Shown here: positions 1 to 32,000 of the stretch, in pieces | Layout: the number at the start of each line of letters is the position of its first letter | Numbering within the stretch: the first letter of the stretch is position 1 | Assembly (NCBI GenBank): GCA_038046385.1 | Contig: JBBSWH010000005.1 | Span: 468 to 32,467 of the forward strand | Direction of reading: 5' to 3' | Length of the DNA: 32,000 nucleotides | Source: Nanobdellota archaeon | Lineage (GTDB): Archaea; Nanobdellota; Nanobdellia; Woesearchaeales; GW2011-AR4 | The notes under the pieces: generated by a model | What the model saw: the letters and a program-made list of their open reading frames with translations, nothing else | The model's database searches: none | Told to the model about the DNA's origin: nothing | Translations under genes and position numbers: made by a program

Positions 1-2087
1 GCGCGCAGCAGTATGTTGTCCCAGACAGCATCCCAGTTTCCCGCCCACTCTTTTACATTGCCTGCAATTGCCTTAAGGATTTCAGAATCTCCATTAAGAA
101 GTTCGTCTGTAGGCAGCAATTCATCTTTTTTAGAGTCATATTTCATCAGGTCAACAAAACCTTTTTCCAGAATAGGATCATTTTCCCACTGCTTCCTGAC
201 TTCGGTTATTTGCGTTATTCTTCTCCATCTGTGAAGCCCGTCTGCGCTTTTTACCGGATTTGTGACAACAATAATGTCTGTTGCCTTGAAACTCGTTTTA
301 GGAACCTGCAGGTCATTGACAACTCTGTCATAAACACCATAAGGAGAGTCACCGTGTATTGTTCCTGCAACTACATTTGCCAATGCGCCAACTCTCATCG
401 CTTCATACAATGCAAGCGCTTCCTTGCTTCTTATTTCTCCGATTATCAAAGCAGAATCTCCCATTCTCAATGTTGTTCTTATTCCTTCATCTGCAGGCAC
501 TTCAGAAGATCCTTTTGATAATGCAGCTGCAACTTTCATCGGCTGGATGTTGTAGCCCAATTTTCTAAGTGAACTTGTCGGAAGTTCAAGAGTATCCTCT
601 ATTGTAATAACCCTGTATTTTCTCATTAATTCTACAAGAAATGACCCAAGAAGGCTTGTTTTTCCTGCGCTTCTTGTTCCTGCAACAAGCAATGATCTTG
701 AACCATCTATAAGGAAACTGATCAACCCAGCCCCCAATGGACTTATCATCTTGTTTTTCATAAACAAAGGAAGTGTCCATGGCTTGTCCCTGTGTCTTCT
801 AAATGAATATGCAAGACCATCAGGATTCAATGGGGGTGCAACAACTGCTATTCTTGCATTTGCTCCAGGCAAAAATAATTCTGTATCTAGTATTGGATTT
901 GCTTCGTCAAGCGGCCTTCCTGAAATCAGCCTTAATTTTGAAGCCCATGATTCGGATTCTGGCGCTGTAGGGATTATGTTTGTTTTGCAGTCTGCGTAAT
1001 CCTGATGGACTATAAATATCGGGGTTTCTCCCATTGGAGAATTTATGGATATATCCTGTATCTTTTCGTCCTGCAGAAGCACTTCTATTAATCCAAAGCC
1101 CACAGTGTACCTTACAAGAATTTTTGTCATCTCATCCACTTCATCTGAAGAAAGCTTGATGTTCCTGTAGCTCACAAGCTCTTCTATCAAATCCAAGCCA
1201 ATATTATAAAACACCTGGCGCATTCTTTCAGGGTCGATGAACTCCTGCCTTGTAGGCTTGTGCTCTGCCATTATTTTTCTTGCAGTGTCCAGAATTTCAT
1301 ATTTCTCCTCGCTTAATTTGAATTCCGGAGGATCCAGATGGTAAAGATATTGGACATTGTCCTGCAATTCAAATATTGTGACTTCTGTGTTCTTGCCAAT
1401 TTCGTAATTATCTACTTCCTCTGCGTCGGCAGGGAAAGTCGACATCAATTTTGTGAAAATAAAATCCGGCCTTATGTCCGGGGTTAAGATGCGCCTGTAA
1501 ACAGAACGGTCTCCGATTCTGTAGCCTGAAAGGTACTTTCTGGAATTTTCAATAATCTTTGTCTTGTCCAAAAGCGCCGAAAGGTACTGGAGTATTGCAA
1601 GATATTTTTGCGCTGACCTTACATAATCGTCGTCAAGCGACCTTTCAATTTTTATTCTCTCTTCCCTCGATACCCTTCTAAGCTCAACATAGGCGCCTAT
1701 AGGATCGCGCTTCAATAAATCTGCAGTGATGTTCTGTATTGTAGAATACCACTGCGGAGACCATCTAGAATATCTCGGATCGTTCATCAGCGTCGTATAT
1801 CCAAGAATATCTTTTCTTTTTGTCAGCTGGGAATATATTCTTGCTATCTCCTGTATCATTGACGTCTGAGAATAGTCATATTCGTAGTTTCTTTTCTGCA
1901 TGTAAATTATTTTTGTCACAATGCCGGCTTCTGAAAGAATGTCCACTGTTCTTGACATGCATACAGGATCATCTTCAAGAGAGGGGATATGCTGATACTG
2001 CTCCATATCTACCGATAGTATTGTTTCTTCCCCTTCCTTTATGACTTCATAAGTAAAGGGTTTTTTGGACTCTCCGAACAGAACCAT
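1..2087 (-). CDS. type II/IV secretion-system family ATPase (archaeal FlaI/PilB/VirB11-like); 3' end runs off the window
   Basis: Absent from the supplied ORF track because it is open at the window edge. My reverse-strand translation from the ATG at 2087 appears stop-free to position 1 (about 695 codons, read by eye; only the 641-720 segment was re-checked codon by codon) and begins MVLFGESKKPFTYEV. Walker A is LLVAGTRSAGKTSLLGS (about 650-700). Asp-box is RVITIEDTLELP. Walker B region is ALIIGEIRSKEALALYEAMRVG, followed by AGTIHGDSP. The plus-strand ORFs listed over 13-2044 are short shadows of this gene. Confidence 0.85.
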   Translation of the reverse strand, partial: MVLFGESKKPFTYEVIKEGEETILSVDMEQYQHIPSLEDDPVCMSRTVDILSEAGIVTKIIYMQKRNYEYDYSQTSMIQEIARIYSQLTKRKDILGYTTLMNDPRYSRWSPQWYSTIQNITADLLKRDPIGAYVELRRVSREERIKIERSLDDDYVRSAQKYLAILQYLSALLDKTKIIENSRKYLSGYRIGDRSVYRRILTPDIRPDFIFTKLMSTFPADAEEVDNYEIGKNTEVTIFELQDNVQYLYHLDPPEFKLSEEKYEILDTARKIMAEHKPTRQEFIDPERMRQVFYNIGLDLIEELVSYRNIKLSSDEVDEMTKILVRYTVGFGLIEVLLQDEKIQDISINSPMGETPIFIVHQDYADCKTNIIPTAPESESWASKLRLISGRPLDEANPILDTELFLPGANARIAVVAPPLNPDGLAYSFRRHRDKPWTLPLFMKNKMISPLGAGLISFLIDGSRSLLVAGTRSAGKTSLLGSFLVELMRKYRVITIEDTLELPTSSLRKLGYNIQPMKVAAALSKGSSEVPADEGIRTTLRMGDSALIIGEIRSKEALALYEAMRVGALANVVAGTIHGDSPYGVYDRVVNDLQVPKTSFKATDIIVVTNPVKSADGLHRWRRITQITEVRKQWENDPILEKGFVDLMKYDSKKDELLPTDELLNGDSEILKAIAGNVKEWAGNWDAVWDNILLR

Positions 2088-2230
2088 TATTTTTTGCCCC
2101 CTTTCTTCAGATTATGCAGCGCAATTTCTATGAGATGTGACTTATTCCTGTATTTTTCACGATTAAGAACTTCCTTGCCTATCCATTCAATCAATTCTTC
2201 ATCGATTGTCGCGCTTATTGGCTTTTTCAT
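2087..2230 (-). CDS. small ribbon-helix-helix (CopG/Arc-like) protein, 47 aa
   Basis: Below the ORF-track size cutoff. ATG at 2230, and the TAA stop overlaps the ATPase ATG (ATAATG at 2090-2085). Product is MKKPISATIDEELIEWIGKEVLNREKYRNKSHLIEIALHNLKKGGKK, which fits a beta-strand, helix, helix RHH pattern. Confidence 0.55.
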   Translation of the reverse strand: MKKPISATIDEELIEWIGKEVLNREKYRNKSHLIEIALHNLKKGGKK

Positions 2231-2319
2231 AAATCAATTATATTATAAAATGTATTTTATATGATTTTATGTAGTTTATATTAGATTATAATATATTGCC
2301 TATTTAAAGATTGCGGTTG

Positions 2320-2535
2320 GGCGTTATTGAAAAGTCCTCAGCTTTGAGCTTCGGGTTGCCATCGCTCAGCTTGAACCTTATTGTTGGATTGCATTTTTCT
2401 CTCTGGAATGTCAAAAATCAATGATTTTTGAGCATACGCAAATCCTAGGGATTTGCTTTACCCCGAAAAATGCCCAATTCACTATTTTGATAAGCTTCGC
2501 ATGTTGATGGCAACCTTCAACTTTTCAATAACGCC
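2320..2535. repeat. nested long-range inverted repeat; candidate structured ncRNA or MITE-like element (function unknown)
   Basis: Perfect 16-bp pairing 2320-2335/2520-2535 (GGCGTTATTGAAAAGT / ACTTTTCAATAACGCC). Perfect 10-bp pairing 2354-2363/2506-2515. 5-bp pairing 2368-2372/2492-2496. 12 bp with a 3-nt bulge at 2384-2398/2466-2477. Two internal hairpins at 2411-2431 and 2438-2456. GC-richer than its flanks. Confidence 0.5.
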
Positions 2536-2548
2536 TGAGGTTGGAAAG

Positions 2549-2558
2549 TTTTATATAA
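2549..2558 (+). promoter_or_regulatory. archaeal TATA-box-like element (TTTTATATAA) for the 2577 operon
   Basis: Centred about 24 nt upstream of the ATG at 2577, which suggests a leaderless or near-leaderless transcript. Confidence 0.4.
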
Positions 2559-2576
2559 GCGCTTTAGTTATCATAA

Positions 2577-3365
2577 ATGATGAAACTTAAATGGAGCTTT
2601 AAGAATCTTGAATTCTTTGAAAGCTTAAGGATTGCAAAAGCGAATATTGGAAAATCCGGCTTGATGCTGCTTTTTGATGTTTCTTTCTTTGCTTCATTCT
2701 ATTATATCATACCGCTGCTGTTCGAGTACATTGCCTCAAAAATAACCCCTTCACAGACGCAAACATTCTTGTTTTTGGTGCTGCTTATGTCAGTTGGATA
2801 TTTACTTCTGATGACACTTGTCTATTCTTTTTTCAAATATTCCCTGCTTGAGATAGTAAAGTCGCTGTTTCAGAAGAAATCTTTTTCATTTGCGAGATTA
2901 TGGAATTTTTGCCTGATGAACATAATTATAATACTGCCTACATTCCTAATTTTCAACGCAGTATTGGGCGGAGTAAAAGAAGCTTACAGGCCCTATGCAT
3001 TTGTTTTGCTAGGAATTCCTGTTTCATTGCTTCTTTACGCAGCCATAAACATTTCCCATTCTTTGTTTTATGAGGGGGCTTCATTGAAGAAATCACTGAA
3101 AGCCGGGTTTAATGTTACATTCAGCAAAATACATATTTACAAAGAACAGATCGGCGCATTTGCATTGGCAGGAATTTCACTATGGGCGCTATTTTTAATT
3201 TTTGGATTTGCTTTAAGGAGCTTCACATCTCAAAATTATACTTTGTACCTTAGTGCATATTCTTATCTTACGAATGCAGAGTATATCATCTCATATCTTG
3301 TATTTTATTTTGTAATTTTTGTTAACAGAATTTCATTTTACAGAATACTGAGGGAGATGAAATGA
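2577..3365 (+). CDS. multi-pass membrane protein, unknown function
   Basis: 262-aa ORF with about 6-7 hydrophobic segments and no motif I recognise. Its stop lies 1 nt before the lgt ATG, so it is likely co-transcribed. Confidence 0.6.
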   Translation: MMKLKWSFKNLEFFESLRIAKANIGKSGLMLLFDVSFFASFYYIIPLLFEYIASKITPSQTQTFLFLVLLMSVGYLLLMTLVYSFFKYSLLEIVKSLFQKKSFSFARLWNFCLMNIIIILPTFLIFNAVLGGVKEAYRPYAFVLLGIPVSLLLYAAINISHSLFYEGASLKKSLKAGFNVTFSKIHIYKEQIGAFALAGISLWALFLIFGFALRSFTSQNYTLYLSAYSYLTNAEYIISYLVFYFVIFVNRISFYRILREMK

Positions 3366-3366
3366 G

Positions 3367-4158
3367 ATGTTCTACCACAACATAGACCCGGTTTTGCTCG
3401 GAATCGGAATTTTTCAGATTAGATACTATGGGCTTTTTTATGCAGCAGGATTCCTTATGCTATATTATCTTATGCCTTATCTTGCAAAGATTAAAGGGAT
3501 TAAGTTTACAAAAGATGACGCTGCTGATTTTCTGGTTTATGCGATAATTGGGGTAGTTGCCGGGGCAAGAGCAGGATATATCCTGTTTTATAATCTGCCA
3601 TTTTATTTACAGAATCCGCTCGATATACTTGCTGTCTGGAACGGCGGCCTGAGCTTCCACGGAGGGATTATCGGATTAGCTGTATCCACTTGGATTTTTT
3701 GCAGGGAAAAAAAAATAAATTTCTTTGACCTTGCAGACATAATTGTTGTGCCTGCTGCCCTTGCGCTTGCTCTTGGAAGAATGGGAAATTTCATGAACGC
3801 CGAGCTTTTTGGAAGAATAACCGATGTTTCATGGTGCATTGACTACTCAAAAAATGTTTTTGTGCAGGGATTGCCTGAAGGATGCAGGCACCCGTCTCAG
3901 ATTTATGCTTCTCTGAAGAACCTCGTTATATTCGGCGTTTTGTGGCGCATTAAAGACAGAAAACTGCCTTCCGGCTTTATGTTCTGGACTTTTGTTGCTT
4001 TATACGGGCTTCTTAGGACATTTATTGAGTTTTTCAGGCAGCCGGACGAGCAGGTTGGTTTTATTTTCCAATATTTCACAATGGGGCAGCTGCTTAGCTT
4101 TCCGCTTTTCCTTATAGGGATTTACATGCTTTATAGGTTAAAAAATAAATTCCAATGA
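3367..4158 (+). CDS. lgt: prolipoprotein diacylglyceryl transferase (Lgt), canonical signature
   Basis: N-terminal IRYYGLFYAAGF, LSFHGGIIG (the HGG motif) and GRMGNFMNAELFGR. The last matches the Lgt signature G-R-x-G-N-F-x-N-x-E-x-x-G. 263 aa, polytopic. Confidence 0.85.
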   Translation: MFYHNIDPVLLGIGIFQIRYYGLFYAAGFLMLYYLMPYLAKIKGIKFTKDDAADFLVYAIIGVVAGARAGYILFYNLPFYLQNPLDILAVWNGGLSFHGGIIGLAVSTWIFCREKKINFFDLADIIVVPAALALALGRMGNFMNAELFGRITDVSWCIDYSKNVFVQGLPEGCRHPSQIYASLKNLVIFGVLWRIKDRKLPSGFMFWTFVALYGLLRTFIEFFRQPDEQVGFIFQYFTMGQLLSFPLFLIGIYMLYRLKNKFQ

Positions 4159-4709
4159 AATTTTTAGGTGGCTTAAAACTAGATGCAGTAAAATATTCTT
4201 TAATTATTGTACTGAAAAGCCCCTTGCATATTTTCATTACTTTATTTGGGGGATTTATTATGATATCCTTTTCGATTTTGATTATGAACGCATCCTTGAT
4301 TCTAGACGGCATGTCTCCTGCATACACTATATTTGATAGAATTACTTTGGCTTTCAATCTTCTTGGCGGGCTTTTCACAAATAATTCTTTGCTTGGCGCA
4401 ATGCTTTTGATAACTGCATCATTGCTTTCAGGCCTGAATTTAGCATTGCTTTTCATCAAAATAAGGAATATAAAAAATGTCAGCTACAAGGAAAGCGGGT
4501 TAAGCTCCAGCGGCACGATTGCAAGCATAATGGCTTCTGGCTGCACATCCTGCGGAATAAGCATTTTATCAATTATTGGATTTGCAGGCATTCTGGCATT
4601 TTTGCCTTTCAATGGCTTGGAACTCGGATTCGCAGGAATTTTGCTGCTGCTGTTCTCTATTTATTGGAATTCAAAGAAATTTAAAAACTACAAAACCTGT
4701 AATGTTTAA
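4155..4709 (+). CDS. 4-TM membrane protein with intramembrane CxxC (GCTSCG), uncharacterised; paralog of 15726-16172
   Basis: ATGA start/stop overlap with lgt. Hydrophobic profile. The motif SSSGTIASIMASGCTSCGISILSIIGFAGILAFLPFNGLE aligns by eye with the 15726 product. Confidence 0.7.
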   Translation: MKFLGGLKLDAVKYSLIIVLKSPLHIFITLFGGFIMISFSILIMNASLILDGMSPAYTIFDRITLAFNLLGGLFTNNSLLGAMLLITASLLSGLNLALLFIKIRNIKNVSYKESGLSSSGTIASIMASGCTSCGISILSIIGFAGILAFLPFNGLELGFAGILLLLFSIYWNSKKFKNYKTCNV

Positions 4710-4713
4710 AGAT

Positions 4714-5490
4714 ATGGCCAAAAACAAAAAAAGAGCTGCTAGTGGATGGAGAAAATTAAAAATAAACGCATTTGCGATAACACTTTTTGTGATTATTATT
4801 TTGTCACTCTATATTTATTTTCTGAATGGACCATATATAAAAATGAATGGTAACTCTACAACAGAAAATCTGGAGCTTAAATCCAAGACAGACAGAAATG
4901 AAAATGCATTAATTGATGATGATGCCATCATGGGAAATGCTGATGCCCCTATAGCCATTATTGAGTTTGGCGACTTCATGTGCAAATTTTGCGGAGAATT
5001 GCACCGAGAAATTGAGCCAATCTGGAGGAAAGAATATATAGAGACAGGAAAGGCCAAGTATGTATTCAGAGATTTCGTATCAAGCGACCATCCTCAGGCA
5101 TACCCGGCTGCCGAGGCAAGCGAATGCGCAAATTTGCAGGGAAAGAAATGGCAGATGTATGACTTATTGTTTGACAATGCATATACTGGCGACAGCTGGG
5201 CAGGGATTAAAGACAGGGAAGCTCTTCTTAATATCTTCAAAAAATATGGAGAAAAAATAGGGCTGAACATGGAGCAATTCAGCCCATGCTTGTCAAATAA
5301 TTTCTTTGCCAATGAGATTAATAATGACATATTTGCCGGAGTAAGCACTGGAGTTTCAGGCACTCCGACCATTTTTATAGGCAATGACCAAACAGGATTT
5401 GCCAAAATTTTAGGATCTCAGCCTTATTCCGTCTACAAGCAGATTATAGATGAAAAATTAAACTGGAATTTGAGCAAAAGCAAAAAGTAA
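4714..5490 (+). CDS. membrane-anchored DsbA-like thiol:disulfide oxidoreductase
   Basis: MAKNKKRAASGWRKLK plus a TM anchor, then IAIIEFGDFMCKFCGELH (CxxC) and a late GTPTIF (cis-Pro loop). An alternative in-frame ATG lies at 4702. The track start at 4576 lies inside the previous gene. Confidence 0.8.
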   Translation: MAKNKKRAASGWRKLKINAFAITLFVIIILSLYIYFLNGPYIKMNGNSTTENLELKSKTDRNENALIDDDAIMGNADAPIAIIEFGDFMCKFCGELHREIEPIWRKEYIETGKAKYVFRDFVSSDHPQAYPAAEASECANLQGKKWQMYDLLFDNAYTGDSWAGIKDREALLNIFKKYGEKIGLNMEQFSPCLSNNFFANEINNDIFAGVSTGVSGTPTIFIGNDQTGFAKILGSQPYSVYKQIIDEKLNWNLSKSKK

Positions 5491-5575
5491 GATAGTTTAG
5501 GGTTAAAATGCATTCAAAACTGCCAAGAAAGTTTCCGAATACAGATTAAGAATATTCTTTCTTGTTGCTAAATGA

Positions 5576-5854
5576 TTATTCGTTTAATCCAAAAGAGCTG
5601 GTAAATTCTGCAATCATCTGGTATTTGCTAAGGTAATCAAATCCTTTCTGAGTCAGAGAGTATGTTTTGCTTTTATTGATTTTATTTTCAACTATAAACT
5701 CTTTTTGTATCAGTTCATTCATATATTCTAATAACATCTTGTTAGAAAGATTTGACTTGTAAAGAATATTAGTCGGCTTTATTTTTCCGTTCTTCTCTTT
5801 AATAACACTTAGGATGTCGAAGATTATCTGCAGCCTTTCTCTTTTTTTGCTCAT
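5576..5854 (-). CDS. small winged-helix DNA-binding protein (archaeal HTH_45-like)
   Basis: 92 aa. IIFDILSVIKEKNGKIKPTNILYKSNLSNKMLLEYMNELIQKEFIVE...YSLTQKGFDYL fits the wHTH pattern. ATGA overlap with the upstream membrane gene. Confidence 0.6.
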   Translation of the reverse strand: MSKKRERLQIIFDILSVIKEKNGKIKPTNILYKSNLSNKMLLEYMNELIQKEFIVENKINKSKTYSLTQKGFDYLSKYQMIAEFTSSFGLNE

Positions 5855-6513
5855 TGTCTTCTTGTTACGGCAATTAAGTTTATCAATATCAACGAGTAAG
5901 CAACAAGCTCAAGAATGTGACCAGCTACATAAAATGCCCCATGATCTATCGAAAATATAAAGTGAATTTTTCCAAAAAGCAAAAACAAAAATGCAATAAA
6001 AACTACGAGAGAATTGGTTTTCCGGTTCTTAAGGTAATTTCTTAGGTAGTAAAATGATATATAAATCAATAGCATTGACGAGATTACATAAAAAAAGTAC
6101 AGCTTATTGGAGCTTAAAAGCAAAACCAGCATAACTGCAGTTAACATCACTCCATACATTTTTGCATCTTTTCTCCTTAGCGTCATATAAACAATTGTAA
6201 CAAGCCCGGCAAGAAATAAAATCATATGCGCATAAACGCCAAGGATATTGAAGCCACGCGCCGCTGCCATTGTCTGCATGCTGCACCCGTCTGACATAGA
6301 ATAGCTTGCAGCGAAGTTCAAAAATGACTGGATGAAATAAGATGATGAAACCATCAAAAAAGAAAATCCAAACAATTTTGATTGCTTCTGGCCTGATAAG
6401 TTATAAATGTGGATAGCATAGGCCCCTACAAGAAGAGTTACTACAAAGAATATCATTTCAAGAAAAGAATTGTAGCCATAAAACCAGTAAGGCACTATAG
6501 GATAGTTCATCAT
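5851..6513 (-). CDS. about 7-TM membrane protein, unknown function
   Basis: The track start at 6519 is a TTG. The first ATG (MMNYPIV) is at 6513. Strongly hydrophobic and translationally coupled to the wHTH gene. Confidence 0.55.
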   Translation of the reverse strand: MMNYPIVPYWFYGYNSFLEMIFFVVTLLVGAYAIHIYNLSGQKQSKLFGFSFLMVSSSYFIQSFLNFAASYSMSDGCSMQTMAAARGFNILGVYAHMILFLAGLVTIVYMTLRRKDAKMYGVMLTAVMLVLLLSSNKLYFFYVISSMLLIYISFYYLRNYLKNRKTNSLVVFIAFLFLLFGKIHFIFSIDHGAFYVAGHILELVAYSLILINLIAVTRRQ

Positions 6514-6685
6514 AACCAAATTTCATTGTTGCCCTTTTTAAGCTTTACGAAGGACAACTCCTTATTTTTCCTTAATAACGCATTAATAAACGTCCCTATA
6601 TATTTCAACTGCATGATACTGAAAGCACACTGCATAATAACGCACATGAAAACAAAAGCACAGCAAAAATCAGGAGGACAATAAG

Positions 6686-6961
6686 ATGAACAATGAATCG
6701 TATGGATGGGCACTTGTCATAATTATACTGCTCCTTGTGTCGGGCGGCATGATGATGGGCCGCGGCTATATGGGAATTGGAATGGGCTTTGGATTTGTGC
6801 TTATGGCACTTTTTTGGCTGGCTGTTATCTGGCTGATTTTTGGGCTTGCATCCAGCAAATCTGACAAAAAAAAGCCCATAGAAATACTAGAGGAAAGGTA
6901 TGTTAAAGGAGAAATCCAAAAAAAGCAGTTTGAGCAGATGAAAAAGAAAATTCAAAGGTAA
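6686..6961 (+). CDS. SHOCT-domain membrane protein
   Basis: AGGAGG lies 9 nt upstream of the ATG. Two TM segments, then a C-terminal EILEERYVKGEIQKKQFEQMKKKI typical of the SHOCT short C-terminal domain. Confidence 0.65.
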   Translation: MNNESYGWALVIIILLLVSGGMMMGRGYMGIGMGFGFVLMALFWLAVIWLIFGLASSKSDKKKPIEILEERYVKGEIQKKQFEQMKKKIQR

Positions 6962-6965
6962 AACG

Positions 6966-7175
6966 ATGAATCACCCGCCAAAAACGAAAGATGGATTTTT
7001 TCATAATCTAAAACATAGCCATTTTTTCATGATTCTGTTGTGCATCGTCCCAGTAATAATGCTACTTGCTAGAAGCTCCTATCTTGGATGGAGGAGCAGC
7101 AATCTGCTCGTATTTGCATTATTTTTTGCATGCATGCTAAGCCACACGCTCATGATGAAAAATCATAATCACTAG
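6966..7175 (+). CDS. DUF2933-like small membrane protein with a His/Met-rich C-terminus
   Basis: 69 aa, two TM segments, CMLSHTLMMKNHNH tail. This resembles small proteins commonly found next to metal P-type ATPases. Confidence 0.5.
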   Translation: MNHPPKTKDGFFHNLKHSHFFMILLCIVPVIMLLARSSYLGWRSSNLLVFALFFACMLSHTLMMKNHNH

Positions 7176-7206
7176 GATAAATGTAAAAATGGCCGGAGGT
7201 GAAAAT

Positions 7207-7239
7207 ATGGGAAAAGGAAAAACAAAAGGGTGCTGTTAG
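7207..7239 (+). CDS. possible 10-codon mini-ORF MGKGKTKGCC
   Basis: GGAGGTG (7195-7201) lies 5 nt before the ATG at 7207. An in-frame upstream ATG at 7189 would give MAGGENMGKGKTKGCC. Very short, so coding status is unproven. Confidence 0.2.
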   Translation: MGKGKTKGCC

Positions 7240-7366
7240 AATATATCGGTTTTTATTTTTTGAAGATATTTGGATAGGTTAAGATAAAAAATTTGCACTT
7301 ATGCCACTACGGCTGCTTGCAGATTAACGCTGCAGCAAAAACAGTCAAGATACTAAAGGTATTAAA

Positions 7367-8041
7367 ATGGAAGAAGACACGTTTCGGATAAAAAAATCAT
7401 ATGCTTATGCAACGCTTGGGGTATTGCTGGCATTCGGATTTTTTATGTATTCGCTTGTGCTTAACAATAATAACATTTCTGCAACGCAAGGAACAAGGAT
7501 GATGAATGGCGATGCTAACACTGATTCGATGGCTGATCATCATAAGCCTGTTCAGGGAAAATCAAGCGGTTTTTTTGAGAGTGCAGTAGGAAAGCAGGCT
7601 CCTGAATTTGAACTGCAGGGCATTGAAGGAGCTGCTGTCAAATTAAGCGATTATAAAGGAAAAAATGTGATTTTGTTTTTCAGCGAAGGCAGCATGTGCT
7701 ATCCTTCGTGCTGGAATCAGATTGCAGCGCTTTCAAAGGATGAAAGATTAAATTCAGATGGCACAGTTGCACTGTCAATTGTTGTTGATTCGCCGGCGCA
7801 ATGGCAAAAAATAATGCAGAAAGCGCCTCAAATGGCAGAATCAAATATTCTTTTTGACACGGCCAAAAAAGCCTCATCGGATTATGATGTTATTTTCCTT
7901 GCATCTTCGATGCACAAGGGCTCTTATCCCGGGCACACTTATTTCATAATTGACGGGGAAGGAATAATACGATACACAAAAGATGATCCGTCAATGGCAA
8001 TAAGAAATGATGAGCTTGCTGCAGAATTGGCAAAACTTTGA
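7367..8041 (+). CDS. membrane-anchored AhpC/TSA (BCP/Prx-like) redoxin with Cx3C
   Basis: N-terminal TM anchor. APEFELQGIEGAAVKLSDYKGKNVILFFSEGSMCYPSCWNQIAAL resembles the Prx/BCP active-site region. Confidence 0.65.
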   Translation: MEEDTFRIKKSYAYATLGVLLAFGFFMYSLVLNNNNISATQGTRMMNGDANTDSMADHHKPVQGKSSGFFESAVGKQAPEFELQGIEGAAVKLSDYKGKNVILFFSEGSMCYPSCWNQIAALSKDERLNSDGTVALSIVVDSPAQWQKIMQKAPQMAESNILFDTAKKASSDYDVIFLASSMHKGSYPGHTYFIIDGEGIIRYTKDDPSMAIRNDELAAELAKL

Positions 8042-8050
8042 GGCTAATAA

Positions 8051-8911
8051 ATGGAACCGACATTCATAATAGCATCTTTTATCACAGCATTTGTTGCAGG
8101 AATAGCAGCATTGCTGGCTCCATGCTGCATAACTGTCCTGTTGCCAACTTACCTTAGCTCAATTTTCAGGCAGAAAAGAACCGTTGTTGCAATGACACTT
8201 GTTTTCTTTTTGGGACTGCTTGCCGTGTTTCTTCCGCTTGGGCTTGGATTTGCAAGCATCGGGACTTTGTTCAGCAAGAGCCATGACTGGCTTTTCATAG
8301 TTGGAGGAATTTTCCTATTAATGCTTGGAGCATCCATATTGCTGGGATTGCATTTTTCTTTATCATTTACAAAGCATCCGAAAACAAAAATAACAGGCGC
8401 GGTGTCTGTTTTCATTCTTGGAATATTTTCTGCTTTTGCAACGCTTTGCTGCGCCCCGGTTCTTGCAGGGGTCATGGCATTGTCTATACTGCCAGGCTCA
8501 ATTTTCTGGGGAGGTATGTACGCTCTTGCCTATGTTATCGGAATGATTACACCTTTGCTGCTGATAGCAGCATTCCTTGACAAATTTGATTTTACAAAGA
8601 AATTTGAGAAGCTAAGCCAAGGCGTGAATTACAGGATTGCCGGAAGAGAAGTCACAATAACAATTGCTGAAATGATTTCAGGAACGATGTTTTTATTGCT
8701 TGGAATCTTCATAATCTATCTTGCGCAGGCCGGCAAGCTTGCAATGGAAAACAGCGCTATGCAGACTTCCATAAATATTTTCATGAGCAATTTGACAGCA
8801 TCTATTAACAAATTCATTGCAGGAATGCCAACTATAGCCTGGATAGCCATTGCTGCCTTGCCGATTGCTGTGTTTTTGCTAAGAAAATTGAAAAGGAAAA
8901 CTTCAAAATGA
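8051..8911 (+). CDS. CcdA/DsbD-family thiol-disulfide transmembrane electron transporter-like protein
   Basis: About 6-8 TM segments. LLAPCCITVLLP in TM1 and ATLCCAPVLAG in a later TM give the two-repeat architecture of the DsbD/CcdA superfamily, but with vicinal Cys pairs. Confidence 0.65.
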   Translation: MEPTFIIASFITAFVAGIAALLAPCCITVLLPTYLSSIFRQKRTVVAMTLVFFLGLLAVFLPLGLGFASIGTLFSKSHDWLFIVGGIFLLMLGASILLGLHFSLSFTKHPKTKITGAVSVFILGIFSAFATLCCAPVLAGVMALSILPGSIFWGGMYALAYVIGMITPLLLIAAFLDKFDFTKKFEKLSQGVNYRIAGREVTITIAEMISGTMFLLLGIFIIYLAQAGKLAMENSAMQTSINIFMSNLTASINKFIAGMPTIAWIAIAALPIAVFLLRKLKRKTSK

Positions 8912-9672
8912 TTCCTTACAAGATAATTCCACCTTTGCAGATAGGTCCTTTTCATGTCAACATGTACGGGATTATGTTTGCGCTTGGAGCCTTCATTGCA
9001 ATCAAGATTGCTGCGAAGGAAGCCAGAAAAAGAAATGCAAAAGAAGATGTGATTCATGATATTGCTTTGTACCTTCTCTTTGGCGGCATTATAGGAGCAA
9101 GGCTTTTTTACGTTTTATTTTACTGGCCTAATGACGTGTCTTTTGATTTTTTCGATATTTTCAAAATATGGGAAGGTGGGCTTGCATTCTTTGGAGGGAT
9201 TATTGGAGCGATCATCGTAGGATACTACTACCTCAGAAAGCGCAATCTTAGTTTCTGGGCTTATGCGGACATTTTTACAATTCCCCTAATTATTGGCCAT
9301 ATATTTGGAAGAGCAGGGGATTACCTTACAGGAGGCCACCCAGGAAAAATAACTAATTTGCCTTGGGCAATATACATGGATAATGCTTTAAGGCACCCGG
9401 TTGTTCTGTATGAGATAATTGGCCTTTTTGCAATCCTTGGAATAATCTATCTATTAAAGAAAAAAAGCCATTTTGATGGATTCTTGTTTTGGCCATATAT
9501 AACCTTGTATTCAATCCAAAGATTGTTTTTGGATATTTTCAGGGCAGAGTCTACGGACCCAAAATTTTTGGGATTAACTCCGTCTCAATATATCGCCCTG
9601 ATTATTGTTGCTGTTAGCTTGTATGCGATAGCACGATTTAAATATAAAAAAATTCAAACGGAGGCGGTATAA
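8908..9672 (+). CDS. Lgt-family paralog with diverged catalytic signature
   Basis: ATGA overlap with the CcdA-like gene. Lgt-like features are GPFHVNMYGIMFALGAF, GGIIGARLFYVLFYW and WEGGLAFFGGIIGA. The signature reads GRAGDYLTGGHPG instead of GRxGNFxNxExxG, and HGG is replaced by FGG. Confidence 0.7.
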   Translation: MIPYKIIPPLQIGPFHVNMYGIMFALGAFIAIKIAAKEARKRNAKEDVIHDIALYLLFGGIIGARLFYVLFYWPNDVSFDFFDIFKIWEGGLAFFGGIIGAIIVGYYYLRKRNLSFWAYADIFTIPLIIGHIFGRAGDYLTGGHPGKITNLPWAIYMDNALRHPVVLYEIIGLFAILGIIYLLKKKSHFDGFLFWPYITLYSIQRLFLDIFRAESTDPKFLGLTPSQYIALIIVAVSLYAIARFKYKKIQTEAV

Positions 9673-9882
9673 ATGAAAAAAACAGTTTTGTTGATTGCAA
9701 TATTGGCTATTAGCGTTTTTTTGGCAGGATGCGCATCCAAACAAGGGAGTTATAATAATTATAATCAGCAAGCGCAAGGCCAGCAGGGCCAATATGTCGG
9801 CGGTGGATGTGGGGTTGCTCCAATGGCAGATTATGAAAGCACGCCTGTAGCAGATTTCAATAATGTGGATGCTAACTTGTAA
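9673..9882 (+). CDS. small lipoprotein (lipobox LAGC), Gln/Asn-rich
   Basis: MKKTVLLIAILAISVFLAGCASKQG. The ATG directly abuts the stop of the Lgt paralog. Confidence 0.6.
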   Translation: MKKTVLLIAILAISVFLAGCASKQGSYNNYNQQAQGQQGQYVGGGCGVAPMADYESTPVADFNNVDANL

Positions 9883-9890
9883 GATTAAAA

Positions 9891-10349
9891 ATGGAACTCT
9901 CAAAAAGAGAAAAACGAAAGCTTAAGCTAGAGGGGCTAAGGCAGGAAAGCCACAAAGCACAACAGGAATTTGAGCAAAGAACTGAAAAGCAAAAACAATT
10001 TGAGCCAGAACAGAAAAAATCCAAATGGAAAATCTATGGTGCAATTGCAATAGCTATTATTATTGTGCTGATATCCTTTTCTGCTTATTCTGCAGCAAAA
10101 CCCGGGCGTTATGATAATTTTGCAAGGTGCCTTACTTCCAAAGGGGCTGTTGTTTATGGGGCAATAGACTGGTGCAAATACACACAGGCGCAAAGAGCGA
10201 TGTTTGGAAATTCTTGGAAATATTTAAATTATCAGGATTTTACAAAATTGCAGGGAATACGAAAAACACCAACGTGGGTTATAGGCGGCAAATGGTACGA
10301 AAACGTGCAGACGTTTGATAGATTGTCTGAATTAACCGGATGCAGATAA
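9891..10349 (+). CDS. membrane-anchored thioredoxin-like domain of the type fused to VKOR, with CxxT instead of CxxC
   Basis: Charged N-terminus plus a TM segment. FARCLTSKGAVVYGAIDWCKYTQAQRAMFG...KTPTWVIGGKWYENVQTFDRLSELTGC parallels the YGAxWCPHCxxQKxxFG...YPTWxI.G pattern. Confidence 0.6.
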   Translation: MELSKREKRKLKLEGLRQESHKAQQEFEQRTEKQKQFEPEQKKSKWKIYGAIAIAIIIVLISFSAYSAAKPGRYDNFARCLTSKGAVVYGAIDWCKYTQAQRAMFGNSWKYLNYQDFTKLQGIRKTPTWVIGGKWYENVQTFDRLSELTGCR

Positions 10350-10403
10350 ATAATTGAAAAGGATATCAAGAAAAAGATAAAAAAAGCTGTTGATTTTATC
10401 TAA

Positions 10404-10823
10404 ATGAATATGAAAAACCTCAAGGAAAAAATCATTGGAGCAACTGGAAGCGTTTCAGGCGCCGCAAGCGTGCTTGGATCGTGGCAGATATGCCACAGCG
10501 TGTGCCTTGGAATAATTGCGCTTCTTGGCCTTATAGGAATAACAATAATCGGCATGCCGCTTGAGTTTCTCACAAGGATTGCTATTCCGATGTGGACAAT
10601 AGCAGTTTTGCTCCTTATAACTACATTTATCCTTTACAAAACCAAAAAATGCATTTCAAAAAATATGGTGATAATGAATACAGGAATAATAATTGCAGGA
10701 ACGCCATTTGCTCAAGTACAGCAATTCTCTATATTCTTTTGGTTTTTTGGGGGGCTGATAGCTGCTTATGGAATATTTTTAATGATAAAAGAAAGAAGAG
10801 AAATGAAATGTCATGAAAACTGA
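10404..10823 (+). CDS. 4-TM membrane protein with intramembrane Cx3C (ICHSVC); distant relative of the 4155 and 15726 products
   Basis: GSVSGAASVLGSWQICHSVCLGIIALLGLIGITIIGMPLEFL has the same layout: a Gly/Ser turn, a Cys pair, a TM helix, then P-x-E. Confidence 0.6.
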   Translation: MNMKNLKEKIIGATGSVSGAASVLGSWQICHSVCLGIIALLGLIGITIIGMPLEFLTRIAIPMWTIAVLLLITTFILYKTKKCISKNMVIMNTGIIIAGTPFAQVQQFSIFFWFFGGLIAAYGIFLMIKERREMKCHEN

Positions 10824-11259
10824 CTATTTAATTTATGGATTACTGATAGCGGTGATTGCAATTGCAGCATACACTTTTGCAGGAATGGTTGATAATCAGC
10901 CGGCAGCTGCACCCAACATCCAAAATAATGCCCAAGGATTCGGGTTGATATCCACCGGCGGCACGGATGATGGAAATGTTCAGGTTGATTTAACGCCAAA
11001 AGGGATTGTTAATGGGCAATTTCTTGTTGATTTTGCGATTAACACGCATTCTGTTGACTTAAGCCAGCTTGACCTGAAAAAAATAACAACGCTGGAATAC
11101 AGCGGGAAAAAAATCCAGCCATTGTCTGCCCCTGCATTAAGCGGGCATCACAACTCAGGCATAATTGCTTTTAACAGCGTTTCTGATTTAAAAAATTTCA
11201 AGATAACAATTGTTGGAATCCCCAACATTGAAGAAAGAGTTTTTGAGTGGAAATCCTAA
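10813..11259 (+). CDS. membrane-anchored exported protein with a GHH motif, unknown function
   Basis: 11-nt overlap with the previous gene. N-terminal TM anchor, then a beta-rich region: VDLTPKGIVNGQFLVDFAINTHSVDL...LSAPALSGHHNSGIIAF. Confidence 0.55.
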   Translation: MKTDYLIYGLLIAVIAIAAYTFAGMVDNQPAAAPNIQNNAQGFGLISTGGTDDGNVQVDLTPKGIVNGQFLVDFAINTHSVDLSQLDLKKITTLEYSGKKIQPLSAPALSGHHNSGIIAFNSVSDLKNFKITIVGIPNIEERVFEWKS

Positions 11260-11261
11260 AA

Positions 11262-12836
11262 ATGAGGAATATAAATTTAAATCATAAAATTGCAGTAATT
11301 ATGATAGTTTCTCTGCTCATAATATTGACCGCCTGCAGCCAGACTGATGATTCAATGCCTAATCATATGATGCCTATAAAAGAGATTTCTGAAGTGAAGC
11401 CGATTGGCAGAAGCGTTTCCGGGCTGGGAGAAGCAGAGCAATCAAGAATTGTTGAGTTAAAGGATAATCAAGCGTTTCAAATGGAAGCTAAGCCTATTGC
11501 CAAAGACATAAATGGCAATAAAATAATGATGTATGCTTACAATGGCCAGATGCCTGGCCCTTTGATAAAAGCAAAACAGGGCAGCTTAATTTATGTTAAT
11601 TTTACAAACAACATCGATATGGAAACAACAATCCATTGGCACGGAATAAGGTTAGATAACAAATTTGACGGTGTTGATGGGGCAAGCCAGAAGCCTGTGA
11701 AGCCAGGGGAAAGCTTTCTTTATGAAATCAGGCTTCCAGACGAAGGAATTTACTGGTATCATCCGCACATAAGGGAAGATTTGCAACAGGAACTTGGTTT
11801 GTATGGCAATATCTTAGTTGAGCCAAAAGACAAGGATTATTTCAATAAAGTGGATAATGAAATTGCTTTATTTTTGGATGACATAAAAATGAATGGCAAT
11901 GATATCGAGCCATTCAACAGCCAGTTTGCAACATTCACAATAATGGGCAGGTTTGGAAATGTGATGCTTGTGAATGGGGAAACGTACTATAGATTAAATG
12001 CAAATAAAGGAGAATCTGTAAGATTTTATTTGACTAATTCTGCAAACATAAGGACATTTAATTTTATGATTGGAGATCATAAGCTGAAGGTTGTAGGAAG
12101 CGATTCTGGCAAATATGAAAAAGAATCTATTGCCAACTCCATTATAATCTCTCCAGGTGAAAGATATACTGCAGAAGTTCTTTTTGACAAAGCAGGAATT
12201 TTCAAAATTATCCATAGAACTCCCAATAAAGACTACATTCTTGGAGAGGTTATTGTCAACGAAGCTTCTGGAAGTGTTAATGATGAATTTTATGAATTAA
12301 AGGAAAATGAAGAGATTAAGAGCTCAATAGCGCCCTTTAGAAGATATTTTTCTTCTGAGCCAGATTATATTTTCAATCTAGAAATAAATCAAGAATCTAT
12401 GGGGAAGATGGAAAGCAGAGCCAGCAATGAAGGCATAGAATGGGAAGACACGGGGCATGATGAAATGATGAATTCCATGTCGACAGCCAACAATGTAAGA
12501 TGGATGATTGTTGATGCTTTGACCGGCAAGGCAAATATGGACAATAATTACAAAGTTAAAGCTGGAGACATCAAAAAAATAAGATTTGTTAACGACAAAG
12601 ATTCCATGCACCCGATGCAACATCCAATGCATTTGCACGGGCAAAAGTTCCTTGTTTTAAGTGTTGACGGAGTTGAAAATGAAAATTTAGGATGGAAAGA
12701 CACTGTCCTTGTCCCTACGGGAAAAAATGTGGATATACTTATTGAGTTTTCAAACCCTGGAGAATGGATGCTCCACTGCCATATTGCAGAGCATCTTGAA
12801 GCCGGAATGGCAACAATGTTCACGGTCTCACAATAA
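11262..12836 (+). CDS. multicopper oxidase (laccase/CueO-like), lipoprotein
   Basis: All four MCO copper motifs are present: TIHWHGI, YWYHPHI, HPMHLHG and HCHIAEHLEAGM. Lipobox ILTAC. The track start at 11247 is a GTG inside the previous gene, and the first ATG is at 11262. Confidence 0.9.
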   Translation: MRNINLNHKIAVIMIVSLLIILTACSQTDDSMPNHMMPIKEISEVKPIGRSVSGLGEAEQSRIVELKDNQAFQMEAKPIAKDINGNKIMMYAYNGQMPGPLIKAKQGSLIYVNFTNNIDMETTIHWHGIRLDNKFDGVDGASQKPVKPGESFLYEIRLPDEGIYWYHPHIREDLQQELGLYGNILVEPKDKDYFNKVDNEIALFLDDIKMNGNDIEPFNSQFATFTIMGRFGNVMLVNGETYYRLNANKGESVRFYLTNSANIRTFNFMIGDHKLKVVGSDSGKYEKESIANSIIISPGERYTAEVLFDKAGIFKIIHRTPNKDYILGEVIVNEASGSVNDEFYELKENEEIKSSIAPFRRYFSSEPDYIFNLEINQESMGKMESRASNEGIEWEDTGHDEMMNSMSTANNVRWMIVDALTGKANMDNNYKVKAGDIKKIRFVNDKDSMHPMQHPMHLHGQKFLVLSVDGVENENLGWKDTVLVPTGKNVDILIEFSNPGEWMLHCHIAEHLEAGMATMFTVSQ

Positions 12837-12850
12837 TGGAGGTAATAAAA

Positions 12851-13051
12851 ATGAAACAAAATTTAGGTACAGTTGACAGAGTTTTGAGATTTGGATTGGC
12901 TTTTTGGTGGCTAGGGCCTTGGGCTCCGCAATACAGCGTTGAGTGGGTTAATTGGATAATTTTCCTTGTTGGCTGGATTGCGTTAATTGAAAGCTTTTTG
13001 GGATTTTGCTGGCTGCATAACATGTTTGGAATAAATAATATAAATCAATGA
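12851..13051 (+). CDS. DUF2892 (YgaP-like) small membrane protein
   Basis: GGAGGT (12838-12843) lies 7 nt before the ATG at 12851. MKQNLGTVDRVLRFGLAF...LIESFLGFCWLHNMFGIN fits the G-x-x-D-R-x-x-R ... G-x-C pattern. An alternative ATG at 12836 overlaps the MCO stop. Confidence 0.6.
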   Translation: MKQNLGTVDRVLRFGLAFWWLGPWAPQYSVEWVNWIIFLVGWIALIESFLGFCWLHNMFGINNINQ

Positions 13052-13122
13052 TAGAATTTTTGTAAGCTATGGAGATGAAGCATACCAACAACTAATAAAG
13101 CAAAGAACATCCATGACAGACT

Positions 13123-13713
13123 ATGCCAAAAATCACTAGAAAGTTGAATGCGGGCTATTTTTTGGCAGCAATTATCACATTGATATTGGCTTTTGTCATC
13201 TATGAATTTTCAAGCAATGGCAAACTTGAAGAAAAATCAACAACAGTTTATCAAAACCTGAATCAGGTGCAAGTTATCGGCACCAGAGTTGGCCAAGCCC
13301 CTTCGGATTTTGTTGCAATAACTACAGAAGGAAATCCAGTAAGGCTATATGATTTCATTGAGCAGAAAAAGCCAGTTATTGTATATTTTATGGCAACTTG
13401 GTGCCCATGGTGCGCAAAGGACTATGCCGCATTATCAAAAGTATACAAGAAATATGAAGATAATATAACTTTTATATCAATAAGCCTTGATTTGAGTGAA
13501 GATTTCCTTGAACTTAGGGAATATAAGAAAAAATACCCGGAACTGCAAAAAACAATATTTGCCCAGGGGCAGGAAAGAATACTTATTGATTATAGAATAA
13601 CAAAAACAACAACAAAATATGCAATAGGCAGTAATGGAACCATAGCATACTTCGCAATTGGCGCATTTGATGAAAAAGAATGGGAAATTTTGTTGAATAA
13701 ACTTAGCAGTTAG
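13123..13713 (+). CDS. membrane-anchored TlpA/ResA-like thiol-disulfide oxidoreductase
   Basis: TM anchor, then PVIVYFMATWCPWCAKDY (WCxxC) in a redoxin-fold context. Confidence 0.8.
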   Translation: MPKITRKLNAGYFLAAIITLILAFVIYEFSSNGKLEEKSTTVYQNLNQVQVIGTRVGQAPSDFVAITTEGNPVRLYDFIEQKKPVIVYFMATWCPWCAKDYAALSKVYKKYEDNITFISISLDLSEDFLELREYKKKYPELQKTIFAQGQERILIDYRITKTTTKYAIGSNGTIAYFAIGAFDEKEWEILLNKLSS

Positions 13714-13863
13714 GATAAAAATAACATTTGTATTCTTATGATTGTGTGCCTACTTGTGGAGCCCACTAAAGAAGCAAAGCTGATAATCTGCCACAATGCT
13801 TCACAACCCATTAAATCAGAAACTATGGCTGCACCTACAGTTTTCTTGGAACTAAGCAAAAGC

Positions 13864-13898
13864 TTTAAATATATGTTATTAATAACATATGTTATTAA
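13864..13898 (+). promoter_or_regulatory. TATA box plus a perfect 20-bp palindromic operator upstream of the ArsR-family gene
   Basis: TTTAAATA at 13864-13871. ATATGTTATTAATAACATAT at 13871-13890 is a perfect palindrome. ATATGTTATTAA recurs directly at 13887-13898. The ATG is at 13905. Confidence 0.6.
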
Positions 13899-13904
13899 AG
13901 CAAA

Positions 13905-14207
13905 ATGAAAACTCAATTAAGGCAGCCATACAGAACGTTTTTTGGGACGCTGGACAACCAGCACAGGATAGACATAATAGAGGCGCTCAGCAAAGAGGTA
14001 ATGAATGTTTCAAGCATTTGCAAAAAGACAGGATATGAGCAGTCCACAGTATCACACAGCCTCCAAAGGCTTGAGCACTGCGGATTTGTTTCTGTAAAGC
14101 AGAAAGGCAAGGAAAGAATATACACACTAAATAAGGATACTATCAAGCCGCTGATTAAGCTTATGAACAAGCACATTAAAAACCACTGCAGCAGGATATG
14201 CCATTAA
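13905..14207 (+). CDS. ArsR/SmtB-family metalloregulator
   Basis: RIDIIEALSKEVMNVSSICKKTGYEQSTVSHSLQRLEHCGFVSVKQKGKERIYTLN is a wHTH of ArsR type. C-terminal Cys/His cluster HIKNHCSRICH. Confidence 0.8.
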   Translation: MKTQLRQPYRTFFGTLDNQHRIDIIEALSKEVMNVSSICKKTGYEQSTVSHSLQRLEHCGFVSVKQKGKERIYTLNKDTIKPLIKLMNKHIKNHCSRICH

Positions 14208-14208
14208 A

Positions 14209-14415
14209 ATGACAAAATACAATATTTCAATACAGGGAATGCACTGCAAGAGCTGCAAAATGCTTGTAGATGACATTTTGTGCGATTCTGGCGCAAAATC
14301 AATAAAAATAGAAGTTGATGATAAGAAAAAAATTGGAAAAGCCTCCTTTGAATTTTCGGGGAATTTTAATGAGCTTAAAAAAGAAATAGAAAGCAACGGA
14401 TATAAGGTGAAGTAA
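14209..14415 (+). CDS. copZ: heavy-metal-associated (HMA) copper chaperone, CopZ-like
   Basis: 68 aa. ISIQGMHCKSCK contains the MxCxxC motif. Confidence 0.8.
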   Translation: MTKYNISIQGMHCKSCKMLVDDILCDSGAKSIKIEVDDKKKIGKASFEFSGNFNELKKEIESNGYKVK

Positions 14416-15341
14416 TGCACGTTAAAGTTTACTGCCCGGACATTGAATGCGATTCCTGCGCAAGGCTCCTTAAAAGGAGTTTTGAGAAAGCTGAAGGAAT
14501 TGTAAAATTTGAAATAAACAAAGAATCAATTGATTTTGAGTACAACCGTGGCGAATCAAGCGTCGAGATGATTCTTAAAATAATACGCAGCAAGGGATTC
14601 AGGGCTTCGCTTGAGCCGTTTATAAGAAAAAATTTTAAGGAGCGCTTGAGGGACTTCAGGGAAAACAAAAGCAAGTATGAGCTGGAATACAGAATGCTGA
14701 ATTATTTGTTGTTTAACCTGTTTTGCCTGCTTGTTTTTAATGCAGCAGTATATCTTATTTTTTTAAAAAATGTGCCTGATTTTCTCCAGAGATACGGCTG
14801 GTGGGCATTTTATACTATGATTTCAATAGCAAGCATAGGCACTGCAATGTGGCACTTCAGGTCATACAAAGGCGAAGTGACTTCAATGACCGGGATGATG
14901 ATCGGGATGACATTCGGCATGCAGACCGGGCTTATGATTGGGACGATAATAGGGGCAACAAACGGAATTTTTATAGGAAGCATGGCCGGGATGCTATCAG
15001 CAGTCATTGTCGGGATTTACAACGGCAAATGCTGCGGAATTATGGGTATTCTTGAAGGAGTTATGGCAGGGCTGATGGGCGGGACAATGGGAGGCATGAT
15101 AGGGGTCATGATGTTCGCAGACCATATACTCTGGTTCATGCCGTTTTTCTTTTTGATAAATATTGCAGTAATGCTTGGCCTTTCTTACATGCTGTTTGAA
15201 GAATTTGTCGAAGACAATGAAAAAACCAAAAAAGATGAAGTCAAGCTGTGGAAGCTGATTGCAGCCAGCATAATAGTAATGGCTGTTTTTCTGGTGATTA
15301 TGGTTTATGCCCCAAAGTCCGGGCTGGCAAGAGTGATTTAA
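14415..15341 (+). CDS. fusion of an atypical HMA-like domain to a Gly/Met-rich polytopic membrane domain (unknown family)
   Basis: TAATG overlap with copZ. The N-terminus VKVYCPDIECDSCARLLKRSFEKAEGI is ferredoxin-like HMA. The C-terminus reads MTGMMIGMTFGMQTGLMIGTIIGATNGIFIGSMAGM...NGKCCGIMGILEGVMAGLMGGTMGGMIGVMMF. Confidence 0.65.
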   Translation: MHVKVYCPDIECDSCARLLKRSFEKAEGIVKFEINKESIDFEYNRGESSVEMILKIIRSKGFRASLEPFIRKNFKERLRDFRENKSKYELEYRMLNYLLFNLFCLLVFNAAVYLIFLKNVPDFLQRYGWWAFYTMISIASIGTAMWHFRSYKGEVTSMTGMMIGMTFGMQTGLMIGTIIGATNGIFIGSMAGMLSAVIVGIYNGKCCGIMGILEGVMAGLMGGTMGGMIGVMMFADHILWFMPFFFLINIAVMLGLSYMLFEEFVEDNEKTKKDEVKLWKLIAASIIVMAVFLVIMVYAPKSGLARVI

Positions 15342-15713
15342 ATGAAAAAAACAGCCTTATTGTTTTTCCTTGCCATATTTATCACGGCATGCTCTTCCAA
15401 TGCGCCAATCTCTCCCCAGTCTTCTAATTCAGAAGCAAAAATTGTAGACGGAATGCAGGCCATAACACTAAGCTGGGGGAAATTCAATTATGAGCCTGCA
15501 ACGATGAAATTCAAGCTGGGAGTTCCTGCAAGAATCTACGGAGACCTTACAAGACTGCAGGGCTGCTTCAGATCTTTTGAGATTCCTGAACTAGGAGTTT
15601 CTACGGTTTTTTCCCAAAGAAAAAATTATGTTGATTTTATGCCTGATCAAGAAGGAAGATTCACGTTTGCATGCTCCATGGGAATGGGCAGCGGCACAAT
15701 AATAGTCGAATAA
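15342..15713 (+). CDS. cupredoxin-like lipoprotein
   Basis: Lipobox FITAC. ATMKFKLGVPARIYGD...FEIPELGV...DQEGRFTFACSMGMGSGTIIVE resembles the small cupredoxin_1-type domains found beside copA genes. Confidence 0.5.
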   Translation: MKKTALLFFLAIFITACSSNAPISPQSSNSEAKIVDGMQAITLSWGKFNYEPATMKFKLGVPARIYGDLTRLQGCFRSFEIPELGVSTVFSQRKNYVDFMPDQEGRFTFACSMGMGSGTIIVE

Positions 15714-15725
15714 TAGCTGAATAAA

Positions 15726-16172
15726 ATGAAAATAATCTTCAAAAAGCCTTATTTATACTGGACATTCGGAATATTTTTTGGATATTTCTTATTGAATGCC
15801 TACCTAAGCGATTTTTTTTATGACATGAAGTTTATCGGGTACTACCTGGAGACTATAAACTGGGGCAAATTTGTTATTAGCGTATCTTTGTCTGTTTTAA
15901 TTGCTGCTCTTGTGGCGGCAAATGCAGTATACCTTTACATAAGGTATAAAGAGCATAAAAATCTCAAAGTTGAGGGAACCCTGGCCTGTGCAGGAACTTT
16001 TGGTGGATTGGCAACCGGGGTCTGTTCAATATGCGCTGCAGGAATCCTTCCATTTATGCTTGATTTAATGGGAATCTCATTCACTTTTGGAACGCTTCCA
16101 TTGAAAGGAATTGAAATCCAGATTTTGACTGCTGCATTATTATTTGCCGGCTTGTGGGGGATAAAAAAATGA
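15726..16172 (+). CDS. 4-TM membrane protein with intramembrane CxxC (VCSICA); paralog of 4155-4709
   Basis: LACAGTFGGLATGVCSICAAGILPFMLDLMGISFTFGTLPLKGIE. ATGA overlap with the copA ATG at 16169. Confidence 0.7.
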   Translation: MKIIFKKPYLYWTFGIFFGYFLLNAYLSDFFYDMKFIGYYLETINWGKFVISVSLSVLIAALVAANAVYLYIRYKEHKNLKVEGTLACAGTFGGLATGVCSICAAGILPFMLDLMGISFTFGTLPLKGIEIQILTAALLFAGLWGIKK

Positions 16173-18358
16173 AAAAAGAAGTAACTTTCTCTATAAGGGG
16201 GATGCACTGCGCCAGCTGCTCAAACATAATCACAAGGGCACTAACCAAAACTGAAGGAGTTGAGAGTGCAGTTGTAAATTATTCTACGGAAAAGGCAAAT
16301 GTGACTTTTGACGGAAATATTTTAGAAGAAGATTTGATAAAAATAATAGAGAAAAAAGGCTACAAAGCCTCAGTAGCAAAAGATTTGCAGCAGGAAAAGA
16401 AAAAGAAACTTGAAGAGATTCTGTCATTAAAGAAAAGTTTTCTCATAAGCCTTGTTTTGTCATTGCCGGCTTTTCTGATTGGAATGATATTTATGGAAGA
16501 CGGCATGCTTTATTTTGGAATTATGGTGCCTTATGCAGTTATAATACTTTTTTTGCTTTCCACACCGGTGCAATTTTGGATTGGATGGAGATTCTACAAA
16601 GGAACCTTTGCAGCGCTTAAGAACAAAAACGCAAACATGGACAGCCTCATTGCAATAGGAACAAGCGCGGCTTATTTCTACAGCGTTTATTCAGTTTTCG
16701 TTTTGAAAAGCGACGTCCAGTATTTTGAAGTGAGCGCGGTCCTTATAACATTTGTAATGATGGGCAAGTGGCTGGAAGCAAGAGCCAAAGGCAAGATGTC
16801 GGAAGCAATTGAAAAGCTAATTTCACTATCGCCGAAAACTGCAATTGTTGTAAAAAAAGGAAAAGAAGTGAAAGTGAGCGTCGATGAGTTAGCTGCAGGA
16901 GATATCATAATAGTAAAGCCAGGAGAAAAAATACCGGTTGACGGAATAATAACAGAAGGCAATTCATCAATTGACGAAAGCATGGTCACAGGGGAAAGCA
17001 TACCGATTGACAAGGCAAAAGGGAGTTTAGTAATTGGAGGGACCCTTAACAAACACGGGTCATTCAGGTTCAAGGCAACCAAAGTGGGGGCTGACACTAC
17101 ATTATCGCATATAATCAAATTGATAGAGGATGCACAAGCCAAAAAAGCCCCAATACAGAGGTTTGCTGACAATGTTTCGTCTTATTTTGTCCCTATTGTT
17201 ATTGTTATTTCTATTGTGACTTTTGCAGTCTGGTATTACCTATTGTCTTCTACATTTACATTTGCACTTATCAATGCAGTGTCTGTTCTTGTGATAGCCT
17301 GCCCATGCGCTTTGGGACTGGCGACGCCGACTGCAATACTTGTCGGAACCGGCCTTGGAGCAAAACAAGGCATTCTGATAAAAGGAGGGGATTCTCTGGA
17401 AAATGCGCACAAAGTCAGGCACGTGATTTTTGACAAAACAGGCACTATCACAAAAGGCAAGCCGGAAGTGACTGACATAATATCCTTAAAATCCGGCGAG
17501 AAGGAGATAATACAGATTGCAGCAAGCATGGAAAAAAATTCCGAGCATTCGCTTGCAGAATCAATCCTTAATAAGGCAAAATTGATGAACCTTAAGCTGG
17601 ATAGTCCGTCTGGTTTTTTAGCAATTTCAGGCAAAGGCATAACCGCTTCAGTCAAAAACAAAAAGTATTATCTTGGGAACAGCAAGCTGGTCAAAAAAAG
17701 CCTGTCAAATGAAATTAAAAATAAGATAAATTCTTTGCAGGATCAGGGAAAAACTGTGGTGATGCTTGCTTCTGATAAGAATGTGCTTGGAATCATTGCA
17801 ATTGCAGACACAATAAAAGATTCAGCAGTTGAGACGATAAAACAGCTGCATTCAATGAAAATAGAGACGTATATGATAACCGGAGACAATGAAAGGGCGG
17901 CAAAGGCGATAGCCAAACAAGTCGGAATCAAAAATGTATTTGCAGAGGTAATGCCAAAGGACAAAAGTGATTATGTGAAAAAACTCCAGAAAAAGGGGAA
18001 AGTTGCAATGGTGGGGGACGGGATTAATGACGCTCCTGCGCTGGCACAGGCAGATATCGGGATTGCAATGGGTTCCGGAACAGATGTTGCGATTGAAACT
18101 GGAAACATTGTTCTGATGAGAAACGATTTGATGGATGTGCCTGCTGCATTCAGGTTAAGCAGGATTACAATGTCAAAAATAAAGCAGAACATGTTCTGGG
18201 CGATGTTTTACAATGTGATGGGGATTCCGATTGCAGCAGGAGTTTTATATCCGCTTACCGGAATGCTTTTATCCCCCATGCTTGCAGGAGGGGCAATGGC
18301 ATTAAGCTCAGTCAGCGTTGTGACAAACTCATTATTATTAAAAAATAAGAGATTGTAG
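16169..18358 (+). CDS. copA: copper-translocating P1B-type ATPase
   Basis: HMA motif GMHCASCS, transmembrane CPCALGLATP, phosphorylation site DKTGTIT, MITGDN and GDGINDAPAL. The track start at 16154 lies inside the previous gene, and the ATG at 16169 forms an ATGA overlap. Confidence 0.93.
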   Translation: MKKEVTFSIRGMHCASCSNIITRALTKTEGVESAVVNYSTEKANVTFDGNILEEDLIKIIEKKGYKASVAKDLQQEKKKKLEEILSLKKSFLISLVLSLPAFLIGMIFMEDGMLYFGIMVPYAVIILFLLSTPVQFWIGWRFYKGTFAALKNKNANMDSLIAIGTSAAYFYSVYSVFVLKSDVQYFEVSAVLITFVMMGKWLEARAKGKMSEAIEKLISLSPKTAIVVKKGKEVKVSVDELAAGDIIIVKPGEKIPVDGIITEGNSSIDESMVTGESIPIDKAKGSLVIGGTLNKHGSFRFKATKVGADTTLSHIIKLIEDAQAKKAPIQRFADNVSSYFVPIVIVISIVTFAVWYYLLSSTFTFALINAVSVLVIACPCALGLATPTAILVGTGLGAKQGILIKGGDSLENAHKVRHVIFDKTGTITKGKPEVTDIISLKSGEKEIIQIAASMEKNSEHSLAESILNKAKLMNLKLDSPSGFLAISGKGITASVKNKKYYLGNSKLVKKSLSNEIKNKINSLQDQGKTVVMLASDKNVLGIIAIADTIKDSAVETIKQLHSMKIETYMITGDNERAAKAIAKQVGIKNVFAEVMPKDKSDYVKKLQKKGKVAMVGDGINDAPALAQADIGIAMGSGTDVAIETGNIVLMRNDLMDVPAAFRLSRITMSKIKQNMFWAMFYNVMGIPIAAGVLYPLTGMLLSPMLAGGAMALSSVSVVTNSLLLKNKRL

Positions 18359-18367
18359 GTGATTTAA

Positions 18368-18748
18368 ATGTATCAGATAAAAAAAGAAACAAAATTGAGT
18401 TTTGAAGCTGCGGTTGCAAAAACAAGGGAAGAGCTGCAGAAAGAAGGGTTTGGAGTGCTGACAGAGATTGATGTCAAAGCTACTCTTAAGAAGAAGTTAG
18501 ATGTGGATTTTGATGATTATACAATATTAGGCGCATGCAATCCTCCGATGGCTTACAAGGCGCTTCAGGCAGAGCAGGATTTGGGACTGATGCTCCCGTG
18601 CAACGTGATAGTTTATTCCAAAAACGGCAAGACAGTTGTTGCTGCAATAAAGCCGACTGTCCAGATGGAAAAACTTGGAAATCCAAAGCTGAAGGAAGTT
18701 GCTGTGATGGTGGAAGAAAAGCTGAAAAAGGTTGTTGAGGGAGTTTGA
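18368..18748 (+). CDS. DUF302-domain protein
   Basis: AGGTGAT precedes the ATG. FEAAVAKTREELQKEGFGVLTEIDVKATLKKKL...YTILGACNPPMAYKAL is the typical DUF302 pattern. Confidence 0.75.
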   Translation: MYQIKKETKLSFEAAVAKTREELQKEGFGVLTEIDVKATLKKKLDVDFDDYTILGACNPPMAYKALQAEQDLGLMLPCNVIVYSKNGKTVVAAIKPTVQMEKLGNPKLKEVAVMVEEKLKKVVEGV

Positions 18749-18785
18749 AGATAAACTTTGAATTGGATTAACTAATGTTATCGGC

Positions 18786-19772
18786 CTAATCTGAATTTAT
18801 TTTTAATATTTCTTGATAAGCAGGCATCCAGCTTTCATGAATCATTATAAGATGTTCGTAATTTCTGATAACATGAGGGAATGCTTTCCTTAATTCATTT
18901 ATTATTTTGTTGAAATGTTGGTAATTCTCAACTGCAAATTCAAACTCTACTTCCCAAGGAGCAAGGCTTCTGATGTAATAAAGAGAGTTTGGATGCTGGC
19001 TCATCCATTCAAAAAGGGACTTTTCGTCTTTGTCTGACAATTTTCTGAAATAGATTATTGCCTTGAAGAACTCCAAGCCTAATTTGTTGAAATCGACTGC
19101 TATTCTGTAATTTAAGATTATTCCTTTTTCTTCTAATTTCCTTATCCTTCCCCTTACGATTTCTATTGTGGATTCGGTTTTTCTTGACAATTCTGTCAGT
19201 GGGATTCTTGCTTCATTTGCCAGTATAAGGAGAATTTTTGAATCCAATTCATCAATTTTGTTATCTACGACATCGCCTCCAAATGTTACACAATCTGCAT
19301 TTTTTTCATTTGTGAAAAATTTTTTATTATATTGTCTTGTGTCTACCATTGTGCCAAGCACTTTGCTTACAATGAGATGTTCCCATTTTGAAAGCAGAGT
19401 GTTTATTTTTTCAAAATATTCCGGGATGCTTTTTGATAGGAACGCAAATACCACATCAAAAACTCCGTCAGAAATGCCATACCAGTAAATGTCCTTGTTT
19501 TGCTTCAGCTCTTCAAAGAATTTTTCCCTTTCATTCGGTATGTTTTCCAGTTTTAAATAAACTTTAAACATGTAATAGCCTAGCTTATTTGGGTTGATTG
19601 AAGTTATAAAACCTTGAAGCACACCATCCTTTTGCAATTGCTGGATTCTGTATTTTACTGCTTCCCTTGACTTGTGAACTTTCTTTGCAAGCTGGGCATT
19701 TGAGATTCTGCAATTCTTGTCAAGTTCTGCAATTATTTTTCTATCGGTTGTATCTAGTTGAATTTTACTCAT
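18786..19772 (-). CDS. tandem (double) Lrp/AsnC-family transcriptional regulator
   Basis: Two HTH units: LDTTDRKIIAELDKNCRISNAQLAKKVHKSREAVKYRIQQLQKDGVL and LDSKILLILANEARIPLTELSRKTESTIEIVRGRIRKLEEKGII. Each is followed by an effector-like domain. Confidence 0.8.
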   Translation of the reverse strand: MSKIQLDTTDRKIIAELDKNCRISNAQLAKKVHKSREAVKYRIQQLQKDGVLQGFITSINPNKLGYYMFKVYLKLENIPNEREKFFEELKQNKDIYWYGISDGVFDVVFAFLSKSIPEYFEKINTLLSKWEHLIVSKVLGTMVDTRQYNKKFFTNEKNADCVTFGGDVVDNKIDELDSKILLILANEARIPLTELSRKTESTIEIVRGRIRKLEEKGIILNYRIAVDFNKLGLEFFKAIIYFRKLSDKDEKSLFEWMSQHPNSLYYIRSLAPWEVEFEFAVENYQHFNKIINELRKAFPHVIRNYEHLIMIHESWMPAYQEILKINSD

Positions 19773-19882
19773 ATATTAACCGATATGTGTTTTTATTTAT
19801 AAATATTTCTATAAAATGGTTAAAAAATAGTACAAAGTTTAATATCTATGTTTAATCTGTTATTATTTATTGGTGGTAACAA

Positions 19883-20134
19883 ATGGCAGGAAACAGAACG
19901 AATGATGGAATAAGAATCTCGGACATAATCAGATTGCTAAGCCAATTGCCTGGAATCAATATCAGACAAGGCAGCAATCATCCTTACATTGCAATAAGAG
20001 ATGGAATGAGGCCGTGTCCAATTGCAGCTTCTACCAATGCAAAAACTATGCTGGTGCCTTGGATAGCACAAGCTACTGGCTACAACAGGCAGTCAATCTA
20101 TTCTTCTTTAAGATCCGGGGAGTGGTACGGATGA
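19883..20134 (+). CDS. HicA/YcfA-like small protein (dsRBD-like fold)
   Basis: 83 aa. ISDIIRLLSQLPGINIRQGSNHPYIAIRDGMRPCPIAASTNAKTMLVPWIAQATG matches the HicA core layout: helix, G-x-x-x-x-x-GSxH, beta-hairpin, C-terminal helix. Confidence 0.5.
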   Translation: MAGNRTNDGIRISDIIRLLSQLPGINIRQGSNHPYIAIRDGMRPCPIAASTNAKTMLVPWIAQATGYNRQSIYSSLRSGEWYG

Positions 20135-21525
20135 CAAAAATAGATTTAATCCAACCAAGGCACAATTATGCACCTCCTGCTAGTCAGGAAGCTATTGGGC
20201 ATGTGTACATGCCAACTTCACTGTTAACAGCAGCTGCAAGATTAATTGCCGCAGGAGTGGATGTAGAAATACATGATGAAAACATAAGGCCACGCAATAT
20301 AACTTCTGAATATATAGGAATTAATCTTCTTGGAGCGCCTTACATTCCTGAAGCTATAAGGATTCAGAATGAAATAAGCAGGGAAGCAGAAAATGCAAAA
20401 TATATTCTTGGCGGGCAGGTAATATCCGGGCTTTCTCCAGAGGAATTAAGAAGGCTTTTTGGAAATTCTGCACATAACGGAAATGATGACACAACCTTGG
20501 CGTCTGTGCTTGGAGTAGACACCAGAAGCTTAACTTCTGCAAGAAACACTTCTTTGATTCCGGCATATGAAAGAATCTCGGATAAAGATATGAAGATGTA
20601 CCTATCAAGAGAATTTGGATTTTATCTTTCCCAGGGTTGTGAGAAAGCGTGTGATTTTTGCGCTGCATCCAGAACATTTAAAGATCCGGTTACTGGGGAT
20701 ATTTCCAGAGTGATTGAGTCTTATAGGAGCCCTGAAATTATAAGAGCAGATTTGGAATATCTTGTAGGAAGGGCAAGAAGAATGGGGATGAATGAATTAA
20801 ATATGTACCTCTCTAATTTGGATGTATTCCAAACTCCTGGTGCATTGGCAGAATTTGCAAATATAGTTCAAGATATCAGAAGAGAAAATCCTGGCTTTGA
20901 AATAGTGACAAGAGGGCTTTCAAGAGTAGATTCGTTCCTAAATGCTAGAAAAAATGCAATTAGTCCAATTGAAGAGATAGTTTCATCTGGCTTTCATACT
21001 GTCGGGTTTGGTGTAGATGGGGGGACAGAAGAGGCATGGAGAAACAACCATAAGGGACAGAATGAAAGGATGTGCATCGAAGCAATAAGATCTGCAAGGC
21101 AGGATTATGGGATAACACCTGAGGCATTGATGGTATTTGGACATGTAAACACAAGCGAAAATGACCCTCGCGCAGCGTATGACTTTGCAAAGTCGATGTC
21201 AGAGAGTTATGGAGCAATCCCAAGGCCGCATATTTCAAAGTGGAGAATTCCAGGAAATGCAGGCTGGAGGGAAGAAAGTGGCAGAAATTATAGAGAAGCA
21301 TTAATTTCAAATCCAGTTCTTTTCCAGTCATTAGACTTTACAGCGCTTCCTTCAAGGCTTACGCATCCAGATTCTGCACTAAGAGAGGAAGCAATAAAGT
21401 ATTTTCTTATGATGTGCCTGCTTCCAGACAATACGACGCAGCCGGTGTTTCCTTTAGAGCCAGGAATGGGGCCGCATGAAATTGAACGTGTTAGGCTGCG
21501 CAATATTGGAAAATATGACAGATAA
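20131..21525 (+). CDS. radical SAM enzyme with an N-terminal B12-binding-like (class B type) domain
   Basis: ATGA overlap with the HicA-like stop. N-terminus IDLIQPRHNY...YMPTSLLTAAARLIAAGVDVEIHDEN. CX3CX2C cluster motif YLSQGCEKACDFCAAS. The track start at 20014 is an in-frame extension inside the previous gene. Confidence 0.8.
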   Translation: MTKIDLIQPRHNYAPPASQEAIGHVYMPTSLLTAAARLIAAGVDVEIHDENIRPRNITSEYIGINLLGAPYIPEAIRIQNEISREAENAKYILGGQVISGLSPEELRRLFGNSAHNGNDDTTLASVLGVDTRSLTSARNTSLIPAYERISDKDMKMYLSREFGFYLSQGCEKACDFCAASRTFKDPVTGDISRVIESYRSPEIIRADLEYLVGRARRMGMNELNMYLSNLDVFQTPGALAEFANIVQDIRRENPGFEIVTRGLSRVDSFLNARKNAISPIEEIVSSGFHTVGFGVDGGTEEAWRNNHKGQNERMCIEAIRSARQDYGITPEALMVFGHVNTSENDPRAAYDFAKSMSESYGAIPRPHISKWRIPGNAGWREESGRNYREALISNPVLFQSLDFTALPSRLTHPDSALREEAIKYFLMMCLLPDNTTQPVFPLEPGMGPHEIERVRLRNIGKYDR

Positions 21526-21556
21526 TTTCACAAAATCACTAAAATCCGACAGAAAT

Positions 21557-21565
21557 GTTTAAATA
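21557..21565 (+). promoter_or_regulatory. TATA-box-like element (GTTTAAATA) for the binding-protein gene
   Basis: About 50 nt upstream of the ATG at 21613. A purine-rich CAGGGGG lies 8 nt before the ATG. Confidence 0.35.
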
Positions 21566-21612
21566 CGCCCTGTTTTGAGTATGGTAAAATAACAACTCAG
21601 GGGGCTGATAAA

Positions 21613-22773
21613 ATGAAAAAGTCAATTTTTGTTTTGTTTATTATTTCTGTGTTTTTGCTTGCAGCATGCTCGCAAACTGAGCAGGCGCAGCAGCCGGCGC
21701 AGGATACGCAGGGCTCATATAAAATAGGGGTCATGGCTCCTTTGACAGGGGACGCAGCTTCTGTTGGCCTGCCAATCCAGAAGGCATTAAAGATTGCTTT
21801 TGATGAGGTAAATGCAAAAGGCGGAGTCAACGGAAAAAAGCTTGAGCCTATTTACGAGGACAGCAAGTGCAATCCAAAGGATGGAAACGCAGCAGCCCAG
21901 AAGCTTATCAGCGTTGATAATGTTAAAGTCATAATAGGAGGAGTATGCTCTGGAGAGACTCTTGGAGCAGCGCCGATAACAGAAGCCAATAAAGTTTTGC
22001 TTATATCTCCAAGCGCAACTTCACCGGATATAACCAAAGCAGGAGATTTTGTTTTCAGGACTGCTCCGAGCGATGCTTATGCCGGAGCGGTTGCATCTGA
22101 TTATGCATTCAATGAATTAAATTCAAGGAAAGCAGCCATAATATCAGAAAACACTGACTATGCACAGGGCTTGAAAAGAGTATTTGCAGAAAACTTTGTC
22201 AAGCTTGGCGGAGAAATTGTTGCTGATGAAACATACAATCCGGAAGACGCTGATTTCAGGACACAGGTTACAAAAGTCAAGGCAGCCGGACCTAATGTGA
22301 TATACATTGTTCCTCAGACTCCTCCAAAGGGAATTTTGCTTATTAAGCAGATTAGGGAAGCAGGAGTTACTGCACAGCTTGTAACAGCTGAAGTTTTGAT
22401 AGGAAGGAATGTTGTCAAGGAAAACTGGGCAGACATGGAAGGCCTTATAGGAATTGAACAGAAGTTTGATGAGAAAGGAACAAAGGCAGCTGCACTGCTT
22501 GCAAAGTACAGGCAGCAGACAAATGAAGAAGCCCCATTCCCCGGATACATGGCCGGCGCTTATGACATTGTATACCTGATTGCAGACGCAATTGCAAAGA
22601 ACGGCTACGACAGCGAAGCATTGAAAAATTATTTCTATGCTATTGAGGATTATAACGGTGCTGCCGGAAAGATTACAATGGACCAGAACGGAGATCCGAT
22701 AATGGAGTACTCTGTGCAGCAGGTAAAGAACGGCGTTGTAGTTCCGGCACAGGCAACTCCGAGCAAGGGATAA
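21613..22773 (+). CDS. ABC transporter substrate-binding lipoprotein, branched-chain amino acid (LivJ/K) family
   Basis: Lipobox LLAAC. YKIGVMAPLTGDAASVGLPIQKALKIAFDEVNAKGGVNGKKLE...DSKCNPKDGNAAAQKLI is the classic type I periplasmic-binding-protein (Leu/Ile/Val) N-terminus. Confidence 0.85.
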   Translation: MKKSIFVLFIISVFLLAACSQTEQAQQPAQDTQGSYKIGVMAPLTGDAASVGLPIQKALKIAFDEVNAKGGVNGKKLEPIYEDSKCNPKDGNAAAQKLISVDNVKVIIGGVCSGETLGAAPITEANKVLLISPSATSPDITKAGDFVFRTAPSDAYAGAVASDYAFNELNSRKAAIISENTDYAQGLKRVFAENFVKLGGEIVADETYNPEDADFRTQVTKVKAAGPNVIYIVPQTPPKGILLIKQIREAGVTAQLVTAEVLIGRNVVKENWADMEGLIGIEQKFDEKGTKAAALLAKYRQQTNEEAPFPGYMAGAYDIVYLIADAIAKNGYDSEALKNYFYAIEDYNGAAGKITMDQNGDPIMEYSVQQVKNGVVVPAQATPSKG

Positions 22774-22779
22774 TCTCCC

Positions 22780-22798
22780 TTTTTCTTTTTTTTATTTT
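22780..22798 (+). terminator. oligo-T tract (archaeal-type terminator candidate)
   Basis: TTTTTCTTTTTTTTATTTT begins 7 nt after the stop at 22773. Confidence 0.45.
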
Positions 22799-22962
22799 GT
22801 TAGCATCGGCTTAGGTTATCTGCAATAAGTATAATACATGACATCCCCGTAAGGGACTCGACTTGAAGCATAGCTTCAAGTGAGCAATTGAGCTTTGCTC
22901 AATTCGCTTCCCCCTATCATGTTAGATGTAAAAATAGAACACCTTCGCGAATTGATGCTAAC
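22799..22962. repeat. nested inverted-repeat element (multi-hairpin junction); candidate structured RNA or DNA element
   Basis: Outer 9 bp 22799-22807/22954-22962. 6 bp 22836-22841/22917-22922. These enclose three hairpins: 22844-22856; 22861-22881 (9-bp stem, ATA loop); and 22884-22907 (8-10-bp stem, TTT loop). Confidence 0.45.
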
Positions 22963-22978
22963 CTTAATTTGAAAAAAG

Positions 22979-22986
22979 CTTAAATA
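22979..22986 (+). promoter_or_regulatory. TATA-box-like element (CTTAAATA) for livHMGF
   Basis: Centred about 26 nt upstream of the ATG at 23009, implying a leaderless mRNA. Confidence 0.4.
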
Positions 22987-23008
22987 CTGGTTAGAACCGG
23001 TTAAAAAA

Positions 23009-23893
23009 ATGCCATTCACGGACATACTGCCGCAGCTGCTGGTCAATGGGCTGATTGCCGGGGCAATTTATGCGCTTGCGGCTTCTGGATTCTCGCTTGT
23101 TTATTATGTTCTCAAGTTCCAGTATTTCTCGCAGGGCGCGATAATGACAATAGGCGCTTACTCTTTTTTTGCATTTTTCACTTCCATGAAAATTGGCTAT
23201 GTTACTGCAGGCATTCTTTCAGTAATTGTATCAATTCTTGCGGCTTTGATAACAAACTGGATTGTTTACAGGCCATTGAGAAGGAGAAAAGCGACTCCGG
23301 TGACATTGCTTATAACATCTATTGTTTTGCTTATGTTCTCTTCTTCATTGATTCTTGCGCTTTTTGGGTCGAGTGCAAAGACAATACCTTTTTCAAACAA
23401 AACTTATGATTTTGGGATGTTTACGATAACTTTGCTGCAGATATGGATTATTGCTTCATCAATTGTTTTGTTCTTTGCGCTTTGGCTTGTTCTTAAATTC
23501 ACAAGGCTCGGGAAGGCAATGCGCGCAATAGCAGACAACAAGGATGTTGCGCAGATTATAGGAATAAATCCTGAAAAAATCTACACTTTCACGTTTGTTA
23601 TTGCCTCTGTTTTAGGGGCTTTTGCAGGAATTCTGCTGGGGCTCGAGCAGAACCTGTATCCGAGGATGGGGGTGCTGGTTATAGTAAAAGGATTCATCGG
23701 CGCTGTTGTCGGCGGAATAACATCTGTGCCGGGCTCAATAATCGGCGGGCTGACAGTAGGGGTTGTTGAAAACATAGGGATATGGTTTTTGCCTTCAGGC
23801 TACAAGGATGTTATATCATTTACCATACTCCTTGTGTTTCTTTTGCTTAGGCCGCAGGGAATTTTTGGAGTGAGGTTGCGGGATGATTCTTGA
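23009..23893 (+). CDS. livH: branched-chain amino acid ABC transporter permease (LivH-type)
   Basis: LPQLLVNGLIAGAIYALAASGFSLVY at the N-terminus and AMRAIADNKDVAQIIGINP are typical of LivH. Confidence 0.85.
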   Translation: MPFTDILPQLLVNGLIAGAIYALAASGFSLVYYVLKFQYFSQGAIMTIGAYSFFAFFTSMKIGYVTAGILSVIVSILAALITNWIVYRPLRRRKATPVTLLITSIVLLMFSSSLILALFGSSAKTIPFSNKTYDFGMFTITLLQIWIIASSIVLFFALWLVLKFTRLGKAMRAIADNKDVAQIIGINPEKIYTFTFVIASVLGAFAGILLGLEQNLYPRMGVLVIVKGFIGAVVGGITSVPGSIIGGLTVGVVENIGIWFLPSGYKDVISFTILLVFLLLRPQGIFGVRLRDDS

Positions 23894-24734
23894 TTATTTT
23901 GTTTCAATTATTACATATTCTTTGATTTACATACTGATAGTCACATCATTAAATCTTGCCTATGGATTTACAGGGCTTGTGAATCTTGGGCATATGGCTT
24001 TCTTCGGCATCGGAGCGTATGCTTCTGCATTATTGACTTTAAATGGGATGCCTTGGTATGCTGCAATGATTTTAGCAGGAATAATTGCGTCAGTTTTTGG
24101 GGCAATAATGGCTGCAATAACTGTTCGTTTGAAGGGAGATTATTTTCAGGTGGTTACTTTGGGGCTCGTGTTTATGACGATTGCAGTATCAAGAAATTGG
24201 ATATCGCTGACAAGGGGCGCTTTGGGACTGCCCGGGGTGCCAAGCATAATATCAAGCAAATTTTATTACATGCTTTTTGTTTTATTAATCTGCAGTATTT
24301 GTGTTCTTATAATTAATCTTATTGTGAAGTCAAAAACCGGAAGAATTTTTCAGGCAATAAGGGATGATGAGACTGCGGCAGCTATTCTTGGGAAGAACAC
24401 TTATTTTTACAAGGTTTTAAGCATTTCAGTATCAACATTCTTTGCAGGAATTGCGGGAAGCTTGTTTGTTCATTATATTAATTTTGTAGATCCCACTATA
24501 TTTGACCTTGAGTTTTTCGTGCTAATACTTTCCTTCCTCATTATTGGGGGAGTTGCGTCTATAAAAGGAACTATAATCAGCGTTTTTGTGTTGGAAGCAA
24601 TACATGAGTCACTGAGATTTGTTGCAATAAGCCCGGAAATAATTGGCGCTTTGAGGGTTATGCTTTTTATGGGGATATCGATTGTCATACTGATATTCAG
24701 ACCGAGGGGAATGTTTGGCAAGGTGGACATATGA
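23883..24734 (+). CDS. livM: branched-chain amino acid ABC transporter permease (LivM-type)
   Basis: LNLAYGFTGLVNLGHMAFFGIGAYASA and FQAIRDDETAAAILGKN are typical of LivM. 11-nt overlap with livH. Confidence 0.85.
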   Translation: MILDYFVSIITYSLIYILIVTSLNLAYGFTGLVNLGHMAFFGIGAYASALLTLNGMPWYAAMILAGIIASVFGAIMAAITVRLKGDYFQVVTLGLVFMTIAVSRNWISLTRGALGLPGVPSIISSKFYYMLFVLLICSICVLIINLIVKSKTGRIFQAIRDDETAAAILGKNTYFYKVLSISVSTFFAGIAGSLFVHYINFVDPTIFDLEFFVLILSFLIIGGVASIKGTIISVFVLEAIHESLRFVAISPEIIGALRVMLFMGISIVILIFRPRGMFGKVDI

Positions 24735-25417
24735 TGCTTTCATTAAAGAATATTTCAAAAAGCTTTGGGGGTGTTAAGGCTGTTGATAGATGTACATTTA
24801 ATGTTGAAGAAGGAACTATCACATCGCTTATCGGGCCGAACGGCGCAGGCAAGACCACTGTGTTTAACATAATAAGCGGATTAACGAATCCGGATTCCGG
24901 ATCAATAAAGCTTGGAAACAGGGATGTTGCAGGGCTTCCTGCTTACAAAATCGCACAATTCGGGATAAGCAGGACTTTTCAATTGACTAAAGTGTTCAGG
25001 AATATGTCAATAAAAGACAACCTGCTTATGGCAAAAGAAGCATCTGAAAAAGAGATGGAAGATGTTATTAAAAGTGTTTACCTTAACAAGCCGCTCGATA
25101 CAACTGCTTCTGAGCTTTCTTACGGCCAGCAAAGACTGCTGGAGATTGCAAGGGCATTATTGATGCCGCATAACCTTTTGATGCTTGATGAGCCTACTGC
25201 AGGAGTTAATCCAAGGATAAGGCAGGAATTAAAGATAATACTTAAGAAATTAAGAAAAGAAGGGAAAACTGTTTTGCTTATTGAGCACGACATGGATTTT
25301 GTGATGGATATAAGCGACAAAGTGATTGTCCTTGCAGAAGGCAGTGTTTTAAGAGAAGGAAAGCCAAATGAGATAATGAAAGACAAAAAGGTTTTAGAGG
25401 TTTATCTGGGGAAATAA
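24731..25417 (+). CDS. livG: ABC transporter ATP-binding protein (LivG-type)
   Basis: Walker A GPNGAGKTT, signature LSYGQQRLLEIA, Walker B LLMLDEPTAG. ATGA-type overlap with livM. Confidence 0.85.
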   Translation: MMLSLKNISKSFGGVKAVDRCTFNVEEGTITSLIGPNGAGKTTVFNIISGLTNPDSGSIKLGNRDVAGLPAYKIAQFGISRTFQLTKVFRNMSIKDNLLMAKEASEKEMEDVIKSVYLNKPLDTTASELSYGQQRLLEIARALLMPHNLLMLDEPTAGVNPRIRQELKIILKKLRKEGKTVLLIEHDMDFVMDISDKVIVLAEGSVLREGKPNEIMKDKKVLEVYLGK

Positions 25418-25584
25418 TGATTATAATAAATAGGCGAGCTGGTTATGGTGCCAGCGAGCACAAAAGTCTGTGCGAAGCACGGAAAAATAAAAATCACAAA
25501 AACAATAAACAAAACTCATTAACTAATAACATTAAAAAATAAACATTGAATAAAAATTGTTATAATAAAAATTAAAAAACTAAA

Positions 25585-26292
25585 ATGTTAAACATACAAA
25601 ACCTAAAATCAGGATATGGGAAGATGCAAGTACTTGATGGAGTGAATCTTGCTGTAAAACCGGGAGAGATAGCTGTGCTGATTGGGCCAAATGGCGCAGG
25701 GAAATCAACTGTGCTAAAAAGCATCTTTAATTTGATTGATATTTACAATGGAAAAATTGTTTATAAAAATAAGGACATCACAGATATTCCAACTCATGAG
25801 CTTATCGAGCTTGGAATAAGCTATGTTCCGCAGGGGAGGCAGGTTTTCAGCAGCCTGACTGTGAAAGAAAATCTTGAAATGGGTGCTTTTCTTACAAAGG
25901 AAAAAACGCTTGTAGATAAAAAAATGGAAGAAGTGCTGGAAAAGCATTTTCCAGACTTAAGGAAAAAACTTAATGATTATGCATTCTCCCTTTCCGGAGG
26001 GCAGCAGCAGATGCTTGCAATCGGAAGGGCGCTTATGCAAGATCCGCAGCTGCTTTTATTGGATGAGCCTTCGCTTGGGCTGGCCCCAAAGATAATGAAA
26101 GAGTTATTCAGAAAGATAAAGGAAATCAATGAAGAAGGAGTTACAATACTGATGGTTGAGCAGAACGCAAGACAGGCTACTCAGATTGCAGACAAAATAT
26201 TCGTGCTTGAGGACGGAAAAGTGGCTTTGAGCGGCAATAAATCGTTGTTGAAAACAAAAAAGATACAGCATATTTATCTTGGCGGGCATTGA
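25585..26292 (+). CDS. livF: ABC transporter ATP-binding protein (LivF-type)
   Basis: Walker A GPNGAGKST, signature LSGGQQQMLAIG, Walker B LLLLDEPSLG. Confidence 0.85.
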   Translation: MLNIQNLKSGYGKMQVLDGVNLAVKPGEIAVLIGPNGAGKSTVLKSIFNLIDIYNGKIVYKNKDITDIPTHELIELGISYVPQGRQVFSSLTVKENLEMGAFLTKEKTLVDKKMEEVLEKHFPDLRKKLNDYAFSLSGGQQQMLAIGRALMQDPQLLLLDEPSLGLAPKIMKELFRKIKEINEEGVTILMVEQNARQATQIADKIFVLEDGKVALSGNKSLLKTKKIQHIYLGGH

Positions 26293-26303
26293 AAACCCAA
26301 TCT

Positions 26304-26312
26304 TTTTAAATT
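26304..26312 (+). promoter_or_regulatory. TATA-box-like element (TTTTTAAAT) for the PEPC gene
   Basis: Centred about 25 nt upstream of the ATG at 26333, implying a leaderless mRNA. Confidence 0.4.
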
Positions 26313-26332
26313 GAGTATTCATTCTTTTTATT

Positions 26333-27805
26333 ATGGCAAAGCACAATGTGTCAAGGACAATGTCAACACAGCATCCTGACAATGTACATACTCCTTTTTT
26401 CTCCGACAATCCCGAATTAGGGGGGGAAGATGAAGTCAAAGAAGTTTTCTATGCATATTCGCACATACACTGCAAGGAACAGCTGTGGGACTGTGAGGGA
26501 AAAGAGGTTGATAATTTTGTTGTTAAGAAATTATTAAGCAAGTACGAGCCTTATTTCAGGAAGAATACGCTTGGAAAAGATATAGCGCTTACTTTAAGGG
26601 TCCCCAATCCTTCTGTTGAGAAGAATGAAGCCAAAATATTATTGGAAACGCTTGAAAGCATCCCAAGAAATTATGATGCAGCCAATCTTTTTTATGATAA
26701 AGAAGTTGCGCCAATATTTGAGATTGCTCTGCCGATGACAAGAAGCCATAAAGAGCTTGTGAGGATTGCACAATATTACAGGAACCATGTTGTGGGGAAG
26801 CAGCACCACAAGATTGATGGCATGAAAATATCCGATTGGATAGGCGACTTTAAGCCAGAATCATTAAGAATGATTCCGCTGATAGAGGAGAACGACACAA
26901 TACTTGATGCTGACAAAATTGTTGAGAATTATTTAAAAGAAGAAAAAGTTGAGGAATATCAAAGAGTGTGGCTTGCAAGATCTGATCCTGCGCTGAATTA
27001 CGGGAATCTTGCAACTGTGCTGATGCTGAAGGTGTCATTGCAGAAGCTTAGAAAAGTGCAGGAAAAGATGTCTATTGATATTCTGCCGATATTAGGATGC
27101 GGTTCTGCTCCATTCAGGGGAAACTTCAAGCCAACTAACATAAAGAACTGTATTAAAGGATATCCAAGCATACACACTTACACATTGCAGTCTGCTTTCA
27201 AATATGATTACAATATACATGACGTCAACAAGGCTGTTAAATTTTTGAATGGGACAAAAGCAGGCAAGCCGGTGCAGGTTGATGAGAAAAGATTATTGCC
27301 GATAATTGAAAAGCTGACAAAAGAATATCAGAAGCAGGTCAAGCTGCTTGTTGGCCAGATTAACAATATAGTGCCCTATATTCCTTCGAGAAGAAAAAGA
27401 AAACTGCACATTGGATTATTTGGATATTCGCGGGAGATGAAAGGCACAAAATTGCCACGCGCGATAACATTCTGTGCATCCCTTTATTCGTATGGTCTTC
27501 CGCCAGAATTATTGTCGCTGAATGTTTTAAATTCAAAGGATATTGATTACATCAAAGATGTTTATGCAAATTTTGAAGCTGATTTGAAAGACTCATTGAA
27601 GTATTTGAACAAAAATAACTTGAAGATATTCCCTAACGAAATTGTAAAATCAATCAATAAAATAAAAAGTATGGCTGATTATGAGCCTGATGAGAAGCAC
27701 AATAAAGTAACTTCAATAATTCTTGAAAATTTGAAAAAGAAAGAGTATACTACATTAACCGAAAACATAACGAGAGCTGGATTTATCAGAGGATTTTTAG
27801 GCTGA
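26333..27805 (+). CDS. ppcA: archaeal-type phosphoenolpyruvate carboxylase
   Basis: The N-terminal SRTMSTQHPDN motif and the 490-aa size are characteristic of the archaeal-type PEPC family, which is much shorter than bacterial or plant PEPC. Confidence 0.8.
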   Translation: MAKHNVSRTMSTQHPDNVHTPFFSDNPELGGEDEVKEVFYAYSHIHCKEQLWDCEGKEVDNFVVKKLLSKYEPYFRKNTLGKDIALTLRVPNPSVEKNEAKILLETLESIPRNYDAANLFYDKEVAPIFEIALPMTRSHKELVRIAQYYRNHVVGKQHHKIDGMKISDWIGDFKPESLRMIPLIEENDTILDADKIVENYLKEEKVEEYQRVWLARSDPALNYGNLATVLMLKVSLQKLRKVQEKMSIDILPILGCGSAPFRGNFKPTNIKNCIKGYPSIHTYTLQSAFKYDYNIHDVNKAVKFLNGTKAGKPVQVDEKRLLPIIEKLTKEYQKQVKLLVGQINNIVPYIPSRRKRKLHIGLFGYSREMKGTKLPRAITFCASLYSYGLPPELLSLNVLNSKDIDYIKDVYANFEADLKDSLKYLNKNNLKIFPNEIVKSINKIKSMADYEPDEKHNKVTSIILENLKKKEYTTLTENITRAGFIRGFLG

Positions 27806-28357
27806 TTATTTTTTTCTAAAACAAGTTTCAATGTGGTCATCGACCATTCCAACAGCCTGCATGAAGGCGTAGCAGATTGTGGAGCCTGCAAACTTAAAGC
27901 CTCTTTTTAGAAGGTCTTTAGACATTGCATCTGATTCAGGTGATTTTGCAGGGATTTCTTTCAATGATTTTGGATGGTTTGTTATTGTTTTATTATTTGT
28001 AAACTGCCATATATACTTGTCAAATGTTCCAAACTCTTCTTTTACCTTAAGAAAGCATTTTGCATTTGTTATTGCTGATGCTATTTTCAGTTTGTTTCTT
28101 ATTATTCCGGAATTTGAAAGAAGCTCTTTGACTTTTTTTTCATTGTATTTTGAAACTTTAATTGGGTCAAAGTTGTCAAAAGCTTTTTTGTACTCTTTTC
28201 TTTTCTTGAGTACAGTGCTCCAGCTTAAGCCGGCTTGGGCGCCTTCAAGTATCAGGAATTCAAACAGTAATCTGTCATCATGAACAGGAGTTCCCCATTC
28301 TTTATCGTGATACTCCTGCATTAAATCGCCGGATTCGCACCATTCGCATCTTTTCAT
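27806..28357 (-). CDS. tag: DNA-3-methyladenine glycosylase I (Tag)
   Basis: CEWCESGDLMQEYHDKEWGTPVHDDRLLFEFLILEGAQAGLSWSTVLKKR. The likely start is MKRCEWC at 28357, since the track start at 28429 adds 24 non-conserved residues. The stop abuts the PEPC stop with no gap. Confidence 0.85.
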   Translation of the reverse strand: MKRCEWCESGDLMQEYHDKEWGTPVHDDRLLFEFLILEGAQAGLSWSTVLKKRKEYKKAFDNFDPIKVSKYNEKKVKELLSNSGIIRNKLKIASAITNAKCFLKVKEEFGTFDKYIWQFTNNKTITNHPKSLKEIPAKSPESDAMSKDLLKRGFKFAGSTICYAFMQAVGMVDDHIETCFRKK

Positions 28358-28432
28358 TGGATTGTAGAATAATTGGCGGTTTAAATTGGTTTTGCCATCG
28401 TTTGCATTGAATGTAAGACAAAACTGCATTTT

Positions 28433-29353
28433 ATGACAAGGTTTTTAAACAAAAAATTGTTACATGCAGTTATGGAAGTTGTTTCGTCATTCTACAAGTA
28501 TGTAAAAATAGAAAATCCTGCAGAAGTGCAGAAGCAGCAGATTGAGTTGTGCAATTTGCTTGGATTAAAGGGGAGGATATTACTCGGTGAAGAGGGAATA
28601 AACGGCTGTGTTGCTGGCACAAAAGAGAATGTTGATATTTATAAGAAAGAAGTTGTCAAGAATAAACTGTTTGATGATGTAACTTTCAAGGACACTTTGT
28701 CAGAAAAACACGCTTACAGGAAGCTTTTTGTCAGGATAAGGGAAGAAATCGTTAATTCCGGATTGAATGTTGACTTAAAGAATACGGCTGAATTTGTAAC
28801 GCCTGAACAGCTAAAGGAGATGCTTGATGCCAATGAAGATTTGATTTTGGTTGACATGAGAAATGATTATGAATCGAATATCGGCAAGTTTAGGAACGCT
28901 GTTCCAATGCCAATAAGAAACTTTAGGGATTTGCCTAATGCTGTTGATGTTTTAAAGGAATTTAAAGATAAAAAAATAGTCACATACTGCACCGGAGGGA
29001 TAAGATGCGAAAAGGCATCTGCATTTTTGAAAGAGAACGGATTCAGTGATGTGCAGCAGCTAAAAGGAGGCATTCTTGACTATGGCAATAAATTCCCCGA
29101 CACTTATTGGGAAGGAAAATGCTTTGTTTTTGACGACAGGCTTGCAATTCCATTCAACACAAAAAAAGAAGAACTTACAAAATGCAGATGGTGCGGTTCT
29201 GATGCAAACTATGTCAACTGCCATAATATTGCATGCGACAAACTGTTTTTATGCTGCGAAGAATGCGCTTTAACTCATAAGGCAAGCTGCTCTGAAGAAT
29301 GCGAAAAAGCGCCGAACAGAAGAATTAAAGCAGTTATTGAAGTTCTTAACTAA
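28433..29353 (+). CDS. trhO: rhodanese-domain tRNA U34 hydroxylase family protein (TrhO/YceA, UPF0176)
   Basis: FYKYVKIENP...LGLKGRILLGEEGINGCVAG at the N-terminus. Rhodanese active-site loop YCTGGIRCEKAS. Cys-rich C-terminus. An alternative start MEVVSSFYKY lies at 28472. Confidence 0.8.
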   Translation: MTRFLNKKLLHAVMEVVSSFYKYVKIENPAEVQKQQIELCNLLGLKGRILLGEEGINGCVAGTKENVDIYKKEVVKNKLFDDVTFKDTLSEKHAYRKLFVRIREEIVNSGLNVDLKNTAEFVTPEQLKEMLDANEDLILVDMRNDYESNIGKFRNAVPMPIRNFRDLPNAVDVLKEFKDKKIVTYCTGGIRCEKASAFLKENGFSDVQQLKGGILDYGNKFPDTYWEGKCFVFDDRLAIPFNTKKEELTKCRWCGSDANYVNCHNIACDKLFLCCEECALTHKASCSEECEKAPNRRIKAVIEVLN

Positions 29354-29354
29354 A

Positions 29355-29651
29355 ATGGCAACAAAAGACGAAATAATTGAAGTTCTGAAGAAAGTTGTTG
29401 ATCCTGAAATCAATTATGATGTTTGGAGCCTTGGATTGATATACAACATAGACATTGCTGACGGTAAGGTTAAAGTTCTGATGACATTTACAACGCCAAT
29501 GTGCCCTTATGGCCCGCAATTGATGGATGATGTCAGAAGGCATGTTTCCTCTGTTGATGGCGTCAGGGAAGTTGAAGTTGAAATCACATTCACGCCAGTG
29601 TGGGGACCGGACAAGATGTCAGAAGACGCAAGGATGGCGCTGGGGATTTGA
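29355..29651 (+). CDS. DUF59 / MIP18-family (SufT-like) Fe-S assembly protein
   Basis: VVDPEINYDVWSLGLIYNI...TFTTPMCPYGPQL is the hallmark DUF59 pattern. The ATG at 29355 follows the trhO stop. The track start at 29337 overlaps trhO. Confidence 0.8.
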   Translation: MATKDEIIEVLKKVVDPEINYDVWSLGLIYNIDIADGKVKVLMTFTTPMCPYGPQLMDDVRRHVSSVDGVREVEVEITFTPVWGPDKMSEDARMALGI

Positions 29652-29688
29652 TAAATTTAAAAGTATGAACAAATTCTAACAAAATTCG

Positions 29689-29799
29689 GGCCCATGGTCT
29701 AGTGGCTACCACGCAAATACAATTTGCTGTGTTTGCGTGACCGCAAATGACACAACCTTCACAGGGTTGTAGCAGGAGTTCAATTCTCCTTGGGCCCAT
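29689..29799 (+). tRNA. intron-containing tRNA, predicted tRNA-Val (anticodon CAC) with a 39-nt intron in the D-loop
   Basis: Acceptor stem GGGCCCA / TGGGCCC plus discriminator A. T arm AGGAG-TTCAATT-CTCCT. Anticodon arm CAACC-TTCACAG-GGTTG (U33, CAC at 29761-29763, A37). D stem GTCT (29698-29701) with TGAC (29749-29752). The 111-nt gene against a roughly 72-nt mature length implies an intron at about 29709-29747. Confidence 0.75.
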
Positions 29800-29855
29800 T
29801 AAATTAAATTGTTATAACTAGAATTTTAACAAAAAAGAAATCAATGAAAAATAAT

Positions 29856-29924
29856 TTGGCTCCCCTTATTATACGGTTTATACGTGGGGGTGGTTGAGAA
29901 GAAATCGTTTTTACAGGGAGCCAA
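29856..29924. other. 69-nt inverted-repeat structure between the tRNA and a convergent gene
   Basis: TTGGCTCCC (29856-29864) pairs with GGGAGCCAA (29916-29924). There is an internal CCCC/GGGG alternative and a TATACG direct repeat. Confidence 0.3.
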
Positions 29925-29935
29925 TTAAGCGTGAT

Positions 29936-30346
29936 TCACCTCATTACCGACTTTGATGGTTTTCTCATTTCTCTTATCCACATCAGTCCGATGTGCTGAA
30001 GATCCTTGTTGAACTTGTCAGATACTTTGTACGTCTTCTTGTAAAGGTCGTAATCAATGATGCCCATGCTCTTCATAGGCGTTAATATCCTGTCGTAAAA
30101 CTGCCTTTTGTTGTATGAAACCTTGACTTTCTTGCCTTTGTACGGCGGTTCATCTATCAAATCTGTAATCAAATTGCCATCATGAAGCTTGGTTGCGAAC
30201 AAAGACATCTCAGTTTTGCCGATTTCTCCGCCATTTTCCTTCATCATCTCTATGAGCAGTTTGGCCACGATGACCTGCTGCTTTGTCGCAAATACAACCT
30301 CATAAATGTCTTCAGGTAAGTTAAACCTGTCGAACAACATCACCAT
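29936..30346 (-). CDS. hypothetical protein (possible winged-helix), 136 aa
   Basis: ORF with protein-like composition and no motif I can name. The C-terminal half KVSYNKRQFYDRILTPMKSMGIIDYDLYKKTYKVS looks like a wHTH recognition helix plus wing. Confidence 0.45.
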   Translation of the reverse strand: MVMLFDRFNLPEDIYEVVFATKQQVIVAKLLIEMMKENGGEIGKTEMSLFATKLHDGNLITDLIDEPPYKGKKVKVSYNKRQFYDRILTPMKSMGIIDYDLYKKTYKVSDKFNKDLQHIGLMWIREMRKPSKSVMR

Positions 30347-30504
30347 TTTAATAGATTAAGCACTGCTAGTATATAAATATTTCGCTTTTATATCCTAGTA
30401 TAGTAAAAAGTATATTAATGAATTTATGAGTGAATCGTATAGGAAAATAAATCGAAGAAATAAGGTACATTAGCTTTAAAAACAAGGCAGCATTACTCAT
30501 AAAG

Positions 30505-30885
30505 ATGAGTGAAGGTATAGTTGGCACGATATTAACGCAACAGGGAATAAATGAAGTAGATAAATTGCCAAACGGCATGCAAGGGTATGTAATAAAAATG
30601 ATAATACAAAAACCAGTAACTGATGTTATTGGAGAGTATTTAGGAAATATTGGAGCTACTGGCACAAATAATATTTTAACTTCCCAAGAGTTCGGATCTT
30701 TAACTCTCATTGTGAATATGGAATTGCAGAATCTAGGCATTGTGCCAAAAGAAGGTATAACAGCTGCAGAAAGAGTAGTTCAAAAATATTTAGATAGTAA
30801 ACACTACAGTGTACTTGGATTTGTAGATGAAATAGTGCGCGAAGAAGAAGAACCTGTTGTCGAAAGAACTCTTTCACTAATTTAG
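30505..30885 (+). CDS. hypothetical protein, 126 aa, acidic C-terminus
   Basis: Protein-like composition. Preferred over the overlapping antisense ORF at 30366-30740, which is Phe/Ile/Pro/Cys-rich and looks like junk. Confidence 0.4.
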   Translation: MSEGIVGTILTQQGINEVDKLPNGMQGYVIKMIIQKPVTDVIGEYLGNIGATGTNNILTSQEFGSLTLIVNMELQNLGIVPKEGITAAERVVQKYLDSKHYSVLGFVDEIVREEEEPVVERTLSLI

Positions 30886-32000
30886 TTATCCAATAAATTT
30901 CTTCAGAACATCTTCATAATTGAGTTCAACTTCCATATCCCATTCTGAGGGGAAGCACTCGTAATAATTGCGATTTGTATATCGCTCGTCTAAGAATATA
31001 ATTGCGCCTTTATCTGTTTCTGACCTTATGCAGCGGCCTGCATTCTGCAAACATTTGGTTATTGCAGGAAGTATATACCCATATTCAACTCCCCTTTCAA
31101 ATTTGTCATCATAATATTCTATAAGCAGTTTAGTTTCTGCATCCGGCTTTTGCAAAGGCAAGCCAACTATAACCACAGCTTTCAGAACATTCGGCATGTC
31201 TATTCCTTCTCCAAAAGAGCCTGTTGATACCCCAAGAAGGACACTGTTTCCGGAATGGTTTCTGAATGAAGCCAGCATATTTTCTTTTTCTTCTTTTATC
31301 ATCCTCTGCTTTTCCATGAAGATCGGATTATTGCACACTTTTTTCAGATGCTCATTGATGTTCTGCATCAAGTCATAGCTTGGAAAGAATATTGCAGTTT
31401 TCCCGTTTACAATCTTTATGACATCGCTGCAGACAGAAGCAATTTCACTGTATTGCTTGTGGCTTCTTTCAACAAACTTTGTTGTTGTCTTTGGTATAAT
31501 CAAATTTAATCTGTTTTTCTTTGGAAACGGGCTTTTGTATTCTTTTTCAATTACATTGTTCCCTAAGCCAAGAATGTCCTTGTACATCTCTGTTGGAGTT
31601 AAAGTGCCTGACATTAGTATTGAGGAATAGCAATTATCAAAGACTTCTTTTGTGGCAATTGACGGGTCAAGGCACCTGTAAGCAAGGTTTATTTTTATTT
31701 TCTTGTCAGAATATTTTGAAACAATCCTTCCGAAGCCCTTGTCAGGCCCAAGCCATGCCTCGAGGAATTTTGCAATATTCAAAACAAAACTTCTCTTTTG
31801 CTTGTCCCTTATGTCCTCTCCAATAAAAAGCAGCTCTGAAACAACAGTGTCATAATTTTTTATCTTGTTTATCTGGTCTACAAAATCATTTTTGCTTATG
31901 ATTGCTTCCGAATCAATATCTTTTGCAACTGCAAAGAGCGCTTCCTCTATAATATGCAGGTTTGCAGCTGTTTCAGGATATTCATATTTCTGCGCCTCTT
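30886..32000 (-). CDS. XPD/Rad3 (DinG-superfamily) helicase, C-terminal part; 5' end runs off the window
   Basis: ILMSGTLTP, AIFFPSYDLM, VLLGVSTGSFGEGIDMP, VVIVGLPL and QNAGRCIRSETDKGAIIFLDERY are helicase motifs IV-VI of the XPD type. The track start at 31782 is a TTG. I read the frame as open from 31782 up to 32000 (..EAQKYEYPETAANLHIIEEALFAVAKDI..). Confidence 0.85.
   Translation of the reverse strand, partial: EAQKYEYPETAANLHIIEEALFAVAKDIDSEAIISKNDFVDQINKIKNYDTVVSELLFIGEDIRDKQKRSFVLNIAKFLEAWLGPDKGFGRIVSKYSDKKIKINLAYRCLDPSIATKEVFDNCYSSILMSGTLTPTEMYKDILGLGNNVIEKEYKSPFPKKNRLNLIIPKTTTKFVERSHKQYSEIASVCSDVIKIVNGKTAIFFPSYDLMQNINEHLKKVCNNPIFMEKQRMIKEEKENMLASFRNHSGNSVLLGVSTGSFGEGIDMPNVLKAVVIVGLPLQKPDAETKLLIEYYDDKFERGVEYGYILPAITKCLQNAGRCIRSETDKGAIIFLDERYTNRNYYECFPSEWDMEVELNYEDVLKKFIG

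What the first reader, a model, noticed from the sequence alone, without database searches (positions are those of the whole stretch)
4155..5490. Recurrent small membrane protein with an intramembrane Cys pair, here wedged between Lgt and a DsbA-like oxidoreductase
Three proteins in this window share a family-like layout. The 184-aa product of 4155-4709 reads ..SSSGTIASIMASGCTSCGISILSIIGFAGILAFLPFNGLELGFAGILLLLF... It aligns by eye with the 148-aa product of 15726-16172 (..LACAGTFGGLATGVCSICAAGILPFMLDLMGISFTFGTLPLKGIEIQILTAALLF..). It aligns more distantly with the 139-aa product of 10404-10823 (..GSVSGAASVLGSWQICHSVCLGIIALLGLIGITIIGMPLEFL..). The shared layout is four predicted TM helices, a Gly/Ser-rich turn, a Cys pair at the start of a TM helix, then a conserved P-x-x-G/E-x-E.

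I cannot place it in DsbB, VKOR, CcdA/DsbD or MerT/MerC. Every copy is operonic with an exported Trx-fold or copper protein. This copy has an ATGA overlap with lgt and is followed by a DsbA-like gene. The second sits next to a VKOR-type Trx domain. The third has an ATGA overlap with copA.

No DsbB or VKOR gene is visible in a cluster that has at least five exported Trx-fold proteins. This family is therefore the obvious candidate for their missing membrane redox partner. Alternatively it could be a thiolate-lined Cu(I) conduit.
Basis: partly seen in the sequence, partly recalled or inferred. Interest (0 to 1): 0.72.

Follow-up and report, generated by a model that had tools for sequence, protein, structure and literature searches.

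The report
Unclassified CxxC membrane partner of DsbA
A small four-helix membrane protein with two cysteines buried in the membrane belongs to a large, unnamed family of ultra-small bacteria (CPR) and archaea (DPANN) that is almost always encoded right next to a DsbA-type disulfide enzyme inside copper-defence gene clusters, making it a strong candidate for a new kind of membrane partner for that enzyme.

Summary
The ORFs are real. Proteins A (4155-4709) and B (15726-16172) are true homologues. The third protein, C (10404-10823), is not: it belongs to a separate, large Woesearchaeota family.

A and B define an uncurated family:
- It has at least 1,609 clusters at 50% identity, from CPR bacteria and DPANN archaea.
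- It has no Pfam, NCBIfam or PDB-sequence match.
- A confident AlphaFold model (pLDDT 84) has no Foldseek match to any solved structure.

The invariant residues are C-x-x-C inside TM3 (outer leaflet) and P-x-x-G-x-E before TM4. Most members, including A, also have a cytoplasmic C-terminal Cys.

Across 51 full-length loci, 78% carry a DsbA/BdbD-type gene. It is usually immediately upstream with a 0-10 bp gap, and its active site is mostly CPFC. In addition, 73% carry copper genes (CopA, multicopper oxidase, CsoR, YtkA, cupredoxin). B-type members lack the C-terminal Cys and sit in a conserved trio of HMA-membrane protein, cupredoxin and B, near CopA.

My best reading (about 0.45) is a membrane thiol-disulfide partner that recycles the co-encoded DsbA-like protein. 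A Mer-like Cu(I) thiolate relay (about 0.35) is not excluded. The lgt adjacency is incidental. No literature describes the family.

The parts
4155..4709 (+). Protein A (184 aa): member of the new four-TM CxxC family, major (DsbA-linked) type with a C-terminal Cys
   Evidence: CPR-only HMM E=2.3e-32. AlphaFold pLDDT 83.6 and pTM 0.76, with helices 23-44, 79-109, 116-140 and 155-179. Homologues P0002-P0005. The NCBI annotation (149 aa) appears to start too late, because the conserved N-terminal VFxxPxY region lies upstream of it.
4542..4553 (+). Codons for the invariant C130-T-S-C133 of A
   Evidence: Invariant in 82 of 82 aligned members. Lies inside modelled helix 116-140.
4605..4622 (+). Codons for P151-F-N-G154-L-E156, the invariant P-x-x-G-x-E loop before TM4
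   Evidence: P, G and E are invariant in 82 of 82 members. The loop is poor in K/R and so predicted to be external.
4698..4700 (+). Codon for C182, the conserved C-terminal (predicted cytoplasmic) Cys
   Evidence: Present in 86 of 92 family genes scored for it. All five complete genes that lack it are B-type. The tail is rich in K/R.
4714..5490 (+). Membrane-anchored DsbA/BdbD-type thioredoxin-fold protein (active site CKFC), the conserved partner gene
   Evidence: Pfam Thioredoxin_4 E=1.5e-22 and DSBA E=1.9e-08. Closest solved structures are named DsbA, BdbD and DsbA-like oxidoreductase. The orthologous neighbour is found in 71 of 89 loci.
3367..4158 (+). Lgt homologue whose stop overlaps A's start (ATGA). 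The same operon here, but the adjacency is not conserved
   Evidence: Pfam LGT E=5.6e-75. Junction read. Lgt is found in only one other locus, and not adjacent there.
15726..16172 (+). Protein B (148 aa): paralogue of A, copper-linked subtype without the C-terminal Cys
   Evidence: BLASTP against A E=5e-06. CPR-only HMM E=1.1e-09. Homologues P0006-P0010.
14415..15341 (+). HMA-domain (CDSC) protein fused to a Met-rich membrane domain with a CC motif; first gene of the conserved trio that contains B
   Evidence: Weak HMA hit. Orthologues lie upstream of cupredoxin and B in L002, L003 and L008.
15342..15713 (+). Cupredoxin_1 protein with a lipobox-like N-terminus, directly upstream of B
   Evidence: Pfam Cupredoxin_1 E=2.2e-07. 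The same position is conserved in L002, L003 and L008, and the domain is fused into HMA-DsbD_2-cupredoxin proteins next to family genes in L023 and L054.
16169..18358 (+). CopA-type Cu(I) P-type ATPase; its ATG overlaps B's stop (ATGA)
   Evidence: Pfam E1-E2_ATPase, HMA and Hydrolase. Junction read.
10404..10823 (+). Protein C (139 aa): NOT a member. A separate conserved Woesearchaeota/Nanoarchaeia family (CHxxC in the first TM plus a KKC motif), paired with the overlapping 148-aa ORF 10813-11259
   Evidence: More than 214 homologues, none with a Pfam domain. Alignment A2. hhalign probability <=8% against A/B. Conserved pairing and copper context.

Best explanation
Protein A, and the major clade of its family, is the dedicated membrane partner of the co-transcribed, membrane-anchored DsbA/BdbD-type oxidoreductase.

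It is a four-helix membrane protein with both termini in the cytoplasm. Its C-x-x-C lies in the outer-leaflet part of TM3, next to an invariant Glu at the external end of TM4.

I infer that this Cys pair exchanges electrons with the partner's CPFC/CKFC active site and so recycles the partner. It would then play the role that DsbB/BdbC, VKOR or MauE (as oxidants) or DsbD/ScsB (as reductants) play elsewhere, but with an unrelated fold.

The operon belongs to copper-stress islands. The pair therefore most likely maintains extracytoplasmic thiol/disulfide status when copper is present, as the Scs system does.

Shown: family membership, the conserved motifs, the modelled helices, and the conserved gene pairing and copper context. 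Predicted from charge bias, the model and fusions: the membrane topology. Inferred: the direct thiol-disulfide exchange, its direction, and the electron source or sink.
For: 1. The gene pairing is tight and widely conserved. A DsbA-like gene is present in 71 of 89 loci, and in 40 of 51 full-length loci. It is adjacent on the same strand to a family gene 73 times; in 61 of those it lies immediately upstream, with gaps mostly 0-10 bp or overlapping. The pairing also holds in DPANN homologues at 38-53% identity, in either gene order.
2. The partner is a standard oxidoreductase. It matches Pfam Thioredoxin_4 and DSBA, its active site is mostly CPFC, and its closest solved relatives are named DsbA, BdbD and DsbA-like oxidoreductase. 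From established knowledge, such enzymes depend on a separately encoded and often adjacent DsbB/BdbC or VKOR.
3. C-x-x-C is invariant in 82 of 82 members, with an invariant Glu nearby. The model has four long TM helices. Positive-inside statistics, and fusions that add one more TM before a Cys-rich outer domain, place the CxxC side towards the outside.
4. No DsbB or VKOR gene was found in the window or in the 88 related loci. One locus has a MauE fusion.
5. The field recognises unfilled gaps. Only DsbB, VKOR and MauE are known, and about 20% of surveyed species lack all three (10.64898/2026.03.05.709764).
6. A Cu-induced pair of a DsbA-like protein and a membrane partner has a precedent in ScsC/ScsB (PMC10907172).
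Against: - There is no second, exposed Cys pair to shuttle electrons between a buried CxxC and DsbA, as DsbB and VKOR have. The CxxC is modelled about 10 residues below the outer end of TM3, which would be hard for a folded DsbA domain to reach.
- No electron acceptor is evident. From general knowledge, CPR and DPANN organisms mostly lack quinones.
- B-type members keep the CxxC and the Glu but are linked to a cupredoxin, an HMA-membrane protein and CopA, with no Trx-fold partner. This fits a metal role better.
- About 20% of full-length loci have no DsbA-like gene.
- The local motif G-x-G-C-x-x-C resembles the HMA copper-binding loop. The only PDB profile hits with alignment A1 were ATP7B HMA domains, at a non-significant E=0.5-2.
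- I could not test whether the same genomes encode VKOR or DsbB elsewhere.
Confidence: 0.45

Rival explanations
1. The family is a Cu(I) thiolate relay or conduit, working like MerT/MerC/MerF do for Hg(II). The intramembrane C-x-x-C, with Asn95, Glu156 and the Ser-x-Tyr of TM4, would bind Cu(I). It would exchange the metal with an extracytoplasmic Cys-bearing carrier: the DsbA-like protein for A-type members, or the cupredoxin lipoprotein for B-type members. On the cytoplasmic side the metal would pass to or from the C-terminal Cys (A-type) or the HMA-membrane protein and CopA (B-type). The purpose could be detoxification, sensing, or metallation of the co-encoded copper enzymes.
For: - Of 51 full-length loci, 37 carry CopA, a multicopper oxidase, a cupredoxin, YtkA or CsoR.
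- B is translationally coupled to copA. It sits in a conserved trio of HMA-membrane protein, cupredoxin and B.
- CPR members without a DsbA neighbour sit next to HMA-DsbD_2-cupredoxin fusions.
- The Cys pair is buried in a TM helix with no shuttle cysteines, and a cytoplasmic Cys lies on the tail. From memory, this is the Mer-transporter layout.
- The G-x-G-C-x-x-C motif resembles the HMA loop (weak hits).
- ScsC-type DsbA-fold proteins are described as Cu+-binding.
Against: - There is no HMM similarity to MerT, MerC or MerF, or to any metal transporter.
- No conserved Met or His is present, as is usual in Cu(I) pathways.
- Importing Cu(I) inside a resistance island has no obvious benefit.
- The very tight pairing with a canonical CPxC, DsbA-type oxidoreductase is more typical of redox pairs.
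Confidence: 0.35
2. The family is a sulfur or persulfide relay, or a thiosulfate-type carrier. The membrane Cys pair would pass sulfane sulfur between an extracytoplasmic rhodanese or DsbA-like protein and the cytoplasm.
For: In the DPANN A-type loci, rhodanese or DUF1573-rhodanese genes lie directly after the DsbA-like/family gene pair. Rhodanese is found in 11 of 89 loci. A YgaP-like TM gene is present in the island.
Against: Rhodanese is present in only about 12% of loci. The dominant context is DsbA plus copper. No sulfur-metabolism enzymes are nearby.
Confidence: 0.05
3. The family has a non-catalytic role. It could be a membrane scaffold or assembly factor for the DsbA-like protein, or a sensor for the upstream BlaI/BlaR1-type or CsoR regulators, with the CxxC forming a structural disulfide or acting as a redox or copper switch.
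For: BlaR1-M56 (19 loci) and BlaI/CopY-type (13 loci) genes lie just upstream of the pair in CPR. Divergent paralogues keep the CxxC but lose P-x-x-G-x-E.
Against: The invariance of CxxC, P, G and E across bacteria and archaea at about 20-30% overall identity suggests an active site rather than a structural feature. The regulators are absent from most loci.
Confidence: 0.15

Closest known systems
DsbB/BdbC and VKOR (quinone-dependent reoxidases of DsbA)
   Same: A small helical membrane protein with four TM helices and an essential-looking CxxC on the extracytoplasmic half. It is encoded next to a DsbA/BdbD-type protein. From established knowledge, bdbD-bdbC and actinobacterial dsbA-vkor have the same synteny.
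   Different: No sequence or fold similarity. The CxxC lies inside TM3 rather than at a helix start or loop. There is no second loop Cys pair and no recognisable quinone site. From general knowledge, the host lineages lack quinones. A conserved cytoplasmic C-terminal Cys is present.
MauE (third disulfide-generating membrane protein, 2026 preprint 10.64898/2026.03.05.709764)
   Same: A non-DsbB, non-VKOR helical membrane protein paired with a Trx-fold partner (MauD). It works with a single Cys motif, showing that one Cys pair can suffice.
   Different: MauE uses a CXC in a periplasmic loop. No member hits Pfam MauE. A true MauE fusion occurs separately in one locus, L029.
ScsB/ScsC (and ScsA) copper-induced Dsb-like system; DsbD/CcdA
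   Same: A DsbA-fold protein plus a membrane Cys protein under copper control. The function links copper and thiol redox stress (PMC10907172). The cytoplasmic Cys could connect to cytoplasmic reductant. ScsA is likewise a small protein with a membrane-buried CX2C and unknown function.
   Different: No match to DsbD_TM or DsbD_2. The family has 4 TM helices rather than 6-8, and lacks the paired re-entrant Pro-Cys motifs. ScsA is predicted to have 2 TM helices with a lipobox, and no homology was detected in NCBIfam.
MerT/MerC/MerF mercury transporters
   Same: From memory: small membrane proteins with a Cys pair inside a TM helix in the outer leaflet, a cytoplasmic Cys acceptor, and an adjacent gene for an extracytoplasmic CxxC carrier (MerP). 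The Gly-rich sequence before the Cys pair resembles MerC by eye.
   Different: No HMM hit to the MerT or MerC Pfam or NCBIfam models. The Cys pair is in TM3, not TM1. There is a single cytoplasmic Cys, not a pair. The context is copper, not mercury, and no MerA or MerR is present.

Membership tests
DsbB (PF02600) | Profile-HMM match to the DsbB family | tested here: not met
   No hit at E<=1 for A or B, nor at E<=0.01 for 82 members. No PDB sequence hit.
DsbB (PF02600) | Four-helix bundle fold of DsbB with two extracytoplasmic Cys pairs (CxxC plus a loop pair) | tested here: not met
   Foldseek of the pLDDT-84 model against the PDB gives no hit at E<=0.001; the best hit has TM-score 0.29 and is unrelated. 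Only one conserved external-side Cys pair is present.
DsbB (PF02600) | Quinone-dependent reoxidation of DsbA | not testable with these tools
   Needs biochemistry or complementation.
VKOR (PF07884) | Profile-HMM match, a CxxC at the start of the last core TM helix, and a loop Cys pair | tested here: not met
   No Pfam hit and no Foldseek or PDB sequence hit. The CxxC lies in TM3, and loop 1 has no conserved Cys.
DsbD/CcdA (PF02683, PF13386) | Profile-HMM match, six or more TM helices, and two Pro-Cys re-entrant motifs | tested here: not met
   No hit. The family has four TM helices and one CxxC. True DsbD_TM and DsbD_2 proteins in neighbouring genes are detected readily by the same scan.
MerT / MerC (PF02411, PF03203) | Profile-HMM match | tested here: not met
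   No Pfam or NCBIfam hit for A, B or C at E<=1, nor for 82 members at E<=0.01.
MerT / MerC (PF02411, PF03203) | Cys pair in TM1 plus a cytoplasmic Cys pair; the mer operon context | tested here: not met
   The Cys pair is in TM3 and there is a single C-terminal Cys. The neighbours are DsbA-like and copper genes.
MauE / DoxX (PF07291, PF07681) | Profile-HMM match and a CXC loop motif | tested here: not met
   No hit. The scan does detect a genuine MauE domain in L029.
HMA domain (PF00403) | A ferredoxin-like beta-alpha-beta-beta-alpha-beta soluble fold with GMxCxxC | tested here: not met
   Only motif-level, non-significant hits to ATP7B HMA domains at E=0.5-2. The model is all-helical and membrane-embedded.
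New family defined here (A/B type) | About 150-190 aa with four TM helices; an invariant C-x-x-C in TM3 and P-x-x-G-x-E before TM4 | tested here: met
   Met by A and B. Not met by C.
New family defined here (A/B type) | Encoded next to a DsbA/BdbD-type gene (major clade), or next to HMA-membrane protein and cupredoxin genes (B clade) | tested here: met
   A is followed by the DsbA-like gene 4714-5490 after a 4-bp gap. B follows 14415-15341 and 15342-15713. The pattern is general.

The most novel reading that the evidence does not exclude
The family is a fourth class of DsbA-recycling membrane enzyme, structurally unrelated to DsbB, VKOR and MauE. It would be specific to CPR bacteria and DPANN archaea and would work without quinones. 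One possibility is that copper and the co-encoded multicopper oxidase serve as the electron sink to oxygen. Another is that it relays cytoplasmic reductant through its C-terminal Cys.
Probability: 0.3. Interest if true: 0.9.

Novelty: new variant of a known kind. Interest (0 to 1): 0.72.

Why it matters
How extracytoplasmic disulfides are made or repaired is unknown for a large share of prokaryotes. A 2026 survey found about 20% of species without DsbB, VKOR or MauE, and it left candidate phyla out altogether.

CPR and DPANN organisms together are a large part of microbial diversity. From general knowledge, they depend on surface proteins and pili for their host-attached lifestyle, and they generally lack quinones.

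This family has at least 1,600 clusters, is unannotated, has a new fold, and is nearly always fused into an operon with a DsbA-type gene. That gives a concrete, directly testable candidate for the missing partner in these lineages. If the copper-relay reading is right instead, it would be a new type of membrane copper handler tied to DsbA-fold and cupredoxin carriers.

Either way, the family deserves a curated model. Today every member is labelled as a hypothetical protein.

Tried and rejected
- **Three-member family.** Rejected for C by BLASTP, by hhalign with three profiles and by the CPR-only HMM. Only a weak local motif resemblance remains.
- **Membership in known families.** Pfam and NCBIfam scans of A, B, C and 82 family members gave nothing consistent. 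The SMK1, thiocillin, TOM13 and TgpA hits are sub-threshold noise from Cys- or TM-rich sequence.
- **Solved structures.** PDB sequence searches with the A1, A3 and A2 profiles gave nothing significant. Foldseek of the good model against the PDB gave nothing.
- **First structure model.** The model from 10 sequences was too poor to use (pLDDT 62). It was replaced by the 82-sequence model.
- **First genome scan.** The scan with alignment A3 failed because no stretch was conserved enough. It was repeated with A4.
- **Domain fusions as Rosetta stones.** Three fusions were found, but the fused Cys-rich domains match no Pfam model.
- **Lgt linkage.** Not conserved.
- **ORF 8051-8911 as a clear CcdA.** Only weak evidence.
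- **Literature.** Searches for CPR/DPANN with DsbA and copper, and for DUF3105, found nothing relevant.
- **Not possible here.** I could not inspect model coordinates (depth of the CxxC, or the Glu-to-Cys distance), run multimer prediction, or scan whole genomes for VKOR, DsbB or MauE.
Full report
**1. What is in the window**

The window comes from a DPANN archaeon. NCBI names the proteins 'MAG: Nanoarchaeota archaeon', and their close relatives are Woesearchaeota. All three ORFs named in the finding exist as described.

The region from 2.5 to 18.7 kb is a plus-strand island of exported redox and copper genes:
- two Lgt homologues;
- a DsbA-like protein;
- two AhpC/TSA-type Trx proteins;
- a multicopper oxidase;
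- a YgaP-like TM protein;
- an ArsR regulator;
- an HMA-membrane protein;
- a cupredoxin;
- CopA.

I read the gene junctions directly:
- The lgt stop and A's start overlap as ATGA (4155-4158).
- A's stop (4707-4709) lies 4 bp before the DsbA-like ATG at 4714.
- B's stop overlaps the copA ATG (16169-16172).
- C starts 54 bp after the Trx-like remnant 9891-10349.

**2. Are the three proteins one family?**

A and B are homologous:
- BLASTP gives E=5e-06.
- They align along their full length with their own homologues and share N95, G120, C130-x-x-C133, L150-P151, G154 and E156.
- As an independent test, I built an HMM from 26 CPR bacterial sequences only. It hits A at E=2.3e-32 and B at E=1.1e-09, and no other ORF segment in the window.

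C is not a member:
- BLASTP gives E=0.07-1.
- hhalign probability is <=8% with three profile pairs, and the aligned regions are inconsistent.
- C belongs to a separate, strongly conserved family with more than 214 hits at about 55-90% identity to C. Its invariant motifs are GSWQxCHxxCLG, GMPL, KKCIS and AGxPF.

The C-family HMM does rank A (E=0.031) and B (E=0.88) as its best non-self hits in the window, both at the Cys segment. A local resemblance exists, but homology is not shown.

**3. The A/B family**

An exhaustive HMMER search of 1.84 billion representatives, using the A/B profile, found 1,609 proteins at E<=1e-3 and 776 at E<=1e-10.

Across 82 aligned members the invariant positions are C130, C133, P151, G154 and E156. 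The consensus is G-[IV]-G-C-[AS]-x-C-G-[ST] ... [LF]-P-[FL]-x-G-x-E.

Most members, including A, end in K-K-I-x-x-P-x-V-C. This C-terminal Cys is present in 86 of the 92 family genes scored for it. All five complete genes that lack it are B-type. Divergent second copies in two loci keep G-C-x-x-C but lose P-x-x-G-x-E.

No curated model covers the family:
- Pfam and NCBIfam give nothing for A, B or any of the 82 members.
- PDB sequence searches are empty.
- Every source name is 'hypothetical protein'.

A scan of GTDB species genomes with a single peptide pattern confirmed 206 loci. Most of the 80 returned carry Patescibacteria/CPR names. Many are labelled 'uncultured Gammaproteobacteria', which I take to be unreliable bin labels. 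Other subgroups are DPANN, for example Pacearchaeota.

**4. Structure and topology**

With 82 sequences, AlphaFold gives pLDDT 83.6 and pTM 0.76. The helices are:
- 9-21;
- 23-44 (TM1);
- 46-52 and 59-76 (an external loop with helices);
- 79-109 (TM2);
- 116-140 (TM3, with the CxxC at 130-133);
- 144-148;
- 155-179 (TM4, with E156 at its external end).

Confidence is lowest (69-78) around residues 110-150. An earlier, shallow model broke the helix at G129-C130, so the local geometry of the CxxC is uncertain.

Family-wide K+R counts make the N-terminus (2.6), loop 2 (3.6) and the C-terminal tail (3.0) cytoplasmic. Loop 1 and the LPFxGxE loop are then external.

Three natural fusions add one more TM after the C-terminal Cys, followed by a Cys-rich domain. 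This is consistent with a cytoplasmic tail. The fused domains match no Pfam model.

Foldseek against 350,542 PDB chains found no hit at E<=0.001, and the best TM-score was 0.29. The fold is therefore not recognisably that of DsbB, VKOR, CcdA or MerF.

**5. Genomic context**

I called genes in 89 loci (the window, 8 DPANN loci and 80 CPR loci) and clustered the neighbours of the family genes.

| Neighbour | Loci | Usual position relative to the family gene |
|---|---|---|
| DsbA-like protein (Pfam Thioredoxin_4/DSBA) | 68 | 57 members at -1 on the same strand |
| DUF1573-multicopper oxidase | 27 | +1 to +3 |
| CopA | 23 | varied |
| DUF3105 | 23 | mostly +1 |
| BlaR1-type M56 peptidase | 19 | -2 |
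| BlaI/CopY-type repressor | 13 | -3 |
| YtkA | 11 | +1 to +3 |
| CsoR | 7 | +1 to +3 |

Details of the DsbA-like pairing:
- It is adjacent on the same strand to a family gene 73 times: 61 in the order DsbA then family gene, and 12 in the reverse order.
- The gaps are mostly 0-10 bp or overlapping.
- The first C-x-x-C is CPFC in 57 of the 85 cluster members. It is CKFC in the window.

By tblastn, which does not depend on gene calling, 71 of 89 loci have the DsbA-like gene. Of the 51 full-length loci, 40 have it and 37 have at least one copper gene.

The DPANN A-type homologues P0004 (53% identity) and P0005 (38% identity) also sit beside a DsbA-like gene, in both gene orders, followed by rhodanese-type genes.

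B-type homologues sit in a conserved trio of HMA-membrane protein, Cupredoxin_1 and B, with CopA nearby. Two CPR members without a DsbA neighbour lie directly upstream of an HMA-DsbD_2-Cupredoxin_1 fusion.

Lgt adjacency is not conserved. No DsbB or VKOR was seen in any locus. One locus has an HMBD-MauE fusion.

**6. The partner protein**

The window's DsbA-like protein has a K/R-rich N-terminus followed by a TM anchor, so its Trx domain is extracytoplasmic (sequence).

Its closest solved relatives are:
- 3F4R/S/T, which I recall as Wolbachia alpha-DsbA1;
- the DsbA entries 4PWO and 4PWP, which I recall as Corynebacterium;
- B. subtilis BdbD (3EU3);
- the 'Disulfide bond protein A' entries 3BCI, 3BD2 and 3BCK, which I recall as S. 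aureus DsbA.

From established knowledge, these are disulfide oxidases. BdbD and the actinobacterial enzymes are reoxidised by BdbC or VKOR, which are encoded nearby.

**7. Mechanism**

The conserved, translationally coupled pairing of a four-TM CxxC protein with a DsbA/BdbD-type protein mirrors the known dsbA-dsbB, bdbD-bdbC, dsbA-vkor and mauD-mauE pairs. My best-supported explanation is therefore a membrane thiol-disulfide partner that recycles the DsbA-like protein (confidence 0.45).

The copper-regulon context resembles the Cu-induced ScsC/ScsB system (PMC10907172). The cytoplasmic C-terminal Cys would suit a reductant relay. The partner's oxidase-type relatives would suit an oxidant role. 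The direction is unresolved.

Four observations argue against this explanation:
- The CxxC is buried.
- No second Cys pair is available to shuttle electrons.
- No acceptor is evident in lineages that, from general knowledge, lack quinones.
- B-type members keep the active-site residues but have only copper partners.

These points favour the main rival (0.35). In that reading, a Mer-like Cu(I) thiolate relay exchanges metal with an external Cys-bearing carrier (the DsbA-fold protein or the cupredoxin) and with a cytoplasmic acceptor (the C-terminal Cys, the HMA domain or CopA).

Two minor rivals remain: a persulfide relay (0.05; rhodanese is in only 11 of 89 loci) and a scaffold or sensor role (0.15).

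**8. Novelty**

No paper in the searchable library describes the family. A 2026 preprint states that only DsbB, VKOR and now MauE are known, that about 20% of surveyed species lack all three, and that candidate phyla were removed from its analysis.

The kind of system, a DsbA-type protein plus a membrane Cys partner in a copper context, is known. The membrane component is a new family with an unmatched fold. I therefore rate it as a new variant of a known kind, with interest 0.72.

Noticed in passing
window 10404-11259: Protein C and the overlapping 148-aa ORF (10813-11259) form a conserved gene pair in Woesearchaeota/Nanoarchaeia copper islands, beside multicopper oxidase, CopA, DUF302, DUF411 and YgaP-TM genes. 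C's family has more than 214 members and no Pfam domain. Its invariant motifs are GSWQxCHxxCLG in the first TM, GMPL, KKCIS and AGxPF. By eye its N-terminal segment resembles MerC TM1, but no HMM supports this.
   Followed up: partly
window 3367-4158 and 8908-9672: This DPANN archaeal window encodes two Lgt (prolipoprotein diacylglyceryl transferase) homologues that are 29% identical to each other. Several exported proteins have lipobox-like N-termini, for example the cupredoxin 15342-15713 (…FITACSS), the multicopper oxidase 11247-12836 (…ILTACSQ) and the ABC substrate-binding protein 21613-22773 (…LLAACSQ). From general knowledge, bacterial-type Lgt is unusual in archaea.
   Followed up: no
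window 8051-8911 (with 7367-8041): A 286-aa membrane protein with the motifs APCC…LLP and LCCAP sits directly after an AhpC/TSA-type Trx gene and overlaps lgt2. It has no Pfam hit. The only signals are a weak local match to a DsbD_TM protein (E=0.003) and a weak match to an NCBIfam DsbD-fusion model (E=0.083). It may be a very divergent CcdA/DsbD-like reductant transporter, which would mean the island is not entirely without a membrane redox protein.
   Followed up: partly
window 14415-15341; L002 4651-5568; L008 1039-1785: An HMA domain (CDSC) is fused to a Met/Gly-rich membrane domain (TGMMIGM…, with a CC motif) that matches no Pfam model. It is conserved as the first gene of the trio of HMA-membrane protein, cupredoxin and B. 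It is a candidate new copper permease or chaperone.
   Followed up: partly
window 9891-10349: A membrane-anchored Trx-like remnant. Pfam matches only the C-terminal part of Thioredoxin_4, at E=0.039. By eye it has a single Cys (WCKYT) where a CxxC would be expected. No homologue was found in the other loci.
   Followed up: partly
window 4155-4709: The NCBI annotation of this gene (P0001, 149 aa) starts 35 codons downstream of the ATG at 4155. The conserved N-terminal VFxxPxY segment and TM1 lie upstream of the annotated start, so the 184-aa ORF whose start overlaps the lgt stop is the better model.
   Followed up: yes
L024 3974-5125, L044 4004-5149, L083 1329-2813: In these natural fusions the family domain is followed by one more TM helix and a Cys-rich domain, presumably extracytoplasmic, with motifs such as GSCCSPMN…GPCCCKCWRW or RPCCGNS…PDCNHG. 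These domains match no Pfam model.
   Followed up: partly
L002 2058-2507, L011 7650-8117, L058 6616-7074: Another recurrent small (about 150 aa) multi-TM protein has C-A-I-C in its first TM and a C-terminal CC motif. In L011 and L058 it lies directly after DUF411-DsbD_TM fusion proteins. It has no Pfam match.
   Followed up: partly
L004 2113-2583, L008 2246-2653, L082 3341-3940: Second copies of the family lie in the same operon as the first. The L004 and L008 copies are divergent: they keep G-C-x-x-C, replace LPxxGxE with YFxPxxP, and have an extra Cys in the cytoplasmic loop. The L082 copy keeps LPxxGxE. This suggests a wider superfamily, or heteromeric pairs.
   Followed up: partly
CPR loci L009-L088 (e.g. 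L037, L059): In CPR bacteria the operon commonly reads: BlaI/CopY-type repressor, BlaR1-type M56 peptidase, DsbA-like gene, family gene, DUF3105, DUF1573-multicopper oxidase, CopA. DUF3105 lies at +1 in 20 loci and has no literature.
   Followed up: partly
L029 5370-5993: A heavy-metal-binding domain (HMBD) fused to a MauE domain lies near a family gene in one CPR locus. This is notable because MauE has recently been reported as a disulfide-generating membrane protein.
   Followed up: no

Follow-up and report, generated by a model that had tools for sequence, protein, structure and literature searches.

The window, by which we mean the whole 32,000-nucleotide stretch of DNA that was analysed, lies on the 302,696-bp contig CAYHVO010000002.1 (GCA_964360275.1). 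It harbours a tight four-gene operon whose second gene, Lgt1, codes for a member of the prolipoprotein diacylglyceryl-transferase (Lgt) family. Downstream of this operon are the gene of a divergent paralog, Lgt2, and four genes coding for proteins with a predicted lipobox. The features discussed below are the following.

2549..2557, + strand: TATA-box-like sequence TTTATATAA, read from the sequence, about 20-28 nt 5' of the ATG at 2577
2577..3365, + strand: TM262, first operon gene, all-helical orphan protein of the membrane; a single nt separates its stop from the Lgt1 start
3367..4158, + strand: Lgt1, second operon gene, prolipoprotein diacylglyceryl-transferase family (PF01790, TIGR00544), 263 aa, ATG start
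4260..4709, + strand: TM149, third operon gene, small membrane protein of 149 aa with a CTSC motif in a predicted transmembrane helix
4702..5490, + strand: fourth operon gene, membrane-anchored, DsbA-like thioredoxin-fold protein with a CKFC motif (PF13462, 80.5 bits; PF01323, 34 bits)
8908..9672, + strand: Lgt2, divergent Lgt-family paralog, 254 aa (PF01790, 191.9 bits; TIGR00544, 145.3 bits)
9673..9882, + strand: 69-aa lipobox protein (LAGC, Cys20); its first base directly follows the Lgt2 stop
11262..12836, + strand: multicopper oxidase with Cu-oxidase domains and a Sec-type lipobox signal peptide (LTAC, Cys25), predicted Lgt substrate
15342..15713, + strand: cupredoxin-like protein (PF13473) with a lipobox (ITAC, Cys17), predicted Lgt substrate
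21613..22773, + strand: LivK-type ABC substrate-binding protein (PF13458, 213.7 bits) with a lipobox (LAAC, Cys19), predicted Lgt substrate

The Lgt1 protein matches the Pfam LGT profile PF01790 over positions 1-239 of 240, with 252.2 bits and an E-value of 5.6e-75 (cutoff 24.9 bits), and scores 199.6 bits against the NCBIfam equivalog TIGR00544 'lgt', the cutoff of which is 118.9. E. coli Lgt (5AZB/5AZC) was its sole relative in a sequence search of the PDB (E 2.9e-47), and pairwise alignment of the two proteins gave 37% identity. For a comparison by residue, we tabulated the positions that are essential or belong to the catalytic hydrogen-bond network according to Mao et al. 2016 (PMC4728403), with the E. 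coli Lgt sequence of NC_000913 as the reference. The LSFHGGIIG stretch of Lgt1 aligns to S101-F102-H103-G104-G105, within the H103-G-G-L motif with which TM3 begins, and H103 is essential in the E. coli enzyme (PMC4728403). A second stretch, GRMGNFMNAELFGR, aligns to G142-G154. The signature G142-R-x-G-N-F-x-N-x-E-x-x-G154 reads GRMGNFMNAELFG in Lgt1, with every position kept, including R143, N146, E151 and G154. The complete set of retained residues comprises Y26, G27, Y30, Y80, S101, F102, H103, G104, G105, D129, G142, R143, G145, N146, N149, E151, G154, P197, Y235, R239, E243 and R246, and the buried hydrogen-bond network formed by Y26, Y235, R239, E243 and R246 is thus present in full (5/5). 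The only departures from the tabulated E. coli residues are G138A, E202A and W256I; in E. coli Lgt, G138A is tolerated and E202A leaves partial activity (PMC4728403). No residue demonstrated to be essential in the E. coli enzyme is missing from Lgt1.

An AF2 model of Lgt1 built from a 54-sequence alignment reached a pLDDT of 91.1 and a pTM of 0.88. Foldseek returned 5azb as its sole significant match in the PDB (E 1.2e-15, TM 0.79), and the model has the seven-transmembrane-segment body with arm and head sub-domains of the 5AZB fold. The head domain is shorter, with 31 residues vs 47 in E. coli, and contains two Cys residues, C157 and C173, that are invariant in the clade. Judged by its sequence and its predicted fold, Lgt1 is a bona fide Lgt-family enzyme with a full catalytic signature. 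This agrees with the first-pass annotation, which had described the 3367-4158 ORF as an Lgt on account of its HGG and second motifs.

The best Lgt1 homologs in the sequence clusters, at least 120 of them, share 67-84% identity with it, and every named one belongs to Woesearchaeota or Nanoarchaeota. These named proteins ('Candidatus Woesearchaeota archaeon', 'Nanoarchaeota archaeon') carry an Lgt annotation already. The catalytic residues, including the His of HGG, the signature motif and the hydrogen-bond network, are kept in 120/120 close homologs, as are C157 and C173. Among GTDB species representatives, homologs with 46-74% identity come from Woesearchaeota MAGs, or from TPA MAGs implausibly labelled 'Methanosarcinales', and the nearest bacterial loci are at approximately 41% identity. 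The one label obtained among the 50%-identity representatives was Candidatus Peregrinibacteria, at 45% identity. A neighbour-joining tree of 189 sequences with 100 bootstraps supported the Lgt1 clade and the Lgt2 clade at 100% each; all its deep nodes had bootstrap values below 40, and no bacterial donor of the archaeal Lgt could be identified in it. The conserved homologs number at least 120, they retain the catalytic residues and their clade has 100% support, so Lgt1 is a lineage-wide trait of Woesearchaeota-type DPANN under purifying selection, not a singular or recent accident.

The DNA around Lgt1 carries several archaeal markers. The window codes for an archaeal-type PEPC (TIGR02751, 579.5 bits) and for the C-terminal part of XPD, which is full length once the 3' extension is included (XPD/rad3, 265.7 bits; cutoff 247). 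This extension (L019) runs 8.3 kb past the window and codes for the CDP-archaeol synthase CarS, i.e. CDP-2,3-bis-(O-geranylgeranyl)-sn-glycerol synthase (NF003114, 157.8 bits; cutoff 148). The RNase P Rpr2 subunit and a diphthamide synthase fragment are encoded just beyond the 3' end of the window. All of these markers are located in the window or within about 8.5 kb of it. From the position of TTTATATAA upstream of the operon, we infer an archaeal promoter geometry, with a leaderless transcript, that would serve the TM262-Lgt1 operon. The first-pass annotation had called the window archaeal-looking because of its PEPC, XPD, TATA/leaderless geometry, intron-bearing tRNA and FlaI-like ATPase. 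The first three hold. No tRNA was found in the window by ARAGORN (default and intron modes) or Rfam (gathering and E-value modes); the sole tRNA-clan match, to alpha_tmRNA (18.7 bits, 1389-1518), falls inside the ATPase gene and was dismissed. The intron-bearing tRNA is thus not supported. The ATPase itself is of the T2SSE/TadA/FlaI family and scores under every equivalog cutoff, and the label 'FlaI-like' is not confirmed. CarS, Rpr2, XPD, PEPC and the diphthamide synthase fragment, together with the TATA geometry and the labels of the close homologs, confirm that the contig is archaeal and does not come from CPR or another bacterium.

As the contig derives from a MAG, as the donor family is overwhelmingly bacterial and as some sibling MAGs bear implausible labels such as 'Methanosarcinales', we considered whether Lgt1 might sit on a bacterial fragment mis-assembled or mis-binned into an archaeal MAG. 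However, the block made up of the T2SSE ATPase, TM262, Lgt1, TM149 and DsbA-like genes is found in the same order in three further datasets, the ENA Hainich groundwater assemblies ERZ1292621 and ERZ1292620 and the Logan assembly ERR3858128. Its independent assembly in each of them argues against a chimera, and in two of the three the 3' part of the window and its archaeal flank are also present, on separate contigs. Furthermore, Lgt1 is separated by 22-36 kb from the archaeal markers on the same 302,696-bp contig (PEPC in the window, then XPD, CarS and Rpr2), the GC content is uniform (0.35-0.42), and other long contigs of Woesearchaeota, with lengths of 306 kb, 111 kb and 68 kb, carry Lgt1 homologs. 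The independent assemblies and the archaeal markers on the same contig effectively refute such an artefact, which we regard as extremely unlikely.

TM262 and TM149 matched no Pfam family in our Pfam scans. We collected 43 homologs of TM262, the sole named one being a Woesearchaeota hypothetical protein and the others carrying no organism label. In five further loci (L005, L006, L007, L008 and L024), TM262 is likewise the upstream neighbour of Lgt1. Its AF2 model is all-helical (pLDDT 88.6), and Foldseek found no fold match for it in the PDB. We rejected TM262 as an analogue of the signal peptidase LspA, as its single invariant Asp gives no support for an aspartyl-protease dyad and its model has no PDB match. 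We regard it as a candidate partner of Lgt1, of which it is a conserved upstream neighbour. Lgt1-type genes of relatives have Cu-ATPase clusters within a few kb.

We searched the window for potential substrates with a six-frame lipobox scan that required a positive N-region, a hydrophobic core and an [LVI][ASTVIG][GAS]C motif with the Cys at position 13-36. The scan returned exactly four proteins, those encoded at 9673, 11262, 15342 and 21613. In control scans, the reversed window yielded no match and 30 codon-shuffled windows gave 0.1 matches on average. None of the four proteins (0/4) has a twin-arginine motif, as read from their sequences, and they thus look like Sec substrates. All four lipoboxes listed in the first-pass annotation were therefore recovered (4 observed vs 0.1 expected), and its claim that the enzyme and its potential substrates co-occur is borne out, Lgt1 and the lipobox proteins being encoded in one window.

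Pfam scans of all the larger ORFs, a tblastn search with E. coli LspA and a motif search revealed no LspA (PF01252) in the window. A three-motif regular expression and tblastn gave nothing credible in L001-L016, and no PF01252 entry was present in the precomputed Pfam tables of the retrieved neighbourhoods, including L001-L004 and L019-L024; together, these sets comprise the contig flanks and related DPANN loci. The earlier remark that no signal peptidase II is visible thus holds for the window, its flanks and the related DPANN loci examined, and the bacterial pathway is incomplete in the sequence covered.

The lack of an Lsp partner in that sequence would fit a scenario in which Lgt1 has been retained but no longer lipidates proteins, having instead a lipid-remodelling or structural role, with the lipoboxes being handled by AliA-type or hitherto undescribed enzymes. 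AliA occurs in DPANN 'with some gaps' (PMC12462473). Nevertheless, the residues needed for lipidation, including the peptide-binding HGG, are invariant in 120 homologs, and the gene belongs to clusters rich in lipobox proteins, which makes this scenario improbable. Based on these features, Lgt1 is probably a functional lipoprotein transferase.

What lipid such an enzyme would use can be approached from the genetic environment. Phospholipid head-group genes are found 1-5 kb past the 3' end of the window, namely CarS, a pgsA-type gene, a pssA-type gene and an archaetidylserine decarboxylase gene. Near CarS, the N-terminal half of a 340-aa protein passes the pgsA equivalog with 182.5 bits (cutoff 109), and one half of a 355-aa protein corresponds to pssA/archaetidylserine synthase. 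With this set of genes, the organism seems to make phospholipids from CDP-archaeol, among them an analogue of phosphatidylglycerol (PG). GGGPS and DGGGPS, which act in core archaeol synthesis, were not seen in the sequence covered. The PgsA-type domain and CarS suggest archaetidylglycerol rather than diacyl-PG. E151 of E. coli Lgt binds PG's glycerol head group (PMC4728403). As E151 is retained in Lgt1 and the pathway for a PG analogue seems to be present, we infer that archaetidylglycerol may be the lipid donor of Lgt1, a tentative assignment to which we would give slightly less than an even chance. The lipids of bacterial Lgt are sn-1,2-diacyl lipids, while those of archaea are sn-2,3 ethers with the opposite backbone chirality; owing to these ether bonds and this chirality, the activity of Lgt1 on archaetidylglycerol is only presumed here. 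Several lipid contacts in E. coli Lgt are to ester oxygens (PMC4728403).

Alternatively, Lgt1 might be active on bacterial diacyl phosphatidylglycerol scavenged from neighbours or hosts, so that the anchor would be diacylglyceryl and not archaeol. DPANN archaea are believed to rely on partners for their lipids, and the core archaeol synthesis genes are among those not seen in the sequence covered. Moreover, Lgt1 is a mainstream member of its family: its identity with E. coli Lgt is 37%, it has the same signature motif and it keeps E151, the residue for the PG head group. No adaptation of its lipid pocket was detected. However, the same contig codes for a CDP-archaeol synthase that scores above its equivalog cutoff, and the PgsA-type, PssA-type and decarboxylase genes argue for archaeal phospholipids, the PG analogue among them, being made by the cell itself. 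We therefore find the use of scavenged lipids unlikely, and archaetidylglycerol made by the cell remains the donor that we favour.

The paralog Lgt2 (8908-9672) was overlooked in the first-pass annotation. Its identity with Lgt1 is 29% in pairwise alignment. In E. coli numbering, it carries the substitutions H103F, N146D, N149T, E151G and E243D, which are fixed across 113 family members, with His at position 103 in 0/113. Y26, R143, G154, Y235, R239 and R246 are kept in the subfamily. The start of Lgt2 overlaps the stop of an upstream CcdA/DsbD_TM-like gene (ATGA), to which it is translationally coupled, and its 3' end abuts the gene of the 69-aa lipobox protein. On an Aenigmarchaeota MAG and another DPANN contig, the neighbours of Lgt2-subfamily genes code for Cu-ATPases, YgaP-like transmembrane proteins, DsbD_TM proteins and glutaredoxin. 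Two further members are on bacterial-looking contigs. One of these (L026) is clearly bacterial, with a two-component system and a PBP transpeptidase, and the other (L025) is probably so, with Metal_resist/LTXXQ, HMA and YHS proteins. On account of these members we rejected the idea that Lgt2 is specific to DPANN; the subfamily is therefore a copper/thiol-island-associated, Lgt-like group common to both domains. The fixation of the substitutions in 113 relatives and the copper/thiol-redox context point to a conserved, altered function of the Lgt2 subfamily rather than to decay.

Taken together, the best explanation of these data, which we consider quite probable as a whole, is that an acquired enzyme of a bacterial family, Lgt1, lipidates lipobox Cys residues, with the cell's own archaetidylglycerol as the most likely donor. 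An ancestor of the Woesearchaeota-type DPANN would have acquired Lgt1 from bacteria, and the gene would then have been kept under purifying selection. The enzyme would be a protein of the cytoplasmic membrane whose active site would be located at the outer leaflet, where it would recognize Sec-exported lipobox precursors, here the multicopper oxidase, the cupredoxin, the LivK-type protein and the 69-aa protein. It would move the glyceryl-lipid moiety of a phosphatidylglycerol-type lipid to the thiol of the +1 Cys, forming a thioether anchor. If the cell's own archaetidylglycerol is the lipid used, the Cys would receive an S-archaeol-type modification, as made in other archaea with AliA/AliB. 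More speculatively, Lgt1 might have replaced AliA in Woesearchaeota-type DPANN, or supplement it, moving archaeol despite the opposite chirality, with TM262 as an accessory or signal-peptide-processing protein and Lgt2 as a second transferase with another donor or acceptor, related to copper/thiol stress. We put forward this extended scenario as a possibility that we do not rate as the likelier outcome.

A RefSeq survey in mBio 2026 describes Lgt as 'absent from archaea' (PMC13251419), and the same view is held in a Nat Commun 2025 study (PMC12462473). Arguments have been built on this absence, namely that unrelated enzymes were needed for archaeal lipids and that Lgt, as a drug target, is specific to bacteria (PMC12462473, PMC13251419). 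Both surveys drew on RefSeq or arCOG genomes, without uncultivated DPANN MAGs (PMC12462473, PMC13251419). The first-pass annotation likewise treated Lgt as bacterial and credited archaeal lipidation to unrelated factors, in keeping with these two papers and their AliA/AliB enzymes. Our literature search found no description of Lgt in DPANN or Woesearchaeota. The Lgt1 clade contradicts the published view, which overlooks it, while public databases already label archaeal proteins as Lgt. What emerges is a large archaeal clade with an intact Lgt, on contigs that also code for archaeal phospholipid synthesis. The observation reported in the first-pass annotation is thus confirmed, and its interpretation is supported.

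Hong et al. noted that some archaeal genomes code for many predicted lipoproteins but for neither AliA nor AliB, and that further pathways for the lipidation of lipoproteins have still to be discovered (PMC12462473). If active, Lgt1 would be a candidate lipidation route for archaea that have lipoproteins and neither AliA nor AliB. It would also allow one to test directly whether ether lipids of opposite chirality can serve a bacterial membrane enzyme, and would be a clear case in which a function of envelope biogenesis passed from one domain to another, among ultra-small organisms that co-occur in groundwater. Should this Lgt indeed work on archaeal lipids, it would be a naturally occurring case of an enzyme that crosses the lipid divide and would represent one of the additional pathways of Hong et al.

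Among known systems, Lgt1 is closest to bacterial Lgt (5AZB/5AZC), with 37% identity, an E-value of 2.9e-47 and a TM score of 0.79. It shares with it the HGG, the signature motif and the Arg/Glu/Tyr hydrogen-bond network, and lipobox substrates are encoded nearby. In contrast with the bacterial enzyme, its host is a DPANN archaeon with CDP-archaeol-based lipid genes, and an ether lipid with the opposite glycerol chirality is its probable donor. It also differs by a head of 31 vs 47 residues, by its two clade-invariant Cys residues, by TM262 upstream and by the lack of any LspA found.

The archaeal enzymes AliA and AliB (arCOG02177 and arCOG02178; HVO_2859 and HVO_2611 in Haloferax volcanii) handle archaeal Sec, and also Tat, lipoproteins and yield S-archaeol-type cysteine in Haloferax (PMC12462473). 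Lgt1 is predicted to perform the same thioether lipidation of the lipobox Cys, and its product would be the same if archaetidylglycerol is the donor. HHpred gave AliA a probability of only 29% against PF01790 (PMC12462473). AliA is thus marginal to a family of which Lgt1 and Lgt2 are strong members, which indirectly indicates, at the level of sequence, that both are distinct from AliA and AliB.

Lastly, a second Lgt homolog of Mycobacterium smegmatis with altered conserved residues does not complement (cited in PMC12462473). Lgt2 resembles it in being an extra Lgt copy, in which residues that the E. coli enzyme cannot do without are replaced. It differs in that its changes are fixed in 113 relatives from both domains, in copper/thiol-redox clusters.

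The canonical Lgt (Lgt1; 3367-4158 of the window) is flanked by the following three genes.

2577-3365, + strand: TM262, an orphan all-helical membrane protein of 262 residues, directly upstream of Lgt1
4260-4709: CTSC-containing membrane protein, first of the two genes after Lgt1
4702-5490: DsbA-like oxidoreductase, second of the two genes after Lgt1

TM262 belongs to no Pfam family and has no match among PDB folds. Its pairing with Lgt1 is kept in five further loci, and TM262 may assist the archaeal Lgt as an accessory factor. The external head domain has two cysteines, C157 and C173 of Lgt1, that are invariant (120/120 members of the clade). Together with the CTSC-containing and DsbA-like neighbours, these Cys residues suggest that the head domain is stabilised by a disulfide and that the adjoining genes form a local oxidative-folding module.

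The second Lgt-family paralog, the divergent Lgt2, lies within a large island of copper and envelope-thiol genes.

7367-18748, + strand: copper and envelope-thiol island
8908-9672, + strand: Lgt2
10001-10687 of locus L021, 10001-10759 of L022, 3192-3941 of L025 and 3713-4474 of L026: other members of the Lgt2 subfamily

The island starts with genes for AhpC/TSA-like and CcdA-like proteins, Lgt2 and a small lipoprotein, followed by three membrane or secreted proteins of no known kind and a multicopper oxidase lipoprotein. Next come a YgaP-like transmembrane protein, a thioredoxin-like protein, an ArsR-type HTH protein and an HMA-like membrane protein, and the 3' end codes for a cupredoxin lipoprotein, a CopA P-type ATPase and a DUF302 protein, in that order. 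Portions of this island also adjoin Lgt genes in other DPANN genomes. The substitutions H103F, N146D, N149T, E151G and E243D (E. coli Lgt numbering) are common to the whole Lgt2 subfamily, whose genes are constantly set in copper and thiol-redox clusters, in both DPANN archaea and bacterial-looking contigs. This group is probably a neofunctionalised Lgt-like subfamily.

Another gene pair was found close to Lgt genes in three different genomes.

5576-5854 and 5851-6513, both - strand: HTH_45 regulator and membrane protein of ~220 residues
about 14986-15981 of locus L008 and 12853-13796 of L022: the same pair

Several TPA MAGs titled 'uncultured Methanosarcinales archaeon' (loci L006, L007 and L008) carry Woesearchaeota-like Lgt enzymes with 49-70% identity to Lgt1, and this label looks wrong. 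The MAG of the window is of the same accession series.

The first-pass annotation had reported a FlaI-like ATPase and an intron-bearing tRNA.

1-2087, - strand, running on into 6418-8721 of locus L001: T2SSE/TadA/FlaI-family ATPase, 767 residues

The ATPase scores below every equivalog cutoff, and thus 'FlaI-like' holds only as a family-level description; four large proteins without Pfam domains follow it in L001. The tRNA could not be reproduced, since neither ARAGORN, with or without introns, nor Rfam detected any in the whole window, the sole tRNA-clan match being a weak alpha_tmRNA hit at 1389-1518, within a coding region.

Lastly, the sequence extending 3' of the window (L019) harbours lipid genes.

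3494-7496 of L019, about 0.9-4.9 kb past the 3' end of the window: archaeal phospholipid head-group cluster

It codes for CarS, an archaetidylserine decarboxylase and two fused CDP-alcohol phosphatidyltransferases; the first of these two is a double enzyme with one PgsA-type half, while one half of the second is of PssA type. As DPANN archaea are often described as devoid of lipid synthesis, such a cluster is unusual for them.

Follow-up and report, generated by a model that had tools for sequence, protein, structure and literature searches.

HicA toxins (PF07927), known among others from the E. coli structure 6HPB, from B. pseudomallei (6G26) and from T. thermophilus (TTHA1913, 1WHZ), are small basic proteins encoded by the first gene of a transcription unit, and the real hicA loci fetched as controls for this work do have an adjoining hicB. 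AprD4 is the radical SAM 1,2-diol dehydratase of apramycin biosynthesis, and OxsB is a class B radical SAM enzyme that binds cobalamin. In the classical Lrp-liv arrangement, an Lrp/AsnC-type regulator is divergent from an operon of LivK, LivH, LivM, LivG and LivF. The locus described here touches on all of these systems, and lies in a 32,000-nucleotide stretch of DNA from a Nanobdellota archaeon, the whole of which is called the window below.

On the minus strand (18786..19772) stands a gene for a 328-aa tandem Lrp/AsnC-type transcription regulator composed of two HTH and two effector-domain halves. It is divergent from a plus-strand operon and separated from it by an AT-rich intergenic region of 18% GC (19773..19882). 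The operon opens with the gene of a small basic protein of 83 aa (19883..20134, pI 10.2), which has a GGTGG Shine-Dalgarno-like motif 6-10 nt 5' of its ATG and whose TGA stop overlaps, as ATGA, the start codon of a gene for a 464-aa radical SAM enzyme (20131..21525). On the same strand follow a LivK-type substrate-binding protein with a lipoprotein-like N-terminus (21613..22773; Pfam Peripla_BP_6, 7.3e-63; NCBIfam branched-chain amino acid substrate-binding subfamily, 163 bits), two Liv-type permeases (23009-23893 and 23883-24734; Pfam BPD_transp_2 twice) and two ABC ATPases (24731-25417 and 25585-26292; Pfam ABC_tran twice). The same order of permease and ATPase genes after the radical SAM gene is found in another genome locus (L003). 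The layout reported in the initial annotation, an 83-aa reading frame overlapping by ATGA a 464-aa radical SAM protein with CEKACDFC, is thus borne out by the sequence and the list of open reading frames. The wider neighbours in the window are copper/redox, transport and central-metabolism genes. Six-frame searches of the window turned up neither a further paralogue of the small gene nor a canonical HicA, and no structured RNA was matched in Rfam. A scan of the window for sigma-70 promoters and terminators did no better than on shuffled sequences, as is to be expected of an archaeon.

The divergent tandem Lrp/AsnC regulator of the initial annotation is likewise real. Its protein matches the Pfam HTH_AsnC-type profile in two stretches (E = 2e-22) and the NCBIfam LrpA, AsnC and Lrp models, all under the equivalog cut-offs. 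A reading as siroheme decarboxylase (AhbA/B, NirDL) was rejected, as the match of 22 bits covers the HTH only and the cut-offs are 125-140. Orthologues of the regulator adjoin the radical SAM family divergently elsewhere, with 69-88% identity, falling to 40-45% in four distant loci. The promoter region between the divergent genes is conserved: its first ~75-105 nt are shared by 13 aligned loci, both where the plus-strand genes start with the small gene and where they start with the radical SAM gene. This region probably serves as a shared promoter/operator and as the 5' leader of the plus-strand operon, which the Lrp protein would regulate.

The 83-aa reading frame is a real gene of tiny groundwater archaea, as its pairwise dN/dS of 0.13-0.37 and a family of homologues attest. 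Five homologues are close, and an exhaustive HMM search gathered 66 family clusters, all of ~80-100 aa, into what is an unannotated family of ~85-aa proteins, known to date only from metagenomes and, among the genome loci that were fetched, from a single Woesearchaeota MAG. The family signature is K-T-x-D-G ... G-x-x-H ... C-P ... S-T ... P-W, with T6, D8, G9, G30 and H33 near-invariant, and the most conserved residues (these five and C45) all lie in the N-terminal beta part, while conservation extends over the whole protein, which is folded by prediction. Residues 30-33 read GSNH, and the statement in the initial annotation that E. coli HicA carries the same tetrapeptide is correct (residues 20-23 in PDB 6HPB). 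Across the family, Gly30 is kept in 54 of 60 members and His33 in 56, and the two middle residues vary, so that the tetrapeptide taken alone is weak evidence of kinship. A profile of the family drew only spurious matches among PDB sequences, to a designed repeat protein and a methylglyoxal synthase. An origin in mobile elements was considered and rejected: relatives were absent from IMG/VR in two scans and from the PLSDB plasmids, phages gave a single match at E = 0.2, and the GC content of the gene is in line with that of its neighbours, with no anomaly.

The AlphaFold model of the small protein (pLDDT 87) places helices at residues 12-21, 53-65 and 69-78 and strands at 25-29, 35-39 and 45-47, which gives, with good confidence, a predicted alpha-beta-beta-beta-alpha core with an extra C-terminal helix. 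The proposal that this is a HicA/YcfA core stands as far as the predicted topology and the Gly-x-x-His turn are concerned, but the protein fails the HicA-family profile searches, an outcome that the initial annotation had named as refuting. At E <= 1, neither Pfam nor NCBIfam nor PADLOC matched the protein to HicA, whereas E. coli HicA as a control scores 30.9 bits (E = 3e-7) against the HicA Pfam profile, and a Pfam scan of 60 family members returned HicA_toxin at best in one, at E = 0.057. Alignment of the family with the E. coli HicA clade by hhalign gave 62.6% (E = 7e-5) over 39 columns and paired G30 and H33, in register, with G20 and H23, which are invariant in that clade. Against broader HicA profiles, built from PDB chains together with hicA genes of plasmids, six in number, the values were 10.3% (nine-sequence canonical profile) and 15.9% (combined profile), whereas the E. 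coli clade aligned to the canonical profile over its full length with 95.3% (E = 2.5e-8); it was because of this disparity that the claim of homology was downgraded. Foldseek found no significant relative of the model, all E-values being at least 1.2 in the PDB and at least 0.6 in BFVD. Among the matches covering most of the model, HicA 6G26_F has the highest target-normalised TM-score (0.54, and 0.42 when normalised to the query), with an E-value of 4.1. The resemblance to HicA is therefore weak, consisting only of the predicted topology and the conserved turn.

As the initial annotation had noted, no HicB partner is visible: Pfam finds no HicB family match in the scanned downstream neighbours or in the 34 open reading frames of the window. 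When the small gene was assessed as part of a type II toxin-antitoxin system, no constant partner emerged over ~16 contexts, and in two loci (L099, L101) the gene stands alone. Neither the small protein nor the radical SAM enzyme has a PADLOC match, and the suggested link to defence finds no support in this result or in the character of the neighbouring genes.

The enzyme carries the motif C170-x3-C174-x2-C177 (CEKACDFC), a single CxxxCxxC motif whose cysteines are the only ones invariant among 24 homologues. It lies just above the cut-off of Pfam Radical_SAM (PF04055; 29.9 bits against 29.5). An AlphaFold model (pLDDT 90.7) shows a predicted N-terminal Rossmann-like domain followed by a radical SAM barrel, and Foldseek matches it with probability 1.00 to many radical SAM structures, the best being AprD4 (6FD2; E = 5e-13, TM-score 0.62-0.64), followed by OxsB and then by MiaB, RimO and MtaB. 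The B12-binding-type N-terminal domain that had been proposed is seen in the model as a Rossmann-like fold. Its match to PF02310 reaches only 13 bits against a cut-off of 32.1, and NCBIfam gives no class B assignment (best E = 8.5e-4, 18 bits against a 251-bit cut-off). Of the two best structural matches, AprD4 does not bind cobalamin (PMC12931638) and OxsB does. A role in tetraether-lipid synthesis (Tes/GDGT-MAS, Gms) was also considered and dropped, as these enzymes gave no match among PDB sequences and no such structure is among the Foldseek matches listed.

Members of the enzyme family come from DPANN archaea, CPR bacteria, Bacteroidota and further groups; they were followed through 73 genome loci, in a comparison that took in about 90 related loci. 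Genes that repeatedly lie beside the enzyme gene encode a TrmB-like regulator (24 loci), the tandem Lrp (20 loci, namely 19 fetched genome loci and the window), LivK-like proteins (12 loci, counting the window and distant relatives) and ABC ATPases (9 loci). Together with the likeness to AprD4, these conserved neighbours point to a place in small-molecule metabolism. Other small genes can occupy the slot before the enzyme: directly upstream of it, L017 and L018 carry a ParE/RelE toxin gene, itself preceded by another small reading frame that is a DUF2683 protein in L018 and has no Pfam match in L017.

The small gene and the enzyme are distributed independently of one another. Only one of the 73 genome loci of the enzyme family (L003) has the small gene, even when a broad family profile is used, and the small gene itself occurs in about 16 types of context. 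Most often it comes first, next to a regulator gene, and in two loci no other gene accompanies it. Outside the window, what lies downstream of it is one of more than 10 genes unrelated to each other, or nothing. About 14 of these context types contain no radical SAM gene, although most are short metagenome contigs on which more distant partners would be missed. The order tandem Lrp, small gene and window-type radical SAM gene is found in the window, L003 and L092; in L094 the small gene precedes the same type of enzyme on a contig too short to show the upstream gene. The ATGA overlap is present in the window, L003 and L094; a gap of 65 nt separates the pair in L092. In L076-78, an 84% identical tandem Lrp is followed by the small gene and then, again with an ATGA overlap, by a different radical SAM gene accompanied by an aminotransferase. 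The product of this gene is a typical class B member (B12-binding 31.7 bits, with NCBIfam matches), and has only the radical SAM core in common with the window enzyme (hhalign 95%, 198 columns). Elsewhere, the small gene lies between a distant tandem Lrp (34% identical) and a 298-aa protein without assignment (L097/98), between a TrmB-like regulator and an NMT1-type binding protein (L089-91), beside an SMR/EamA-like membrane protein (L081, L085), or ahead of uncharacterised or methyltransferase-like proteins (L074, L079, L080, L082-84, L095, L096). Since the tandem Lrp and TrmB-like families recur beside both the small gene and the enzyme, the two could share one regulon.

This distribution bears directly on the pairing that the initial annotation had emphasised. 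The pairing does recur, in L003, L094 and L092, but does not form a conserved unit, and because 72 of the 73 enzyme loci lack the small gene, the radical SAM enzyme is no stand-in for HicB. The three readings offered there, a toxin/immunity pair, an RNA-modifying enzyme with a dsRBD-like subunit and a RiPP-type pair, do not fit the distribution of the two families and are left unsupported by it and by the pointers to small-molecule metabolism for the enzyme. For a RiPP-type pair in particular, the enzyme is mostly found without its supposed substrate, and the small protein is conserved throughout and predicted to fold.

By a small measure, the evidence favours a facultative juxtaposition of the small gene and the enzyme, with the small protein acting on nucleic acid independently of the enzyme. 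The core unit would be a tandem Lrp/AsnC protein divergently controlling an operon of an AprD4-like radical SAM enzyme and a Liv-type ABC importer. The enzyme, which would have one [4Fe-4S] cluster, a Rossmann-like N-terminal domain and an unproven use of cobalamin, most likely transforms a small molecule brought in by the importer, of amino-acid or amine/sugar type. In a small number of Woesearchaeota-like lineages, that of the window among them, the 83-aa gene would have been inserted between the conserved promoter/leader and the start codon of the enzyme, becoming an optional leader cistron that is translated first and, through the ATGA overlap, may couple translation of the enzyme to its own. 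The small protein is a member of a separate family of small basic proteins, with a predicted dsRBD/HicA-like topology and the Gly-x-x-His turn, and may bind, possibly cleave, RNA or another nucleic acid. It would act apart from the enzyme and be gated by the adjoining regulator, whether tandem Lrp, TrmB-like or AbrB-like. Several points speak against this reading. ATGA overlaps before two different B12-type radical SAM families exceed a naive random-neighbour expectation, although this excess may come from a linkage of radical SAM genes with the Lrp regulator. The regulator families common to the small gene and the enzyme would suit a single regulon, Foldseek gave the small protein no significant structural relative, and the short metagenome contigs may hide partners.

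Other explanations have to be set against facultative juxtaposition. A divergent HicA-type endoribonuclease toxin, held in check without HicB by the repression of the adjoining regulator or by an unrecognised antitoxin, with its radical SAM neighbour incidental, is an unlikely identity for the small protein. The predicted core, the conservation of Gly30 and His33 (at least 90%) in register with the E. coli clade, the target-length TM-score to 6G26_F, the basic character of the protein and the position of its gene at the head of transcription units would all suit such a toxin, as would the bona fide ParE/RelE gene that fills the same slot in L017 and L018. However, the family searches in three collections, the comparison with broader profiles and the Foldseek E-value all speak against it, the family does not keep the P-R-H ('vP.H') motif of HicAs, neither a HicB-like nor any other recurring gene was found downstream, and plasmids, phages and viral contigs yielded no relatives; a lethal toxin is also hard to reconcile with a gene that stands alone in two loci. 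More doubtful is a small protein unrelated to HicA that would serve as a DNA-binding co-regulator with Lrp or TrmB, acting on the same promoter through a helix-turn-helix-like hairpin formed by helices 53-65 and 69-78 ('TGY..x.IY..L+.G'). The adjoining transcription-factor gene in most contexts, the high pI and the insignificance of the HicA signal are consistent with it, as are weak sub-threshold Pfam matches that recur to HTH-type families (RsmI_C HTH in four members, dnstrm_HI1420 in two, beside HicA_toxin in one). The match of the window protein to dnstrm_HI1420 covers residues 51-79 and thereby the last two helices. Yet all of the HTH matches fall far under threshold (best E = 0.05), Foldseek gave no match to HTH proteins, and the most conserved residues avoid the putative recognition helix.

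Two further readings join the small protein to radical SAM chemistry. A new DPANN family of RNA-acting proteins of HicA-like fold, gated by metabolite-sensing regulators (tandem Lrp, TrmB, AbrB) instead of a protein antitoxin, and cooperating with B12-type radical SAM enzymes in Lrp operons, for instance by coupling enzyme/transporter induction to RNA turnover or as an accessory subunit, is improbable. Less probable again, and indeed very unlikely, is a partnership of the kind suggested in the initial annotation. Within operons under Lrp control, the small protein would serve a B12-type radical SAM enzyme as a subunit that recruits the substrate, chaperones or regulates, or would itself be modified by the enzyme, and the ATGA overlap would ensure stoichiometric co-synthesis. 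The recurrence of that overlap before two enzymes alike only in their radical SAM core, and the attachment of both genes to the same regulator families, argue for a partnership, but neither family follows the other across its loci and contexts, the genes are separated by the gap in L092, the conserved neighbours of the enzyme are transporters and regulators, and a protein conserved and predicted to fold over its whole length does not resemble a RiPP precursor. As L076 is orthologous through the Lrp gene, its second radical SAM enzyme can be explained by replacement within the Lrp regulon.

If the modest reading, facultative juxtaposition, is right, its practical value is one of annotation. It would add an unannotated family of small proteins, ~66 clusters without a Pfam model and often beside transcription-factor genes, and a widespread uncharacterised radical SAM family which, because of its conserved links to Lrp/TrmB regulators, Liv-type binding proteins and permeases, lends itself to the discovery of its substrate in organisms of minimal metabolism. 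It also carries a caution, as an ATGA overlap and a tetrapeptide in common with a toxin are insufficient to establish a toxin-antitoxin-like module. Should the small protein instead turn out to be an RNase gated by a regulator, or an accessory subunit of a radical SAM enzyme, it would represent a new control principle in ultra-small archaea.

Set beside known systems, the small protein has in common with HicA its size and basic character, the (predicted) alpha1-beta1-beta2-beta3-alpha2 order and a Gly-x-x-His turn between beta1 and beta2, with GSNH identical to that of E. coli HicA, and its gene, like hicA, comes first and sometimes overlaps the next. Unlike HicA, it has no significant match by HMM, broad-profile hhalign or Foldseek, is ~25 residues longer, with a conserved N-terminal K-T-x-D-G motif and the extra C-terminal helix, does not conserve the P-(R)-H motif, and is encoded without HicB or another constant downstream partner and away from plasmids and phages. 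The 464-aa enzyme resembles AprD4 (453 aa), its best structural match over the full length, in size, in the order of Rossmann-like domain and radical SAM barrel and in the single CxxxCxxC cluster. However, sequence identity is only 13-14%, no aminoglycoside genes or AprD3-like reductase were seen near the window enzyme, and its family belongs to DPANN archaea, CPR bacteria and Bacteroidota, whereas the AprD4 type is found in actinomycete antibiotic clusters. Class B enzymes (OxsB, 5UL4, its second-best structural match; PhpK-/HpnR-type methylases) have the same domain order as the window enzyme, which differs from them in its PF02310 score and in lacking an NCBIfam class B assignment. The locus as a whole recalls the classical Lrp-liv arrangement, with a ligand-sensing type of regulator divergent from a Liv-type operon; in contrast to it, the regulator is here a fused tandem of two Lrp units, and the operon starts with a radical SAM enzyme, preceded in this genome by the extra small gene.

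The gene layout of the initial annotation, including the ATGA overlap and the divergent tandem regulator, was confirmed by the ORF list and the raw sequence. A small gene of 83 aa (19883-20134, plus strand), preceded by a ribosome-binding-like GGTGG motif, is followed by the gene of a 464-aa radical SAM enzyme (20131-21525, plus strand), the TGA stop of the former overlapping the ATG of the latter. The opposite strand carries, divergent from both, a gene of 328 aa (18786-19772), whose product is matched by Pfam (E 2e-22) and NCBIfam and is assigned as a fused tandem Lrp/AsnC regulator because it holds two AsnC-type HTH stretches. The enzyme gene is followed on its 3' side by a complete Liv-type ABC importer, made up of a Peripla_BP_6 binding protein, a pair of BPD_transp_2 permeases and a pair of ABC ATPases. 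Metagenome contigs from Hainich groundwater carry an identical small gene with the same neighbours.

Elsewhere in the window are genes for copper/redox homeostasis, lipoproteins, PEP carboxylase and DNA repair; no defence genes and no Rfam family were found in it. The copper/redox cluster (4576-18748) includes a multicopper oxidase (11247-12836), an ArsR-type regulator (13905-14207), a cupredoxin-like protein (15342-15713), a heavy-metal P-type ATPase (16154-18358) and a DUF302 protein (18368-18748), along with a DsbA/thioredoxin-like protein, two peroxiredoxin-like proteins and several ORFs of 139-308 aa that have no family match. This apparently archaeal genome has two paralogues of prolipoprotein diacylglyceryl transferase (Lgt; 3367-4158 and 8908-9672), which share 29% identity; directly 5' of each is an ORF of 262-286 aa without a Pfam match (2577-3365 and 8051-8911), and several nearby proteins, including the LivK-type binding protein, have lipoprotein-like N-termini.

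The small ORF represents a genuine gene, and the family to which it belongs is unannotated. A word-indexed search returned five close homologues, and an HMM search run exhaustively over 1.84 billion representatives returned 66 clusters (E <= 1e-3) of about 75-120 aa, barring some truncated fragments and a few long proteins that matched via short repeated stretches only. Pairwise dN/dS between the window gene and copies in seven other loci is 0.13-0.37. In a 60-sequence alignment T6, D8, G9, G30 and H33 are conserved in at least 90% of members, and K5, R28, C45, S50, T51, P59, W60, Y67, Y73 and G79 are strongly conserved; the protein is basic (pI 10.2). One 9.4-kb contig (L084) carries two paralogues (1546-1896, minus strand; 5001-5234, plus strand), so more than one copy per genome is possible.

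The initial annotation called this protein HicA-like, and its statement that E. coli HicA carries a GSNH tetrapeptide is correct (PDB 6HPB). The window protein has no HicA match in Pfam, NCBIfam or PADLOC, only one of 60 family members gets as far as E = 0.057 with HicA_toxin, and the family profile retrieves no HicA chain from the PDB. The AlphaFold model (pLDDT 87) has a helix, three strands, a helix and an extra C-terminal helix, with Gly-x-x-His in the beta1-beta2 turn; as modelled, the helix-three strands-helix order is the dsRBD/HicA topology. Foldseek returned no significant match to this model, with HicA chain 6G26_F at rank 11 (E 4.1; TM 0.54 target-normalised, 0.42 query-normalised), and a significant match was likewise lacking in BFVD. 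In profile-profile comparison with a narrow profile confined to the E. coli HicA clade, the family aligned in register (62.6%, 39 columns). Since HMMER barely detects one true HicA clade from another, a broader control profile was built from nine canonical HicAs, of which three were PDB chains and six came from plasmid hicA genes; an annotated hicB adjoins four of these six genes. Against it the E. coli clade scored 95.3% over its full length, whereas the small family scored 10.3%, and 15.9% against a combined profile; a better HicA profile thus does not strengthen the homology claim. We conclude that the likeness to HicA holds for topology and the Gly-x-x-His turn, but membership of the family is not demonstrated, and there is clearly no HicB partner among the scanned neighbours of the small gene. 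Every HMM test for HicA failed. The product of the small gene probably binds or cleaves nucleic acid.

When one genome was scanned for each species, 73 loci with the enzyme's radical SAM family were found, hosted by DPANN archaea, many CPR phyla and Bacteroidota, with a few Proteobacteria, Acidobacteria and Spirochaetes. The pair is not a conserved unit from this side: the family HMM detected the small gene in one of the 73 only (L003, a Woesearchaeota MAG), identically with narrow and broad profiles. When all neighbours were clustered, four partners of the enzyme recurred: a TrmB-like regulator in 24 loci (CPR), the tandem Lrp in 20, the window included (DPANN), LivK-type proteins in 12 and ABC ATPases in 9. 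The divergent Lrp/enzyme pair is kept in 20 loci (window, L001-L016, L019, L022, L025, L060), all except two labelled as DPANN-type archaeal MAGs. Identity of the Lrp to the window copy is 69-88% in 15 fetched loci and 40-45% in four; in the closest 15 the regulator is better conserved than the enzyme (52-60%). The TrmB-like regulator, of about 260-285 aa, is divergent from the enzyme in its 24 CPR loci (for example L024, L027, L032, L034, L036, L037, L042, L047, L050, L053, L063 and L067, at about 3000-3900, minus strand). Full-length relatives of it (20-27% identity) adjoin the small gene in L084, L085 and L096, and in L089 the regulator is known as a short N-terminal fragment (28-37% identical). 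A liv operon surrounds the enzyme gene in L057. In Bacteroidota, Proteobacteria and Acidobacteria a membrane-anchored distant LivK/Peripla_BP_6 relative of about 400 aa, without a Pfam match of its own (E 1.6e-10 to the window LivK), lies directly 5' of the enzyme, stopping 0-40 nt before it in L021, L033, L038, L049 (Kordia aestuariivivens), L055, L057 and L061; four such loci have a permease-like multi-pass membrane protein of about 325 aa directly 3'.

Seen from the small gene, about 16 different kinds of context emerged from scans of metagenomes and look-ups of exact proteins. The tandem Lrp, small gene and enzyme family follow one another in the window, L003 and L092, and small gene and enzyme in L094, where the contig ends before any upstream gene; the ATGA overlap is present in three of these four loci, and L092 has a 65-nt spacer (about 531-595) that holds a tiny acidic ORF, MNDDEDFDELH. 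In L076-L078 a tandem Lrp (84% identical) precedes the small gene, a different class-B radical SAM gene with ATGA overlap and a class-V aminotransferase. This locus (for example L076 3875-8174) is orthologous, with enzyme and liv genes replaced and a small protein 66% identical; the replacement is a typical B12-binding class-B protein of 522 aa with best NCBIfam matches to ApyD and PhpK types. Elsewhere the small gene stands between a distant tandem Lrp (34% identical) and an uncharacterised 298-aa protein (L097/98), or between a TrmB-like regulator and an NMT1-type binding lipoprotein (L089-91, whose copy, at 84% identity, is closer to the window protein than any other homologue). Two unrelated contigs have a small SMR/EamA-like membrane protein directly next to it, on the upstream side in one case and on the downstream side in the other (L081 3296-3613 and L085 2341-2709; 105-122 aa, 53% identical). 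It can also precede a methyltransferase-like protein or various uncharacterised proteins (L074, L079, L080, L082-84, L095, L096), or be a lone gene with convergent or divergent genes on either side (L099, L101). The rest of its neighbourhood consists of ordinary chromosomal genes, among them Maf, BtpA, pgk, CTP synthase and RNase J. The sole recurrent theme is that it is usually first after a divergent promoter, with a DNA-binding regulator on its other side in most contexts.

Within the intergenic region, the 75-105 nt nearest the Lrp gene are conserved in 13 loci, irrespective of which gene, small or enzyme, comes first on the plus strand, and the window leader 5' of the small gene resembles that 5' of the enzyme gene in L001. 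The same leader with or without the small gene means that this gene fills a slot between promoter/leader and enzyme start codon. About 75 nt of the region, including TTTATAAATATTTCTATAAAACGGTTAAAA, are nearly invariant. In two archaeal loci a ParE/RelE-family toxin gene occupies the same slot (L017 2585-3080; L018 1076-1617), behind a small ORF that is DUF2683 in L018 and has no Pfam match in L017, so the position tolerates small extra genes. The best-supported reading is that, in a few lineages, an Lrp-controlled enzyme/importer operon gained an optional cistron at its start. This cistron encodes a small basic protein of a separate family with HicA-like topology, which would be expressed under whichever regulator adjoins. 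A functional link between small protein and enzyme is improbable; it would agree with the recurrence of ATGA coupling with two different B12-type radical SAM families and with the regulator families that both genes neighbour. The independent distributions of the two families count against the toxin/immunity pair, the RNA-targeting subunit and the RiPP pair proposed initially. The finding is real as an observation and ordinary as a genomic arrangement, of mild interest because it brings two uncharacterised families to light.

For the enzyme, the searches turned up neither a curated family nor a sequence relative in the PDB; its best-named relatives are from Woesearchaeota, Nanoarchaeota and Micrarchaeota. 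Across 24 homologues (46-61% identity to the window protein) the only invariant cysteines are the three of CxxxCxxC, which argues for a single cluster. Because ligand-sensing regulators, solute-binding proteins and permeases are its constant companions, we infer that its substrate is a small molecule, imported or sensed, with RNA or protein less likely. Its description as B12-domain-type was right as to architecture, but the cofactor is unproven, because AprD4, the best structural match of the AlphaFold model (pLDDT 90.7; E 5e-13, TM 0.62-0.64), has a Rossmann-related domain yet does not bind cobalamin (2026 review, PMC12931638). AprD4 is a radical SAM 1,2-diol dehydratase with an aminoglycoside substrate, and it is followed among the structural matches by OxsB and then by MiaB, RimO and MtaB.
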